The notes: generated from the sequence alone by a model not told the origin. A stretch of DNA of 64,000 nt from an uncultured Nitrososphaerota archaeon (GCA_964518475.1 CAZFGR010000005.1:1-64000), one strand, 5' to 3'; shown: positions 1 to 64,000, counted from the first letter of the stretch. Numbers and translations: made by a program.

Positions 1-1215
1 GGAGGAGTCGCAGCCTTCGACATCGAAGAAGGAATCATAAGCCCAGGAGGAATAGGATACGATATTAACTGCGGCGTCCGCTTCCTAATCACTAATTTGC
101 GGTTGGAGGATGTGAGGCCTAGGCTTAGGGAGTTGCTTCGTTCGATTGCTAGGAATATCCCTGCTGGTGTTGGTAGGGGTGGTCATCTTAGGCTATCGAT
201 GTCTCAGCTGGATGAAGTGCTCGCTGGTGGCGCGCACTGGGCTGTGGAGAGTGGTTATGGTGATCGTAGGGATCTTGATCATATTGAGGATGGTGGGCGG
301 TTGGAGGGTGCTGATCCTAGCAAGGTGAGTGGTAAGGCTAAGAAGCGTGGCGCACCCCAGTTGGGAACCTTGGGGTCTGGAAATCACTATATAGAGGTAG
401 AGGTTATTGACCAGATTTTCGATGAGCGTGCCGCTAAGCGTATGGGTATTGAGGAAGTCGGACAGATAGGAGTTATGATTCATACGGGGTCTCGTGGACT
501 AGGTCATCAGGTAGCTTCTGACTATCTGGAGATTCTTAGAAGGGCCGCTAGGAAGTACAATATTAGGCCTAGGGATATGCAGTTGATATATGCGCCTTTT
601 AATTCTCCAGAGGGACAGGATTACTTCGCTGCTATGAAGGCTGCTGCTAATTATGCTTTCGCTAATAGGCAGATGATAACACATTTTGCTAGAAGAGCTT
701 TCTATGAGATCTTTGGTGAAGAGGTTGAGCTTAGAGTAGTTTATGATGTTGCTCATAATATTGGTAAGATAGAGACTCATGTCGTGGATGGCGTTGAAAA
801 GAAGCTTATAGTGCATAGGAAGGGTGCTACTAGAGGTTTCGCTGCTGGAAGGCCAGAAATTCCAGCAGATTACAGAGATATTGGTCAGCCCATTCTAGTG
901 GGCGGTAACATGTTACAAGGAAGCTATATCTTGTTAGGAACCGAAACCGCGATGGAGGAGGTTTTTGGATCAACTGTGCATGGTGCTGGGCGGGTTCTAA
1001 GTAGAGCTGCGGCTACTAGAAGATTTAGAGGTACTCAGATTAAAGAATGGTTGGCGCAGAAAGGTATTCTAGTAGACTCAGTGAGTAAGGTAGTTCTCGC
1101 AGAGGAGGCTCCGCAGGCCTATAAGGATCTAGATGAAGTTGTAAACGCTGCTGTTGGTGCTGGTATTGCTAGAAAAGCGGTTAAAATGCGCCCAATAGCT
1201 GTTTGGAAGGGATAG
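1..1215 (+). CDS. rtcB: RtcB tRNA-splicing/RNA ligase (5' end lies outside the window)
   Basis: Frame 1 is open from nt 1: GGVAAFDIEEGIISPGGIGYDINCGVR, then LGTLGSGNHY, IHTGSRGLGHQ, DVAHN, HRKGATR, HGAGR, EEAPQAYK. Confidence 0.97.
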   Translation, partial: GGVAAFDIEEGIISPGGIGYDINCGVRFLITNLRLEDVRPRLRELLRSIARNIPAGVGRGGHLRLSMSQLDEVLAGGAHWAVESGYGDRRDLDHIEDGGRLEGADPSKVSGKAKKRGAPQLGTLGSGNHYIEVEVIDQIFDERAAKRMGIEEVGQIGVMIHTGSRGLGHQVASDYLEILRRAARKYNIRPRDMQLIYAPFNSPEGQDYFAAMKAAANYAFANRQMITHFARRAFYEIFGEEVELRVVYDVAHNIGKIETHVVDGVEKKLIVHRKGATRGFAAGRPEIPADYRDIGQPILVGGNMLQGSYILLGTETAMEEVFGSTVHGAGRVLSRAAATRRFRGTQIKEWLAQKGILVDSVSKVVLAEEAPQAYKDLDEVVNAAVGAGIARKAVKMRPIAVWKG

Positions 1216-1489
1216 ATTAGGATATTTCTGTTTTATTCTCTATTCTTGTTTCTACGCTAAGTGCTATGGATCTGTTATAAGATCTTCGTTTTTCTAAAAT
1301 TATTCTCTTACAATACTAATTATCAAATATTTTTATCTATTCCTTAAATACTGAATTTATCTAATAGGTTAGTTTGGGAACTTTTCTTTCTTTCAATAAT
1401 CACCTAGGAAGAGATAATCAACAAGATTTTACAGAATCTCTTCTTCAATCTTCCCGCAAAAATCCACTAGTACTCAGAGGTGAGGCAGT

Positions 1490-2575
1490 ATGCGGATTGC
1501 GGTCTTTTCTAGATGGAACGCTACCTGCGGAGTATCTCTTCATGCAGAGTTGATTGTTAGGGAATGGGCGAGTCAGGGCCATAAGGTCGTCGTTTTTGCA
1601 CCGGTTATAGAGGAGGAACCTATTGATTGGCATCATAAGAAGATTGATGTAGAGGACGAAGCGTGGGTTTATCGGGTGTATATGGAGACTAAGGAGAATG
1701 ATAGCGGGAATATTAAAATTCCGCCAGAGATAGATTTGCGGAGTTTTGATGCTATCTTGGTAGAGTCTTATCCCTTTATTCCTTATAAGGATATCTACGA
1801 TATTCTTAGAGAGGTTCGAGGATCCGTAAAGACGTTTATTGTTGTTCATGAGTCTTCTAGAGAAGAGGCTAGTAGGCTCTCAAAAATAGTTGATGTTGTC
1901 GATGGGATTATTGTTTTTGATAATCGCTTTATTACAGAGGTTTTGGGTGCGTATTATTCCCGGATAAGAAGGAAGGTTCATATTATTCCTTACCCGTGCT
2001 ATGATCGATTGGAAGACGTTAAGAAGATCAAGAAAAGGATCTTTGGCGATCCAGAGATTGTTTTCATTAGTTATGGAAGACAGCCTAAAGAGGAGTACTT
2101 TGATTACATAGAGGCTGTTAAAAAGATAAGGGAGGTTTATGGTTACGAAGCTGTCTACAAGATAATTAGATCAGATAGCTTAATTGAGGAGGCCAACTTT
2201 GCTTGGGTAGAGCAGAAAATAGAGCGGCCATCAATAGAAAAAGTCCTTAACTATTTAATCTCGGCAGATATTCATCTCCTTCCAAAGGGAAAGGTTCCTA
2301 GGACTGTTGTTTCATCTACTATCGCTCAAAGTCTTACTGCCTTGGTTCCCACGGTGGTTCCCAATACAAGACATTTCGAGCTTATTCCTGAGGATGAGTA
2401 TGGAGTTGGCCCAGTTGTTAAGTATAGAAATCTCTTAGATCTAGAGTACAAGCTTCTCAAATTAATAGAAGATGAGGAATTTAGGAAAAAAGTAATAGCT
2501 AGCGCTGAGAAGTATGTGCAAGAAAGAAGCCATAAGAGAATAGCTATGGATTTTATAAAGCTGTTTGAGCAATAA
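1490..2575 (+). CDS. GT-B fold glycosyltransferase (GT4-like)
   Basis: N-terminal MRIAVFSRWNATCGVSLHAELIVREWASQGHKVVVFAP; C-terminal ADIHLLP..SSTIAQSL..PTVV and 'LLKLIEDEEFRKKV' helix. SD GAGGTGA upstream. Confidence 0.8.
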   Translation: MRIAVFSRWNATCGVSLHAELIVREWASQGHKVVVFAPVIEEEPIDWHHKKIDVEDEAWVYRVYMETKENDSGNIKIPPEIDLRSFDAILVESYPFIPYKDIYDILREVRGSVKTFIVVHESSREEASRLSKIVDVVDGIIVFDNRFITEVLGAYYSRIRRKVHIIPYPCYDRLEDVKKIKKRIFGDPEIVFISYGRQPKEEYFDYIEAVKKIREVYGYEAVYKIIRSDSLIEEANFAWVEQKIERPSIEKVLNYLISADIHLLPKGKVPRTVVSSTIAQSLTALVPTVVPNTRHFELIPEDEYGVGPVVKYRNLLDLEYKLLKLIEDEEFRKKVIASAEKYVQERSHKRIAMDFIKLFEQ

Positions 2576-2803
2576 TCGCTTTCCTCATTTTTAAGATTTT
2601 TCCTTGCCACGGAGTGTGATGAAGATATTATGAATGATCTTAATATATTTCTGGTTACCGATTTTCTAGAGGGGCTAAGTAATTCAGCTGTATGGTTAAT
2701 CTTTTTGCGTTTAACGGGTTGCTGTGCGAGGTGGGGTTTACTTATGGGGATCTATAATATTTTTAAATATCCTTTGCCTTATCCCGCATCGGGGGATTAA
2801 ATA

Positions 2804-3838
2804 ATGCAAAAAACTGTTGAGAGAATAATTAGTCTCCGGAGAAATGAAACAAAAGATATTATCAGGAGAATCGGTATAGTAACTGGTGATAGGCTACAAT
2901 TGCTTAATTTTCCGATTAATAGGCCTACCGTAGCTTTTAATGCCAGTATATTGCTCAATGGTGATTTGGTAGAGGTTTTTGCACGAATTATTCTTGGTTA
3001 CTACACCTATGCAAGTGCTATCGTTAGCTTTGTCATACCATTAGAGGAAATAAGCGATATCTCTAAATCAGTTTTTAATGCGAGGATAATCATTTCACCA
3101 GACAATAAATATGATATATGGGGTACAGAAGATCCAAGAGCTACCCAAATCGGTAATCGGAAAGTCTTGACGTATACTGGTCGAACGGTTAACTATTTTG
3201 ACCCTTCTATTAGAGTTGAACGGACATTACCAATAATAGCGGTCAAGAATAAAGGAGATTCTTGGAAAAAACTAGCTGTCGTGCGACTAAGAGAGATGAA
3301 GATTGTTAGTGATAAGGATGCTTTCCTTGTAGATATTGATGGTAGATTAGTACTCTTTCATAGACCGCACACTTATGATCACACCGAGGAGTTTCTATGT
3401 ACTGTTACTGAGGTCTCCGAAACAATCATTCAGGGAGAGAAGATAAAGGAGTTTCTTGTGAATGGTACAAAGGTAGTGCTTAAAGCTGCTCCATTTGAGG
3501 AAAAGATTGGATGGGGCACGCCTCCAATAAAAGTTGGTAAAGAATATCTCCTATTCCTGCATGGAGTTGATCAAGAGACAAAAGAGTATAAAGTATTCGC
3601 GGTTCTGATAAACAGGAATTTAGAGATAGTAGCTGTAACGCCTTATTACGTAATGAAGCCCAAAGAACCGTATGAGAAGTATGGTGATCGACCATTAGTA
3701 GTGTTTCCTTGTGGTGCTGTAAAGATTGATGATAAAGTATTGATATCCTATGGTGCGGCGGATATAGCGATAGGGTTTGGGGAAATTGACTTATCAGAAA
3801 TAATGTCAATTCTCGACAAGAATAGAATAATAGAATAA
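2804..3838 (+). CDS. GH130-family glycosidase/mannoside phosphorylase (beta-propeller)
   Basis: AFNAS, GTEDPR, DKDA, LFHRP, KIGWGTPP, LHGV, VVFPCG, ISYGAAD motifs. Confidence 0.88.
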   Translation: MQKTVERIISLRRNETKDIIRRIGIVTGDRLQLLNFPINRPTVAFNASILLNGDLVEVFARIILGYYTYASAIVSFVIPLEEISDISKSVFNARIIISPDNKYDIWGTEDPRATQIGNRKVLTYTGRTVNYFDPSIRVERTLPIIAVKNKGDSWKKLAVVRLREMKIVSDKDAFLVDIDGRLVLFHRPHTYDHTEEFLCTVTEVSETIIQGEKIKEFLVNGTKVVLKAAPFEEKIGWGTPPIKVGKEYLLFLHGVDQETKEYKVFAVLINRNLEIVAVTPYYVMKPKEPYEKYGDRPLVVFPCGAVKIDDKVLISYGAADIAIGFGEIDLSEIMSILDKNRIIE

Positions 3839-3978
3839 TAGAATAGGAGGTTTAAAGAGCTACATCTAACTATAGCTGTAAGACATTATATGTTTATAGA
3901 AAATTCGAAATCGAAAAATAATTATTTCAAAAATAACTTCTAGATAGATTTGATTATTTAGGAATCAAAGGTGTTTCT

Positions 3979-5463
3979 GTGCGTGAGTACGTGGAATTCT
4001 TGGTGGCAAAACTTAAAGAGGGCACGTATAAGCCTTTAGATATACTATCGGCATTTGTGGTAGCATGGTCTTGTGTAGACTCGACGAAACCCTTATCATT
4101 ATCTCTGCGAAGGATGCTCGGTTTAGGGTATATAGGAAATATGGATGAGGCTTTTAGCAAGGCTTTAGCACTAATAAGCTCTGATCCTGGTTTTAAAGAG
4201 AAAGCTATTGAGGCTTTATACATTGCAGTAGACCGCGACTGGGTAAGAAAGGATTTATTAGAGGTAGCTTGGAAAAACGCTGGGAAGGAATTGCTTCAAG
4301 CTATAGAAGAACTAAGTAATTTCAGAAAATCTTATGCAATAAACATATTTAAGAGTGAGATAGAGTCCGCGATTTCTGCACAGCAGGAGAAGACTTTCGA
4401 AGTATTACAAGAAAGAATGAAAGCGCAGGTTCAACCCCCTCCGCCTCCTCCTCCACTTCAGCCAGAAGCAACCATAGAGGAGCGTAAAGAGGAAGAGTGT
4501 GTGGAAGCCCCAGAGATCGAAAAAGTAAAAGTGGAGGAACTAGCTAAGGTTTTGGAGAATATGGCGCAACAGCTCAAGGAGATCAAAGATCTAATTATCA
4601 AGTTCCGAGAGGATTTAGACATCTTGAAATCAGATTTTAATGAATTTTTCGATGAATTAATAAAGAATACCTCCTCACTAGTCTTTCTCGCCAAGATTTC
4701 TGACTCTGTAGAATATGGATTAAATGAATTGAATAAGAGTATTAAAGGCTTGAAAGAAGAACTTTCATCTCTCATAACTATAATAAAAGAGGTGAAGGAG
4801 AAGAAAGTAGTAAGACCACCAGTTACTGAGACTGCTGAGGAGGCTGTAGTACCGCGAATTAAAGAGGAAAAGAGAGTAACACCTCCACCGGTAGTAGAAG
4901 AGGTTAGTCAAGAAATAAAGGAACCGCCGCCAGTCCCCCCAATAAAGACAAAGCCTTCCGAGGAAAGCGTAGTTGAAGTTGAGGAGATATTTAGGTCTCT
5001 AGAGCAAGAACTAGGCATGCCAGAAGCTGGACCAGAGAAAATAGAAAGATACGTTTTCGTTGCAATTGGTAATTCTAAGAAACTTTCAGATATGTTACGA
5101 GATCACATAGTTGATGAAAAAGGAATGCGTTGGAGAATCAGCATAACACCCGATGAGGAGTTGAGGTACGAGATAGAGATACAAGCTTTATATTCGGGAA
5201 TTTCTGAAGACGTACTTAGGGAACTTATGGAGAAATCTATAGGTATAATTGTGACTTTTCCAGTTAGAAGTACGGAATCTCTAGTGCGTCTTTTAGAGAA
5301 GCTTCAAGGAATGCTTATTTCTGCGAAGATAATAATAGTGGATTCTGAAACTTCCATCGAAGAATTAGAAAAAGCTACTAGAATACCGACTATTTACAAG
5401 AGCATTTCCTCGCTCGATGATCTAAAAGATGCTCTTATTGATGCATTGAAGAGAGTCTCGTAA
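3979..5463 (+). CDS. Hypothetical protein: helical N-terminus, polyproline tract, coiled coil, Pro/Glu-rich linker, C-terminal degenerate small-GTPase-like domain
   Basis: 494-aa ORF with PPPPPPP and a heptad-rich centre. The C-terminal strand/helix order matches a Ras-like fold but the G motifs are absent. Confidence 0.6.
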   Translation: MREYVEFLVAKLKEGTYKPLDILSAFVVAWSCVDSTKPLSLSLRRMLGLGYIGNMDEAFSKALALISSDPGFKEKAIEALYIAVDRDWVRKDLLEVAWKNAGKELLQAIEELSNFRKSYAINIFKSEIESAISAQQEKTFEVLQERMKAQVQPPPPPPPLQPEATIEERKEEECVEAPEIEKVKVEELAKVLENMAQQLKEIKDLIIKFREDLDILKSDFNEFFDELIKNTSSLVFLAKISDSVEYGLNELNKSIKGLKEELSSLITIIKEVKEKKVVRPPVTETAEEAVVPRIKEEKRVTPPPVVEEVSQEIKEPPPVPPIKTKPSEESVVEVEEIFRSLEQELGMPEAGPEKIERYVFVAIGNSKKLSDMLRDHIVDEKGMRWRISITPDEELRYEIEIQALYSGISEDVLRELMEKSIGIIVTFPVRSTESLVRLLEKLQGMLISAKIIIVDSETSIEELEKATRIPTIYKSISSLDDLKDALIDALKRVS

Positions 5464-5537
5464 ATTAATAAGAACTATAAATGTCCCCCTCTATTTCCCC
5501 ATTGAAGTATTTTTAAGACTCATGTTGGTTATTGGAA

Positions 5538-6140
5538 ATGCTAATACTGGCATCTTCTTCTCCTAGGAGAATCCAGATCCTTAAACAACTAGGAATAAAT
5601 TTCAGGGTTTTCGAGCCTCCTTGGGAAACTAGAATTGTAAGTGATGATCCAGTAGAAGTAGTTAGGTATACAGCTCTCGAAAAAGCTAGGAGTGTGGCGG
5701 GGTTTTTTACAGAGGGATTAGTTGTAGCCGCAGACACTATCGTTGTAATAGATGGTGAAATTCTCGGAAAGCCCAGATCCTCCGAGGAAGCTAAGAGTTT
5801 CTTGAAAAAACTAAGTGGGAGGACTCATGAGGTAATTACGGGTCTAGCTATTATAGATGCCGCTACCAACAAGGAGAGAGTTGATCACGAGGTTTCTAGA
5901 GTGAAATTTAAAGAACTCACGGAGGATGAAATCTCTCTATACATAATGAGTGGGGAACCATTTGATAAAGCAGGAGGTTACGGAATTCAGGGGTTAGCAG
6001 CCTTATTTATCGAGAAGATAGAGGGAGACTACTACAATGTAGTTGGATTGCCCATCAGAAAGCTCTATGAGATGTTGAAAGAGTTTGGATATGATATATT
6101 AAGGAAGGCAGTTCAAAATAAGTTAAAATCGCAGAAGTAG
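5538..6140 (+). CDS. maf: Maf-family nucleoside triphosphate pyrophosphatase
   Basis: LILASSSPRR, ALEKA, AADTIV..DGEILGKP, LSGRTHEVITG, DKAGGYGIQG, GDYYNVVGLP. Confidence 0.95.
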   Translation: MLILASSSPRRIQILKQLGINFRVFEPPWETRIVSDDPVEVVRYTALEKARSVAGFFTEGLVVAADTIVVIDGEILGKPRSSEEAKSFLKKLSGRTHEVITGLAIIDAATNKERVDHEVSRVKFKELTEDEISLYIMSGEPFDKAGGYGIQGLAALFIEKIEGDYYNVVGLPIRKLYEMLKEFGYDILRKAVQNKLKSQK

Positions 6141-6151
6141 CGAGCATCTTC

Positions 6152-7174
6152 TCAAGTATTCTCAAGAGGATCCGTAATTCCAGCTTCGCTAATCCTTATT
6201 CTAGTAACTGCTGGCGGTAGTCGGCTCGAGTCTATTATCTCTACTCTTCGGATATCCTCCTTAACAAAACTGAGATATAATCTAGTATCTACGGTATGGG
6301 CAAGAACATGTCCTCCGATGGGTTTTTCCTTGTCTACCAATTTGGAGTAAGGAGAGGCATCTGGGACAGCTACTACTTGGTTCGTGACCAAGGCTACGAT
6401 ATTATAAGCTTCAGCTATTCTTCTCAATTTCTCAACTATTGATAAAATTATTCTCTGACGCTCATAGAGCTCTCCTCTTCCCGAAAAATCTGCTCTAGGA
6501 AGCTTCGTTAAGGAATCCACAACTACCAATTTTATTCTCTTCTCCTTAACCAATTTGACGAGATTTTCAATCATTTTTAATTGATGCAGGCTATTCTTTG
6601 GTTTCCCTACTAATATTCTATCTAGAGCCCATCGGGGATCGATATCAAACCTTTGAAAGATTGGTTCCATTCTTTTGGGAGAGAATGTATGTTCAGCATC
6701 TATAAGGACGGCATAAACATCCCCATCATTTAGTCCCCCTTCCTCCTCAGATAAAAAAACTGTTGCCAATGCTGTAAGGCAAGCTTGGGTTTTTCCCGTT
6801 CTATAAGCTCCAGCCAATTCAGTAACTTCTCCAACCGAATATCCGCCTTGTAAAATATTGTCTAGGTTCTTTGATCCAGTATGAAGAGTTTTCTTTTCTA
6901 AATTTTCCTTTGCAAGAAGCCTAGAAGCTTTTTCAAAACCATATTCCATTTCTTCAGATTTTTCTAGGAGATCGAGTGTCTCCTCGATGATTTTTTCGGC
7001 CGTCTCGGGACTTATATTTGCGGTTTCTGATAATCTTAACGGGTTAAACATTAAGACATCTTTAAGAAAGAAGATACCAGCTTTTTTTAGTTTATCTTTT
7101 GTTGCTTTTTTAATGCTCTTTAGGGAATCTATCGTTAGATCCTCTTTTTTATTCAGTACTAACACCCAATCCAT
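6152..7174 (-). CDS. radA: RadA/Rad51-family recombinase
   Basis: N-terminal HhH-like region, TGSKNLDNILQGG, Walker A GAYRTGKTQ, IDAEHTF, Walker B VVVDS, DFSGRGEL..RQ, TNQV, PIGGHVLAH. It may be a RadA paralog. Confidence 0.88.
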   Translation of the reverse strand: MDWVLVLNKKEDLTIDSLKSIKKATKDKLKKAGIFFLKDVLMFNPLRLSETANISPETAEKIIEETLDLLEKSEEMEYGFEKASRLLAKENLEKKTLHTGSKNLDNILQGGYSVGEVTELAGAYRTGKTQACLTALATVFLSEEEGGLNDGDVYAVLIDAEHTFSPKRMEPIFQRFDIDPRWALDRILVGKPKNSLHQLKMIENLVKLVKEKRIKLVVVDSLTKLPRADFSGRGELYERQRIILSIVEKLRRIAEAYNIVALVTNQVVAVPDASPYSKLVDKEKPIGGHVLAHTVDTRLYLSFVKEDIRRVEIIDSSRLPPAVTRIRISEAGITDPLENT

Positions 7175-7321
7175 TGATCATGATCGTTAATGGAATTAAA
7201 ATTGATACATACATTAATAACCACTATTAAAGTAATTTAATTTTCACTACAAGGCTTATTATGCCTAAGAATATTAATAGTTCTTAAAAACATTTTTTGG
7301 ATAGTATGTTCGGCTGAAAAG

Positions 7322-8440
7322 GTGCACACAATGAAGATAGAAGAGTTAGAGAGGTTACTGAAGGGTATTGATTTTCTAGAAAATATCATAGGAGGCATCA
7401 GAATCGAAAGAGTTGGAGTCTTTGATAACTTCCTGATTGTCCAGTTTACTAATGGTATTGCATTTGTTATGCCAAAAGATATCGCACCAAAACCCGTTGA
7501 TAAGGGAAGATACTATGTGTTTGAGAACTTGCCCGAAAGAATAAGAGATCTTGGAATTGATTGTAAAGGATATTATGCGGAGACGGACGATCTCGTGGTT
7601 CTCATATCTCCTATAACAAATTGTCGTGGTAGCATTGATATTGAGATCCCTCAGCAAAGCAAGAAAATGAGTGTAGCTGACGTGTGGCAGGCTAGTCTTT
7701 TTTCAATGCTTGACAAAAAGGAAGGCTTTATTGAGTATAAAGGGAGAATTGTTGGGTGTTTGTCCTTAGCGAGAACTTCTCCGCTAGCCCGTATAGCTCT
7801 AAAGAAGCTGGAAGACCTGATAAGAGCTGGAGCAAAATTCGTCATCAAGGACGAAAAAACTATAGTCACTGCTTGGAGAACAAGGATCGAATTCGGTGTG
7901 AAACCGATTCCCTATAACCCCGTTAAAGTAGATTTTGATCGCGTGAAACAAGAACTTAGTTGGAGAAAAATAGGTCTTGACAATGAAATAGAAAAAATTA
8001 GAATCTTTTTCACTAATATTGATCTGGACATTAATGAACTTCTTCTGAAATGTAGAAAAGGTGCAGTGAATGAATATGGGAAAGTAGCAGTCGTGAAAGG
8101 AAATCTCGAAGAGTATAAATTCGTGATAGCTATAGGTAAATACGTAGATGACTATATTGGATCTGCTTGTATTGATGATTCCTTATCCAATCTAGCGCTT
8201 CTCCTCATCACTAGCGCTTCAGATATGTGTCTAGAAGAGAAGAACAAATCTTTATCGAGAGAAGAATTAAGAATCAAGGAGATGGAGGAGCTGGAGAGAT
8301 TCTTAACAAGTTTTGGTATTCTGGCTAATTTATTGGTTCCGGGCTGTAAAATATTTAGAGTAAGGGCTAGAGAAATTGATTGCTATGCCATAGTGGGTAA
8401 GAAGGGCGAGAAAGCTTTAGCGATCGTTGTAACTAAGTAG
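7322..8440 (+). CDS. Hypothetical protein (alpha/beta)
   Basis: 372-aa ORF with GGTG SD before ATG 7331; no family recognised. Confidence 0.7.
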   Translation: MHTMKIEELERLLKGIDFLENIIGGIRIERVGVFDNFLIVQFTNGIAFVMPKDIAPKPVDKGRYYVFENLPERIRDLGIDCKGYYAETDDLVVLISPITNCRGSIDIEIPQQSKKMSVADVWQASLFSMLDKKEGFIEYKGRIVGCLSLARTSPLARIALKKLEDLIRAGAKFVIKDEKTIVTAWRTRIEFGVKPIPYNPVKVDFDRVKQELSWRKIGLDNEIEKIRIFFTNIDLDINELLLKCRKGAVNEYGKVAVVKGNLEEYKFVIAIGKYVDDYIGSACIDDSLSNLALLLITSASDMCLEEKNKSLSREELRIKEMEELERFLTSFGILANLLVPGCKIFRVRAREIDCYAIVGKKGEKALAIVVTK

Positions 8441-8451
8441 GGTTATAAATT

Positions 8452-10416
8452 ATGGAAAATAAGAAGGTGATCGATCTTCTCAAAGAAGTTTTGAGACAAT
8501 TTAGCAAATGTAGAAAAGATAAAAGAGGAGAGTACAAATATGCGAAATATCTTATTTTTGCATCAATATTATCGAATCCATTAGAGTGGGATACGAGGTC
8601 ATGCGAATTTGGTAATCATTACAAAGATTTATCTATTTTCCATCCATCCGCTTTCATGGACTATCACGTTCTTTCTCGTTACTACATGATGAGGATCCTG
8701 AGTGCTAAATTTGATGTTAAATACGTTGATTTTTACTTAAGAGAAGCGATCAAGAGTTTCGCAGCGATTAATGATTACTCAACGCTTTTAAGTGTAATAG
8801 GTTACGCAGCCCAATATCTTGTTGATGAGAATTTACTAGACAAGGCACTTGATGCTTTAGTAGCAGCGAAAAGAATTGGAGGAGAGGAACGATTACCAAT
8901 AATTATTCAAAGTCTAATGGAAATTCTCGAGAGAATTTTAGAGAAAAAAGGTTGTGAAGATTTTATCGAGAGTTTTCATAAAATCTTAACGAGATTAGGA
9001 ATTCCCCAATCCTATTATGAGAACCTTTATTATAACGCCTTAAGAAGACTAGTAAAGCACTGTACAGGCACAAAAGTGCTGGAGCAGTTCATAAAGGAAA
9101 CTACGGGAATTTTATCTACTGAGAAGGTCTCTTTTCTAATTCTGGAAGAAGCTTTGGATCAAGTGAAAAAATTAAGTGCCATGAAAGATCTTTTGTATAG
9201 AATTCCTAGGAGCTCCCTCTCAAGTGAGGAAAAAGAGCATATCCTTTTGCGAGTTTTGCAGTTTATTTCTACTTTTTCCGAACATTTGAGTACAAATGAT
9301 TTTGAGGAATTAATGAATCTAATTAAGAGCATCGTAAGAGGGGATGATAAACTAGGTTACATGAATGGTATCGTATTTTTTCTCGAAGCTATTTTTCAAC
9401 TAACTAAAAACAAGATTTTGAAAGAGGATAAAATACTCCAAGCCATTCGTAATCTCGATAAACATGGAAAACAAGAAATCATAGGAGTGCTCATGGCTGA
9501 TTTCGTAAAAGCACTTTTCAAAAATGGCATGATACGTCAGGGATTATTATCCATGGACACAGCGATATATTTTCTGGAAAGTGTAGGAGATTATGTTAGG
9601 ATCTATGAACTTTACGGAACTATCATTTCAGAGTTAATAAAGATGGGCTATTATGAAAATGCTAAGCACTTATTGGATACATTAAATGAGTATCCACGCA
9701 CAAGTAAACTCTTAATAGCTAGCCTCGTATACTCGCCAATACTTAAAGTCATTATTAGTGTAGGTAATCCAGAATTTCTTAAAGAAATAGACTACAGAGT
9801 ATTGGAGCTCGAAAGAAGAGGCGAGTTTGAGTTCGCAGCAGCCATTCTCTCGGAGGCAGCATTAAACTTTCTGGAAAATAATAACTATTCGGAAGCAACT
9901 AAAAGGTTAAAGAGGATTTTCCAGTACGAGCGGGGATGGTTTGAGGGATTAAAAGTTTTTGAAAAAATGCTGAGTATGAAAGGAGTAGATGACTATAAGA
10001 AAGTGATAGAGTTTGTACTTAAGGAAATCAGGAACAGTGAATTATTAGCTCATCTAGCGATGATTCTGGCGAACTATGGTTTCAAAGACATTGCTTTAGA
10101 GCTAGTTAATTACCTGAGAATATTAGGGGGAGAATCTGGGAAAATCGCTAAGATTTTGAGTGATATAGGCATTTCTCTGTTAAGAAACGGCTTTTCAGAT
10201 GATATTCTTGCACTTATTATTGAAGCTATTAATTCCTTAGAGAGGGCGGGAGGATATTTTAACGCTTTAAACACTATTGGTTACGTATTAGCTCTATTAG
10301 ATGACATTCCCCAAATCTTCAAATTCTTAAGAATGCTCATAAGTACAGATCCAGACATTAAGAGAATGATGAACCTATGGGGATCTGAGACGGATGAAGA
10401 GGTTCCAGGCGGCTGA
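8452..10416 (+). CDS. Hypothetical all-alpha (TPR/alpha-solenoid-like) protein
   Basis: 654 aa of amphipathic helix pairs with G-[DY]-Y turns (e.g. ESVGDYVRIYELY, KMGYYENAKHLL, RGEFEFAAAIL); 11 nt downstream of the preceding ORF. Confidence 0.65.
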   Translation: MENKKVIDLLKEVLRQFSKCRKDKRGEYKYAKYLIFASILSNPLEWDTRSCEFGNHYKDLSIFHPSAFMDYHVLSRYYMMRILSAKFDVKYVDFYLREAIKSFAAINDYSTLLSVIGYAAQYLVDENLLDKALDALVAAKRIGGEERLPIIIQSLMEILERILEKKGCEDFIESFHKILTRLGIPQSYYENLYYNALRRLVKHCTGTKVLEQFIKETTGILSTEKVSFLILEEALDQVKKLSAMKDLLYRIPRSSLSSEEKEHILLRVLQFISTFSEHLSTNDFEELMNLIKSIVRGDDKLGYMNGIVFFLEAIFQLTKNKILKEDKILQAIRNLDKHGKQEIIGVLMADFVKALFKNGMIRQGLLSMDTAIYFLESVGDYVRIYELYGTIISELIKMGYYENAKHLLDTLNEYPRTSKLLIASLVYSPILKVIISVGNPEFLKEIDYRVLELERRGEFEFAAAILSEAALNFLENNNYSEATKRLKRIFQYERGWFEGLKVFEKMLSMKGVDDYKKVIEFVLKEIRNSELLAHLAMILANYGFKDIALELVNYLRILGGESGKIAKILSDIGISLLRNGFSDDILALIIEAINSLERAGGYFNALNTIGYVLALLDDIPQIFKFLRMLISTDPDIKRMMNLWGSETDEEVPGG

Positions 10417-10417
10417 C

Positions 10418-11449
10418 TTATCTCTTAGCATTCTTAACTATTAATGGATGAATCCTTAGTGGAGTCTCTTCATTCCATAAAAGAGCAACTCTTGCTCTCT
10501 CCACTTTGTCAACGTATTTATAACCCGTAAGCTCTGCTAATCGTCGAGCAAAGGTGTCGATATCATTCATTGATGGTTGAGCAGTTCTGGGTAGCCTATC
10601 TCTAGATCTCCCTACCCATGTATATCCCTTTATTTCAATGAACGATGGCTGTGCGATTTCTATAAGTTTGGCGTATCCCTCGGGATTCACTAAGTTCAAT
10701 TCCTTAACAGCTGTAATTCTTATCACTGTGCGTATCTCAAGTGATGAGAGTATTTCTAATGTTTTTAGGAGATTATTCCATTGTTCCTTAGCGTTCCATA
10801 AGGGACGAGTTACGGTTGCCCATGTTTTGTAATCAGGGCCTACTAGGCTTATGTATAACTGCGTTGGTAGTGTGTGCATATTTTCCAAAGTTTTGGGGAA
10901 AGTACCATTAGATACGATGAAAGTGGTCATTCCTTTATTCTTGGCTATTTCCATTAGATCATCAATGTATGGATACATCAGGGGTTCCCCATCAAGGGAG
11001 GTTGCTAAATGCTTGGGTCCTAGCATTGCTTCCTTCCACATATCAAGATCGGTTTTCGATCTATGCTTTGGGTCGTACCCTTTCAAGATTCGGAAATAAG
11101 CCTGAATCACATTCTCTATCAATTCCTCGGGATCATCCCAAGGTACCTTTCGGAGGTCACCTTTGAAAGGAGGTAAGCCTATATCCATTCGATGAAGTCT
11201 CCAACAGAACAGGCAGCTAAGGTTACACTCGAGTATAGGGGTCCATTGGATGCATCTATGCGTTGGTATTCCATAAAACCAATACTTATAGCACATTATT
11301 CTATCAGTTAGGGCGGTCTTAAAGTAATAACATGGTTTATATCCAGCTAATCTACCAACTAATTGATATCCCATTCTCTTAAACGTGTCCAGTAATGGCT
11401 GTGGTAAGGGAGTCTCCATTAAAAATTTCTTTTCTTCTACTGTACTCAT
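10418..11449 (-). CDS. taw1: 4-demethylwyosine synthase Taw1/TYW1 (radical SAM)
   Basis: KPC..., CYKYWFYGIPTHRCIQWTP, CNLSCLFCWR (CxxxCxxC), GEPLMYP, TTFIVSNGTFP, TQLYISL, FIEIKGY. Confidence 0.95.
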   Translation of the reverse strand: MSTVEEKKFLMETPLPQPLLDTFKRMGYQLVGRLAGYKPCYYFKTALTDRIMCYKYWFYGIPTHRCIQWTPILECNLSCLFCWRLHRMDIGLPPFKGDLRKVPWDDPEELIENVIQAYFRILKGYDPKHRSKTDLDMWKEAMLGPKHLATSLDGEPLMYPYIDDLMEIAKNKGMTTFIVSNGTFPKTLENMHTLPTQLYISLVGPDYKTWATVTRPLWNAKEQWNNLLKTLEILSSLEIRTVIRITAVKELNLVNPEGYAKLIEIAQPSFIEIKGYTWVGRSRDRLPRTAQPSMNDIDTFARRLAELTGYKYVDKVERARVALLWNEETPLRIHPLIVKNAKR

Positions 11450-11522
11450 AATTCATCACCAAATCTGCAAAGATGATTTACGTTACCTTATTATACAATC
11501 TGGTGAAGAGTATAAAACTGTA

Positions 11523-11572
11523 TCAGCGTAGGCCTAGCTCATCATAGAATCAGCTAACAACTCTCTCATCAT
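11523..11572 (-). ncRNA. C/D-box sRNA (2'-O-methylation guide)
   Basis: Minus strand reads ATGATGA-gagagttgttag-CTGA-ttct-ATGATGA-gctaggcctacg-CTGA: perfect C, D', C', D boxes with two 12-nt guides, intergenic. Confidence 0.9.
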
Positions 11573-11641
11573 ATCGAAAATTCCCCAAAATGCCTTACCA
11601 AAGCACATCATCTAAAAATATTCAAGAATAGTCTTGTCTTC

Positions 11642-12655
11642 TTAGGATAAATGTTTTGACCAGAAATCGTATGGGGAAATGTCTACTAAATCCTTAGCAA
11701 AGTGGCAATATACGATCGTTTCATTGATAAGTAAAGGAGATGGCTCAGTTTTTCTACAAATTTCTTTTGCTATGGGGCATCTAGGGTGAAATCTACACCC
11801 GTTGGGGGGATTTGATGGATCGGGTGGGTTACCAGGTATCCATATTAGTCCATACTTCTTCTGTTTCCTGATCATTCTTGGCAAGGGAATAGCCCCTATG
11901 AGACCTTTAGTATATGGATGAATCGGGGTTTTGAAAATATTTTTAGCTGGGGCTATCTCTACTATCTTACCCCCATACATTACAGTGATTCTGTCGGCTA
12001 TTTCAATCATTCTAGCCAAGTTATGCGAAAAGTATAGCAAGGTAACGTCATACTTCTTCTTGAGTCTTATTAAAAGATCGATTAGCGAGGCCTGCAAAAT
12101 TGTATGCAATCCAACAAATGGCTCATCAGCAATTACTAGTTCTGGTCTTGTTGATAATGCTAGTGCAATTTTTACTCTCTGAACCATTCCCGTACTGAGT
12201 TCATTAGGAAGCGTTATTATATGGCTGCGTCCCAATTCTACGTCCTTAAATATTTTCTCGGTCATTTCGAGTGCTTCACTGGTATCCTTCTCAAGATGAT
12301 ACTCAATGGCCTCAGCTACTTGAATTCCAGAGAGCATTAATGGATTAAGGGTCTCGTGGGTTCCTTGAAGAATTATTGAAATAGATTTTTGCCTAATTTT
12401 ACGCATTTCCTCTTCTGGCAATTCTAAAAGATTTTTCCCGTGAAACAAAATTTTTCCACTTATTACTTCTGCATTACTGGGAAGAATTCTAAGAATGGTC
12501 CTAGCTAGGGTAGTCTTCCCACAACCCGATTCTCCAGTTATTCCTAAGATCTCACCCGAGAACACTTTAATCGTGATTCCATCAATAGCTCTTACCACAG
12601 CCCCCCTTTGATGATAATAAACTTTTAAATCAATAATTTCGAGAAGAGGACGCAA
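11642..12655 (-). CDS. Oligopeptide/dipeptide ABC transporter ATP-binding subunit (OppD/DppD-like)
   Basis: GESGCGKTT, LSTGMVQRV signature, IADEP, HPYTKGL, GCRFHPRCP..C C-terminal domain. Confidence 0.92.
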   Translation of the reverse strand: MRPLLEIIDLKVYYHQRGAVVRAIDGITIKVFSGEILGITGESGCGKTTLARTILRILPSNAEVISGKILFHGKNLLELPEEEMRKIRQKSISIILQGTHETLNPLMLSGIQVAEAIEYHLEKDTSEALEMTEKIFKDVELGRSHIITLPNELSTGMVQRVKIALALSTRPELVIADEPFVGLHTILQASLIDLLIRLKKKYDVTLLYFSHNLARMIEIADRITVMYGGKIVEIAPAKNIFKTPIHPYTKGLIGAIPLPRMIRKQKKYGLIWIPGNPPDPSNPPNGCRFHPRCPIAKEICRKTEPSPLLINETIVYCHFAKDLVDISPYDFWSKHLS

Positions 12656-12831
12656 ATAGACACCTATAATCCACTACACATACTTAGCCGAATACTGTTG
12701 TAAAGATGTTTTCACTGAGATAACTTTTCATTAGTATTATAGAGTTTTTATCTTCATAGGATAAGTGAAGTAGTTTTCAAAGAAGAGTTATAAAGAATAA
12801 AAATTAGTGAAAGAAATTGTCAAGGACTAAA

Positions 12832-14229
12832 CTATTTTCTTTCTAGGTAATAGAATACTAGACCAATTAGTAGGACTATTAATGTTGTTAACCAGACGAT
12901 CCAGTCCAGGAAACTTGTTAAGATAAACATTAGTGTTAGAAGCGCCGCTATTGCTGATAGAATCGGGAAGTTTTTGATCGATAGTGGTATTCGGAATTTT
13001 CTTGGATGATTTGGTTTTGTGTACCGGAGAACTATTACGCTGATGTTCACTACTATGAATGCTATTAAGCAAGATAATGATGCGGTCTTACCAACTAAGT
13101 CTATGAGCTCATATTCAACATTACCAACAACTACTTTCCATCCAGTAATCATTGGAACGTAGAGAGTTATTAAAACTACAAGAACAGATATTATGCCAGT
13201 CACTGCAACAGCGATATAAGGGGTTCTGCGCCATCTATCAACTTTAGATAGTTTCTTATAGAGTACACCTTCAGAAGCTAACCCATAAATTAGTCTCGAG
13301 GAAGATACGAGGAAACCTAGTATAGTATTTGTTGTCGAGAATAACGCTATTGCCATTAGAACGAGATACGAACCGGGCCAAGCAGCTCTAGCAGCATCAG
13401 CTAAGGGAGCTTTAGAGTCTCGTAGTACATCCCAAGGAAGGAGTTTTACGACGGCTAAACTCACTAATAGGTACAGTAGAGAGCAAATCAAGAGAGCAAG
13501 TATTATCGCTTTAGGTACTGTTCTTTCTGGATCTTTAGCTTCTTCACTGAGAGTTGGTTGAAGCTCGAAGCCAGTAAATGCGAAATAGAAAACTGCGGCC
13601 CCCAGCATAACTGCTAGAAATGGATTAAATCCGGTTGGTATGTGTAGGTACTGAGGTTCGCGTTGAGGAAGAAGGAATCCAAGTGTTGCTACGAGGACAA
13701 GTCCTCCCGCCTCTACTATTGTAAAAATCAAAGTCAGAAGCGCTGACTCTTCTATTCCCCACCAGTTAATAACGGATAGCAGAATAATCATAATTATAGC
13801 AATCCAAGGAATCATCATTTCCGTCAAGTATGGGAATCCAGGGGCATTAATAGAGTCTATAAGTGAGACAAAGTACCTAGCAAAGCCTATCGCGGCAGTA
13901 GCAGCTCCAGCTATTCCTTCAAACGCAATAAGCCACCCAGCGACGAATGCTAGGGTAGGTATCTTAGGGAAGGCCTCTTCTACATATTTATGGGTACTTG
14001 ATGCAAAAGGATACATGGAAGCCAGTTCAGCATATGATAATCCAGTTGTCAATGCTATCAGTGTAGCAAAAAGTACGCTAACCCATACTGCATCGCCGAC
14101 AAATGCGGCAGCGCGTCCTATAAGAACGTAAATTCCAGCTCCTAAGATCAATCCTACGCCAAAAAATGTTGTGTAGCCGAGACCTAGTGCTCGCTTTAAG
14201 GAAGTCTCTCCACTACTAGATTCGCTCAT
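12832..14229 (-). CDS. APC-superfamily amino acid permease
   Basis: LKRALG..GVGLILGAGIY, SYAELAS, FAFTGFE..SEEAKDPERTVPKA, RTPYIA; about 12 TM segments. Confidence 0.92.
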   Translation of the reverse strand: MSESSSGETSLKRALGLGYTTFFGVGLILGAGIYVLIGRAAAFVGDAVWVSVLFATLIALTTGLSYAELASMYPFASSTHKYVEEAFPKIPTLAFVAGWLIAFEGIAGAATAAIGFARYFVSLIDSINAPGFPYLTEMMIPWIAIIMIILLSVINWWGIEESALLTLIFTIVEAGGLVLVATLGFLLPQREPQYLHIPTGFNPFLAVMLGAAVFYFAFTGFELQPTLSEEAKDPERTVPKAIILALLICSLLYLLVSLAVVKLLPWDVLRDSKAPLADAARAAWPGSYLVLMAIALFSTTNTILGFLVSSSRLIYGLASEGVLYKKLSKVDRWRRTPYIAVAVTGIISVLVVLITLYVPMITGWKVVVGNVEYELIDLVGKTASLSCLIAFIVVNISVIVLRYTKPNHPRKFRIPLSIKNFPILSAIAALLTLMFILTSFLDWIVWLTTLIVLLIGLVFYYLERK

Positions 14230-14382
14230 TCGGACGTCCCTCGCTAGTGAGAATGCGAATGTTAAGCATTTGCAAGAAGTTTAGCAAAATAATGAATTAA
14301 AAAATTTTTATAAATTTCAGTCTAAACTCACGGTGGTAATCATGAGAAATAGATCACTACTCCCTAATATTTCTTGTGTGAG

Positions 14383-15624
14383 TTATTGAATGTCTAAGAC
14401 TATGAGTGGGGTTTCTAGTTCCTCCTTCGAGATACCTCCATGAGAACTTCTAAATTCACGTGAGTAGTAGCCAATATCCTCTAAAATGCTCTCTTTTTTC
14501 TTCTTTTCCTTCGAGATATCAACATGATTTCTGGGTAGTATTATTAACTGTCCAGCTCTCTTAGCAAATTTTTCATAAATTTCATCAGATAACGCTGGCC
14601 AGAAACCTAGCTTTACAGCTTCCTCAAGAGTTAGAATATCAGTATCTTCTGTCCCTAGTATATCCTCTAACATAGCCTTTACGTTATCTATTTCATTGTT
14701 GCTTGTGTAAACGAATGCGAATCTTCCAGATTGCTGGATATGTATTCCTTTTTCCTGAAGTTCATTCATTTTTTCTTCGGAGATCTTTATGATTTTCTTA
14801 AGCTCTGTTTGGCCGTGATCACTCGTTATTATTATCTTAATCTTGACTCCTAATTCTTTGGCTGTTTTTTCTAGGAGTTTTATCAGAGCGTCTATGGCTT
14901 CGTTATGGAAATTAATAGTAAGTTTAAGAGCGTCCGAAGCGCCAAAGATATGGCCTACAGAATCTATGTCTGCTGAATACGCTATCAGTAACCCTGGAAG
15001 ATTTCTCTTATGTAATTGCCTTATTATTTCTGGAATGGAGTAAACAAGATCTGCAATAGTTGCGCAAGGAACGCCTACAGTATTTTCCTCATAAACATGT
15101 CTTAATCCTCCCTCAAGCTCTTTCGGATATAAATCGACTACCACCAGTTTCTCTTGAGGTATTGCGTGATAGACTGGTAGATGCCAAAGAAAACTAGATA
15201 ATCTGACTCCGATTTGAGCTAATGCATCTCGAAAACCGGTTCCTGGGACTTTTCCGGAAAGTATATCAATAAAATTCCCTATTTGAGGGAGATAGAATTT
15301 CGTAGCGATAATTCCGTGCATCTCTGGTGGGAGGCCTATGTAGAGCGAAGCTATTGCGTTACTAGTTGTTGTTGGTACCACGGAACACAGTTTCATCTTT
15401 CCGCTCTTCTTCCAGAGCTCTTCTAGCATGCCTTGTAACTGAGTAATAGCTAATGCGTCTATGATGAATAAAACGACGTAATCGGTTTCCTCAAATTTTT
15501 TCCTATATGTTCTCTTATCTAAGATCCACTCACTATAAGGCTCTTCAATATCAATTTTCAGGCTTTCTGAGATTATGGTTGGCAATAATCGAAAGAGCCC
15601 AATTGAATAATCGGGCTTTTGCAA
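14383..15624 (-). CDS. Alkaline-phosphatase-superfamily nucleotide pyrophosphatase/phosphodiesterase
   Basis: LFIIDAL, SVVPTTT, GLPPEMHGI, DSVGHIFG, ITSDHG, SHGGISKEELETPL. Confidence 0.85.
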   Translation of the reverse strand: MQKPDYSIGLFRLLPTIISESLKIDIEEPYSEWILDKRTYRKKFEETDYVVLFIIDALAITQLQGMLEELWKKSGKMKLCSVVPTTTSNAIASLYIGLPPEMHGIIATKFYLPQIGNFIDILSGKVPGTGFRDALAQIGVRLSSFLWHLPVYHAIPQEKLVVVDLYPKELEGGLRHVYEENTVGVPCATIADLVYSIPEIIRQLHKRNLPGLLIAYSADIDSVGHIFGASDALKLTINFHNEAIDALIKLLEKTAKELGVKIKIIITSDHGQTELKKIIKISEEKMNELQEKGIHIQQSGRFAFVYTSNNEIDNVKAMLEDILGTEDTDILTLEEAVKLGFWPALSDEIYEKFAKRAGQLIILPRNHVDISKEKKKKESILEDIGYYSREFRSSHGGISKEELETPLIVLDIQ

Positions 15625-15726
15625 ACTGGCATCCTCCTTAAAAATCTATTAACTTGAACTGTTATTAAGATTGGAGACGAAAACTTTATCTTTATGATTA
15701 ACGGTGAGATATTGTTTGTATTGAAA

Positions 15727-15777
15727 ATGATGAAGGTTTCGCGTCCTGAAACACATGATGTAGCTGACCCTGGCTGA
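15727..15777 (+). ncRNA. C/D-box sRNA
   Basis: ATGATGA(15727-33)-aggtttcgcgtc-CTGA(15746-49)-aacac-ATGATGT(15755-61)-agctgaccctgg-CTGA(15774-77). Confidence 0.88.
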
Positions 15778-15803
15778 CCATTATTCTGGAGGGGAAAATA
15801 CTC

Positions 15804-16277
15804 ATGTCGATTTCTCTAATTGATTACTTAGAAGACAAGATTAGGAGATACTTAGGGGAATTAATGAGAAAAGACTTTGAATATGATGAAGTTCGTAGAG
15901 TTTTCATTGTTAGAGAGAGAATAGATAACAAACTCTCTTGGAAAATCTTTGTAAACGTGACAGAAAAATGGATTTTTATCTATGCTCCAATTCTTAAGGT
16001 GGGGGATCTTAGAGATGATATAAAAATGAAGCTTTTCGAGATCCTCCTATGGCTAAACAATGAATACGCAGATACTAGTTTCCAATATGACAAGATGCGA
16101 GATGTAATATTAGTAAGTAACGAAATACATGCTGATGGCTTTGTTTATGATGTCTTTGAGGAACAGTACGAAGCAATTGTGAACTCTATTAAGATATTTC
16201 TGGGAGAGGGGCTACCAGATCTAAAGGAATATATGGCGGATCTAAGGGAGAAAGCACTAGAAGCTCTCAATATATGA
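15804..16277 (+). CDS. YbjN/CesT (type III chaperone-like fold) domain protein
   Basis: WKIFV..WIFIYAPIL..LFEILLWLNNEY..F.YD...VILV pattern, 157 aa, acidic; SD GGAGGGG. Confidence 0.6.
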   Translation: MSISLIDYLEDKIRRYLGELMRKDFEYDEVRRVFIVRERIDNKLSWKIFVNVTEKWIFIYAPILKVGDLRDDIKMKLFEILLWLNNEYADTSFQYDKMRDVILVSNEIHADGFVYDVFEEQYEAIVNSIKIFLGEGLPDLKEYMADLREKALEALNI

Positions 16278-16329
16278 CTACTTATCACAGCAATTTATTA
16301 AGATAGTTGTTTCCTAGAAGGGATTAAGA

Positions 16330-16908
16330 GTGGATACGGTACTTATAAAAGAGATTAAGAGGGTAGCACGAGCAGATGATGGTAGTCTTCTCCTCAGATG
16401 CGTAACTATGACTGGTGAGGAAATAGAGGTGGAGTTTTCTCCAGAGGCTGCTGATGCTTTAAGAATAGGTATTGAAAAATTAAAAAGACCCTGGATAAGA
16501 ATGGCGGAGAGTATTGTCAAATTATTGAGAGATTCGTTAAAAGAATTGTTCCAGAAGAAGGGAATAGAGTTTAAAGAAGATGTCGAACTCTATGGGGTAC
16601 GAGTTGATATTTATAAAGTTAAAGGATCGTTTCTAGGCCCTCCCGAAGCCTATGTCTTTGTGCCAGATATTATTGATGAGGACTTCTTAATGCCTTATGA
16701 CGCAGTTTTTAATGATGACTCTCGTAATGGGCGCGGAGTTGTTTGCATAATAGTGGCTGCGGCAGCAACCAATAGCGCGATTAAGAGAGCACGAAAAAGA
16801 GTTCAGGTATATGATGTTTACGATGTTCGTAAGGGAGACGGCTATGATTCTCCGATTCTGGAAGTTTTAGCTGAGTCTGCTTTTCACTTAAGGTTTAAGA
16901 GAGAATAG
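16330..16908 (+). CDS. Hypothetical protein with a probably inactive Mrr-like restriction-endonuclease-fold domain
   Basis: ELFQKKGIEFKEDVELYGVRVDI ... CIIVAAAATNSAIKRARKRVQVYD matches the Mrr_cat layout, but there is no E/Q-x-K. Confidence 0.5.
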   Translation: MDTVLIKEIKRVARADDGSLLLRCVTMTGEEIEVEFSPEAADALRIGIEKLKRPWIRMAESIVKLLRDSLKELFQKKGIEFKEDVELYGVRVDIYKVKGSFLGPPEAYVFVPDIIDEDFLMPYDAVFNDDSRNGRGVVCIIVAAAATNSAIKRARKRVQVYDVYDVRKGDGYDSPILEVLAESAFHLRFKRE

Positions 16909-16917
16909 CTTTTAGCA

Positions 16918-18351
16918 TTACTTCTTTTTCTCATGAAGCGACTCAAGGAACTCTCGGATAGATAGTGCTTCTTTTGCTCTAATTATATCATTTAAGACTA
17001 TTCTCAACGCCTCCTCAGGGCTCTTTGCTTTTCTAAGTAGGAACAGATAGACTACCGTTCCTACTATTGTTAGGAATAAGAACGTGAGAAAGATCTCTAG
17101 GTTATGAATAGCGAGTATACCACCTATTAATAGTGCACCAATAAAACCAAAAAGGGGTGTGAGGGGGTATAGAGGAGTTTTAAAACTATTAGAATCGTTA
17201 TGAGAGAGGTTTCTATAAATTATGAGAGAGAAATCGACCATGGAGAATGAGAAAGCAAAAAATAAGCTGGCTAGCTGACCGAAGATAATGCTTATTTCTT
17301 CAAACGGAAGGAACATATTAGATATCACTAATAAGCTAATAATAATGAATGTGCTTAAGAAAATTGATGCGTGAGGAGTTCTTGTTTTGGGATGCAATAA
17401 TTTAAAAATTCGTGGTAAGGCTTTGTTTTCGCCCATGGCTAATCCTACACGCGAAGCAGCACATAACGTGGCATTGTAAGCACTTATAGTTGAGACTATT
17501 GCTCCCGTGCCTAAAAGGATTAGTCCAGTTTTGCCAATCGCATTCTTAGCTGCATAAAGGATGATTTCTTCTGGCATTATATTTGCGGGGAGACCGTACT
17601 GAATTATTGTAGCGAGCACCATTAGGACGGTTAATATATAGAGACCAGTAACTATTAGGATAGAGGACACCACAGCTTTGGGGGCGGCTTTTGTAGGGTT
17701 TATCATTTCGCTCGAGAGTGTGGAGATTATATCAAAGCCTTCAAAGGATATGAAAACGGTAGCTAGCATTACTAATGAGCCATACATTCTTATCTCTGCT
17801 CTTTGAATCACTGTGCTAATGTTTAGTGTGAGGAAGCCTCCTACTATGAAAATAGCTATTATTAATAATTTGAAGAGGGTTAACGCTGTTTCTGCGATAC
17901 TGCTTTCTCTTATTCCTATAAAATTTATTAAAGCGAAGAAAACAGCTAGTAATATACTCCACAACAGGAATGGTGTATTGGTAAGCGCTTCCATATATTT
18001 TCCAAATACTTCAGCATAAAACGCGCCAGCTAATGTATATGCTAAAAAGAACCACCATCCAGTCAAGAAACCGAAAAAATCGGGAAAAATAGTGCTTACG
18101 TAAGTATAACCACCACCAGAACCGACTATTTTAGTTGAAAACTCGGCATATACTAGACCAGAAGATAACGCAATTAGTCCCGCTATTGTAAATACAAGGA
18201 ACGCTCCTAAACCAGCTTTTAGCGCTACTTCTCCAGATAATGCAAAGATGCCTCCTCCAATCATTCCTCCTATGCCAAACATCAAGGCACTAAAGAATCC
18301 TATTTTCTTCTTTAGCGAGTACTTTCGGATTTCTGAGGTTTGTTGATGCAA
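16918..18351 (-). CDS. APC-superfamily amino acid permease
   Basis: GIGGMIGGGIF, YAEFS, GGGYTY, FEGFD..SSEMINP, SRVGLAMG, RTPHAS. Confidence 0.92.
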   Translation of the reverse strand: MHQQTSEIRKYSLKKKIGFFSALMFGIGGMIGGGIFALSGEVALKAGLGAFLVFTIAGLIALSSGLVYAEFSTKIVGSGGGYTYVSTIFPDFFGFLTGWWFFLAYTLAGAFYAEVFGKYMEALTNTPFLLWSILLAVFFALINFIGIRESSIAETALTLFKLLIIAIFIVGGFLTLNISTVIQRAEIRMYGSLVMLATVFISFEGFDIISTLSSEMINPTKAAPKAVVSSILIVTGLYILTVLMVLATIIQYGLPANIMPEEIILYAAKNAIGKTGLILLGTGAIVSTISAYNATLCAASRVGLAMGENKALPRIFKLLHPKTRTPHASIFLSTFIIISLLVISNMFLPFEEISIIFGQLASLFFAFSFSMVDFSLIIYRNLSHNDSNSFKTPLYPLTPLFGFIGALLIGGILAIHNLEIFLTFLFLTIVGTVVYLFLLRKAKSPEEALRIVLNDIIRAKEALSIREFLESLHEKKK

Positions 18352-18500
18352 TTTAGGGCACCTTTTTCCAGAAATGCGAGTCTACTGTAGTTATTTTGCT
18401 TGCTTAAGAAGTCGTTTGAAGGACAAGAATTCTTGGGTATAAACATTTTTTAAATATATTTATTCTTCTTCATATAGACTCATTTTCTCTCTAATAATAG

Positions 18501-19214
18501 GTGATCCTTTTGGAGCTTCCTCAGACAGTGGAAGAATTAGCAAAAAGAATTGATCACACAAATATAAAACCCATCAGTTCTCGCGATGATATTCTTAGAA
18601 CAATAAATGAGGCTATAAAATATGGTTTTAGGGGTGTATGTATTCCCCCTATCTGGGTTCCATTAGCAAAAGAGAAATTGCATGGAAAGGGAATATTAAT
18701 CGTTACTATTGTTGGTTTTCCGTTCGGTTATAATGCTACTGAGATAAAAGTAGCAGAAGCTGAATGGGCAGCTAAGATGGGAGCTAATGAAATCGATATG
18801 GTAATGAATCTATCAGCTTTTAAGAGCAAGGAATACAAAGTTGTAACGAGGGATATTGAAGCTGTCGTGAATGCAGTAAGTCCAAAACCAGTTAAGGTAA
18901 TTATTGAAACGGGTTATCTTTCTTCGGAAGAAATAATGCAAGCGGCAAAAATAGCTGTAGATGCTGGAGCAAGTTTCGTTAAGACATGCACAGGTTTTGG
19001 GCCGCGTGGAGCGAGTATTGAGGATATAAAAATAATTAGAAAAGCTATAGGAGATAGAGCAAAAGTAAAAGCTGCGGGAGGGATTCGTGACGCAGAAACA
19101 GCTCTTATGATGCTGAAGGCTGGTGCTGATGTTATAGGCGCTAGCTCTAGTGTGAAGATTCTGGAGACATTTTCTTCTGAAGTTTTACAAAAGGTTATGA
19201 AATTGGAGCTGTGA
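18501..19214 (+). CDS. deoC: Deoxyribose-phosphate aldolase
   Basis: IDHT, GVCIPP, VGFPFG, GANEIDMV, KVIIET, FVKTCTGF, KAAGGIR, IGASS. Confidence 0.97.
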   Translation: MILLELPQTVEELAKRIDHTNIKPISSRDDILRTINEAIKYGFRGVCIPPIWVPLAKEKLHGKGILIVTIVGFPFGYNATEIKVAEAEWAAKMGANEIDMVMNLSAFKSKEYKVVTRDIEAVVNAVSPKPVKVIIETGYLSSEEIMQAAKIAVDAGASFVKTCTGFGPRGASIEDIKIIRKAIGDRAKVKAAGGIRDAETALMMLKAGADVIGASSSVKILETFSSEVLQKVMKLEL

Positions 19215-19707
19215 CTTTCTTTGTACGTAAAAACTTACTAATCATTGAGAAGAGGGTTGAAACGTTTTCACCCGTTTTTGCAGACGTCTCTAAATAAGCA
19301 ACGACTCTTAGAGGAAGTTGGGATAGAGTATCCTTTAATACATTTTCCTCAAGCCTAGCGTCTAGATCCTTTTTATTTCCCACGATGATTACGGGTACGT
19401 CTCCTAGGTATCTCTGAATGATTTCAGCCCATTTGAATAGATTGAAGAAAGTTTTTGATCTACTTAAATCAAAGACCATGACGATTAGAGAAGCACCAGA
19501 GACTAAATTTTCTATTAAAGCTCTGAATCTTTCTTGGCCACTGAAATCCCAAAGTACAACAATTGTATCATTTAACTTAACATAGCGAAAATCAACACCC
19601 ACAGTAATTTCGTTAGAAGTTTTATTTTCCAAAAATCTTCTTATGAGTGAGGTCTTCCCGACACCCCCATCTCCCAAAAATACAACTTTTTTAATAGCTT
19701 GCAACAT
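19195..19707 (-). CDS. Small Ras-superfamily (Rab-like) GTPase
   Basis: G1 GDGGVGKTS, G2 TVGVDF, G3 WDFSGQERF, G4 GNKKD, G5 ETSAK; no C-terminal Cys lipidation motif. Confidence 0.93.
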   Translation of the reverse strand: MLQAIKKVVFLGDGGVGKTSLIRRFLENKTSNEITVGVDFRYVKLNDTIVVLWDFSGQERFRALIENLVSGASLIVMVFDLSRSKTFFNLFKWAEIIQRYLGDVPVIIVGNKKDLDARLEENVLKDTLSQLPLRVVAYLETSAKTGENVSTLFSMISKFLRTKKVTAPIS

Positions 19708-19711
19708 AATG

Positions 19712-20116
19712 TCACCTACTAATAGAAGTGACTAATTTGTGAATCTTATCTATTAGCATGAAGAGGTCTCGGAGAATTACACCGAGTGGGGTCTCCTCAC
19801 TAGCTCTTACAAGAACATTATAGGAATGATTTACCGCGATCACAATTATTTTATCATTTACATAGTGGGCAACAATTTTCTTTAAACCGCCAGATCCTGC
19901 TACATTACCAGCTTTTTCAGCAACATTATGAAGTGTGGCAGCGATTGCTGCAAGCAATGCTGTTGATCTGGGATCCGAGGTTGATGATACGAGGGGAGTA
20001 CCATCGAAACTACTAATTACAATAGCTTTTATCCCCTTATTCACAAACAACAACTTTTTCAGTATATTCTGAACCTGTGATAGATTTGCTAAATAAGCGT
20101 CTCTGATAGCGCTCAT
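19712..20116 (-). CDS. Roadblock/LC7 (MglB/LAMTOR-like) domain protein
   Basis: GIKAIVISSFDGTPLVSS...LAAIAATL..AEKA..GLKKIVAHYVNDKIIVIAV..LVRA..TPLGVILRD; 4 nt upstream of the GTPase gene. Confidence 0.88.
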   Translation of the reverse strand: MSAIRDAYLANLSQVQNILKKLLFVNKGIKAIVISSFDGTPLVSSTSDPRSTALLAAIAATLHNVAEKAGNVAGSGGLKKIVAHYVNDKIIVIAVNHSYNVLVRASEETPLGVILRDLFMLIDKIHKLVTSISR

Positions 20117-20242
20117 TCGAAAGACACCCAAGAAGATATCTCAAAAAGGTAGTTCAGTAAAGTATATTACGAGTCAAATAATAAGCGGAGAATAGAGAAA
20201 CAAGAATGAAGAATTCAATCAAATTTTATGGGAAGAAAAAAA

Positions 20243-22174
20243 TCACTTTGAAGTATTTTCACCTAAGATTTCCTTTCGCAGTCTTTCTAGGAGTTCCTCA
20301 ATGGTCATGTCACCAAGAATCCCCACCTTTCTTCTCCTAACATTTATGGTGCCTTTACTCATTTCGCGTTGACCTACAACGATGATATAGGGAATTTTAT
20401 TTAATTCTGCGTTACGAATCTTTTTTGAAACGGTCTCATGCGAAGTATCTAGGAGGACTCTTATTCCGGCTTTTCGTAGTTTTTCACAAATCTTTTGAGC
20501 ATATGGCAAGATTTTATCACTCACGGGGATAATAATTGACTGTACTGGGGCAATCCAGAGGGGGAAATCACCGCCATAATGTTCTATAAGTATTCCCAAG
20601 AATCTCTCAAGGGAACCTAGCAATGCTCGATGTATCATAACCACGTATTCTTCTTTATTGTCGGGCGTAACATAGGTTGCTCCAAATCTTCTCGGAAGAT
20701 TAAAGTCTAGTTGAATAGTTGTACACTGCCACTTCCTACCTAAAGCATCTGTGATTTTTATATCTATTTTTGGGCCATAAAATGCGGCTTCGCCAGACAT
20801 AACCCTGTAATCTATTCCCTCCTTCTCAAGCGCCCTCGCTAGTGCTTCCTCAGCGATATCCCAGACAGCTGGCGAACCCATGTATTTATCCGGTTTTGAT
20901 GGATCACGTGTAGAGAGTTCTGCTTCGAGTTCTGTTATACCGAATCGCATCATGATTTTTCTAGTGAGCTTAAGAAGGTTAATTAATTCATCCTCTATCT
21001 GTTCAGGAGTACAGAATATGTGAGCATCGTCCTGAGTAAAGCCTCGAACCCTCAAAATTCCATGCAATACACCAGATCTCTCAAATCGATACACAGTGCC
21101 GAGTTCGAAGTATCTTATTGGGAGCTCCCTATAACTCCGCTTCTTTCGCTTATAAACCAAGATATGAATTGGACAATTCATCGGTTTTACAGCGTATAAC
21201 TCATTATCAACATTAAAGAGAAACATATTTTCTCGATAGTATTTCAAGTGACCAGAGATCTCATAGAGCATTCCTCTCGCTATATGAGGAGTATAAAGTA
21301 TCTGATAGCCATTTTCTAGATGAATATCTATTAAATAGTTCTCAACGATTCTACGAATCAGAGCCCCCCTAGGCAGCCAGACAACTAATCCAGGTCCTAC
21401 TTCCTCAAAGAAATCGAATAGATCGAGTTGAGGGCCGAGTTTCCGATGATCTCTTCTTCTCGCTTCTTCTAGCAAATTAAGATATTCTCTTAACATTTTT
21501 TTCTCTGGAAACGATATTCCGTATATACGTTGCATTACGGGGTTTCCTTCAATACCTTTCCAATACGCGGCAGATACGTTTAACAATTTGAAATACTTTA
21601 TCACACCAGTAGATGGTACGTGAGGACCCCTGCACAGATCAACGAAATCTCTAATCCAATATACAGATACTAGGTCTTCAGAAATATCATTCAATAACTC
21701 TACTTTGAATTTCTCTCCTCTCTCCGAAAATATCTTAATGGCCTCTTCTCTGGAGATTACTTCCCGTCGAAATGGGATATCTTGCTTAATGATTTCCCGC
21801 ATTTTAGCCTCTATTTTTTCCAAATCCTCTTCAGTGAAAGAATAGTTATTGGTGAAGAACTCGTAGAAGAAACCCTTGTTTAAGCCTTGTTCAAATGGGT
21901 GTCCAATCCCTAGCATGAAGTCTGGATAAAGTTCCTTAACAGCGTATGCTAGAATATGCGCTGTTGAGTGCCAATAAACGAAACGAGCTTCTGGCGAATC
22001 AAAACCAAGAATCTCTATCTTAGAGGGCTCTCTAATAACCTCTGCGAGATCCACTAGTTTCCCATTAACCTTAGCTACGATACCAGAGCCTCTAGGAATA
22101 ATGTCGACGATCCTTTTCCCTATCTCTCCCTCAAGAATTTCTCCGTTAGGAAGCAATATCTGAGCATGACTCAT
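20243..22174 (-). CDS. thrS: Threonine--tRNA ligase, bacterial/eukaryotic type (TGS + N2 editing domain)
   Basis: TGS (AKVNGKLVDL), WHSTAH, DLCRGPHVP, RDHRKLG, KPMNCP.H, RVRGFTQDDAHIFC, AFYGPKID, IHRALLGSLERF. Confidence 0.98.
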   Translation of the reverse strand: MSHAQILLPNGEILEGEIGKRIVDIIPRGSGIVAKVNGKLVDLAEVIREPSKIEILGFDSPEARFVYWHSTAHILAYAVKELYPDFMLGIGHPFEQGLNKGFFYEFFTNNYSFTEEDLEKIEAKMREIIKQDIPFRREVISREEAIKIFSERGEKFKVELLNDISEDLVSVYWIRDFVDLCRGPHVPSTGVIKYFKLLNVSAAYWKGIEGNPVMQRIYGISFPEKKMLREYLNLLEEARRRDHRKLGPQLDLFDFFEEVGPGLVVWLPRGALIRRIVENYLIDIHLENGYQILYTPHIARGMLYEISGHLKYYRENMFLFNVDNELYAVKPMNCPIHILVYKRKKRSYRELPIRYFELGTVYRFERSGVLHGILRVRGFTQDDAHIFCTPEQIEDELINLLKLTRKIMMRFGITELEAELSTRDPSKPDKYMGSPAVWDIAEEALARALEKEGIDYRVMSGEAAFYGPKIDIKITDALGRKWQCTTIQLDFNLPRRFGATYVTPDNKEEYVVMIHRALLGSLERFLGILIEHYGGDFPLWIAPVQSIIIPVSDKILPYAQKICEKLRKAGIRVLLDTSHETVSKKIRNAELNKIPYIIVVGQREMSKGTINVRRRKVGILGDMTIEELLERLRKEILGENTSK

Positions 22175-22246
22175 TATTCCTTCTCCTCAAACTTTTGGTG
22201 ACCAAACTCCTTACTTAACTAGGGGAGTCTCAATAATAAATCTTTA

Positions 22247-22738
22247 TTACTTGGGCGAAGAGCTCTTTTCCATCATGTCTCGTAATATTTTCTCCTCAAC
22301 AAGCTTGTTAAGAGCTGACAATACTTTTAGATAATTTTTCTTAACGTCCCATCCTGAGTGATTTAAATTTAGCTCATTTAATCTCAATAAATATACCTTC
22401 TCGTCACTAACAATCGCTAAGAAGACATTCTTTCCTTCCTTAATACCTTTAATTAACCTACTTAATTGGGCTAGACTGAGAGTGGACGTACCAGGAGCCA
22501 AACCCCGTAAATCCTTAACCTCAACCCATATATCTCCGTCACTACTTACGAGGTCGGGAGTCTCGAAGAAATTTGTGCGAAGAAATCTTTTTCTGAAGAA
22601 TTTTTCACAGAAATCGAGTGCTCTGATTTCAGATATTATAAAAGGATTGTTCCTGATTAGAGAAAAAATGTAACGTTTCAAGGATTCTTTGGACACTCCT
22701 ATCCTTCTGCTTAGACGTTCAAGATCATCAAAAGACAT
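22247..22738 (-). CDS. PD-(D/E)xK nuclease-fold protein
   Basis: SE..A helix, then TPDLV..DIWVEVK, S..Q; 2 nt after the lysS stop. Confidence 0.6.
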   Translation of the reverse strand: MSFDDLERLSRRIGVSKESLKRYIFSLIRNNPFIISEIRALDFCEKFFRKRFLRTNFFETPDLVSSDGDIWVEVKDLRGLAPGTSTLSLAQLSRLIKGIKEGKNVFLAIVSDEKVYLLRLNELNLNHSGWDVKKNYLKVLSALNKLVEEKILRDMMEKSSSPK

Positions 22739-22740
22739 TT

Positions 22741-24465
22741 CTATGGAACCTCTTTCCTGAGTATTTCTAGAACCTTATTCAAGTATTCCCTAATCTCTTT
22801 TCTCCGAAATAGTCGGACAACGGGGGGTCCTTCACGCTCATTAAGACTTACCATATATATGGCCTCATAGATTTGCTTAGTAGGAATAGATAACTGTTGG
22901 GCAACATCTTTCACAATAGGTCTGATCCTTTCCATTGATATCTCAGAATCTTCCAGTTGCAGTGCCTTCTCCAAGACCAATTTTAGGGCTTTTCTTTGCT
23001 CATAGCTTATTTCTGATAATGCTTCATTGGGATCTGGTAGAGCAAAAGCGAGAAATGATTGCACCCAATTATGAGCCATTTCAAGCCGTTTCTTAGCATC
23101 TTCGATTATTTGTTTATCGGCATTAGGGGGTATCTTTTTCATTCTTATAAGCATGTTTAGACCATCTTCTATATTCTCCATCCATAATGCTACCTTAACG
23201 CATAGGCTATAAGGAATCCTCAAAGGAGGTGTCTCAGGAAGCTTTTCGATATCAACCTGGGATAGCAAGTATGTAACAAGGGCTCTCTCCTTATCTGCCC
23301 CAGCCAAATCTTTAGCTCTTCCGTAAATGATATCATAGAATAGTTTTTCGTGAGCATCGTATGCATCAACATACGATGGAATATCCAGTGGAGAGAAATC
23401 TATGTGCTTAAGGCTCTCTCTCCTTATATCTGCTACTTGACGACGAATGATGATATACTTCAATACTTCTGGTGGAGCATACCTTAACCATTCATCTACC
23501 CCAAATCCAATTCCTCTTCGCTTAGAAAATTTGAGCTTAGTACTTCTTGTCTTATCCTCTGGAGGAATCCAGTATAGGAAGTCATAGAAAACATTAATAG
23601 GCGGTTCGCGATTAAACATTCGGCGCAACAAAGCTGCTCCAGTATCGAAGCTGCTTCCACTAGCCATCAAATCCTTACCCATTGGCTCAAAATGAACATT
23701 AAATAGTAGCCACCTTAATGGCCAATCTACTCTGAATGGCGGTTTTCCCTGCGCCTTAGTAACATCTGCTATCCCTTCATGGCCGCAATAATTACATTTA
23801 TAGGAGACATAACGTCCGTCCTCCGAGACACTCAAAGCTACAACGTTTTCATCCATTCTTCCGCAATTTTCGCACTTCGGTCTATATGGAATCCAACCCG
23901 GAGGATGCAGGTTCTTATGACCCGCTTTACTTCGTACATCATTGAAAATTTCCCTAACTCTTTCTCTTTCTCTTAGAATAAGCATTAGCAACTCAATATA
24001 TCTCGGGTTTGTGTGAATTTGCTTAGCATAAATAAACTCTATCTTTATACCATAGTCCTTTATGCTTCTAGCAACTGGATCGACAAAGTGCTCCGCATAA
24101 TTTCCATGACAGCCCCAAGGATCCTCGATCTCATCAAACGGGATACCTTTCAGCTCGTTTTCCTTTGCTTTAAAATCTTCTGGAGCAAATACTGGGGCCT
24201 GCCTAAAGGGATCCCGAGAATCTATAGCCACAATGGCCCTACTTCTGTACCCCCACCACTCAAGAACTTGAGTAATAGCATAGGTTATGCAGAAATCATT
24301 AAAATTCCCTAAATGAATTTTCCCCGAGGGAGTAAAGCCAGCTTCACTAACGTATACTTCTTGATTCGGGAAAGTTTCTAGAACAGTTAATGCCGCCTTA
24401 TGAACGAAATGGGCAGGCATTTTCTTCCGTATAACTTCTTTGATAATCTGCTTAAAATCCTTCAT
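22741..24465 (-). CDS. lysS: Lysine--tRNA ligase, class I
   Basis: GFTPSGKIHLGN, DSRDPFR, DPWGCH, PYRPKCENCGR, CNYCGH, RVDWPLRW, FEPMGKD, KFSKRRG, GPPV. Confidence 0.96.
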   Translation of the reverse strand: MKDFKQIIKEVIRKKMPAHFVHKAALTVLETFPNQEVYVSEAGFTPSGKIHLGNFNDFCITYAITQVLEWWGYRSRAIVAIDSRDPFRQAPVFAPEDFKAKENELKGIPFDEIEDPWGCHGNYAEHFVDPVARSIKDYGIKIEFIYAKQIHTNPRYIELLMLILRERERVREIFNDVRSKAGHKNLHPPGWIPYRPKCENCGRMDENVVALSVSEDGRYVSYKCNYCGHEGIADVTKAQGKPPFRVDWPLRWLLFNVHFEPMGKDLMASGSSFDTGAALLRRMFNREPPINVFYDFLYWIPPEDKTRSTKLKFSKRRGIGFGVDEWLRYAPPEVLKYIIIRRQVADIRRESLKHIDFSPLDIPSYVDAYDAHEKLFYDIIYGRAKDLAGADKERALVTYLLSQVDIEKLPETPPLRIPYSLCVKVALWMENIEDGLNMLIRMKKIPPNADKQIIEDAKKRLEMAHNWVQSFLAFALPDPNEALSEISYEQRKALKLVLEKALQLEDSEISMERIRPIVKDVAQQLSIPTKQIYEAIYMVSLNEREGPPVVRLFRRKEIREYLNKVLEILRKEVP

Positions 24466-24924
24466 TGTCGTTCACCAATATTTTCGACTCTAAAAGAGCC
24501 CTCAGCGGATATTACTACCTCCCGAATACTTCATCTCTCACCATAACAATGGATTTCTTGAACGAGATCCTGTTAATGTTTTAATTCGTCCCAATTATTA
24601 TTTTTTAATGCTTATGATCGCTTCTAAACCAAATTAATACTAGCCTCATTGAATAAAAATAATTGAAGAACTTTGAACATTTCAGCATAGAATACAATAA
24701 TTTAAAGTAGAAATAAAAAACATGATAAAATAATTAAAACTTTTTGATTTTCCAAGACATGAAAAGAAAAAATAAAACTCTTAACCTCCGAAAGCTTTCT
24801 AAAAAGAATTTTAACTGATATTGAACCAGAGATACTAAATCTATCAGCTTTTAGTATACTTTTTGATAAAATAGGATAAGGCTCATATTGCATAATCAAA
24901 TGCTATAAGCTAGGAAGTCTTTGG

Positions 24925-25353
24925 GTGTGTTTGATGCCCCGTATAAGAATTACTTTCTATGCCGAAGCTCTAATTCCTTGGAATATTGCGAAGAAACTTA
25001 AGAGCGAGGAAATCAACAAGATGGCTTTAGAATTCCGTAACATAATATTTAGGCATGGTCTTGTGGAAAAATGCTTGAACAAATTAAGAAAGCTAGGACT
25101 TGTTGGAGAATGGTTAAGGGAACTATGGTTTTTTGAACTGTCAGAAGAGCGATTAGACAGTGCCTACGGCGTATCCAAAGAGAAAAAGGGCTTAAACGTG
25201 TGGTTTTTCCAATGGGTCTATGCAGCCGCACCAACAGAAGTAATCGATATGGAGGATAAAATAAAACGAGAAACTACCATAAGAGAAAAAATAAGAATCA
25301 ATAATTTAGAAATGCTTGTTGAGAGCTATATAACGGTAGCAGAGGAGGATTAA
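24925..25353 (+). CDS. Hypothetical protein
   Basis: 142-aa ORF (start probably ATG 24934), 11 nt upstream of the protease gene. Confidence 0.6.
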   Translation: MCLMPRIRITFYAEALIPWNIAKKLKSEEINKMALEFRNIIFRHGLVEKCLNKLRKLGLVGEWLRELWFFELSEERLDSAYGVSKEKKGLNVWFFQWVYAAAPTEVIDMEDKIKRETTIREKIRINNLEMLVESYITVAEED

Positions 25354-25364
25354 AAGAGGAGGAA

Positions 25365-27878
25365 ATGCTTTTGAGAAAGAAATTATACAGCCTCTTCTTA
25401 ATCCTACTAATTTGTTTAACAACATGTAGCAATACTCCTCTTCAACAAAATACTGTTAATAAAGCTCCAAAATTTAAAGGAAAAAACGTTGATGTTTTGA
25501 TTTGGTTAAGAATTCCCTTGAATATTGCAGAGATTATAGAGATTAAGAAGTACTATTATTCACGTATCCACGAAGCGAACTCTCTCGCAACAATAGATAT
25601 GTTGCTAGATAGTATGCGAAAGACAATCTATGAAGAGATAGTAACGACAACAAAACCTTACATAGAGAAATTCGTAATGGATCTTTCTAAAAAAGGAATC
25701 AAAGTACTCGACACAGTTTATATTCTTCCACTGCTTCACGCCATAGTACCCGAAGACGCTATACCTTGGTTACAAAAACAGCCATTAGTTCTATCAGTTT
25801 TCAAGAATTTTAAAGTACGCATTATGCTGGATGTAGCAACCAAGGCTATAAACGCTACAACATGGTGGATAAACGGTTATAACGGCTCTAACTTCTTCAA
25901 CGACAACATTACGGGAGTAGAAGTAGCGGTTCTGGATACAGGAATACAAATGGATCACCCATATCTAAGAGATAGGATAATAGACGCGAAGAGCTTTGTT
26001 AGAGATGAGCAAGATCCAAACGACGAACATGGCCATGGTACACATGTTGCGGGAATTATAGCTAGCACTCATGGTGTCTATAAGGGGGTAGCGCATGGAG
26101 CTAACATTATTAATGCTAAATGTCTCGATAGTCGAGGAGAGGGGGTAGGAGCAGACGTAATAAAGGCCTTGGAATGGGCGGTGACGGGAGCAACAGATAC
26201 TGCTGAGATAATAAACATGAGTTTTGGCAGTCTTGGCGTACCAGATGGGGAGGATTCCTTCACTCGTTATATCGATGCTATCGCGGATCTGTATGATGTA
26301 GCCATAGTAGTAGCGGCTGGTAATAAGGACTATGAGAACAATGTATTTACAATAAATCTTCCGGGCGATGGTTATAATGTCATCACCGTTGGAGCGGTAA
26401 ATGATCGAAACACTGTGAGTAGAAATGATGATATAATAGCTGACTTTAGTTGCGAGGGGCCTACAAATGATAGTAGAGTAAAACCCGATGTAGTTGCGCC
26501 TGGTGTTGATATCTCCTCGACATACATAGGGTCAACATTATTTATAAGCTGGAGCGGAACCAGCATGGCTACCCCTATGGTAGCCGGTGCTATAGCCTTA
26601 ATGGCTCCTTACCTAATCCCGAGATTTGGGGACGAATGGGTATTAGCAGCTAAAGCTCTTTTGATAAACTCGGCTGATGATTGGGCGGCTCCGGGACCGG
26701 ATGGTAGAGCTGGTTGGGGTTACATCAATCTACTAAATGCTTGGAAACAGAAGGCTTATGTTTTAACGTCAGCAATTTCTCAGAATTCTCCTGTCGATTT
26801 CTCCGTGTATGCTGAAGAAAATGAAACCGTGAAAATTACCATTGTATGGAACCGACGAGTATTAGGAGAGTCTGCGACGGGATATATCTTTTATAATGTG
26901 AGCAGATTAAAAGTTCAATTATTAGATTCTGCAGAGAAAGTGATTCGGGAAACAAATATTACTCGTGACAATGTTAGACAGCTCAAATTCCTGGTCAATA
27001 AATCTGGTTATTATTTAATCCGAGTAGTAGCTGATTACATAGATCCTAGGTTAGGTAGTGATGTTTTCGCTATAGCGTCGACTTCTGAGATAATTCTAGG
27101 AAATATTAGGGTTGGTTTGACGCTTAATGCAGAAGCGAAGAAAAAGGAAATATACGATTCAGAGACATTAAAGCTTGAAGCGAGCGTCACAAATATATCA
27201 AATAGTACGATCTCTGGGATTCGACTCAATGTTACAACAAATGATATCCTTGAGAGTATGAATTCCACAACAATTATGGTAGGAGATTTAGCGCCTAACG
27301 AAACAGTAAGCTTAAACCTTGTTTTAAAACCAGTGGATTTAGGAGAAGGAGCTGTGGCACTACTTGCTTATTACCCACGAGATTCTTACATTATCAGAAG
27401 TGGTCAAGTCACAATTAGTGGGATAAAAATAATTGATGATGATCCTGATTCTCCACTCATAACTATACTGCGTGTGGAGAAACTAACAGGTGTTCTCCCT
27501 AAAATAAAGGTGGTTGCTAAAGTGGAGGATCCGAGCGGAGTATTCTACGTGGCATTACTCTTTGGTGTCAATAGAGAGATTACCGAAGATGATTATAATG
27601 GGAAACTCTTCATGAAGAAAACTAGTGAGCCCAATACTTATGAAATAGAAATGCTACTAAATCCAGCATGGATCGGTTCTAAAATAGCTATAAGAATCCT
27701 TGCATTTGATAACGATGCTGACCGACCAAATGATTCATCTTTTGGCATTTCAGAAACGATATGGGTAAGCGTATCAGTAAATGACTTCATATACCTCTTC
27801 GGAACGATAATAGTTATAATAGCGATCCTAATCGTTATTTTAATAAAGGGTGGTAAAGAAAAAGTTCAGAAAATCTAA
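25365..27878 (+). CDS. Membrane-anchored subtilisin-like (S8) serine protease
   Basis: Signal peptide; triad VAVLDTG, HGTHVAG, SGTSMATP; AAGN; KPDVVAPG; Ig/CARDB-like C-terminal domains and a C-terminal TM helix. Confidence 0.95.
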   Translation: MLLRKKLYSLFLILLICLTTCSNTPLQQNTVNKAPKFKGKNVDVLIWLRIPLNIAEIIEIKKYYYSRIHEANSLATIDMLLDSMRKTIYEEIVTTTKPYIEKFVMDLSKKGIKVLDTVYILPLLHAIVPEDAIPWLQKQPLVLSVFKNFKVRIMLDVATKAINATTWWINGYNGSNFFNDNITGVEVAVLDTGIQMDHPYLRDRIIDAKSFVRDEQDPNDEHGHGTHVAGIIASTHGVYKGVAHGANIINAKCLDSRGEGVGADVIKALEWAVTGATDTAEIINMSFGSLGVPDGEDSFTRYIDAIADLYDVAIVVAAGNKDYENNVFTINLPGDGYNVITVGAVNDRNTVSRNDDIIADFSCEGPTNDSRVKPDVVAPGVDISSTYIGSTLFISWSGTSMATPMVAGAIALMAPYLIPRFGDEWVLAAKALLINSADDWAAPGPDGRAGWGYINLLNAWKQKAYVLTSAISQNSPVDFSVYAEENETVKITIVWNRRVLGESATGYIFYNVSRLKVQLLDSAEKVIRETNITRDNVRQLKFLVNKSGYYLIRVVADYIDPRLGSDVFAIASTSEIILGNIRVGLTLNAEAKKKEIYDSETLKLEASVTNISNSTISGIRLNVTTNDILESMNSTTIMVGDLAPNETVSLNLVLKPVDLGEGAVALLAYYPRDSYIIRSGQVTISGIKIIDDDPDSPLITILRVEKLTGVLPKIKVVAKVEDPSGVFYVALLFGVNREITEDDYNGKLFMKKTSEPNTYEIEMLLNPAWIGSKIAIRILAFDNDADRPNDSSFGISETIWVSVSVNDFIYLFGTIIVIIAILIVILIKGGKEKVQKI

Positions 27879-27890
27879 AAACCACCGTAT

Positions 27891-30059
27891 CTATTCTCTT
27901 ATTACATGTATTAATTCATCAATCTCCCTTACTTTATCGGTGTATCCCTCATGGAACCAGATTCTCCTAGCGTTTTCTAAGGATAGCAATGCAAGCTTCT
28001 TAACGACTTCGTCGTCTCCAAATTTTCTGAGATAACTAGCACTCGCTTCACCGAGACGCTCAAAAGCAATCGTCGCCTCGAATGGATTTTCCTTTAGATC
28101 TCTAATAATAACGGTTGAATATTTCTTAAGTAGTTGTAGCCCATATAGGCATAGTTTCCTATCATCAGAATACTTTATACATGCTAAAACAGCGTCAGCA
28201 AGATCATCGATAAACTCTCTCGTGACCTCTCTCTTGTGAATATCTCTTTCACCGATTTGATCAAATATCCTAAGTATATCTTCTAAAATTCTTGCTCGGA
28301 TTCCGGGAGCTTGAATATGCCTGATTATTGGTAAGAAAGCCATAAGAGTGTTTAAGTAAAGAGCTCTGTTTATATCTCTCTCATTGTTTATTTCATTACG
28401 GATTTCTGGAGGGATAAATGCTATTTGGCGTAAATAACTTATTATCTCATCAGATTGTGTACCAAGCCGAAGCATTGCTTTGGAGAGAACGAAGATTATT
28501 GGAGATGACAACGTAAGGAATCTATAATAGGATATTCTGCGACGAGCCCATAGGCGAGCAAAGAATAATAATCCCTCTTGCGCAATTCTTAGAGCATGCT
28601 CCCACATTTCCTTCGCTTTTTCTTTTGTTACGAACATTGTCGAATAATATATAATGTGGAGAAGTAATTGGTAGAAATTGAAGTATGCGCGTATTTCTAG
28701 TGGTGGCATTTCTCTCATAATATTGTACGCATCCTCTATCGCTACCCGATAACTTTCTTCAATAAGCAAGTGTCTATCTTTAATCGATAATCCATAAGAC
28801 TCCATGGCTGCCATGCTTATCAGGAGGTAAGGTATTATTCTTGAAAGAACGTAGTAACTAATTTCTATAATCTTTTCACGATTCAACATTCTGAATATAG
28901 GTAACCGTCGCTTAAGCAATTCATGGAAGCGCTTTTTCATTTTAAGGTAAGCTGTTTTTATCTCTGCTAGATCCTTCTCTATATCAGACCAATTCTTGGT
29001 AGTGTAAAGGATCTGGAAGAGATCATTTACCTTATACGTTGAGTTTAAATATTCATAGAGGTACGAAGATTTTTCTTTGAAAATCTTTAATAGTCTTTCT
29101 CCGAGTGGACTATAGATTACGCTTCTCCCAGTAGACATTAATAAGAATGCATAGATGCTGCGTAGAATATCGTCCTGGGTATTATCCAAGATTTTCACTA
29201 GTTCGTCGATGTTTTCTCTTATAAATTTTAGCCACTCAGAGGGCCTATCTTCTAAAAGATTCAAAATCTCTAATTTCACAAATTGTGCCAGGAGATCCTT
29301 TTCCTCCTCCACTTTTTTGAGAAAGTCCTTGATCACCTCTGTTGGTATTACTGGATGGTTGTATGGAAGCATTCGTGTTAACAGACCTATTTTTATTGCT
29401 AATAATGTACCTAGAGACGACTTCTCTAGATCACTTGTTGCCAATGAGTATGCTATATCATAACCAGCTATTAGGTCCCATGAGTAAACTTTATCGAGAA
29501 TATTTTTGAGTGCTTCCTCAGCAGACTTAATAGTGATTTTGCGTGGTTTATGAACGAGTTTCTTCTCTTTTAATTCCTCCTCTTTAATTAACTTATTGAT
29601 GGTTTCCTCTGTTTTCATGATTATCTCGGGTGGTAAATTTCCGTAAATTACTTTAGCTATATCAACGACACTATCGAAGTAAGGCATTTCGACTGGTTTT
29701 TCTTCTAAGAAAGAATCTAGAAGCTTCTGAACTTGTTGCTGAATATCATCTGTAACAATCTCAGTTCCCGGAGGAATAACGTCTATTATCTTAGATAATA
29801 GTTCCCTAGCTCTTAACTCGATTGAGGGGTCTTCAGTATCACTTGCTACAGCTACAATAACATCTGGATTTATTGTGCTTGATACAACATAGATTTTCCT
29901 CCCGCTTAGTTCTAGGCTTCTTAATCCTCCCTCAGCCAAGGCCTCTGATAAACCCAGTGCTGCCGCCATTAAAGAAGAAACCAAGGACTGAGCATTTTCG
30001 AATCCTTTTTGGGCGATTAATAATCCAGACTTAAGCATTACCAAGACTCCTTGGATCAT
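27891..30059 (-). CDS. Longin-like N-terminal domain + long alpha-solenoid protein
   Basis: MIQGVLVMLKSGLLIAQK..LVSSLMAAALGLSEAL..GLRSLELSGRKIYVV..VIVAVASD gives the beta-beta-alpha-beta-beta-beta-alpha longin order; about 600 helical residues follow. ATG 30059 has SD GGAGAG. Confidence 0.65.
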   Translation of the reverse strand: MIQGVLVMLKSGLLIAQKGFENAQSLVSSLMAAALGLSEALAEGGLRSLELSGRKIYVVSSTINPDVIVAVASDTEDPSIELRARELLSKIIDVIPPGTEIVTDDIQQQVQKLLDSFLEEKPVEMPYFDSVVDIAKVIYGNLPPEIIMKTEETINKLIKEEELKEKKLVHKPRKITIKSAEEALKNILDKVYSWDLIAGYDIAYSLATSDLEKSSLGTLLAIKIGLLTRMLPYNHPVIPTEVIKDFLKKVEEEKDLLAQFVKLEILNLLEDRPSEWLKFIRENIDELVKILDNTQDDILRSIYAFLLMSTGRSVIYSPLGERLLKIFKEKSSYLYEYLNSTYKVNDLFQILYTTKNWSDIEKDLAEIKTAYLKMKKRFHELLKRRLPIFRMLNREKIIEISYYVLSRIIPYLLISMAAMESYGLSIKDRHLLIEESYRVAIEDAYNIMREMPPLEIRAYFNFYQLLLHIIYYSTMFVTKEKAKEMWEHALRIAQEGLLFFARLWARRRISYYRFLTLSSPIIFVLSKAMLRLGTQSDEIISYLRQIAFIPPEIRNEINNERDINRALYLNTLMAFLPIIRHIQAPGIRARILEDILRIFDQIGERDIHKREVTREFIDDLADAVLACIKYSDDRKLCLYGLQLLKKYSTVIIRDLKENPFEATIAFERLGEASASYLRKFGDDEVVKKLALLSLENARRIWFHEGYTDKVREIDELIHVIRE

Positions 30060-30113
30060 ATATGCTCTCTCCAAGTAATCATGAACATATATAAGGCACT
30101 ATAACATTTCTCC

Positions 30114-30125
30114 TACGTGTTATCC
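30114..30125 (-). promoter_or_regulatory. GGATAACACGTA motif upstream of the TATA box of longin gene 1
   Basis: Identical 12-mer at 41596-41607 upstream of the paralog; TTATATAT at 30087-30094 (-). Confidence 0.4.
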
Positions 30126-30210
30126 GTTTAAGTATTGCTGTTAAGGATGATTAACATGTGTTAATCCCTAAATAGTAAAGGTGCGAAAGAATAATTAGCG
30201 GTGTTATAGA

Positions 30211-30579
30211 GTGATTCATTGTATTCCAGTGAAAAATAAGTACTTAATGATGATCGCAAAGGGCAAAAAGAGAATAGAAATTCACATATTTTCTAGAGCG
30301 TTAAAAAAGATAAAACCAGGAGACATTCTCTTACTATTTGATGGCAGAGCAAATATTGTTAGAGCTATAGTTAAGGCGGTAAGGATTTATGATTCCCTAG
30401 AATCTCTACTGAAATCAGAGAATTTTAAAGAAATTCTACCAACAGCTAAAAGTGTGGAGGATCTCATAAAAGAGGTAGAAAAAATATACTGGATGATCGA
30501 TAAGAACGAACTACACGAGAAAAAGTTTATTGCTATAGAACTGGATGTGATTGATTTCATAGAGGGAATTAAAAGGTAA
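30211..30579 (+). CDS. ASCH/PUA-superfamily domain protein
   Basis: YLMMIAKGKKRIEI (GxKxxE), IKPGDILLL, VRIYDSLESLL..E, IY, FIAIEL. Confidence 0.85.
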   Translation: MIHCIPVKNKYLMMIAKGKKRIEIHIFSRALKKIKPGDILLLFDGRANIVRAIVKAVRIYDSLESLLKSENFKEILPTAKSVEDLIKEVEKIYWMIDKNELHEKKFIAIELDVIDFIEGIKR

Positions 30580-30600
30580 AAGCTACTGTTGAGCAAAGAA

Positions 30601-33600
30601 TTAGTCACACTTAATAATTATCCTTATACGCATTTTATCCCTGAGCCTCAACAGTTTCGAAACGAGGTTCCTGAGATCTTCCTCACTATAGTCATCTCCA
30701 AGCATCTTTTTGGCAATCTCCTCAAGATAATACTCTCTCTTCCTTCTTTCAGAGAGAATTCTAATCAATTCTAGAGTTATTGGATCCGCGTATTTAGTTA
30801 ATAAATCCTTTAGTTGATGAAATATTTCCTCTAACTCTTTTTCCGCCTTTATGAGATTTTTCTCATTTTCCACAAGCGTTTTTAAATCTCTGAAACGATG
30901 TTTCAAGCTCTCAAAAGTTCTTATATCTTCATTACTAAGATCCTGAATCGGTACCTTCTCTAGCCATTCGTGGATGCTTTGAATATATTTCCCGCATTTC
31001 CTTCTTCTATCATTCTTCTCCTTTTCAAGCTTATCTATGAGAAAAGTTACTTTCTTTGCAAGATCTTTTAATGCTTGAAGATTATTTGAAAAGAAATTTT
31101 CGAGAGAGGTTAATTCAGGGGAACTTGTAATTGTTTCAACGAATTCCTGTAGTAGTTTCATCATAGCCTGATAATAATTCTCAAGCAAACGGTATTCGTC
31201 ACCTATGTTTTCTCTAGCATACTGGTCACTTAATGAATCTATACTAGTACTCATGGTTTTTGTTTTTTGGGCAAGTTTTTCGACGAAAGTAAGAGCATCC
31301 TTAATATTGTAAAGTTTTTCTCTTGTTGCTTCAGCAATTTTCTCAATAGCTCTTATAGCCTGAAGTGCTTTACCTAATTCATCTATCTCTTGGCCGAATT
31401 GGGGGGAAGAAACATATAATGTAAAATTCGTATATGAGGGAGCCCGCAATGTTTTCAGGATACTTTTTATAGAACCCTCGATATCGCTTCTTAATCTCTT
31501 CACACCGCTTAACAAGGAATAAATAACTCGCTGAATTTCTCTTCTATCTCTTTCTATCCCCTTCACAATCTCTTCAAAGCGATTATATATTTCCATTATT
31601 TTCAAGTACTTCGGATTGAAGAAATAAGCCTTTTCTAATATTTTCTCATCTCCAATCTTGTAGTATCTAAAATCAAACAGGTCTTTAATACTAATGTCCT
31701 TGGTTCGGGAGTATTCTTCGACTAGTTTTCGTGCCTCCTCTACAGAAATTCGTTTTTCAAAAGCTTCTTTTGCCTCGATTAATAAATTTTCTAGCAGTAT
31801 CTCTTCTTGGAAGGGTTCTATAACTCTGAGTCCAATACCTCTCAAATCACGAGAAATGTTCTTAAGGAGTTCTCGAACATGCCTCATTTTCACGGATATC
31901 TTATCTATTAATTCGCTAGAGCGTCTATACGCGATATTCGCTAACTTGATGTACTCCTCAGCTATTCCCAATAATCTAAGTGCGGCAGATAATTGTCGAG
32001 CCTTATTCATTTCATCCAAGACATTGACGGCTGAGTTTCTGAGATAAATTGCTAATTCCAATAACTTATCTATTGAGATCACTCTATACTCTCTTTCCTT
32101 TGCAACAATAAATATAGAGAATGTTCGCCATATCGGATCCCGGTGCTCTATTTGTTTCTCAATATTCCTCAGCTTTTTATTGAAGGACTCTAAGAGTTCG
32201 CCAAGAGATATTTTCTCTATGTATACCTCATCACCTTTTTTAACGTACCTAATCAATCCTTTTCTCTCTAAGGTAGAAAGAAATATGGTCTCCAGCAACG
32301 TCTCTGCTCCGCGTTCAATAATGAAGAATTCCTTCACCGACCTTAGAGAACAACTTTTTCGAGATAAAATTTGGAGAATCAGTTCCTCTGCAGGAGAATT
32401 TCTTACCTGCACAAATTCCCCTACCCTCTCTAAGAACTTAGACTCGATGAGATAGTTCTCTAATTCTTTCAGTTTATCTTTACTCTCGATGTCAGCTCCA
32501 CATAATAGATCCCTACGTTTCCACCCATAAAAGAACTGCGACTTAACGTGTTGCGTGACCCACTCAAATACTTCATGAGTTTTCATAAGTTGTTTGGGGT
32601 ATACCAAGTAGTAATCATAAACGCTGGGTAATGCGGATAAGCTTGGAGACTTGCTCCAAGGAGGCTGTAATATAATTAAGCCTCTACGAAGCCCCTCCTG
32701 AATGATTTTTTCCTCGAATATTTTTCTAGGGTTGTGGTCATATCTTCTTCGTACACGGTTAAGGATTTCAAACATTATTTCTTTATGGATATTTGAGGCG
32801 CATTTCTGCACTATTTTCCTTATGCCGTACATAATAGCTATATCAACTGTGTGGAGAGGAAGTACTACTATTAGGTTATTCATATCTGCTTTCTCAACAA
32901 TCTTCTTTGCATAATCATACAGATCCTCTTTAACGAATAGCATTACTATCGGTATTTTTTCGAGGAGACCTTCTCTTTCAAGAATCTTTAGAGCCTCAAT
33001 AACGTGTCCTCTAAGCAGTATAGCTACTGGAATAAATCTTAATGGGATATCTCTATTACCGTATCGCCAGATTTTCTTCACAACGAATTTATCTAAGAGA
33101 TAGTCGGCTTCGTTGAGCAGAAATTCCTCCATTATTAGAGGTAACATCGCCTTTCCAAGTTCGAAAAAATCATAATCCCCGCCCGTCACTTGCCTCAATG
33201 TTTCGCGCCAAATAGTTAATGCTAAGTTTTTATCATCTATTAAATCGCAAATAGGGCAGGGAGGAGGATAAATATCGTTTAAGATACAGGGGTTCAAAGA
33301 GTATAAGATTTCCTCCGAAGGCTCCGTTTTTTGCCTTAGAATATCCAATACTTGTTTTATCAGAATTTTATGTTGGGGATATATTGAAGCGAGATAGTTC
33401 TCCAAGACCCTCCTAGTTAAGTCGTCTGCAGGAACTAACAATTTCTTTCTTAGTAATTTGTTGTCGAGTGTAAACTTTGTAAGTTTTTTTAAGATTTCCT
33501 CAACTACGTCTTTCCAATCATCAATAGCCTGCTCAAATACTTCTTTAAGAAATTCTTTGAAAAAGTCCTTAAGTTCAATAGCTTTGAAACGCAGTATAGG

Positions 33601-34794
33601 ATTTTGGATCATATTCGAGAATTTTTCCTCAATAACTTCAATGCAGGACTTACAAATATTTAATGGTAAAGAAGTGAGTGATGAGATTTCTTCTAGAGTA
33701 GCGGGGACCGCGAGTACTACTAGTGCCTTTAAAGTCTTCTCTAACCATTCTTTTTCCTTCTCTGAGGAGCCTTCAGTTACTAGGTTAATGTAAAAACTCA
33801 ATGAGCCATCACTGATGAGGTCTATCTTGATTTCACCGATTTCTTCAAGCATTATTCCTTTCATAGAGATTAGTAAATCTTCGCTAGAAGCTACTGGTAT
33901 GCTATTGTTTTTTCTTTTCGATAATAGGTTTGACAATAAGTTATTTAAGACAGCAACAAGATATCCAGGATAACCGCGTGTGGCTAGGTAATATGCATCA
34001 AAAACCGAGATAGTTGGTATGGGAAGAACGTCGGGAAGAGAACCCGCGTAAAGATATTCCAGGCAACCTATAAGAAAGAGATATGTTTCTTCTCGATTGA
34101 GCGGTCTCATCTCTATAGCTTGTACTCGCCGCAAGTGTCGGCCAATTGTTTCCACTAAGGAGGAATCGGAGAGAAACTTAGCCTTTGCTTGAGGTGTTAA
34201 GGAGAGAATTATATGGAGGGTTCCTCGGAGGTCTCCTTTTTTAGAGAGCGGTTGAAATTCACCATTCACTAGACCTACTAATCCATCGATAAATGTAAAC
34301 GTTATTTTAGAGCTCATGCCCAGGATGCTTTCGAATTCATCGAGGAATACTACTAGGAAGCGTTTCTTAGTCTTATGTAGAATAGTTGAAAGAAGTTTCT
34401 CAGTGCGAATATGTCTTGGTACGCGAATTCTCAATTTTTTACAGATAGTTAGTAATAGAGCCTTTAATGTTCTCTCAGCAGAGAAGAGAGGTGCCTCTGC
34501 TAGTTTCTCGAAGAAAGCCATTACATCACTTGTTTTTAAGATTATAGAAAAGCCTTCTTTTTCCTTTACAAGAGGTTCTAGAAAAGCTTTATAGCTAGCT
34601 GTCTTGCCGACCCCCCATTCACCAATTATGGCTAATAACTTCACTTCATTAGAAGCTAGAGCGGATTCGATAAATTCATCATACTGTGACCTGATCATGC
34701 GCCAAAACGGGAGATCTATGTGTTTGCTCAACTCTAAAGCATCCTGACCCGTAATGGAGGGGAGAGGATTTTTCCACATAGGCGCGTATCCCAT
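30601..34794 (-). CDS. Large P-loop ATPase (AAA+/STAND-like N-terminus) with winged-helix-like and coiled-coil regions
   Basis: Walker A GEWGVGKT (aa 58-65), Walker B VVFLDEFE, GRHLRR, ATRGYPG (GxP), several wHTH-like segments, CPIC, long heptad-rich C-terminal third. Confidence 0.8.
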   Translation of the reverse strand: MGYAPMWKNPLPSITGQDALELSKHIDLPFWRMIRSQYDEFIESALASNEVKLLAIIGEWGVGKTASYKAFLEPLVKEKEGFSIILKTSDVMAFFEKLAEAPLFSAERTLKALLLTICKKLRIRVPRHIRTEKLLSTILHKTKKRFLVVFLDEFESILGMSSKITFTFIDGLVGLVNGEFQPLSKKGDLRGTLHIILSLTPQAKAKFLSDSSLVETIGRHLRRVQAIEMRPLNREETYLFLIGCLEYLYAGSLPDVLPIPTISVFDAYYLATRGYPGYLVAVLNNLLSNLLSKRKNNSIPVASSEDLLISMKGIMLEEIGEIKIDLISDGSLSFYINLVTEGSSEKEKEWLEKTLKALVVLAVPATLEEISSLTSLPLNICKSCIEVIEEKFSNMIQNPILRFKAIELKDFFKEFLKEVFEQAIDDWKDVVEEILKKLTKFTLDNKLLRKKLLVPADDLTRRVLENYLASIYPQHKILIKQVLDILRQKTEPSEEILYSLNPCILNDIYPPPCPICDLIDDKNLALTIWRETLRQVTGGDYDFFELGKAMLPLIMEEFLLNEADYLLDKFVVKKIWRYGNRDIPLRFIPVAILLRGHVIEALKILEREGLLEKIPIVMLFVKEDLYDYAKKIVEKADMNNLIVVLPLHTVDIAIMYGIRKIVQKCASNIHKEIMFEILNRVRRRYDHNPRKIFEEKIIQEGLRRGLIILQPPWSKSPSLSALPSVYDYYLVYPKQLMKTHEVFEWVTQHVKSQFFYGWKRRDLLCGADIESKDKLKELENYLIESKFLERVGEFVQVRNSPAEELILQILSRKSCSLRSVKEFFIIERGAETLLETIFLSTLERKGLIRYVKKGDEVYIEKISLGELLESFNKKLRNIEKQIEHRDPIWRTFSIFIVAKEREYRVISIDKLLELAIYLRNSAVNVLDEMNKARQLSAALRLLGIAEEYIKLANIAYRRSSELIDKISVKMRHVRELLKNISRDLRGIGLRVIEPFQEEILLENLLIEAKEAFEKRISVEEARKLVEEYSRTKDISIKDLFDFRYYKIGDEKILEKAYFFNPKYLKIMEIYNRFEEIVKGIERDRREIQRVIYSLLSGVKRLRSDIEGSIKSILKTLRAPSYTNFTLYVSSPQFGQEIDELGKALQAIRAIEKIAEATREKLYNIKDALTFVEKLAQKTKTMSTSIDSLSDQYARENIGDEYRLLENYYQAMMKLLQEFVETITSSPELTSLENFFSNNLQALKDLAKKVTFLIDKLEKEKNDRRRKCGKYIQSIHEWLEKVPIQDLSNEDIRTFESLKHRFRDLKTLVENEKNLIKAEKELEEIFHQLKDLLTKYADPITLELIRILSERRKREYYLEEIAKKMLGDDYSEEDLRNLVSKLLRLRDKMRIRIIIKCD

Positions 34795-34800
34795 TATACA

Positions 34801-36456
34801 TCACCTAGAATTCTTCCTTAAGTAACTGGATAAATCCGTGGAACCTATCGTAGGCTCGATCTCTCTCCGAGGAACTCTTACCAATAAGGGAAAGGGAACA
34901 GGGAGGATCTGACCACTAATGACGAGGGTGCCGGTCTCTAAATTGGGCAGTTTTCTGAGAATGCTTTCTGGTAGTCCTCCTAGAGCTCTCCGTACATAAT
35001 TTATATCATCTGGGGCTATTCTATGAATAAAGTAAGAATTCATCATAGAGAAAACTATAGGATCAACAAATGATGGCCTCTGAGTAACTAATACCAATCC
35101 CAAGCCAAATTTTCGCCCTTGGGTCGCTATTAAGGCAAGGTTTTCTCTAGCGATACTTGATCCTACTGGGTAAGTATCTAGGTTCGGGCAGTAATTCTGG
35201 GCTTCTTCTATGATAAGTAGAGCATAGCGGGTACCTATGTATCCATTTTTTGTCGCGACAGCACCGATCTTATACTCAACGAATCTGTTGTATAAGAGTT
35301 TGGTTAAATACGCAACTACAAACTGTTTCATCTTAAGAGAGATGCCGGTGGCACCGTCTGTGGAGAAATCAATTATAACCATTAAGCCATTTTCCGTTAA
35401 TTCATCAACGAAATTATAATTAAGTTTCGCTGCGCTTTCAGAAAATGGAATTATGCCTGCTTTGAGAAGATCGTTTCTGAATACTCGTAAAGCTCTCTTA
35501 GCAGCCTCCTTGGTCTGGCGGTGAGCTTCGATGGACTCAATAGTTCCCAAAATAATACTCTCGAATTGACTATCATCGTAAAAAATGGCATTAAAATCCC
35601 GATAACCCTCTTTTCTCAGCTTCTCAAATAATGTTTCGAGAAGAGATGCTTGTAACTCGCTCCGTGAAACGCTTCCGTAGTACTCGAGAATCGCTTCGGC
35701 TAGGTCTCTAGGATCCAAGATATTTAGATCGATCGCTATAGGTATAGAATTCTCATCTGTCATCCCTGCTAGGGATTTAGGAAATACTAATCGAAGAATA
35801 TTTGAAAAGCGCGGTAAGAATTCTCCATGTTTAAAGGCGAAATAATAATCAAGATAATCTCCATTAGCATCGATTATCACCATGGGAAAAGCTATCTGAC
35901 GACCATTCACATCTACTTTAGAGAGTTTTTCGATAAGATAGCCAACAGTGTAGGATTTTCCGCTACCAGTTACTCCTAGTATAGCTATGTGCATCGGTAA
36001 ACTTTCAATACGAAGAGGAACTGGAGCATTTAAGTAGCCATATAATGAGCCAAAAGAAATGTATACTTCGTCTCGCTTCAAGGCCGCGAAAATCTGATCG
36101 GGTTTTTCCAGTAAATATACATAATCTCCAGGTGTAGGAGGATAGGGGACATCATCAAGTCTAGGAAGAACACCTAATAAATCGAGCCGACAAATAACAT
36201 ATCTTCTAGCAACATTAACTGGTATTGGTCTATTTTTTCTTCTAGCTTCACTCCAGACATCGCCTACTTCAAAAAACTCGTTGTATGTCTCAATCTTAGC
36301 TATACGTGCCAGAATACTTTTTTCGCCCTGAGATAAAGCAGTTTTCACCAAAACAAGCATTCCTTCATGGATTTTCCCCTCGGCTTCCTCAAGTATTTGG
36401 CACGTCGCTGTGGTAGTTGTGGCGCCAGAAAGTATGATGCCAATAGCATGTTTCAT
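34801..36456 (-). CDS. herA: HerA/FtsK-superfamily ATPase (HerA helicase/translocase) with HAS barrel
   Basis: HAS barrel ending PYPPTPGDYVY; HIAILGVTGSGKS; IIDANGDY; IIEEAQNY; QGRKFGLGLVLVTQRPS. Confidence 0.93.
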   Translation of the reverse strand: MKHAIGIILSGATTTTATCQILEEAEGKIHEGMLVLVKTALSQGEKSILARIAKIETYNEFFEVGDVWSEARRKNRPIPVNVARRYVICRLDLLGVLPRLDDVPYPPTPGDYVYLLEKPDQIFAALKRDEVYISFGSLYGYLNAPVPLRIESLPMHIAILGVTGSGKSYTVGYLIEKLSKVDVNGRQIAFPMVIIDANGDYLDYYFAFKHGEFLPRFSNILRLVFPKSLAGMTDENSIPIAIDLNILDPRDLAEAILEYYGSVSRSELQASLLETLFEKLRKEGYRDFNAIFYDDSQFESIILGTIESIEAHRQTKEAAKRALRVFRNDLLKAGIIPFSESAAKLNYNFVDELTENGLMVIIDFSTDGATGISLKMKQFVVAYLTKLLYNRFVEYKIGAVATKNGYIGTRYALLIIEEAQNYCPNLDTYPVGSSIARENLALIATQGRKFGLGLVLVTQRPSFVDPIVFSMMNSYFIHRIAPDDINYVRRALGGLPESILRKLPNLETGTLVISGQILPVPFPLLVRVPRREIEPTIGSTDLSSYLRKNSR

Positions 36457-37580
36457 GAGGTTTCACCAAAATGAATCAAGTTCCTTATATTTAGAAGATC
36501 GTCCTCCTCTCCAACCAAACTGGCTAATCGAGATAAGGCCTCAGAGAATACTAACTGAGCAGCCCTTTTCCGGATTAAACAAGAGTAGTGAGCCAGATAT
36601 ATCGGAAGAGGAATACTCATCCCTGGCGAAATCCATTGGAAAATATATTGAAGTATTGCATGGATATCCTCATCATCTGAGGCTAGAATCTCGACCCGGA
36701 AAGGTCTATGAGCATAGCCGGCTTGTGCAAAACTCGTCCATATCCTAAATTCATAACCCTTCTTCGAGAATTCCGAGGCGTATACTTTGAATGCTGAACT
36801 CAGTCTTTCACCGTTTTCCTCCGCTATCAAGATAGGGTTGGTGAATAAGCCCACTTCTAGCGGAAATTTTCCAAGTTTATAAATAGTATTAAAGAGCACT
36901 GGCACAACATCTTGATCCGTTAAGTCATGCTTGATAGAGGACATACTGGCTATTACTGAAGAATTAAAACGCTTAACAATACCAACGATTATTGTTTCTC
37001 TTCTCAAGCTCTCGACAAGATTATCTACTCGTTTCCTAACGTATTCCTTATCGATTAAATCTGGGGGATCTATTATAGGTCCATCGATGAATATTAAACG
37101 AGCTCCCTTCTGAGAGGCCTCATTTATTAACATGCTCTCTCTTAATAACATATTTGTAATGACGACTTTTTCAGGATCAATTCCTAGCTCTTCCTTTATT
37201 CTCTCAACAAAGACGTGCACGTTTATTTCTGGGTGACGAATGCTTTCAAGTCCTTTATCAAAAAAGACTAGTGATAAGCCGATAAGACCAAGAAATCTGT
37301 GACCCAAACTCCTAGTAATATAAAAACTCCCATCAACACCACAGACGGATCCGGGAAGAATTATCCTCTTATCCACTGGTACGAATCTTAATAATCCATT
37401 TTTAATGAGTTTAGAAGCTGTATCTTTTACTTTTCGTAGATCACTATAAAGTCTTTTAGCTTCTCTATGAGCATAAGCAACTAACTGAGCTAGTAAGTCA
37501 GGATACATTTTTTGAATCTCTATCCTGCCCATCAGCTTATCTTCTTCATCCTCTTCTGAGCGATACGACGGAATAGTCAA
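36453..37580 (-). CDS. nurA: NurA-family 5'-3' nuclease
   Basis: CGVDGS, LRE, IFIDGP, VGIVKR, FRVE, IPLPIYLAH; ATGA overlap with herA. Confidence 0.88.
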   Translation of the reverse strand: MTIPSYRSEEDEEDKLMGRIEIQKMYPDLLAQLVAYAHREAKRLYSDLRKVKDTASKLIKNGLLRFVPVDKRIILPGSVCGVDGSFYITRSLGHRFLGLIGLSLVFFDKGLESIRHPEINVHVFVERIKEELGIDPEKVVITNMLLRESMLINEASQKGARLIFIDGPIIDPPDLIDKEYVRKRVDNLVESLRRETIIVGIVKRFNSSVIASMSSIKHDLTDQDVVPVLFNTIYKLGKFPLEVGLFTNPILIAEENGERLSSAFKVYASEFSKKGYEFRIWTSFAQAGYAHRPFRVEILASDDEDIHAILQYIFQWISPGMSIPLPIYLAHYSCLIRKRAAQLVFSEALSRLASLVGEEDDLLNIRNLIHFGETS

Positions 37581-37687
37581 TAAATCACCAATAGCATCTC
37601 TCAGAAGAACGAGGTGTAGAATATTACGATTTATAAGGAGTAATAATATGAGGAAAATAAAATCAAAAATGCGGAGAGATTGAAATC

Positions 37688-37963
37688 TTATAATTTGTAT
37701 TTATCGAGGAGCTTCTTTATTTCTTTCAATGCCTCATACGCTCGCTCATCCTTTATTCCGCTTACGATTGTCTTCGCTAATACTTTATGAACATCGCTTA
37801 TTTCGGGAATCTTTATAGGTATTGATGCCAACCCTATTTTCTCAGCCATGCTTTTTACTAAGTCATTAAGGGTGAGTCCTGACTGCTTAATTATCTCAGC
37901 TATTACGTTCTCTAATACTTTCTTCGCCTCATTTATCTCTAATTTCTTCTTGAAAAGCCCCAT
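37688..37963 (-). CDS. Small basic helical hypothetical protein
   Basis: 91-aa ORF with SD AGGTG. Confidence 0.65.
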   Translation of the reverse strand: MGLFKKKLEINEAKKVLENVIAEIIKQSGLTLNDLVKSMAEKIGLASIPIKIPEISDVHKVLAKTIVSGIKDERAYEALKEIKKLLDKYKL

Positions 37964-38013
37964 ACAGACACCTTTTGCACTTGCTCATAGATAAGAATGG
38001 GGAAATATTTTTG

Positions 38014-40671
38014 TTATATCTTTTCCGCTTTAGCTAAGATCTCCGCTATGTTTCTTCCGGAGTATTTATAAGCTAGAACAGCAGCTAATACTAGAGGAAA
38101 CACGACAGTTATCAACAAAGTGCTTATGATCATGTCTTGTGGAATAATAAGTGGTACACTGATCTCACTTAACAAATTATTCGTCCAAATGATTTCTTCA
38201 GAAACGATTATTGCGCTTAATACTCCAGTAACGAAGCTAAGTAAGGAGACTAGAAAAATTTCAAATGAAAACATAAGAGAGACATCAATGCGAGAAGCTC
38301 CTATGGCTCTTAGAACGCCTAATTCCCACACTCTTTCATTAATAGAAGCAATTACACTTAGCCCCTCTCCCAATACAGAGACAATGACAGCGAAGAGAAG
38401 TAATGTAAATAAGACGCGTTCTAACTGTTCTAGACTTGTTCTTACTCTTTCCATATAGTCCTTAATTGATATAGTTTGTATATCGTATTCGCTTCCTATT
38501 TTTTCCTGAATGTCTTGTGTGATTTTCGATGGATCATAGCCAGGAGATACCTTAATGAGTATGCGAGAGAAGTTGGGGTCAGAATTCGTTATGTGTTCAT
38601 ACGCGTTAATAGAGACGAGTATATCTGTTCCCGTGGTAGCTTTGTTCTTGAACTTTGTGAAGACGAACCCAGGAGCTTTTGATAACACCCCAACAACTCT
38701 TAATACAAACGTGCGCTGCAGCAATTCTATTCTTATAGTATCTCCCACAGACACGCTAAGTAAGTCCGCCAATCCCTTACTAATTATCACGGAGTTGTTT
38801 TCTTCGAGCTTAGTGAAGACGCTTGGATCCAGACCAAAATCCTTTATGAACGCTACCCGTGTATAGTTTTCTGGTGCTATACCATATAATCTGCTATTAG
38901 CTCGCTTCCAAAAGATAAGATCTCCAACTTTTGTATTAAGGGAGGTAGTGACTGGACAAATATCAGCTATGCCATTTATATTTCTGAGAAGAGATGTTAT
39001 ATTTTGTGGGAGTGGTTCCTGACCATAAATAACTATCTCTGCACCAACCTGAATTTTCATTGAAAGTTCAATTGTCTTAATTTGGGTCTCTACTATTATA
39101 CCAACTATTAATAGTGCTGATACGGAAAGAGCTAACATAACGTATAGAATGACATAACGTTGCTTGTATCTCAGAATATTGCCTCGCGCCACATCTGCTA
39201 GGATCTTTCGTAGAGGAATAAATAGTGCACCGACACTTTTAGCAAACTTGGAAAAAGCGCCTGCAAAAATAAGAATAATCCCGATAAGCATTATCATAAG
39301 CACTACAAAAAGGGCCAAGAAAGTTATTCCAGGATTATCAAGAATACTAAGAGTGGGTAAAAGCCCCGTAAAGAGGAAAGCTGTTAGGGATATTCCCACT
39401 CCAATCGAGATGTATTCCCTATTTAGTGCTTCGGGAGAAATTCTCCTCAGAATCTCCTCCAGATACTTAACTCTTCGAGCCGCTGGTTGTAATACTTCAG
39501 CAGGGGTCATCCTACTAGCCTTTATCCCCGGATACAGACTTCCAAAACCCGTTATTGCAGTGCCCATAATTATAGCTTCTAGAACTGTTGTTGGAGTTAT
39601 TACAAACTGATAAACGAGATTGGGTTCTCGTACGAATATTTTGAATAAACAATATGCTATAACTGAGCCAATAATAAGACCGAGCAAGGACGCTATTAAA
39701 CCGATAAACATAGCTTCTAAAAGAATAGATAAGAATATGCTTGTTTTGGTGGCACCCATAGCGCGGAGGATACCAATTTCACGAATTCTCTCGTTTATAT
39801 TCATGGTAGTTGATAGAACTATGAGAATTATCGCCATCAGGATAGTTACTGATGAAAAAGTATAAAGCACGGTCTTTTGGGCAGAGAGATTTTCTGAAAC
39901 CAGCAATAGTATTGATGCTTTTATTGGATTCACTGTATAGTCAAAACCTAGTACTTCTTGTATCTTTTCACACATTCTTACGATATTGTCGACACTCTTA
40001 TCTGGGTTTAATGGATCTATTAATTCTTGATCAAGTTTTATGAAAACAATATTTGCTGAATCATTTAGGGAAAGGAGCCTTTGAGTATCACTAATATCTA
40101 CAAAGATTGCACTCTTCATATCAATTGGAAGTTTACCATACTGATTCACTATACCCGAAACAGTTAGAGTTGCGTTCTGTACACCTTTTATTGACAAATA
40201 ATATACGACGATTTTATCCCCCACACTAATACCGAGAAAATCACTAACACTTTTGAGTACTAAGCATCTATTATCGCCAAGAGCTAATTCACCAGAGATC
40301 ATATCGAAACGACCAATACGGGAGTCCTGAGTCAAATTAATACCAATCACAGCAGCCCTTAGGGTCTTATTATTTGCCGATAAGAGACTACCAAAAACAA
40401 GTCTAATGCTAAAAGACGATACCTCATCTATCAGGGATAGTTCCTGAGAAACATTAGTTGCGTTGAAGAAAGGGGAACCTTTAGACTTGTAAACGAGTAC
40501 GTCAAAGTCCCCTAGGTACTCTGTGAAGGCTTTATAGGATGAGTACATTATTGCGTTATTAGCAATATTCAGAGCGGTGAAGAGAGAAACTGCTATAAGC
40601 ACAGCAGAAATCGCGATAAGAGTCCTCGTTTTGCGTCTAGATAGGTTCCTGTACGCTAGCTTAAACATCAT
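38014..40671 (-). CDS. MacB/FtsX-type ABC transporter permease (duplicated)
   Basis: LAYRNLSRRKTRT, two copies of ER..E(I/L)G.LRA.GA, two large extracellular MacB-like domains; start moved to MMFKL. Confidence 0.93.
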   Translation of the reverse strand: MMFKLAYRNLSRRKTRTLIAISAVLIAVSLFTALNIANNAIMYSSYKAFTEYLGDFDVLVYKSKGSPFFNATNVSQELSLIDEVSSFSIRLVFGSLLSANNKTLRAAVIGINLTQDSRIGRFDMISGELALGDNRCLVLKSVSDFLGISVGDKIVVYYLSIKGVQNATLTVSGIVNQYGKLPIDMKSAIFVDISDTQRLLSLNDSANIVFIKLDQELIDPLNPDKSVDNIVRMCEKIQEVLGFDYTVNPIKASILLLVSENLSAQKTVLYTFSSVTILMAIILIVLSTTMNINERIREIGILRAMGATKTSIFLSILLEAMFIGLIASLLGLIIGSVIAYCLFKIFVREPNLVYQFVITPTTVLEAIIMGTAITGFGSLYPGIKASRMTPAEVLQPAARRVKYLEEILRRISPEALNREYISIGVGISLTAFLFTGLLPTLSILDNPGITFLALFVVLMIMLIGIILIFAGAFSKFAKSVGALFIPLRKILADVARGNILRYKQRYVILYVMLALSVSALLIVGIIVETQIKTIELSMKIQVGAEIVIYGQEPLPQNITSLLRNINGIADICPVTTSLNTKVGDLIFWKRANSRLYGIAPENYTRVAFIKDFGLDPSVFTKLEENNSVIISKGLADLLSVSVGDTIRIELLQRTFVLRVVGVLSKAPGFVFTKFKNKATTGTDILVSINAYEHITNSDPNFSRILIKVSPGYDPSKITQDIQEKIGSEYDIQTISIKDYMERVRTSLEQLERVLFTLLLFAVIVSVLGEGLSVIASINERVWELGVLRAIGASRIDVSLMFSFEIFLVSLLSFVTGVLSAIIVSEEIIWTNNLLSEISVPLIIPQDMIISTLLITVVFPLVLAAVLAYKYSGRNIAEILAKAEKI

Positions 40672-40700
40672 TATGATCCCAGATATTAATGATGTAACTT

Positions 40701-40722
40701 TTTTATTACACATGTAATAAAA
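40701..40722. promoter_or_regulatory. 10-2-10 perfect inverted repeat between the divergent ABC permease and ATPase genes
   Basis: TTTTATTACA-ca-TGTAATAAAA. Confidence 0.5.
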
Positions 40723-40753
40723 CTTTTTAAAGTGTCGGTTCTCTGAAAAAGCA

Positions 40754-41452
40754 GTGGTGTCAAATGTGGATATAGTAATAGAAGCAGTGGATCTCCATAA
40801 AGTGTACCACCTAGGAAAAATAGAGATTCATGCTCTTAGAGGAGTATCTATGAAGGTTTATCGAAACGAACTATTATGCATAATGGGGCCTAGCGGAAGT
40901 GGAAAAACAACTCTTCTAAACATAATTGGAACACTCGACAAACCTACGCGAGGAAAAGTTTTCTTAGATGGTGTAGAAATAACTTCTTTAAGCGAAAAAG
41001 AATTAACAAAAATTCGAAGAAATAAGATTGGCTTTATTTTCCAGTTTCATAATCTAATACCCGTATTGACGGCTCTTGAGAATGTTGAGTTACCAATGAT
41101 TTTAGCTGGAGTACCGAGGGAAGAGAGGATTAAGCGAGTGAAATTTTTGCTAAAACTAGTGGGTCTAGAAGATAGAATGAACCATAGACCTCATGAATTA
41201 AGTGGAGGAGAACAACAAAGAGTAGCCATAGCGAGAGCCCTTGCCAACAATCCAAGTATTATCCTAGCAGATGAACCTACAGGGGAGCTTGATACGGAAA
41301 ATAGTGAAAAAGTAATGAAAATATTTAAAGACGTAATTAAAGAAGAAGGAGCTACGGCGATAGTAGTGACTCATAATCTCCTTCTTAAAAAATATGCCGA
41401 TAGAATTCTTCATTTGAGAGACGGCAGAATTGTAAAAGAAGAGAAGCTATGA
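40754..41452 (+). CDS. LolD/MacB-type ABC transporter ATP-binding protein
   Basis: GPSGSGKTT, IGFIFQFHNL, LSGGEQQRVAIARAL, ILADEPTG, VVTHN. Confidence 0.96.
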   Translation: MVSNVDIVIEAVDLHKVYHLGKIEIHALRGVSMKVYRNELLCIMGPSGSGKTTLLNIIGTLDKPTRGKVFLDGVEITSLSEKELTKIRRNKIGFIFQFHNLIPVLTALENVELPMILAGVPREERIKRVKFLLKLVGLEDRMNHRPHELSGGEQQRVAIARALANNPSIILADEPTGELDTENSEKVMKIFKDVIKEEGATAIVVTHNLLLKKYADRILHLRDGRIVKEEKL

Positions 41453-41595
41453 TAGTTACAACAAGTGTAATTGCCAAGTTGATAAAAAATACTTGCTTCG
41501 TTTGGCTTTGTTTCAAATTTATCTCTTTTCTCAGCCTAGTTCTTGCCAGTCAATCTTTTGGTCTAAGTAAGTAAACGAAAATACCTATACATGTT

Positions 41596-41617
41596 GGATA
41601 ACACGTAACTTTATATA
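41596..41617 (+). promoter_or_regulatory. GGATAACACGTA motif + TATA box upstream of longin gene 2
   Basis: GGATAACACGTA-ac-TTTATATA. Confidence 0.45.
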
Positions 41618-41699
41618 GAGTGAAGAGAAGTAAAAATGCATAATTAATTGAGTCTTTAGAGTAGTCTTCTCAAAAGGTGATGTATAGAGGTTCCTAACT

Positions 41700-42434
41700 A
41701 TGAAGATATACGCGGTAGTTATTCTTCATGAATCTGGAATAGCAATTTACAGAAAATTTATTGAGTGGGAAGAGAGACCCATCGAGCCTCTTTTGGCAGC
41801 TATTATTGGGTTAGCGAGGGAGATAGGTGTGGGAAGTATTTCCCATGTTAGTTTCGAAGATGTTTACTTGATAGTTCTTAGGGGCATCAAGAATAAATCA
41901 TTGTTGCTTAGTTTTTTCGTTGATAAAGTTGATCACGAAGCCTATATCAAAGGTCTATATCTTTTAGCAAAAATTGAAAAGAGGATAGATATAGGGGAGG
42001 GGATTATAACAGATGACATTATGGACGCTGTAAAAGATGTTGCGGAGGATATGTTGGGAAAACTGGATAAAATACCTGATTTTCTTGGTGAAGTTTTCAA
42101 TAGGATCGCTCAAAAATACGCCCCACCATTCATGACTTCATTAGAGCTTGTTCTATTCAAACAATTTGGAGAAGATCCCTTACTGGTTCTTTTCAAAACT
42201 CCGAAGAAATTTCTAAATACCCTAGTTAAATTTCTGGGGGAGGAAGCGGCTTATCAATTCTTGGTAAGTATTTTAAGAGAGATAACAACGATGTACGGGA
42301 TTCAAATAGATTCTGAAAAAGAAGCTAAAATTCTGCTTCATGAAATTAGATTTAAGGAAATTGAGAAAGCACGAGAACTCTTTAGAACTCTCATAGAAAG
42401 AATAATCGATAAGATGCTTGCCCAGGTATCTTGA
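41700..42434 (+). CDS. Longin-like domain + C-terminal DUF3227-like helical domain
   Basis: MKIYAVVILHESGIAIY..LLAAIIGLAREI..ISHVSFEDVYLIVL; C-terminal LELVLFKQFGEDPL..PKKFLNTLVKFLGEEAA. Confidence 0.65.
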   Translation: MKIYAVVILHESGIAIYRKFIEWEERPIEPLLAAIIGLAREIGVGSISHVSFEDVYLIVLRGIKNKSLLLSFFVDKVDHEAYIKGLYLLAKIEKRIDIGEGIITDDIMDAVKDVAEDMLGKLDKIPDFLGEVFNRIAQKYAPPFMTSLELVLFKQFGEDPLLVLFKTPKKFLNTLVKFLGEEAAYQFLVSILREITTMYGIQIDSEKEAKILLHEIRFKEIEKARELFRTLIERIIDKMLAQVS

Positions 42435-42652
42435 CTAACCGGGCTAAAATTGTAAATAAAATTTTTGAGTGTAAAAGTTTCTAAACATTGTGCTGGATAA
42501 GTAAAAAATTTATAATTGTGAAATATAACTAATGTGCTGTTACTATTTTTCCATGCGTTCAGTATGGTATAGAATTGAAACTAAATTCGTATAATTTTTA
42601 TATAGGATTTTACTCTCTATTATTCTATTATTTAATAAATGAGCTTTGAGGC

Positions 42653-43030
42653 TTGATTGAGTTGGCTAAAAAAAGATTCAAAAGGATCTTCGAGCTCCGA
42701 AGACCAATGAAAAATATTACTGTAAAAGTGCGAGTAATGGAAAAAAGAGGAGATAATGAAGTCTTTTCAAAGATAACAGGCAAGTTTCATAGATTTACGG
42801 AATATATCGTTGGTGATGACACTGGTTTAATTCCTCTAGTACTGTGGGAGGATAATGAGAACGAAATTAGAGTAGGTCTGACATATAGATTAGTAGGTGT
42901 TGATGTAAAAATTTTCAATGACGCGCCCCGGATCATTGTTAAACGAGATACTATAATAGAGGAAAGCGAAAGTATCGACGAATCTATGATCAATATAGGC
43001 ATATCATCTAGTGAAAAGAAAAAGCGTTAA
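42653..43030 (+). CDS. Single OB-fold ssDNA-binding protein (SSB/RPA-like)
   Basis: IFELRRPMKNITVKVRVMEK, IVGDDTGLIPLVLWED, IRVG.TY. Confidence 0.85.
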   Translation: MIELAKKRFKRIFELRRPMKNITVKVRVMEKRGDNEVFSKITGKFHRFTEYIVGDDTGLIPLVLWEDNENEIRVGLTYRLVGVDVKIFNDAPRIIVKRDTIIEESESIDESMINIGISSSEKKKR

Positions 43031-43117
43031 AAAAAGACGTCCTAACTAACGTAGAGAGATAATGCTGTGTTCCCGAGAATATTGTTAAAAAAGCAAAGTA
43101 TTCTCACTAATAATGTG

Positions 43118-43169
43118 TGGATGATGATGAATCCTACTGAACAATAATGAAGAAAGAGTCACGGTCTGA
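43118..43169 (+). ncRNA. C/D-box sRNA
   Basis: tggATGATGA-tgaatccta-CTGA(43137-40)-acaata-ATGAAGA(43147-53)-aagagtcacggt-CTGA(43166-69), between convergent genes. Confidence 0.75.
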
Positions 43170-43181
43170 CAAAACATAATC

Positions 43182-43496
43182 CTAGCTCTCAATTGCGTAA
43201 GCACTAATTAATCTGTTTCTCTCAACACTTTTCTTAATGATTTTTCTAAGTTTCTCTAATAATTCGCTTCGTGATCCTCTAGGGTCTTCACCCAAACTCT
43301 TTAAGGTTACTTTAAGGATATCATTTAAAGAAGGATTTTCTATGATTGCTTCTAAGTCCTTAATAAAGTCGTTGAGGGATATATAACCTAACATTCTGCT
43401 GGCAATTTCTAATTCTGGATAGCGCATTATTAATCTTTTTAATGCTTTCTCGGTTTCTCTACTAGCGATCATCTGTCTAGTTTTTTCTCTGTGCAT
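43182..43496 (-). CDS. Hypothetical helical protein
   Basis: 104-aa ORF; the C-terminus (LKVTLKSLGEDPRGSRSELLEKL) loosely resembles a SAP-type helix-loop-helix. Confidence 0.5.
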   Translation of the reverse strand: MHREKTRQMIASRETEKALKRLIMRYPELEIASRMLGYISLNDFIKDLEAIIENPSLNDILKVTLKSLGEDPRGSRSELLEKLRKIIKKSVERNRLISAYAIES

Positions 43497-43645
43497 AAAC
43501 TCTACACATCAAAATCAATCTCTCCTAAATACACATTTTTAGTTTCATTTCTATTTTTAATTTTTTGGAACATTACTTGTATGTAAAAACAACGATAGCC
43601 ATATTGGTTAAAAATTGTTTTTCTATCCATATTATTGGGATTACT

Positions 43646-44380
43646 ATGTCTTCTGATGATACCTGGAAAAGTATTAAGGATAGAGTTAAAGGGCTTGATG
43701 ACGAGACCAAGAAGCAGATCAGAAAGATTTCGAGAATAGTCCATCAGGTTTTGGCTAGGAGAAAATCAGATAGAGTGCCCGAGGGACTAGAACTCATCGA
43801 GTTAGCGACCCTATTTTTTACTGGATATGGAGGCTTATTTCTAAAGGCTCTTAAGCTTGGAAAATTCACGGCTAGAGAACTGAGCATTTTTTCTCACATA
43901 CCGATACCAATGGTTAGAAAATGGATTTTCATCGGGATAGACTTGGGAATTATTAGAGAAACAATAGATGCTCGGGGAATTAGGTATTTTTCCATAAATC
44001 GAGCTGACATAGGAATTGTTGGCTCAAAACTGATAACAATATTACAAAGAATAACGGGTACGAGGGAGTTTTCTCTAGGAGAACCCTTTAAAAATTTTGA
44101 TGAAGCTGTGAGATTTGTTGGTGATTTTTTATCCCTCTTTACGATGATTGGGGAAAAGATTAAAGATGTTTTCATAAGGGAAACAATAGATCTAGAGGAA
44201 GGATATAATGTTGTCTCCAGTCAACTTATTTTTAAGAGATGGTTAGAGAAGGCAAAAAGCTATAAAATCGTTATTGAAGTGGGTAATAAATGCTTGATTA
44301 ATAAGCAGGGGATTTCTGAAATGCTTGGTAAGTTATGGAGCTTCTTTAAGATGTTTGAGACGAATGAAAATGTCGCATAA
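43646..44380 (+). CDS. Hypothetical protein with winged-helix DNA-binding-like domain(s)
   Basis: FTARELSIFSHIPIPMVRKWI..GIDLGIIRE..RGIRYFSIN wHTH pattern; start set at MSSDD. Confidence 0.65.
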   Translation: MSSDDTWKSIKDRVKGLDDETKKQIRKISRIVHQVLARRKSDRVPEGLELIELATLFFTGYGGLFLKALKLGKFTARELSIFSHIPIPMVRKWIFIGIDLGIIRETIDARGIRYFSINRADIGIVGSKLITILQRITGTREFSLGEPFKNFDEAVRFVGDFLSLFTMIGEKIKDVFIRETIDLEEGYNVVSSQLIFKRWLEKAKSYKIVIEVGNKCLINKQGISEMLGKLWSFFKMFETNENVA

Positions 44381-45054
44381 TGTAAGCTATGATTGGTGAT
44401 ATGAAGGCATAAGAAAGAGCAAAGATCCATATAATTTGTACCAGTAAATTCCTTATGTCTCCTGAGAAGATACGAAAAATATGAATAGCTAGAGGCATAG
44501 CTAGTAGTATTGTCACGAGAATAGTGGTTCTTTCTCTCTTGATTTTCGCGGATGGGTAAATTACTGGACTTATCATTAAGATAGCGGTGAACAAGATTAT
44601 TGTTAGGCTTATCATAGAGCTTGATAATAGAGTTACTGTAGAGGATACTAATATAGCGGCGGCTGGTATGGGAAGACCTTCGAAGAAAAGTTTGGTATCA
44701 TAGATATTGAAGCGTGCTAATCTAAGAGCACCACATAGTATATATTATTGCTACACTAATCGCGAACAGAGAACTATTGGTGGAAAGGAGCATTGCAGAA
44801 GGGGCAACTCCGAAGGATACTATGTCCGCGAGCGAATCTAATTCTCTACCGATCGGATTTTCCTGCTTAGTTACTCTAGCAACAAGTCCGTCGAAGAAAT
44901 CAGCTATAGTTGCGAGGGTTATAAAGAAGAAACTGGTTAAAAATTTTGAGTTGATTATTGCCTTTAGAGCGAGCATACCTAATGATAAGTTTATTAATGT
45001 GACTAGATTAGGTAGATTGAAAAGGATTCGGACTCCGCCTCTTGTTTGGGTCAT
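44346..45054 (-). pseudogene. pssA: CDP-alcohol phosphatidyltransferase (PssA/archaetidylserine synthase-like), frameshifted
   Basis: The upstream frame has PNLVT, DFFDGLVAR..G.ELDSLADIVSFGVAP. A different frame continues YILCGALRLARFN..FFEGLPIPAAA..LMIS. The shift lies at about 44736-44747. Confidence 0.85.
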
Positions 45055-45129
45055 TGACTTTCTCCTTGGTTAAAATTTCGAAAATGCCCTAAAAAGTTTA
45101 GGTAATTAGATAAATGGTAGTGATTACTT

Positions 45130-45894
45130 GTGAGTGTTGAGGTAATAATTATCGGAGATGAAGTTCTATTAGGAATAGTAAAGGAAGAAAATGCTAATTA
45201 CATAATTGAAGAGGTGACTAAGAGAGGCTTTCGAGTAAGACGAGTTTTCATAATCGGAGATAATATTAATGAGATAAAGGAATCGATACAAGCTTCTCTA
45301 AGAAGAGGTACAAATCTAATAATAACAACGGGAGGCCTAGGGCCTACCGAAGATGATTTGACGTTAGACGCTATTTCTGAGGCCTTAAATATTGAACTGA
45401 AACTTGATCAGGAGTGCGTAGAAAAGATTAAGAAAGCGTATAAGGGCGAAATCCCGGAAGGAGCTCTAAAAATGGCTAGAAGACTAGAGGGGGCAAAGAT
45501 CTATGAGAGCCCCCTAGGATTGGCCCCAGCACAGTTATTGAATCTAGGTAGATCTTTAATTCTAGTCCTACCAGGTCCGCCAAGGGAAGTTCGATCTCTA
45601 TTACCCAGAATCCTAGATGATATTGCTGATATTTTTGGTAAGAGAGCAAAGTGTGGTTCTCGGTTCTATGTTGAGGCTAGGGAAGCTGAGATCATGGATA
45701 TCTTGGCGGAAATAATAAAGAAGTATGACGTTTATGCCAAAGCAATTGTGGGAGAATGTGTAAAGGGAAAATTACCAGTAGAAATCGTTGTTTTTGATAA
45801 AGATGAAGAAAAGTGTAGGAGAAGATTATCCATAGCCAAGAATTATTTCTGTGAAAAGGTGCGAGAAAAACTGGGTAAGGGTTGCATTGATTAA
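45130..45894 (+). CDS. CinA-like molybdopterin-binding-domain protein
   Basis: IIIGDEVLLG..N, IGD, ITTGGLGPTEDDLT, LPGPPREV. Confidence 0.9.
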   Translation: MSVEVIIIGDEVLLGIVKEENANYIIEEVTKRGFRVRRVFIIGDNINEIKESIQASLRRGTNLIITTGGLGPTEDDLTLDAISEALNIELKLDQECVEKIKKAYKGEIPEGALKMARRLEGAKIYESPLGLAPAQLLNLGRSLILVLPGPPREVRSLLPRILDDIADIFGKRAKCGSRFYVEAREAEIMDILAEIIKKYDVYAKAIVGECVKGKLPVEIVVFDKDEEKCRRRLSIAKNYFCEKVREKLGKGCID

Positions 45895-45904
45895 ACCTCT
45901 TTTA

Positions 45905-46867
45905 TTATGAAGAGGTTTCGAGAAGCAACCGAATGCGCTTTGGAGTGAGGGGATGCGTGGAGAACAGCTCCGCTAGTTTTTCTCCTAGAGTTATTCTTTT
46001 TCTAGCAAGACTCATCACGTATTCATCGATGTTGCTATAATAGGGGATTTCTGGCATTCTCTCGGGATCTGTAATCATTAGAGCCTTAAACGCTAACATG
46101 TTTTTGTACGCAGTTCTCTGTGTACGGAATATTCTTGTATTGGTTAACTCAAGTTTAGCTAAGGCTCTTGCTAGATTTATTGATCCGTTTTCGACTATTT
46201 TTGCTGAGTGAAGATCCGCGAAGTGTTCTCTTGTTCTACTGACCCATAGCATGAATAGTGACAATATGTAATACATAATCATTGAGAATCCAGCTATGGC
46301 CAGTAAAACAGCTGATGAGCTAGCTCTCTCCTCGCTTCCTCCGCTTCCAAATAATCCAGAATAATATGCCCATCGTGCGATCAAGTAAAAGAGAGCTGGA
46401 AGTACAGAGAGAGCCATCATAACCTCTACGTCGCGATGCTTGATATGTCCTAATTCGTGCCCGAGAACCGCTTTAATTTCTTCTGGAGTTAAAATCCTTA
46501 GAAGACCCGTAGTTACAGCAACTTTCTTCCCAGTGAAAGCATTGCCGAAAGCGAATGCATTAGCCATTTCTATTGGAGCGATATAAACTTCAAGCTTCTT
46601 TTTTAACCCACTTTTAATAGAAAGTTCTGTAACTATATCGTCTAACCAAGCATGCTCAGTATTCTTTACTGGTCTTAATCCATACATGAAACGAATGAGT
46701 GAAGGAGCGATTAACCATTGAAGAATAATCATTATTATCGCAATAATGAATGCTGATATAAGAGATAATCCACCAATTAGATTAGCTAGGAGGAAAATTC
46801 CTAACCCCGTCAAGGCTATTGTCAATGCGAGAGAAGTTATCATGGAGAATAATAATCTGCGAACCAT
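45905..46867 (-). CDS. htpX: HtpX (M48) membrane zinc metalloprotease
   Basis: NAFAFG, VAVTTGLL, AVLGHELGHIKHRD, SRTREHFAD, LFSTHP. Confidence 0.95.
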   Translation of the reverse strand: MVRRLLFSMITSLALTIALTGLGIFLLANLIGGLSLISAFIIAIIMIILQWLIAPSLIRFMYGLRPVKNTEHAWLDDIVTELSIKSGLKKKLEVYIAPIEMANAFAFGNAFTGKKVAVTTGLLRILTPEEIKAVLGHELGHIKHRDVEVMMALSVLPALFYLIARWAYYSGLFGSGGSEERASSSAVLLAIAGFSMIMYYILSLFMLWVSRTREHFADLHSAKIVENGSINLARALAKLELTNTRIFRTQRTAYKNMLAFKALMITDPERMPEIPYYSNIDEYVMSLARKRITLGEKLAELFSTHPLTPKRIRLLLETSS

Positions 46868-46877
46868 ATTATCAACC

Positions 46878-47492
46878 CTAATAATGTTCTCTAGAGTATA
46901 AGTAATAGTTGATGACAGATGCGATAAACTTTATCATCTCCTTTAACACATAGTAGAGCACTATAACCGTTATATAGACCAGGGGATTCCAAAACTGGCT
47001 AGTAATTAGTAAGCCTCTCAATAATAGTAATAGGAAGGCTATTTCTAGTAGTAATGATAGCGGGTAGAGAAAAGGGTATCGAAGCCTAATGGCGTAAAGA
47101 AATTCCTCCGAGACCTTGTTCTCTTCGAAGAGAGTAATATATTTCTGAATAGCCTCGGGAGAGATACTATTGGGTGTGATGACAATTATTTCCTCCGCCT
47201 CGGTATTTTTCCCTCTGATTTTCCTGATGCTCCTTATTAGGAATAAATCAGCTAGTAATAGTAGAGCGAGAATTATTAGGGCAAATATAGCGAGTGCTGA
47301 GATTATTAACCATAAGTGTATTATCAATAGTGTAACTAAACTAATAAACGCCATGATTAACAAGGTAACTCGAATATAATAATCTAAGAACGTGATGTTA
47401 AAGACTGAGCCCGTTCTCTTTTCTATTACCCAGAATCTATTGAAAGGTATATCATATTCAACAATATGATAACTGTTCTTCATTCTGATCAA
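46878..47492 (-). CDS. Hypothetical membrane protein (about 4 TM)
   Basis: Four hydrophobic segments; lies between fen and htpX on the same strand. Confidence 0.7.
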   Translation of the reverse strand: MIRMKNSYHIVEYDIPFNRFWVIEKRTGSVFNITFLDYYIRVTLLIMAFISLVTLLIIHLWLIISALAIFALIILALLLLADLFLIRSIRKIRGKNTEAEEIIVITPNSISPEAIQKYITLFEENKVSEEFLYAIRLRYPFLYPLSLLLEIAFLLLLLRGLLITSQFWNPLVYITVIVLYYVLKEMIKFIASVINYYLYSREHY

Positions 47493-47499
47493 CCATTAA

Positions 47500-48531
47500 T
47501 TATCTGAAAAAGAGATCAAGGGATGCTTGCTTAAGCCCTTTTTTATCCCTTTCTAACCTTTTAAGAGCCTCTCTAAGCTCGTTAAGAACTCTTTGTTTAT
47601 TAAAATCGTGTTCCTCGACTAAAAATTCGATGATTCCATCAATATCGGGATCCCTAAATTTTATTTCGTAATTTTTATTGATTGGAGGATTAAGAAATAG
47701 TTCTCTCAACTTCTCTGGTGGAATATCCCACTTCCATATAATCTTGCGATTAGCTATCAAGTTCTCGATATTTTTGTACTTTTTTATTAGTTTAAGCGCT
47801 GTTTTAGGACCTATACCTTCGAATCCTCCTGGATTATAATCAGTACCAAGAATTAATGCTAGATCTATTAATTGCTCTCTCGTTATCCCAGTTTTCGACA
47901 AGAATTTATCTAATTCATACAAAATAGGTCTTTCATATGGATTAATGGTGATTTTGAACTCCATTATTATTCTGGGAGTTCCATATAAGAAAGCGTCCCA
48001 ATCCCTACTAGCAACGGCGTATCCTTCTCCTCGTGCAACGATGTAAGCCGCTTGTGCCTCAGCATCATGAGGAGCATCGATAATGGGAACTCCCATAAGC
48101 TCTAAAAGCTTTCTAGCACTCTTTACCATGTCATCAGTCACTATCATGGCCCTTTTACCCAGCTTCTTTGCCTCTTCATAGCGACCTGCCATAACAGCTT
48201 CGATAAATTTTTTCTGGAACTCGAGTCTCTCTTTTTTACGGGCTTCTAATTCGCTTTTTTTCCAAGGATGAGGAGGGCCATCAAAAACATAAACGGGCTT
48301 AATACCCATTGCTAGTAATCTACAAGTCCTGTTAAATAAACCAACAAGGTGACTAGTAACTCTGCCCTTAGAGTCTACAAGATATAAACCTCTTTTGTCC
48401 CGAATCATGGCTAGCATCTGATAAAGAGTGGGAAGAGCATCAATCACGAGGATTTTCCCTGCAAGGCTATCAGGATCTATTAGCACTCCTATATTAAATT
48501 CTTTCATTAGAGGCCCTAACTTTACTCCCAT
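47500..48531 (-). CDS. fen: Flap endonuclease 1
   Basis: MGV, TSHLVGLFNRT, PVYVFDG, AP.DAEAQAA, S.DWDAFLYG, LGTDYNPGG..GIGPKTAL, C-terminal PIP box QASLDLFF. Confidence 0.97.
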   Translation of the reverse strand: MGVKLGPLMKEFNIGVLIDPDSLAGKILVIDALPTLYQMLAMIRDKRGLYLVDSKGRVTSHLVGLFNRTCRLLAMGIKPVYVFDGPPHPWKKSELEARKKERLEFQKKFIEAVMAGRYEEAKKLGKRAMIVTDDMVKSARKLLELMGVPIIDAPHDAEAQAAYIVARGEGYAVASRDWDAFLYGTPRIIMEFKITINPYERPILYELDKFLSKTGITREQLIDLALILGTDYNPGGFEGIGPKTALKLIKKYKNIENLIANRKIIWKWDIPPEKLRELFLNPPINKNYEIKFRDPDIDGIIEFLVEEHDFNKQRVLNELREALKRLERDKKGLKQASLDLFFR

Positions 48532-48544
48532 GTTCTATCCCCCA

Positions 48545-50071
48545 CTAATATGCACTGCTAGATCCTGTCCGTAACGCTGACAACTTTTTCCTGATAAGCC
48601 TAATCGTTCGATACAAGATTTTTGGGATTTCTAGGAATATGTCGCGTATCTTTTTTCCTAATGACTGTAGAATGAGGTACAACCTATCGAAACCAACAAA
48701 CTTATAGACTGTGATAAGAATAATTGCGGTTCCAAGAGAAGTGAGAAGCAATATTAGGGGGACAAAACCTATTTTTTCAATGATATAACTCATAGAGACT
48801 ATGCCTAGCAAATAAAATGTCGCTACCACAAGATTTGAGAGAGTCCATATGGGCCCTATTTTTATGAAATCTTTAGCTCGGAAAGACTTCCCAGCCTTCC
48901 GTCCAATTCCCATTGCCAGTACTGTGGTGGGTGCGCCATAGGGAAGAAAATTCCCGCCAAGATTCGTTGCTAGAATCATCGTAACCCATAAGATCTCCGC
49001 AAAATTGCTTGCACCAGAAGTCTTTATTAAAGCATTTATGACGGGAATAAAAGCTAGTACGATTGGCACATTATCGATCACACCACTTAATATCCCAACA
49101 AGCCATAGTGTAAGGAGCATTGCGAAAAGCAAATTTCCACCCGTTAATTCTCCCAAGGAATGTCCGAGAGCTTCAAGAAGACCCTCATGTTCCAATCCCC
49201 CTACAATGACAAATAATCCCGAGAAGAAGAGTATTGTTTCCCAATCAACACGCTTTAAGACCTCATCAACCTCTATTCCAGTAATGGCTAGCATGAGGGC
49301 AGCTCCAGTAATAGCTACGAAAGCTATATCCCGGTAGAGTAATAACCCCATAATTACGAGGGAGAAAAGTACCGCGGATCGGTAGAAGACGGATCTATTT
49401 CTGACAAGAGCCCACTCATCGAACTCCAATAATAACATTTTGCGTAATTCATCTGGTTGATCAAGTGTGTACCGAAATTTGCTATAGATAATAACTATGG
49501 AAATTGTAAGGGAAACAATAGAGAAAGGTGCAGCGTATTTAATGAAAACATCTAATCCTAAACCAACGCTTTGCGACAGGATAATGTTTGGAATACTCGA
49601 GAATAAAAGGGTCATTCCTCCAACATCAACTACTATGGCTTCGGCTATTAAATAAGGTACTGGATCGATACGGAGAATACGAGAAATTGCTATAGTCAAT
49701 GTCCCCATAATTATTATCGCAACAATAGCTGTTGCAACGGTTGCTAAGGCATAAGACATCAAACATAGGATTATAAGTAATGGGATGGGTTCTCCTTTTG
49801 ATAATTTAACAGCTTTTATAGCGATGTATTGAAATAATCCAGATTCTCTAGTTACCTCAACAATGATGGAGATTCCTATAATAGCTATTAAAACACGATA
49901 ATCTATGAACTGGAGTATTTCTTCTGGTGATAAACCATGATAAAGAACAAGAAGAGCATGCACTACTATAGCGCCTAACAATGAGATTACAGCTCTATTC
50001 ATTTTTTCAAGAGTAGCTATTATGATGACGGTAGCGAAGATTGCTAGTATTATGATCCCTATGAGACTCAA
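48545..50071 (-). CDS. ArsB/NhaD/CitMHS (ion-transporter superfamily) permease
   Basis: RESGLF, PNII, RVDWETILFF.GLF..VGGLE, SGVIDNVP, LATNLGGN..PYGA. Confidence 0.88.
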   Translation of the reverse strand: MSLIGIIILAIFATVIIIATLEKMNRAVISLLGAIVVHALLVLYHGLSPEEILQFIDYRVLIAIIGISIIVEVTRESGLFQYIAIKAVKLSKGEPIPLLIILCLMSYALATVATAIVAIIIMGTLTIAISRILRIDPVPYLIAEAIVVDVGGMTLLFSSIPNIILSQSVGLGLDVFIKYAAPFSIVSLTISIVIIYSKFRYTLDQPDELRKMLLLEFDEWALVRNRSVFYRSAVLFSLVIMGLLLYRDIAFVAITGAALMLAITGIEVDEVLKRVDWETILFFSGLFVIVGGLEHEGLLEALGHSLGELTGGNLLFAMLLTLWLVGILSGVIDNVPIVLAFIPVINALIKTSGASNFAEILWVTMILATNLGGNFLPYGAPTTVLAMGIGRKAGKSFRAKDFIKIGPIWTLSNLVVATFYLLGIVSMSYIIEKIGFVPLILLLTSLGTAIILITVYKFVGFDRLYLILQSLGKKIRDIFLEIPKILYRTIRLIRKKLSALRTGSSSAY

Positions 50072-50173
50072 AGAAACTCCCTCTGGATACTACATTATCC
50101 TATCTGATTTATTGATTAAAAACCTAGTATGTTAGTGTGGGCTAGCCTCTGGAATCTTTAGGAAACTCCATTA

Positions 50174-50227
50174 TCAGCTGATTAATAATTCATCATCTCG
50201 TTCCTCAGTGGGCACAGACTTCATCAC
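50174..50227 (-). ncRNA. C/D-box sRNA
   Basis: Minus strand reads GTGATGA-agtctgtgccca-CTGA-ggaacgag-ATGATGA-attattaatcag-CTGA. Confidence 0.88.
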
Positions 50228-50362
50228 ATATTTCCATAATTAAGTAACAATGTATCCTATAATCCTTAATATTTCACAATCAGATTCTCAATGCTTGAAA
50301 AATGTTTTTCAATAATCCATAAATCTATTATTATGATACTTCTACTCACATTATCTTAAGAG

Positions 50363-51223
50363 TTGGTTTACATGAGAGAAGTCGAGGAGAAATTATTAGA
50401 ATGGCTTAAAGTGGAGAGAGATCCAAGATTAGAGTTTATCGTAAGAACACTAGTCAGCTCTATGAAATCTGTGTGCGAGAAATGTATGGAAGAGAGAGAT
50501 ATAAACATCTTTGAGCCCCTATGCGAGGAGAGAGGATATCTTAACATCTTAATAGAAGCGGGGGTACCTAAGGAATACTTACCACGTTTCTGTTTTAAAC
50601 GGAGAGGCACAGAAATAACTAGGTTTCTCAGCAAAAAGCCTAATCCCCTACCAGTTAGAGACGCTAATTATTATCTTTCAGATTTTCTAGATCTTTTCTC
50701 GAGAAATCTTAGAAGATATTTCGAGAAAGGGGATTATAACGCTATAATAAATTATTTGAAGCAGAAATTGGAGGAATTTTGGGGAGAAGTATCATTTTTT
50801 AGATTATCGAAAGGGTTTATATGCCTCATTTTAGGAAAATTTGAGTCATTGATTTTGATAGATCCGACGCGCAATATAGTTAGGATAAATGTGGAGAAGA
50901 GTTTCCTATTTACCGCGGACGATTATATTGAATTTCTCGAAAAAGCTCTAAAGCTTGTAAAGATTGAATATAAAGTAATCCAGTTAATAGAAGGAGAGTT
51001 CTTCCTGAGGATTGAGTTGAATAATACGAAGGATCTTCCAGAAGAAACTCTGGAAAAACTAAAGGAGCATGGACTACTTAGTGTGAAAGTCTCTAATGGT
51101 AAAACGCATCTTCTCTTCAAGTTAATAGATCCTATGGATACCGTTCCCCCCTTTGATCTTGCAAATGTTTTAGGAATTCTTAAAATTATGACAAATTTAT
51201 CAGGTGGTAATGAGAATGGATAA
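50363..51223 (+). CDS. Hypothetical protein with a Cys cluster (possible metal site)
   Basis: CEKC..LCEER..RFCF; overlaps the start of the next gene. Confidence 0.65.
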   Translation: MVYMREVEEKLLEWLKVERDPRLEFIVRTLVSSMKSVCEKCMEERDINIFEPLCEERGYLNILIEAGVPKEYLPRFCFKRRGTEITRFLSKKPNPLPVRDANYYLSDFLDLFSRNLRRYFEKGDYNAIINYLKQKLEEFWGEVSFFRLSKGFICLILGKFESLILIDPTRNIVRINVEKSFLFTADDYIEFLEKALKLVKIEYKVIQLIEGEFFLRIELNNTKDLPEETLEKLKEHGLLSVKVSNGKTHLLFKLIDPMDTVPPFDLANVLGILKIMTNLSGGNENG

Positions 51224-54200
51224 GAATCTCAGGGAGATTTATCTATTACTGGCTAAAAAAGGAGCAAAAACAATTAACGAACTCTCTATTCTCACTGGAA
51301 GAAGCATTACCGAGTTAGAACATTATTTAACGACCTTGGAGAAAGATGGTCTTATATTAAGACTTCTAGAACCCACTACGCAATTAATAGCTATTCCGCC
51401 TGCAAATGCTGTGTTATATTATCTAAGCGAAGCTATAAGGCTTATTAGGAATATCAGAGACCGGTTCAACAATGCCCTCTTAGCAACATCTGCCGCTATT
51501 CAGGAAATGGAGACTTCTATTATTGAGAAAATTGATACGCAAGAGAGGGTTATTAAAGAGAGAGTAGATAGAGAGGTTCGAGAAATTAATGTGCAATTAA
51601 AAACGTTCATCGATGCAACAAAAACAAACCTAAAGAAAGTTCTCAACGTTTTTGAAGAGACAAGAACCAATTTAGAGAGAGTTAGAGAACTAGCGGGAGA
51701 ATTTCACGAAAGTTTTACCTCATTATCGACTAGGTTAAAGAAGTTATCCGAAGATATATTAACCACTTACAAAGATACGATGCACTCCATTTTTGTAAAT
51801 TATCTCCAAGATAGTGAATCCGTTATTGGTCCAATTATTGAGAAGGCTAAGGAGTATTTAGAAGGTACAATTTCTCTACTAGACACAACAGCTAAGAGAA
51901 TCAATGATGTTAACGTACTAATTAGTCGCAATACTGACATATTGCTAAGATCGCTTGAGCGTGAGAAAAAGGAGAGTTTTGATAAGTTACATGAAGCGTT
52001 AAGCAAGGCAAGAGCATCTACAATCTCATTTTTAGACAACATCGCAACATCCCTTTACCCATCAATAGAGAAATCTTTGAGCACAACATTTGATGCACTC
52101 ATAGATTCTATCACAAGCTCATTTACTGTGGCCCTCAGCCAGTACGAAACAGCCGCTAAAATCCTTGTTGAGGATATGAGAGAACGTTGGGATAGTATAA
52201 CTACCCTTTTAAGAACTCAAGCAGAATCGTTACTAACCTCTTCCCTTAATGCATTTAATGAATTAGGGAAAGATACTAAAAAAGAGGAGGAGACGTTTTT
52301 CGAGGTTCTAAACAAGATACTAAATACTTTCAATACTAAAGAGAAGAAGCTAAGAAACATAATGGATTCGACTTTTCGAGTACTTATTGAGGAAATTAGA
52401 GGATTAGAGCCTACTCTAATTGAGTACTTCGATAGAGTAAGAAACGAATGGCTTGAATATTACCAAGAGATTCAACTTACTGCAACGAATTATATTTCTC
52501 AACGCTACGATGACTTAAGAATATCAATAAGCAACCTAATCGAGGATCTAAATAATGTCCAAGAGAAACTAGTAGGGGAGATAAAAGAGTATTATGAATC
52601 AAGCGTAAAAGCTAGTTTAGATTCTCTCAAGAAAGCATTAGAAGCAATAAATGAATTAGCCTTGACAGTATCTGAAGATTTTAATAATAGCGTTAAAGCG
52701 GTCTTACCTGAACTTGAAGATAATGTAGCGCGTTCTATAGATGCGACGAATAATGAGTTAAGAACGAAGCTCTTGAACATTTCTCGAAAATTCACGAGTA
52801 TAATAAGCTCAAGCTCTATTAAAGCTGAAAGATTGCATAAAGAGCTTCTCGAGAAAATCCGAGAGTTAAGCAGGGAGGATGCTACTCAACTTGACAACGC
52901 ATTAAAATTCCTAGAATCGCAGGGAATAGAGTTTTCCTCCGAGCAGAAAAAGTATCTAAACAAGATAAAGAGATCCATGATTTACAGAAACAGAGGTATT
53001 ATCTCGTTAGTAAATAAGTTTTTCAACGAGTACAAGCAATCCCTAGCTAGACTGACCGAAGAAATATTGCTCGAAATAAACAAGTTCTCAGCAAGTTTTT
53101 CAGAATATCTAAAAGAACTATCTAAGGACATGCTGTCATCTCTTGAACGAAGTCTATCATTTAGTATTTCTAGAGTTCAAAACAATTACAATCAACAAGT
53201 TGAGCGAATGAAAAATCAAATTAATTCACAACTACAGCTTTTAACTACGATTTCTGAAGAAGCGCTTAAAAGAATTGATTCTGATTTAAAAGACTATATA
53301 AGAAACACAACATCAAATTTAGAAGATCTTCTAGAAAGAGAGAGGGAGTTTCAGAAAGAATTAGTTAGTAATCTATCCAAAGCTGCTGAGGAATTGAATT
53401 CAATAATTACCGAGAGATTGAAAGAGACAAGAAAACAGCTAAGCTCTCTGATTGAAGATTACTTGTTAAAATCTCAAGGAATAACGAAAGGAGAAATCCT
53501 GCGCGAAATCGAAGAACTTAAACAGAGTCTTGAAAAAGAAGTCACGGAGGTCAAAAATAAATTAGGAGATTATTACAAGCAAGTAAACTCGGTTATTGAG
53601 AAAAATATTTTGCGCATAAAAAATGCTCTTGAGAACATAGAGAACGTCCTAAAAGTTGCTGAATCAGAGATAAGTGAGAGCATTAAAAGATTTAATAAAA
53701 CAATATCAGCCAACTATCAAACTATTCGGGAAAATCTCGAGAATCGTAGGACAGATCTTGAGAACTTATTCAATGAGAAGACGAATATACTTAAGGAGAA
53801 ATTGGATAGAAGCTTAGCGGAGCTTAAAGATACTATAGAGAATAGCTTTGACAAGATCTTAGAGGATCAGAAGGCTCTCGTAAATGAGATACTTGAGAAA
53901 ATCAAGCAACCAATAAATTCGCTAAACGATCGAATAGCCAACAGAATTTCAGAGTTAGTGAGTGACATAAATGAAGCTTTAAGAAGCTTAAAAGAGAGAG
54001 AAAGCACATTTCTGCAGGAATGGGAAGAAGCAAAGGAAAGCATAAATCAACAGTTAAGTGAGTTAAGAAAATCTCTTGATGAAAACGTAAAAGCGAAAAT
54101 GGATACAGCTCTTAAAGCCCTTAAGGAACAAATTGAGAAGATGTTTGAAAAATACGATGAAATGGAGAATCTACTAGAAACTACAAATAAGGTACTTGAC

Positions 54201-54869
54201 GAAAACGAAGAACAACTAAATCAACAATTCCTAAACTCTATCACTAATATGGAGAACAAATTAAGCGCCTTAACCAATAATTTAAGAGAAACCTTATACA
54301 AAGACTATAATATATACCGTAATCTGTTGAAGGAGATCATTGAAAAGGGCCTTGATGAGTTCCAAAAATCTTTAAAGACAAAAATTGAGGATTCCCAAGA
54401 GCATTTAAGTGCCCACTTAGAGAAAATAGAGAATGATTTTAACTATGCTAAAGATCTTTCTCAAAGTTTCATACAAATCATTAAAGAGAATGCGAGTAAA
54501 GCACTTATCATAAGAGATAAGGATAGCATTGTCACTAAAATAATTGATATCATAACGAGAGTGAGGGAGAAGATAGCCATAGCATCTCCAGTTCTCACGC
54601 AGCAAATAATCGATGCCGTTAAAAAAGCTAGTGAACGAGCAGTTATCGAGATAATGATCCCCAAAGGTTTAGAATTGCCGGAAGAACTACTAAATGAGAA
54701 CATAATTATTCGCGTAATAGAGAGAGAGTTACCCGTGGCACTAATTCTGCGTGATGACGAGGAAGTGTTGGTGGGATTAATGGATGCGGGAGAGGAATTA
54801 GCGGTACTAACCTTCTCCCAAGCGAGTGTCCAGATGATGAAGCTACTGCTAAGGGCTTATCTAAAATAA
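51210..54869 (+). CDS. Giant TrmB-like protein: wHTH, ~1000-aa helical/coiled-coil region, PLD-like effector domain
   Basis: N-terminal EIYLLLAKKGAKTINELS..L..LEKDGLI..AIPP; C-terminal IIRDKDSI..IIDII....IAIASP...LILRDDEEVLVG. Confidence 0.75.
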   Translation: MRMDKNLREIYLLLAKKGAKTINELSILTGRSITELEHYLTTLEKDGLILRLLEPTTQLIAIPPANAVLYYLSEAIRLIRNIRDRFNNALLATSAAIQEMETSIIEKIDTQERVIKERVDREVREINVQLKTFIDATKTNLKKVLNVFEETRTNLERVRELAGEFHESFTSLSTRLKKLSEDILTTYKDTMHSIFVNYLQDSESVIGPIIEKAKEYLEGTISLLDTTAKRINDVNVLISRNTDILLRSLEREKKESFDKLHEALSKARASTISFLDNIATSLYPSIEKSLSTTFDALIDSITSSFTVALSQYETAAKILVEDMRERWDSITTLLRTQAESLLTSSLNAFNELGKDTKKEEETFFEVLNKILNTFNTKEKKLRNIMDSTFRVLIEEIRGLEPTLIEYFDRVRNEWLEYYQEIQLTATNYISQRYDDLRISISNLIEDLNNVQEKLVGEIKEYYESSVKASLDSLKKALEAINELALTVSEDFNNSVKAVLPELEDNVARSIDATNNELRTKLLNISRKFTSIISSSSIKAERLHKELLEKIRELSREDATQLDNALKFLESQGIEFSSEQKKYLNKIKRSMIYRNRGIISLVNKFFNEYKQSLARLTEEILLEINKFSASFSEYLKELSKDMLSSLERSLSFSISRVQNNYNQQVERMKNQINSQLQLLTTISEEALKRIDSDLKDYIRNTTSNLEDLLEREREFQKELVSNLSKAAEELNSIITERLKETRKQLSSLIEDYLLKSQGITKGEILREIEELKQSLEKEVTEVKNKLGDYYKQVNSVIEKNILRIKNALENIENVLKVAESEISESIKRFNKTISANYQTIRENLENRRTDLENLFNEKTNILKEKLDRSLAELKDTIENSFDKILEDQKALVNEILEKIKQPINSLNDRIANRISELVSDINEALRSLKERESTFLQEWEEAKESINQQLSELRKSLDENVKAKMDTALKALKEQIEKMFEKYDEMENLLETTNKVLDENEEQLNQQFLNSITNMENKLSALTNNLRETLYKDYNIYRNLLKEIIEKGLDEFQKSLKTKIEDSQEHLSAHLEKIENDFNYAKDLSQSFIQIIKENASKALIIRDKDSIVTKIIDIITRVREKIAIASPVLTQQIIDAVKKASERAVIEIMIPKGLELPEELLNENIIIRVIERELPVALILRDDEEVLVGLMDAGEELAVLTFSQASVQMMKLLLRAYLK

Positions 54870-54915
54870 AGGCTCTGATAAATTTACCGAATCACAATTG
54901 ATAAAATATGGAAAA

Positions 54916-56217
54916 TTATATGAACCAAGGAGCAAATTTTTCTAGTTCTTCCCCATCTATACTCAACTTCATATGACCAAATTGGATACTGGTAACAGCG
55001 TCTAAACGTGCTCTAGTAAATACTAATAACTTTTTCTCTCTTGGGTTAAAATCAAGAATGATCCCTAGACCCAAGAATTTCCCAGCGCGATCGTGTAGAG
55101 AGATTAATAAATTTCTAACATTGTCAGGGGTTACTGCGAAAATCTCTCTCTTATTAAGTCGTCTCTTTAATTCTTCAAGCACCTTAGGAGCTGGTTTATT
55201 CTCAGTTATTATCAGAATAGAATCCCAAGATTCCTCAATGTAAATGTCTTGAATATCTCCCAGAAGCTCCATAAGAAGATTTAAAGTCTCCTCTGTAGGG
55301 CTTCTTCCAGTACCTAAAAAGCCATAAGAAACATTGACATCATTTAGATCAATTACTACCTCTCTAGCATCTGTGAATTCTTTTAGGTACATCATTTTTC
55401 TAAGTTCTCTCCGTTCTTCCCAATTCCTAACCCTCAATCTAGGGGCTGCTGGAACTTTATATATTTCTCCGCTATACCCTATCAGTGATTTTTCGAGATA
55501 AGAGAGTTCTCCCGCATCTTTTTCAATAAACACAATAAGATCTGGTTGGACGACACTTATTTTTCCGATCTTTAATTCCCGGCCCCATCGATCACCTACC
55601 CACCCCGTAGTATCTATAAGGATTACGTCTACCCCAAGCTCCTTCGCTCTCTGAACCATCCTATAAGTTCCGATAATTGACCTATTAAGCACACCTGCAG
55701 GCGTGACAGAGCCAACGAAAAAAGCGTCTTGTAGGGGTATCTCTGAAAGATGGATTATAGGTTTCTCAACAAGTCCTAAACCAATGGTAGTTGGCGGACC
55801 AATATCGCTCTGGCCTACATCAGCGTCTATAACAGCTACTTTCTTCCCTGACTTGAGCAAATAATTGGCTAGAAAAGTAAGCAGACCAGTCTTGCCTGTG
55901 TCTACGTTCCCTATAGTCATAACGGTATATCCATTGCCCCTATTAAGTAGTTTTTCTCCTAGTTCTCGCCACTCCCTCGGAATAAGACTCTCCTTGCTCT
56001 CCGCTATATAGCCATCTTCAAAATCAATATTTAATAACGCATTTTCTAACACACGAACAGGCGCTGATCGATACTTAGGCACACTAATTACTGATCCCGT
56101 CTTATAATCAGCGCCGAATATCTCTATTGAACCATTGAGTACCTCGATAGTTACCTCACCGACCACAAATAACCATGAATCCTTTGCACATTCAATTTTC
56201 ACCCTAAAACACCCCAA
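54916..56217 (-). CDS. Clp1/Grc3(Nol9)-family polynucleotide 5'-OH kinase
   Basis: GNVDTGKT, IDADVGQSDIGPPTTI, FFVGSVTP, IDTTGWV, R..RR lid, FLGLG. Confidence 0.92.
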   Translation of the reverse strand: MGCFRVKIECAKDSWLFVVGEVTIEVLNGSIEIFGADYKTGSVISVPKYRSAPVRVLENALLNIDFEDGYIAESKESLIPREWRELGEKLLNRGNGYTVMTIGNVDTGKTGLLTFLANYLLKSGKKVAVIDADVGQSDIGPPTTIGLGLVEKPIIHLSEIPLQDAFFVGSVTPAGVLNRSIIGTYRMVQRAKELGVDVILIDTTGWVGDRWGRELKIGKISVVQPDLIVFIEKDAGELSYLEKSLIGYSGEIYKVPAAPRLRVRNWEERRELRKMMYLKEFTDAREVVIDLNDVNVSYGFLGTGRSPTEETLNLLMELLGDIQDIYIEESWDSILIITENKPAPKVLEELKRRLNKREIFAVTPDNVRNLLISLHDRAGKFLGLGIILDFNPREKKLLVFTRARLDAVTSIQFGHMKLSIDGEELEKFAPWFI

Positions 56218-56422
56218 AAATACTCTATCAAGCTAAGAAAAATAATCATATGGATTTACTAATGGATTAACCGATCTTTCTTTAAGAGTGTTTTTTAGCA
56301 CTAACTGGAGATTCAGAATACTGAACGATGTGATCAAGAATTATTCTCTAGTTTCGGAGGAAAAAATACTTGGTAAGAAATAAAAACATTCTCAAATAAC
56401 AAAAATAAATAAAATTTAGAAC

Positions 56423-57697
56423 TTACTCATACTGAATTCTACGTGCTATTCCTAAGTCAAAGTATTTATCGATTTTGAGTATGATCCAGAACAAGAAGGT
56501 TCCAAAGAAAATCTCAAGTATGCCCGTCAGGAAGTATCTCATCGCAGCTACTTGCCATGCTGGTATTTCATACTGTCCAGAAGCACCAAATATTGTAAAC
56601 TCTGCGGTAAGACCAGAGGAGACATAGCCCCATCCTGGCCATGCCACTCCTACTATTGTTGCACCGAATAACGCGGTCTGTAAAGCAGCTATTAACGCGA
56701 AGAATACTCCGCTAATGAAGGAGAATATGAATATTTTACGGGGGTTCATTTGGAAAGCGTAAGCTGCGACTATTCCCGCTAATAAGCCAAAGATATCCAT
56801 TATTGGTATGAAGATGCTTACTCTCACGGGTGCTTTAAGTTGAACCCCAGTTAGCCACCAGATAAAGTTAAAGAACAGTTTCTCATTGTCCTTATATTGA
56901 ATATAGGCGGAACCGAGACCAGAGAGTGGACGGTCACTAAACATTCTTGAGCTTCCACATACGATAATTTTGCCTTTTCCAGTATCTATTGCGACGAGCC
57001 AGGGAAGAGAACCCCTCGCGTGGGGATTACCATTGGCATCCGCAGCATAAGATGTTGGTGGAGTCGTAGCTACAATAATTTTCGGATCTTTCACAATTAG
57101 TGATGCGCTAGTTGTAACGATTTCTTCGATCCCAACACTTATAATGTGGGGCTTAAAATAGTCGGCTGTAACAACTACTTGCCAGGGTCTTCCAGCAACA
57201 TTGGATGTATCATCATATAACTCATCACCATTATTATTGCTTCCCCAGAATATAACCTTGTCTACTACACCAAGAGAGGCTAGTAGATTATTCAAATAAT
57301 CTGGTTTTCCATAGGTGCTGCCATAGTACGCCACATCTCCCAAGATTATTACTCCTTTCCCCGCATCAACGAATTGTTTAATAAGATCCAGCTCCTCAGA
57401 ACTAAAGTCTTGGGTTCCAGGATTAGGAATCACTAGGACATCGAATTGTAAGAGCTCTTCTAAGCTAGGTAGAGCTTCGCTTGCATTATATTTCTCCACA
57501 ACAACTCCTTGACGGATCAAATCACTTATGAGGGTACTATACAGAGCGGTTGAGTAGTATTGACCAGCACTCTCTCTGAAGATGATTTTTATCTCCGTTT
57601 CTTGGGATCTTAGAACAGTTTGTGATGGTGCTATAAAGACGCTTAGAAGTAGGAGAAATGCCATAGCGATGAATAATTTCCTCAAAAACATCACCAA
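56423..57697 (-). CDS. Secreted GldG/IFT52 (GIFT, DUF4350)-like domain fused to a C-terminal multi-TM region
   Basis: Signal peptide; IIFRESAGQYY, FDVLVIPNP, FS.EELDLIKQFVDAGKGVIILG, GKGKIIVCGSSRMFSD, NEKLFFNFIWWL; 3-4 TM helices. Confidence 0.75.
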   Translation of the reverse strand: MVMFLRKLFIAMAFLLLLSVFIAPSQTVLRSQETEIKIIFRESAGQYYSTALYSTLISDLIRQGVVVEKYNASEALPSLEELLQFDVLVIPNPGTQDFSSEELDLIKQFVDAGKGVIILGDVAYYGSTYGKPDYLNNLLASLGVVDKVIFWGSNNNGDELYDDTSNVAGRPWQVVVTADYFKPHIISVGIEEIVTTSASLIVKDPKIIVATTPPTSYAADANGNPHARGSLPWLVAIDTGKGKIIVCGSSRMFSDRPLSGLGSAYIQYKDNEKLFFNFIWWLTGVQLKAPVRVSIFIPIMDIFGLLAGIVAAYAFQMNPRKIFIFSFISGVFFALIAALQTALFGATIVGVAWPGWGYVSSGLTAEFTIFGASGQYEIPAWQVAAMRYFLTGILEIFFGTFLFWIILKIDKYFDLGIARRIQYE

Positions 57698-57745
57698 TAA
57701 GTTATATTGCTAAGAAAAAAATAGAGAAAAAGAAGAATTAATAAG

Positions 57746-60628
57746 TTATGCCTTCTTTTTGACATAGTAAACGGCTACAATTATAGCAATAATTATTATT
57801 ACGGCACCACCTATGTAGACTAACCACGTCGCGATGGTGGGTGGTGCTTTAGCCGTAATAGTAACTAGTGCTGATGCTTGATTACCAGCGAAGTCATAAG
57901 CAACGATTGAGATCGTGTGGGTGCCAGGCGGTACATTAACGGTTGTCTGGTTGGCAGTGCCTGGGAGGGTAGTGACAAGTTCTCCATCCAAGTAGACCTC
58001 TACTCTATCTACTCCAAAGTTATCAGTCACTTCGAAAGTCACTGTAATATTGCCGGCTTTCACGACTTCATTCTCTGTCGGGGATAAGATCGTGACTACT
58101 GGCTTTGTTAGATCGACGGTGAAGGTTACAGTAGCCTCAGAGGATAAGTAAGCACGGTCATAAACCACGAGCTTTACTGTGTGAGTACCCTCTGACAGGT
58201 CGGATAGAGTATACTCAGTTTCTCCACCGACTAGCATATCTACGAGCGAATCATCTAGGTACACAAAGGTTATGTTTCCTTCAGTCTTATCAGTGACACT
58301 CCACTCAATGGTTACGGTTTGAGAAGCAATATATGAATCAGCCCCTGGAGCAGTTATCGAGATCTCTGGCGGTGAGGTATCATTTAATGCCCTAGAACCA
58401 ATTAGCCACCGAATAATATTGTCGATGAAGCGGTGGTTATACTCGGCATTATCGGTGTAAGCGAACGGTAATGTACCACCCATCGCAAATAGTTTGCCGC
58501 CATTCTCCAACTCAACAGCGGCTGCAGCAACGAGATCCGTTCCGTTAATACCTGAGGGTTTTCCAGTATCATTTACTCCATAGCTCGTTGGATTACCAAG
58601 GAGTATGGGTATGGCTGGATCAGTAACGTTTAAGTAAGTACAGCCATGAGCCAGAACCGAGGAAACACCCGCGCTGAGGAGTTTAGCTAGCAAGTTATCC
58701 GCGAATACTGATAAGATAGGCTTATAAGAAGCGTCCATGTTGTTCTCGTCATCCATTATCTCTCCATCGTTCCACACGATTCCGTATTCGCCCGTGAGGT
58801 CATTCAAACTTGCTGGATCAAAGTAGTCGTACCAGTTACCCATTATCCAGACTTTTCCACCATTTGCTAAGTAGTTCTTTAGAAGGCTTATCTCGAAATC
58901 GTAGAGACCATCATTTGGATATGGAATAACCACTAGGTGAGCTGCGTTAAGTATTTCTTCAGTGAAGTTACCAGTGTTGATTTCTACTAAACCGTATTGG
59001 CTAAGATACTTAATGAAAGTAGGCATCCTGCTGGAATCGTAGAATTGGCCGTGTCCTTCATCAAAGACAATTAATGCATTATAAACGTTTACCTTAGTTG
59101 ATGCAGAGCCGGATCCAAGATTAGCCGATGAGAATTGCACTACTATTTCGAAGAAGCCGATTTTCGCTGCCTTAATTATATATTCTAAGTGCATTGCCTC
59201 TCCAGGATTTAGTGCGGATATGAAGTATGTAGTATCGTTGAGTGTAGATAATCCAGCTGGAAGGATCAGTTCAAGAGAAATGTTCTCAGCAACTATGTTT
59301 GTTGGATTGTAAACCTCTACGAATAATGTGAAGTTGTCTCTCTCGTAGATTAGGAACTCTTCAGGAATCGGGTAGAGCGTCACCGTTAAGCTTAGTGTCT
59401 CGATATGCACTACTTTTGAGAATCCAGGAACGTTATCAGACCATACCTTGATAGTAACATTGGCTAGACTGTTTCCTGTAGCAACAACTTCCCAGCATAG
59501 AGAAACTGAAGAACCTGCTGGCAAAGTCTCTATCGTATAAATATTCGAAGCATTAACCAGATCTAGGGCGCCTTCGATCTCAACACCGACACGTACATTG
59601 GTAGCGTCAATACCCCAATTGTTAGTGATCGTTAGGTTTATTAGACCATGCTCACTCAATAGAAGCGAGGAAGGAGCCTCGGTAGAAGAAAGCCACAACC
59701 CTCTACCAAGTAACCACTCGAACACTAGCATAGCAAAATCTGCTGTATCCCACCTTGTATCCAGATAATAATAGGCTTCATCGCTTCTAAACATAGCTGA
59801 GCTGCCGCTTGCAAAAATTCTTCCACCATTGACCACATCAACTGCCATAAAAGCTATAGCATCATAGCCTAATGTTTTCTGTGTATCGTTCTCGAATTTT
59901 ACAATAGTGTCGTCATCTCCCGTTCCAACAATATATACTGGAGCATCTGTCGAGTTTACGCCAGTCCAATAGAGTGCGGTTGAAGAATATGCTTCAACTT
60001 CAAACGTGCCATTTCTACTTACAAAACGTGCCACGGTATTATTTGCCCATGTATGGATGATTACATCGAAAAGATATTTATAATAATCATGATTACTCTC
60101 ATCAAGGATCTCAGCATCGTACCAACCGATTCCATAATCTTTTGTAATGTTCTCGATGCATGCTGGATCAAAGTAGTCGTACCAATCACCCATGATTAAT
60201 AAAGCACCACCACTGTTCACGAAATTCTTGATGGCATCTATCTCCGTAGCATTGTAAGGCAATTTTACAGAGGGATTAGTTATAATTAGTACATCATAAT
60301 TGGATAGTAGAGAATCATTTAGTTCACCAGTTGTGTGCACAACTATTTCCACACCATAGTTTTCTTCAAGATCTTGGAGGAATGCCGATAACTTCTCAGA
60401 ATCCCACCACTGCCCATGGCTTTCGTCGAATAGTACCTTCACAGTAGGTAACGGGGTTTGATGAATAACAAGGTCAGGTACTGTGGAAGAACTTGGGGGG
60501 GATGTGATTTCTCTCCCCTTTATCGAACTTATTGATAGGGCTTTGTATGGTTTTATACCTGGTGTTGAAGTGCTAGCGGAGAGAAGAATTATTGCGATTA
60601 GCATTGCGAGGATATAGTTTTTCTTCAA
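57746..60628 (-). CDS. Cell-surface protein: 2 GIFT/DUF4350-like domains, CARDB/Ig-like domains, C-terminal TM anchor
   Basis: VLFDESHGQ and IVFDEGHGQ; FVNSGGALLIMGDW and YLANGGKVWIMGNW; Big-like domains (D..P.I.I..P, GTHT..VAYD.AGN); TM + KKK; many NxS/T sequons. Confidence 0.8.
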   Translation of the reverse strand: MKKNYILAMLIAIILLSASTSTPGIKPYKALSISSIKGREITSPPSSSTVPDLVIHQTPLPTVKVLFDESHGQWWDSEKLSAFLQDLEENYGVEIVVHTTGELNDSLLSNYDVLIITNPSVKLPYNATEIDAIKNFVNSGGALLIMGDWYDYFDPACIENITKDYGIGWYDAEILDESNHDYYKYLFDVIIHTWANNTVARFVSRNGTFEVEAYSSTALYWTGVNSTDAPVYIVGTGDDDTIVKFENDTQKTLGYDAIAFMAVDVVNGGRIFASGSSAMFRSDEAYYYLDTRWDTADFAMLVFEWLLGRGLWLSSTEAPSSLLLSEHGLINLTITNNWGIDATNVRVGVEIEGALDLVNASNIYTIETLPAGSSVSLCWEVVATGNSLANVTIKVWSDNVPGFSKVVHIETLSLTVTLYPIPEEFLIYERDNFTLFVEVYNPTNIVAENISLELILPAGLSTLNDTTYFISALNPGEAMHLEYIIKAAKIGFFEIVVQFSSANLGSGSASTKVNVYNALIVFDEGHGQFYDSSRMPTFIKYLSQYGLVEINTGNFTEEILNAAHLVVIPYPNDGLYDFEISLLKNYLANGGKVWIMGNWYDYFDPASLNDLTGEYGIVWNDGEIMDDENNMDASYKPILSVFADNLLAKLLSAGVSSVLAHGCTYLNVTDPAIPILLGNPTSYGVNDTGKPSGINGTDLVAAAAVELENGGKLFAMGGTLPFAYTDNAEYNHRFIDNIIRWLIGSRALNDTSPPEISITAPGADSYIASQTVTIEWSVTDKTEGNITFVYLDDSLVDMLVGGETEYTLSDLSEGTHTVKLVVYDRAYLSSEATVTFTVDLTKPVVTILSPTENEVVKAGNITVTFEVTDNFGVDRVEVYLDGELVTTLPGTANQTTVNVPPGTHTISIVAYDFAGNQASALVTITAKAPPTIATWLVYIGGAVIIIIAIIVAVYYVKKKA

Positions 60629-60801
60629 AATGCTGCACCTTTTTTATTTTTTAGAAAGGTAACTAGCTAGGGGAAGGGGTAGTATTGGATTTGTTTATCT
60701 GACTTATAAAGATTGCTTTTCAAAATTTTCTAAAAACGAAGAAAAAGGCTATATGAAATATGAAGAAGAAATGAAGAATAAAAATTGAAAATGAGCTTGC
60801 T

Positions 60802-63621
60802 TTAAGACTTTTTGAATCTTCTTATGTAAAGAGCTAAAGCTCCAAAAACGACTACTAAGACGATGATGACGGATACTGCTATTAGTCCGCTTGCGGGTAT
60901 TTTGCCCCTGGGCTTTACGTAATTAACGATTATTTCCTTAGTGGTGGGGCTAGGTAGGTTAGATGCACTCGCATTAACAGTTATTCTGTATGTTCCGGCT
61001 GCGTTAGCGGATAGTATCCAGACGATTTCGGCGTATTCTCCGGGCTCTAGATCACCAACACTGTACGTTTTTGTACCATTTCTGTTTATTATTCCGGGGG
61101 AATAATCGATGGCTACTTGTATACCTACCAGCGTCTCGACGCCTTTATTAGTGACTTTTACACGCATCACGATATCTTCTCCAATGTTTACTTGGTAGGG
61201 GACACCACTTATCTCTATGTCGAGTTGCTTTATACCCAGTAGCCAAGTTATTACGTTGGCTATGAATGGCTCGTTAGACTTGTAATAGTATCTTGAAGAG
61301 AATGCGTAGACACTGCCGCTAGCGAGCAGTTTTCCTTTACCAGCGATTATTGAGGCCACAATCATCAAAACATCCTTTCCTCTCGCTAATATGTTTCCCT
61401 GATCATCAGTTACGTAGCTTTCATTATTACCGATAACTACGGGATAGTGTGTTGCGATACTCGTGTTAGTAGCGATTAAAGCGGTGCCAGCGAACTCGAT
61501 CTGGGAGATACCAGCAGTTAGTATTTTTGCAATCTCATTTTTCGCGAATGTTTTCGCTACAACATGATAGGTCGCATCGATATAGTTTACGGGATCGTAT
61601 ACGTCGCCATCAATCCATTTAAGTCCATACTTACCTGTTATTTCATTGAATCCTCCGGGATTGTCTGGCCAGAAGTATTGATACCAGTTACCCATCATTA
61701 GAACGGATCCTCCGCTCTCTAGGTATTGTTGGATTAACCGAACTTCCTCGTCACTCATTATGGGGGTTGTTGTGTCTCCGGGAGATCCGGTAGATGGTTG
61801 AGGTATCGGAAGAACGTATATGGCGGTGACGCTGGGGTCTAATAATGGAGCAGGAATAGTACCTTTCAAAATTAACACTGGTGCATGTCTAAGTAAGAGA
61901 TCGATGAAGTCGCCCATCCATTGGGATGTGAAGTACACGAATTGGTAATGTCCCTCATCAAATACGATTATTCTAGTAGTTGTCGCTACTAATACTGCTC
62001 TGGCAACATCTTCACCGCCATTCTCGGTTTTTATATAGACAGCAATGGAGTACGCTCCTATAGAGGTAGTGGTAACTTCAAACGTCACTGTTTTTTCTTC
62101 ACCAGGAGCTAAGCTACTTATTAGTGCTTCAGTGGCGTTGAATGAAACATCTGGAGGGACTTCGGGTATTCTAACCTCGATACTTCTTATGGTGTAAGTG
62201 GCGATATTCTTAACGCGAACATATAGGAGCGTCTTATTTGTCAGAGTGAGGTTTAATGGGAAGGGGTCAAAGGAGACTGCGGTATCAAATGCTGGGCTTG
62301 AAGAAACGGAAATTGTTGATTCACCAATTTTAGAACCTTTAAGATAGAGCTGGACGCCTAGGAAACCATCTCTCTTAAGTCCTAGGACACATTTAACAGT
62401 AAATGATACAGTTACTATCTCAAGAGGCGCTAAAGTGCCAAAATTAATCATTTCTCCGGGAACATAAGTGATATCGTACGTACCAGATTCTCTAGAAACG
62501 GTAACCTTGCTATCTACTACTTCAAGGAAGTAGGGAATAAGCAGATTTATAGAGACATTCTCCTTAGAGGCATTTGCTAGATTCTTTATTTTTACGGAAA
62601 CTGTACCAGTGTCTCCGAGGATGTAGTTTTCCTTACTAACACTAAAGCTCTCTATTAGTGGAATCAAAGAATCCTCCGGGGTCAGATTTAGTGTCCAACC
62701 AACTGTTAAGAGGGTAAAGATGCGATTATCAAGGAGTCTAACTCTATCGTAGGCGAATACATATGTTGTTCCTGAGGCGAATATTTTTCCACCACCTACT
62801 AGTTTCACGGCTGCAAAGAAAATTACATCCCCGTCTAGAAGTTTGCTGGTACCGTTTTCAAAGACTACGAATGTGTCATCATCTCCTACGCCGATGGGAT
62901 AGGGACCCTCTAGTACTTTTGATGGATCGGTGGGGGTTACAATTCTAAGATTTGTACCAGAGAAGAAGATTTCCTTAACGTTTTCTAGGATACCCATCTC
63001 TCTTGTAATACTGTTGTTTGCCCATACATGCACCAATGGGTAGTAAGGCGCATTATAGTCTGGATGCGTGAAATAAGTCGTATTATCTTGTACGCTAACA
63101 TCGTCCCATACGATACCGTATTTCTCAGTTATCGCATTTGCTATTTGTGGGTCGAAATAATCGTGCCAAGTACCCATTATGTATAAGGATCCACCATTTT
63201 CTAAGAAAGCATGTATCGCGCTTACTTCGTCAGGGGTAAACTCTCCCTCGGGATTTGGAATAATTAGAAGAGAGGCCCCGGTTAGATCCTCCGAAGTTAT
63301 TTGGTCATAATTAACTACTATATCCCCAAATATGCTTATGAGAGACACAAACTCTGATAATCTATCAGGTGTGTAGTACTGATCATGACCAGCGTCTAGG
63401 ATGATTTTTGGTTGCTCACTTGATTGTGCTAAGTGAACTCTATTGTTTTCGGGTGGGTAATAAAGGTACATTAGGGGATACTTTTTCATAGATTTGATAG
63501 AGACTTTCTCTATTTCGCTGGGAGAATTAGTAGAGCTATTAACCATCATAGTTGCGAGATTACTGGATACAAGAATTACTGTTACTATAATAGGAATGAT
63601 CCACGACCTTTTAACAGACAT
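60802..63621 (-). CDS. Cell-surface protein: 2 GIFT/DUF4350-like domains, CARDB/Ig-like domains, C-terminal TM anchor (paralog of the previous gene)
   Basis: IILDAGHDQYY and IVFDEGHYQ; FLENGGSLYIMGTW and YLESGGSVLMMGNW; GKIFASG and GKLLASG; TM + RRFKK. Confidence 0.8.
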   Translation of the reverse strand: MSVKRSWIIPIIVTVILVSSNLATMMVNSSTNSPSEIEKVSIKSMKKYPLMYLYYPPENNRVHLAQSSEQPKIILDAGHDQYYTPDRLSEFVSLISIFGDIVVNYDQITSEDLTGASLLIIPNPEGEFTPDEVSAIHAFLENGGSLYIMGTWHDYFDPQIANAITEKYGIVWDDVSVQDNTTYFTHPDYNAPYYPLVHVWANNSITREMGILENVKEIFFSGTNLRIVTPTDPSKVLEGPYPIGVGDDDTFVVFENGTSKLLDGDVIFFAAVKLVGGGKIFASGTTYVFAYDRVRLLDNRIFTLLTVGWTLNLTPEDSLIPLIESFSVSKENYILGDTGTVSVKIKNLANASKENVSINLLIPYFLEVVDSKVTVSRESGTYDITYVPGEMINFGTLAPLEIVTVSFTVKCVLGLKRDGFLGVQLYLKGSKIGESTISVSSSPAFDTAVSFDPFPLNLTLTNKTLLYVRVKNIATYTIRSIEVRIPEVPPDVSFNATEALISSLAPGEEKTVTFEVTTTSIGAYSIAVYIKTENGGEDVARAVLVATTTRIIVFDEGHYQFVYFTSQWMGDFIDLLLRHAPVLILKGTIPAPLLDPSVTAIYVLPIPQPSTGSPGDTTTPIMSDEEVRLIQQYLESGGSVLMMGNWYQYFWPDNPGGFNEITGKYGLKWIDGDVYDPVNYIDATYHVVAKTFAKNEIAKILTAGISQIEFAGTALIATNTSIATHYPVVIGNNESYVTDDQGNILARGKDVLMIVASIIAGKGKLLASGSVYAFSSRYYYKSNEPFIANVITWLLGIKQLDIEISGVPYQVNIGEDIVMRVKVTNKGVETLVGIQVAIDYSPGIINRNGTKTYSVGDLEPGEYAEIVWILSANAAGTYRITVNASASNLPSPTTKEIIVNYVKPRGKIPASGLIAVSVIIVLVVVFGALALYIRRFKKS

Positions 63622-63760
63622 AATCTCACCAAAATATTAGCTGGCAAGAAAGATAATAGATAACCAAGAATAAAACTTTTTATCCTAGCTTTAAGAAGAG
63701 AGAGTTCTTTTCTCGAAATCCGAAAATAAATAAAGGATTTAGAAAATAGGGAATAAGTCG

Positions 63761-64000
63761 TTAGTACTGGGATGCCTCGCGTATTCTCTCAGCTATTGGT
63801 ACTGATATGGCTCCAGCGATGGCGTTTCCTATTGACCACGGAATAACAATCCACCAAAAGACATACTCCCAGAGATATTCTAGACGGTATAGGTTAGGGA
63901 AGAATACTGTGTAGAGGCTAACTTGCATAAAGAAGCCTCTGAGGAGGCCAATTATGAAGCCATCGATTAATCGGAGACCAGGCACGTCGGGAGCTCTTTC
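63761..64000 (-). CDS. C-terminal part of a membrane protein, possibly an ECF-transporter S component (5' end outside the window)
   Basis: Frame open to the window edge; ends with ..WSIGNAIAGAISVPIAERIREA, resembling the last helix of S components. Confidence 0.45.
   Translation of the reverse strand, partial: ERAPDVPGLRLIDGFIIGLLRGFFMQVSLYTVFFPNLYRLEYLWEYVFWWIVIPWSIGNAIAGAISVPIAERIREASQY

Follow-up and report, generated by a model that had tools for sequence, protein, structure and literature searches.

HerA-NurA is seen as the motor of end resection in archaea, and the question raised here is what such a pair does when its genes are coupled to one for a giant ATPase. The locus lies in a 64,000-nucleotide stretch of DNA (the window) from a Njordarchaeota MAG (Asgard archaeon) that is 91% complete. 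The initial annotation had proposed a second, non-canonical HerA-NurA machine in which a large ATPase senses DNA ends or foreign DNA and loads or licenses the nuclease-helicase, in defence or alternative repair. On the minus strand, nurA, herA and the giant gene are co-oriented and tightly coupled, and the ORFs were found at exactly the coordinates first claimed:

37628..37635 (approximate), minus strand: TATA-like box TTATAAAT upstream of nurA, about 48 nt 5' of the TTG, by direct sequence reading; function putative
36453..37580, minus strand: nurA, NurA-family nuclease, 375 aa from the TTG (Pfam NurA, E 1.9e-10)
34801..36456, minus strand: herA, HerA/FtsK-type hexameric DNA translocase, 551 aa (DUF87, E 2.7e-26)
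30601..34794, minus strand: giant gene, 1397 aa (weak AAA_22 match only, aa 53-162)

The three genes form one operon. GGTGA stands 5 nt 5' of the nurA TTG start, for which an ATG at 37532 is an alternative, and the sequence confirmed both of the junctions described earlier: the nurA stop and the herA start overlap in ATGA, and the herA TGA stop, spanned by the Shine-Dalgarno-like AGGTGA, is followed after 6 nt by the ATG of the giant. The TATA-like element, placed earlier at 37630-37637, is present, but its position was off by up to 2 nt. An upstream ORF of 91 aa (37688-37963) is common only to the closest relative and was therefore left out of the module. The neighbours of the triad in the window are housekeeping genes (ThrRS, LysRS, FEN1, transporters), and neither an integrase nor a tRNA gene was seen near it there.

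The genome carries three herA/nurA sets, namely the triad, a set on contig C13 and a third herA-nurA pair. The search for a separate canonical locus located mre11-rad50 on contig C13, about 10 kb from the C13 nurA/herA set, and in congeners the C13-type herA lies directly beside rad50. As first claimed, the window holds no rad50: there was no Rad50-like match within it, and the only AAA_23 matches of the contig are weak and fall at 78 and 89 kb. Because mre11-rad50 lies near another nurA/herA set and a third pair exists, the triad is an extra, non-canonical HerA-NurA machine beside ordinary repair genes, in agreement with the initial proposal. Its herA and nurA are thus not to be taken as the DSB-repair genes of the organism. 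The canonical HerA-NurA-Mre11-Rad50 system shares with the triad the DUF87-core HerA, the acidic active site of NurA and the overlapping genes; however, mre11-rad50 is linked to another paralogue and not to the triad, and the canonical system lacks the 1397-aa Orc-like ATPase.

The phylogeny proposed as a check sets triad HerA apart from the housekeeping paralogues, and in the tree it forms a clade of its own (100/100 support, long stem) separate from all paralogues. Against the NCBIfam models, triad HerA reached 79-88 bits for the repair HerA equivalogs (cut-offs 800-970) and 64-84 bits for the antiphage HerA models (cut-offs 800-850). Sir2-HerA and DUF4297-HerA resemble the triad in using a HerA hexamer as effector platform or motor in defence, but the triad has neither Sir2 nor DUF4297, and the effector here would be NurA, whose fold is RNase H-like and not REase.

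The catalytic motifs of both proteins are intact, as the initial annotation had it. In NurA, D83, E148 and D166 are at least 90% conserved among 20-26 triad homologues, and the same level holds for D83/S85, E148 and D166-G-P in 21 triad NurAs. For HerA, conservation among 20-26 triad homologues is 90% or more at Walker A (G161-S168), at Walker B (I416-E418) and at Q446-K449/R460, with Walker A, Walker B and the Arg residues invariant in 19 homologues.

The giant, read at first as an AAA+/STAND-like ATPase distinct from Rad50/SMC, was divided into the following predicted segments:

33922..34794, minus strand: aa 1-291, N-terminal helices and Orc1/Cdc6-type AAA+ core with lid (Walker A 58-65, Walker B 150-155, R223)
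33079..33921, minus strand: aa 292-572, winged-helix-like modules and helices, to the end of the N module (model secondary structure)
32485..33078, minus strand: aa 573-770, alpha/beta domain and helical linker (AF2 model m1a6372941ae9, pLDDT 81.5)
32020..32484, minus strand: aa 771-925, three tandem winged-helix domains (AF2 model m1a6372941ae9; VIA-align matches)
30784..32019, minus strand: aa 926-1337, long antiparallel coiled coil and helical bundles (50-60-residue helices in the model)
30601..30783, minus strand: aa 1338-1397, small C-terminal helical domain and stop codon (model)

According to its model, the N half is an Orc1/Cdc6-type AAA+ ATPase with winged helices. The top Foldseek matches of this part (AF2 model m0b92dc923749, pLDDT 84.9) were Cdc6/Orc1/ORC subunits and TnsC, with E values from 2e-8 to 1e-5 and a probability of 1.00, and the profile search with the N half gave weak TnsC and Cdc6 matches. 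Thus, the AAA+ part of the earlier reading stood and was narrowed to the Orc1/Cdc6/TnsC type, whereas a classical STAND assignment did not. Both Walker motifs, GEWGVGKT (58-65) and DEFE (152-155), are N-terminal, and W60, G61, G63, K64, D152, E153, E155 and R223 are invariant in 24 sequences. In the test for an Orc1/Cdc6 initiator, the giant gave weak AAA_22/AAA_16 Pfam matches only, without Cdc6_lid/Cdc6_C membership, and it exceeds the initiators of about 400 aa by about 1000 residues. Rad50/SMC was rejected, as first argued, since there is no SMC_N or AAA_23 match or other SMC/ABC family match, Walker B is not C-terminal and the fold is AAA+. A zinc hook at CPIC (aa 513-516) was also rejected because the motif is conserved among Njord copies only.

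The models place about five to six winged-helix DNA-binding modules after the AAA+ core. The C half contributes an alpha/beta domain, further winged helices and a coiled coil of some 400 residues. VIA-align matched aa 771-925 to MarR/ArsR-type wHTH domains (Z about 8.5, rmsd 1.5 A over 62-64 residues), whereas the alpha/beta domain (aa 573-705) had no significant PDB match in Foldseek or VIA-align and aa 926-1337 matched only coiled coils and helical bundles. Across the C half, Foldseek and VIA-align returned only generic wHTH and helical bundles, and searches of the whole protein and the N half against PDB sequences yielded only coiled-coil noise and the weak TnsC/Cdc6 matches. Conserved positions outside the ATPase core include the DIES motif at 768-771, with D768 and K899 invariant, an FxF...FNxK motif at about 1040-1062 within the coiled-coil region, and the invariant L1381. 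Some relatives carry the giant in pieces: L039 (549 aa) and L063 (599+883 aa) have the gene split where the N module ends, and in L052 the C-terminal 300 or so residues (from about aa 1130 onward) are encoded by an ORF of their own. Complex prediction for HerA with giant residues 720-1100 gave a score of 0.00, run with no controls and counting as evidence neither way.

The triad recurs well beyond this genome. The giant family is nevertheless rare: a search of 1.84 billion representatives with its N-half profile recovered 208 clusters at E<=1e-30. In about 24 of 35 loci, spread over many phyla, the giant accompanies nurA-herA, so the suggested linkage of the large ATPase to the pair holds elsewhere. 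At least nine archaeal lineages and four bacterial phyla carry the triad, and the order nurA-herA-giant occurs in Njordarchaeota, Korarchaeia, Archaeoglobales, Hydrothermarchaeota, Thermoplasmata, Aenigmatarchaeota, Bathyarchaeia, Desulfurococcales and the four bacterial phyla; many carriers are hyperthermophiles. Its distribution is patchy, as had been suspected, with the giant in 9 of 400 Asgard genomes. Adjacent herA/nurA are lacking for the giant in Ignicoccus pacificus and in some Desulfurococcales. In the HerA tree, Bacillota and Chloroflexota sequences are nested among archaeal ones within the triad clade, which points to horizontal transfer.

This transfer, together with one locus that adjoins an Orc1/Cdc6 gene and an integrase and a weak match of triad HerA to the DNA-translocating ATPase CedD, would suit a mobile-element or DNA-transfer module for the processing, import or partition of plasmid or virus DNA, in which HerA would do the pumping and the giant would be an Orc-like initiator specific to the element. 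We consider this highly improbable: the CedD score is 71 bits, far below the cut-off of 600, no other mobile-element genes recur by the triad, no capsid, relaxase or partition genes were seen, and the context in the window is chromosomal and housekeeping. The expected association with defence islands was found in part, as the surroundings of some loci are of a defence or mobile kind (Shedu SduA, a tyrosine integrase, a ResIII helicase), but those of the triad in the present window are not.

The neighbours that do recur are restricted to TGT, DUF5591 and DUF6884. A PUA-less, DpdA-like TGT and an ArcS-core protein (DUF6884 in bacteria) lie next to the triad in 14 or more loci. Their positions around the triad vary, and the two genes are often translationally coupled downstream of the giant in the same cassette. 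The cassette TGTs consist of the barrel alone, retain the DSGG and DS..WR motifs and do not correspond to the ArcS N domain; they scored 22-54 bits against the DpdA models (cut-off 200) and 66-112 bits against archaeal TgtA (cut-off 350). The cassette DUF5591 (PF17884) proteins lack a PUA domain and keep the ArcS motif C-x3-KPY-x2-S, and hhalign aligned the DUF6884 found in bacterial cassettes to these proteins (60%, E 9e-5). In other Asgard genomes, TGT-like genes lie beside HerA/NurA and other AAA+ proteins of 1185-1388 aa, or beside AIPR/Mrr.

Since the triad recurs beside enzymes predicted to write 7-deazaguanine, its most likely role is that of the cutting arm in R-M-like immunity; the joining to a PUA-less TGT and an ArcS core points to such a system and not to simple DNA-end sensing. 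On this gene-based evidence, we put at about even the chance that the triad is the restriction (nuclease) arm of a mostly archaeal, 7-deazaguanine-linked R-M-like defence system. The giant would bind double-stranded DNA through its winged helices, assemble on it in an ATP-dependent manner as ORC/Cdc6 and TnsC do, and then recruit or license the HerA hexamer-NurA dimer, which would thread and digest the DNA. In the fuller module of the 14 or more loci, the TGT and the ArcS core would, by prediction, place preQ0 in host DNA and turn it into an archaeosine-like base, and the giant would spare marked DNA and target unmarked invaders. The complete immune system, in which TGT and ArcS core write an archaeosine-type 7-deazaguanine into the chromosome and the giant reads that mark through its winged helices and loads HerA-NurA to destroy unmarked DNA, is a more tentative proposal, and we would not yet bet on it.

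The present genome complicates the modification side. Its TGT-like/ArcS-core pair lies on contig C18, unlinked to the triad, as is also the case in most congeners, and its TGT-like copy scored 19 bits in the test for a DpdA-type enzyme. The Njord copies lack the CxCPxC...H zinc site, and QueC was not detected in this 91%-complete MAG. With the pair unlinked, the zinc site lost and QueC not found, the triad here may act without a mark or with a salvaged precursor. The ArcS core on C18 is the only ArcS-like gene of the genome, so the pair could simply represent a tRNA archaeosine synthase in split form. The genomes of the genus that have the TGT-like gene are precisely those that have the giant.

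Several observations speak against defence and for the main rival to the R-M-like reading, a second housekeeping machine for DNA-end processing or recombination. Here the giant would tether and load as Mre11-Rad50 does, for a special substrate such as stalled forks or lesions, and the neighbouring TGT and ArcS-core genes elsewhere would be a coincidence or a sign of joint regulation with tRNA modification. In the window, housekeeping genes surround the locus, for which reason alternative repair may apply here, and the triad is found in six of the seven genomes of the genus. It diverges there about as the canonical HerA and Rad50 do, like a vertically inherited core function: identity is 53-32% for the giant and 47-36% for Rad50, and 76-57% for triad HerA and 71-48% for canonical HerA. 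Rapid divergence of the giant as a sign of defence was ruled out, given that its identity within the genus matches that of Rad50. RadA, NucS and FEN1 lie near some loci, the coiled coil recalls SMC-like tethers, and the PADLOC scan for a known defence system had a negative outcome, with no model matching the giant or NurA; PADLOC and NCBIfam together gave no named system for either. Nevertheless, the genome already has a canonical herA-nurA set and mre11-rad50, the distribution over Asgard genomes is patchy with clear inter-domain transfer, some loci have Shedu, integrase or AIPR neighbours, and TGT/ArcS-core or DUF6884 genes recur by the triad even in bacteria that make no tRNA archaeosine. 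We therefore regard the housekeeping machine as unlikely, though deserving serious attention.

The coupling of TGT and ArcS core to the giant within one cassette also fits a DNA-modification machine, in which the giant and/or HerA would power the transglycosylase as DpdB does for DpdA, NurA would trim intermediates, and the mark would guard DNA from other nucleases or from heat damage. DpdB is an ATPase. The formation of dPreQ0 in DNA in vitro requires DpdB in addition to DpdA (PMC10164549), and the many hyperthermophilic carriers would suit a protective mark. This reading is improbable, as the catalytic residues of NurA are kept across the family, HerA-NurA is to our knowledge a processive DNA-degrading machine in every studied case, the triad persists here and in most congeners without adjacent modification genes, and the Ignicoccus giant has no TGT cluster beside it.

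If the R-M-like reading is true, a dedicated HerA-NurA clade with an Orc1/Cdc6-like giant would give HerA-NurA a second biological role, an ORC-like AAA+ would serve as loader or sensor for a nuclease motor, and 7-deazaguanine DNA modification would reach beyond bacteria and viruses to the chromosomes of archaea. An R-M restriction arm would then be built from an ORC-like loader and the end-resection motor of archaea, in an immune system previously undescribed. The earlier statement that no functional description of the triad is known agrees with the literature covered, which leaves subscription journals outside: we found no paper describing the three-gene module and none joining NurA with TGT or deazaguanine. 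Asgard HerA-NurA homologues have been called completely uncharacterised (PMC13748450).

Among known systems, the bacterial 7-deazaguanine R-M system Dpd (dpdA-K, PMC10164549) resembles the module at the family level in its TGT without tRNA-binding domains and its second preQ0 enzyme, and further in its large ATPase/nuclease components and R-M-like logic. However, restriction there depends on DpdD-K instead of HerA-NurA and an Orc-like giant, the TGTs here reached 36-54 bits for the DpdA equivalog, well under its cut-off of 200, the second enzyme is an ArcS core or DUF6884, and the modification genes are unlinked in this genome. DpdB/DpdC and DpdD-K were absent among the recurrent neighbours, where the PADLOC scan gave no Dpd match but DpdA; an assignment of DpdC to the YaaA/DUF328 family was not confirmed in PMC10164549. 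Viral DpdA + ArcS2 pairs occur in Vibrio phage nt-1 and Sulfolobus virus STSV-2, and the phage pair was shown experimentally to make dPreQ0 and then dG+ in DNA (PMC10516641). They share with the cassettes a barrel-only TGT and a PF17884 protein reduced to the ArcS C1 core with the PC-x3-KPY-x2-S motif, whereas the genes here are cellular and joined to a nuclease machine, and the modification is predicted from genes.

The HerA/FtsK-Orc/Cdc6 capture systems (PMC10853773) likewise combine HerA/FtsK, an Orc/Cdc6 AAA+ and wHTH in one operon, and BRC (BREX-related capture) also recruits a TGT (PMC10853773, PMC12839542); both were predicted by comparative genomics and offer a precedent in concept for the R-M-like reading. 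Nucleases of the REase fold, PglZ, DUF6079, DUF4007 and GNAT belong to those systems; in contrast, the triad has NurA as its nuclease, a classical-type HerA and a distinct family of 1400-aa coiled-coil ATPases. Their Orc/Cdc6 protein also has an inactive REase inserted between AAA+ and wHTH; the giant had no REase family match in Pfam, and its alpha/beta domain at aa 573-705 carries no fold assignment. NurA has zero occurrences in PMC10853773 and PMC12839542. The giant matched no BrxC, DUF499 or DUF6079 model in Pfam or PADLOC at E<=0.01, and PglX/PglZ are absent among the recurrent neighbours of the triad. BrxC/PglY nonetheless resembles the giant as a protein of about 1200-1400 aa from an R-M-like system, whose N terminus has an Orc/Cdc6-like P-loop and whose tail is long, helical and DNA-binding, and the giant carries a weak structural echo of BrxA-like wHTH modules.

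ORF calling placed three genes on the minus strand of the window, at exactly the positions of the initial annotation, which had proposed a non-canonical machine joining nurA and herA to a giant ATPase. The features are the following:

36453-37580, minus strand: nurA, 375 aa from a TTG start (Pfam NurA, E 1.9e-10)
34801-36456, minus strand: herA, 551 aa (Pfam HerA central domain DUF87, E 2.7e-26)
30601-34794, minus strand: giant ORF, 1397 aa (weak Pfam AAA_22/AAA_16 match, residues 47-162)
~37628-37635, minus strand: TTATAAAT box, read from the sequence

The three genes are coupled as an operon, with the junctions first described: the nurA stop and the herA ATG overlap as ATGA, and six bases separate the herA TGA from the giant ATG, with AGGTGA across the herA stop. 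GGTGA lies five bases upstream of the nurA TTG start. The catalytic motifs, previously judged intact, proved to be so and to be conserved across homologues, comprising Walker A (G161-S168), Walker B (I416-E418), Q446-K449, and R460 in HerA, and D83/S85, E148, and D166 in NurA.

The two Walker motifs of the giant protein lie close to its N terminus, A (GEWGVGKT) at residues 58-65 and B (DEFE) at 152-155. The giant is not a Rad50 or SMC protein, in agreement with the initial annotation, which had excluded these families from the position of the two motifs. The protein fell outside every Pfam, NCBIfam, and PADLOC family except generic AAA. AlphaFold2 modeled residues 1-572 confidently from a 24-sequence alignment (pLDDT 84.9, pTM 0.84), and the best Foldseek matches of this half were archaeal Cdc6/Orc1, eukaryotic ORC/Cdc6 subunits, the Pyrococcus 'Walker-type ATPase' 2qen, and TnsC (E 2e-8 to 1e-5, probability 1.00); the sequence profile also gave weak matches to TnsC and Cdc6. 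Residues W60, G61, G63, K64, D152, E153, E155, and R223 are invariant, and the ATPase is presumably active. In the model of the C half (573-1397; pLDDT 81.5, pTM 0.62), an alpha/beta domain is followed by helices, then by three winged helices in tandem, long antiparallel helices covering about 400 residues, and a small C-terminal domain. The winged helices matched MarR/ArsR-type domains (Z about 8.5, rmsd 1.5 A). The C half had no significant whole-domain match in the PDB, and the ESM Atlas gave only faint resemblances to BrxA-like and wHTH proteins. Overall, the giant combines an Orc1/Cdc6-type fold with numerous winged helices and a coiled coil. A CPIC motif was considered as a zinc hook, which is unlikely because the motif is conserved only among the Njordarchaeota copies.

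A word-based search of 5.8 billion proteins recovered five relatives of similar length, each directly preceded by nurA-herA in the same orientation. With the N-half profile, 208 clusters passed E<=1e-30 in a set of 1.84 billion representatives, almost all of them about 1400 aa long. Full-length relatives with 15-25% identity came from scanning some 186,000 species genomes, a scan that also assigned the host to Candidatus Njordarchaeota within the Asgard archaea. The archaeal carriers are Ignicoccus pacificus, Desulfurococcales, Pyrodictiaceae, Korarchaeia (Methanodesulfokora), Archaeoglobales, Hydrothermarchaeum, Thermoplasmata, Aenigmatarchaeota, Bathyarchaeia, and Methanophagales, and the bacterial ones are MAGs of four phyla (Bacillota, Chloroflexota, Actinomycetota, and Cyanobacteria). 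The giant was found in 9 of 400 Asgard genomes and, within the host genus, in six of seven. By profile searches of the locus ORFs, about 24 of 35 loci have nurA, herA, and the giant in that order, the exceptions being mostly Desulfurococcales. Ignicoccus and two other loci have a giant with neither herA nor nurA beside it, a NurA-like gene follows the giant in L063 and L065, and the dedicated herA of Pyrodictium sits on a different contig from the giant. The giant gene is split after residue ~550-600 in two loci (L039 and L063) and after ~1125 in a third (L052), which marks domain boundaries.

In a maximum-likelihood tree, the HerAs adjacent to the giant formed one clade (support 100/100, stem of 1.52 substitutions per site); the long-branch caveats of this tree touch the outgroup paralogues and not the clade itself. 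All five other HerA paralogues of this genome fell outside the clade, as did the remaining HerAs encoded by Ignicoccus, Pyrodictium, and L045 (Thermoproteota). Branching within the clade departs from the organismal phylogeny: Bacillota and Chloroflexota HerAs sit amid archaeal sequences, and very short branches separate those of Archaeoglobales, Hydrothermarchaeota, and Aenigmatarchaeota. The module has therefore been transferred horizontally. Accelerated divergence of the triad within the genus was ruled out, as identities ranged over 76-57% for the triad HerA versus 71-48% for the canonical HerA, and over 53-32% for the giant versus 47-36% for Rad50.

The window belongs to contig C5 of the MAG (2.33 Mb, 91% complete), in which six DUF87 proteins are encoded along with three NurAs, and the triad does not comprise the only herA and nurA of the genome. 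Contig C13 carries a nurA-215aa-herA set some 10 kb away from a pair of mre11 and rad50 genes (Metallophos; AAA_23 plus SbcC_Walker_B), and the same type of herA lies within 1.5 kb of rad50 in two congeners, which identifies the C13 set as the canonical one for repair. Yet another herA-nurA pair, the third, is on contig C29. Consequently, the triad is an additional HerA-NurA machine, as the initial annotation had supposed. It might be a second machine for repair, a reading that we consider unlikely. In the C13 set (L018 3912-7404, minus strand), an overlapping 215-aa ORF with no Pfam match stands between the canonical-type nurA and herA.

When all flanking ORFs of the 35 loci were clustered, only two families besides the triad were recurrent, a TGT-superfamily protein (340-410 aa) and a DUF5591 protein (175-340 aa). 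The order nurA-herA-giant-DUF5591-TGT, with the pair directly downstream, occurs in Archaeoglobales, Korarchaeia, Hydrothermarchaeum, Thermoplasmata, Bathyarchaeia, and L048. The pair is upstream and divergent in a second Bathyarchaeia locus (L068), shuffled in Desulfurococcales, and reduced to a TGT beside the triad, without DUF5591, in one Njordarchaeota congener; the Aenigmatarchaeota contig ends right after DUF5591. Bacterial loci have the TGT upstream of nurA, and there a DUF6884 protein takes the place of DUF5591 after the giant. Placement of the TGT and ArcS-core genes around the triad is therefore variable, whereas adjacency is constant. To our knowledge, bacteria make no tRNA archaeosine. 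This constancy, together with persistence in bacteria, argues for functional coupling to the triad rather than chance.

The cassette TGTs consist of the catalytic barrel only and are nearest to archaeal TgtA (66-112 bits), followed by DpdA (22-54 bits); an assignment to the ArcS N domain was ruled out, the match being faint (at most 25 bits). They retain the DSGG and DS..WR motifs, and most retain the CxCPxC...HN zinc site. Of ArcS, the DUF5591 proteins comprise the C1-core only, without PUA, and they keep the C-x3-K-P-Y-x2-S motif. DUF6884, which has a CxxxK motif (PMC11701544), aligned with the DUF5591 set at an hhalign probability of 60% (E 9e-5). In Vibrio phage nt-1, a pair of just this kind, a barrel-only transglycosylase and the ArcS-core protein 'ArcS2', was shown experimentally to insert dPreQ0 into DNA and convert it to 2'-deoxyarchaeosine (PMC10516641). 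A triad that assists such modification would be another reading, and we regard it as quite improbable.

In Asgard genomes without the giant family, TGT-like homologues adjoin HerA, NurA, and different proteins of 1185-1388 aa with an N-terminal AAA_22-type P-loop, which indicates that TGT, large AAA+, HerA, and NurA form a broader theme with several subtypes. One of these homologues has an AIPR/Mrr protein as a neighbor. Another Asgard genome (L106, G014:C13, locus positions 8690-11104) has a tandem pair of TGT-like genes (389 and 392 aa) near a 985-aa STAND/AAA_22-type protein, possibly a further subtype of TGT with a large ATPase.

No TGT lies downstream of the giant in the window, where a convergent ASCH gene and a gene for a Roadblock/longin-like protein of 727 aa are found instead. 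The pair is encoded on contig C18 (L086 6565-8531, minus strand), among NucS, nitroreductase, and rhomboid genes. Its TGT-like gene (375 aa) has 57% identity to the copy that follows the giant in a congener, and the DUF5591 gene (278 aa) comes immediately after. Within the host genus, the TGT-like gene occurs in exactly the six genomes bearing the giant and is missing from the seventh; this is weak evidence, since the genomes are related and offer just one informative contrast. The C18 pair could be a split tRNA archaeosine synthase, since it is the only ArcS-like locus of the MAG. The Njordarchaeota TGT-like copies have lost the CxCPxC...H zinc site, and QueC was not detected in the 91% complete MAG.

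Outside this genome, the cassette has defence or mobility genes as neighbors. In an Archaeoglobales MAG (L046), the five-gene cassette is flanked upstream by a Shedu SduA (SduA_C) nuclease gene (488-1642) and downstream by an Orc1/Cdc6 gene and a tyrosine integrase (11815-14108), which suggests that it lies within an integrated element or defence island. A ResIII helicase is encoded near the Korarchaeia cassette. A module that handles the DNA of mobile elements would be a third alternative, and we give it very little credence.

We class the finding as a putative restriction-modification-like, HerA-based defence module, with known parts in an undescribed combination. HerA6-NurA2 would be the usual DNA-threading nuclease, and the giant would bind duplex DNA, assemble with ATP as ORC/Cdc6 or TnsC do, and recruit or license HerA-NurA. 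Where present, the TGT pair would write a 7-deazaguanine mark that spares self DNA. We judge this joint mechanism, nuclease, loader, and self mark, to have about an even chance of being right. Published concepts closest to the module are the HerA/FtsK-Orc/Cdc6 'capture' systems predicted by computation, together with the BREX-related capture system, which recruits a TGT as well (PMC10853773, PMC12839542), the bacterial 7-deazaguanine restriction-modification system Dpd (PMC10164549), and the Sir2 and DUF4297 HerA systems. In contrast to these, the module has a NurA nuclease, a separate HerA clade, a separate family of 1400-aa ATPases, and an ArcS-core or DUF6884 partner. Asgard NurA homologues are described as completely uncharacterised in a 2026 review, which makes no mention of the triad arrangement (PMC13748450). 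Our literature search, whose scope was outside subscription literature, found no paper joining NurA with a transglycosylase and deazaguanine.

The window is otherwise ordinary chromosome, encoding ThrRS, class I LysRS, FEN1, MoCF, permeases, and a MacB-type ABC pair, with no tRNA genes in it and no integrase among the ORFs scanned. The remaining features are the following:

30211-30579, plus strand: ASCH (PUA-like) gene, 122 aa, convergent with the giant gene and ending 22 nt from it
27891-30074, minus strand: gene for the 727-aa protein, with a weak N-terminal Roadblock/LC7 (longin-like) match and a long unassigned tail
37688-37963, minus strand: 91-aa ORF, co-oriented with nurA and 107 nt upstream of it, with no family match
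14383-15624, minus strand: type I phosphodiesterase/nucleotide pyrophosphatase, 413 aa, with a weak PglZ-domain match (E 8.5e-6, 26 bits)

ASCH domains have been proposed to read modified bases, and a link of this gene to the module is no more than conceivable; the neighbor recurs in the locus of the closest relative (L024) and is absent from more distant loci. The 727-aa gene is syntenic in L024 (722 aa there), and the 91-aa ORF occupies the same position in that locus (88-363) and not elsewhere. The PglZ-domain match of the 413-aa protein is probably mere alkaline-phosphatase-superfamily similarity.
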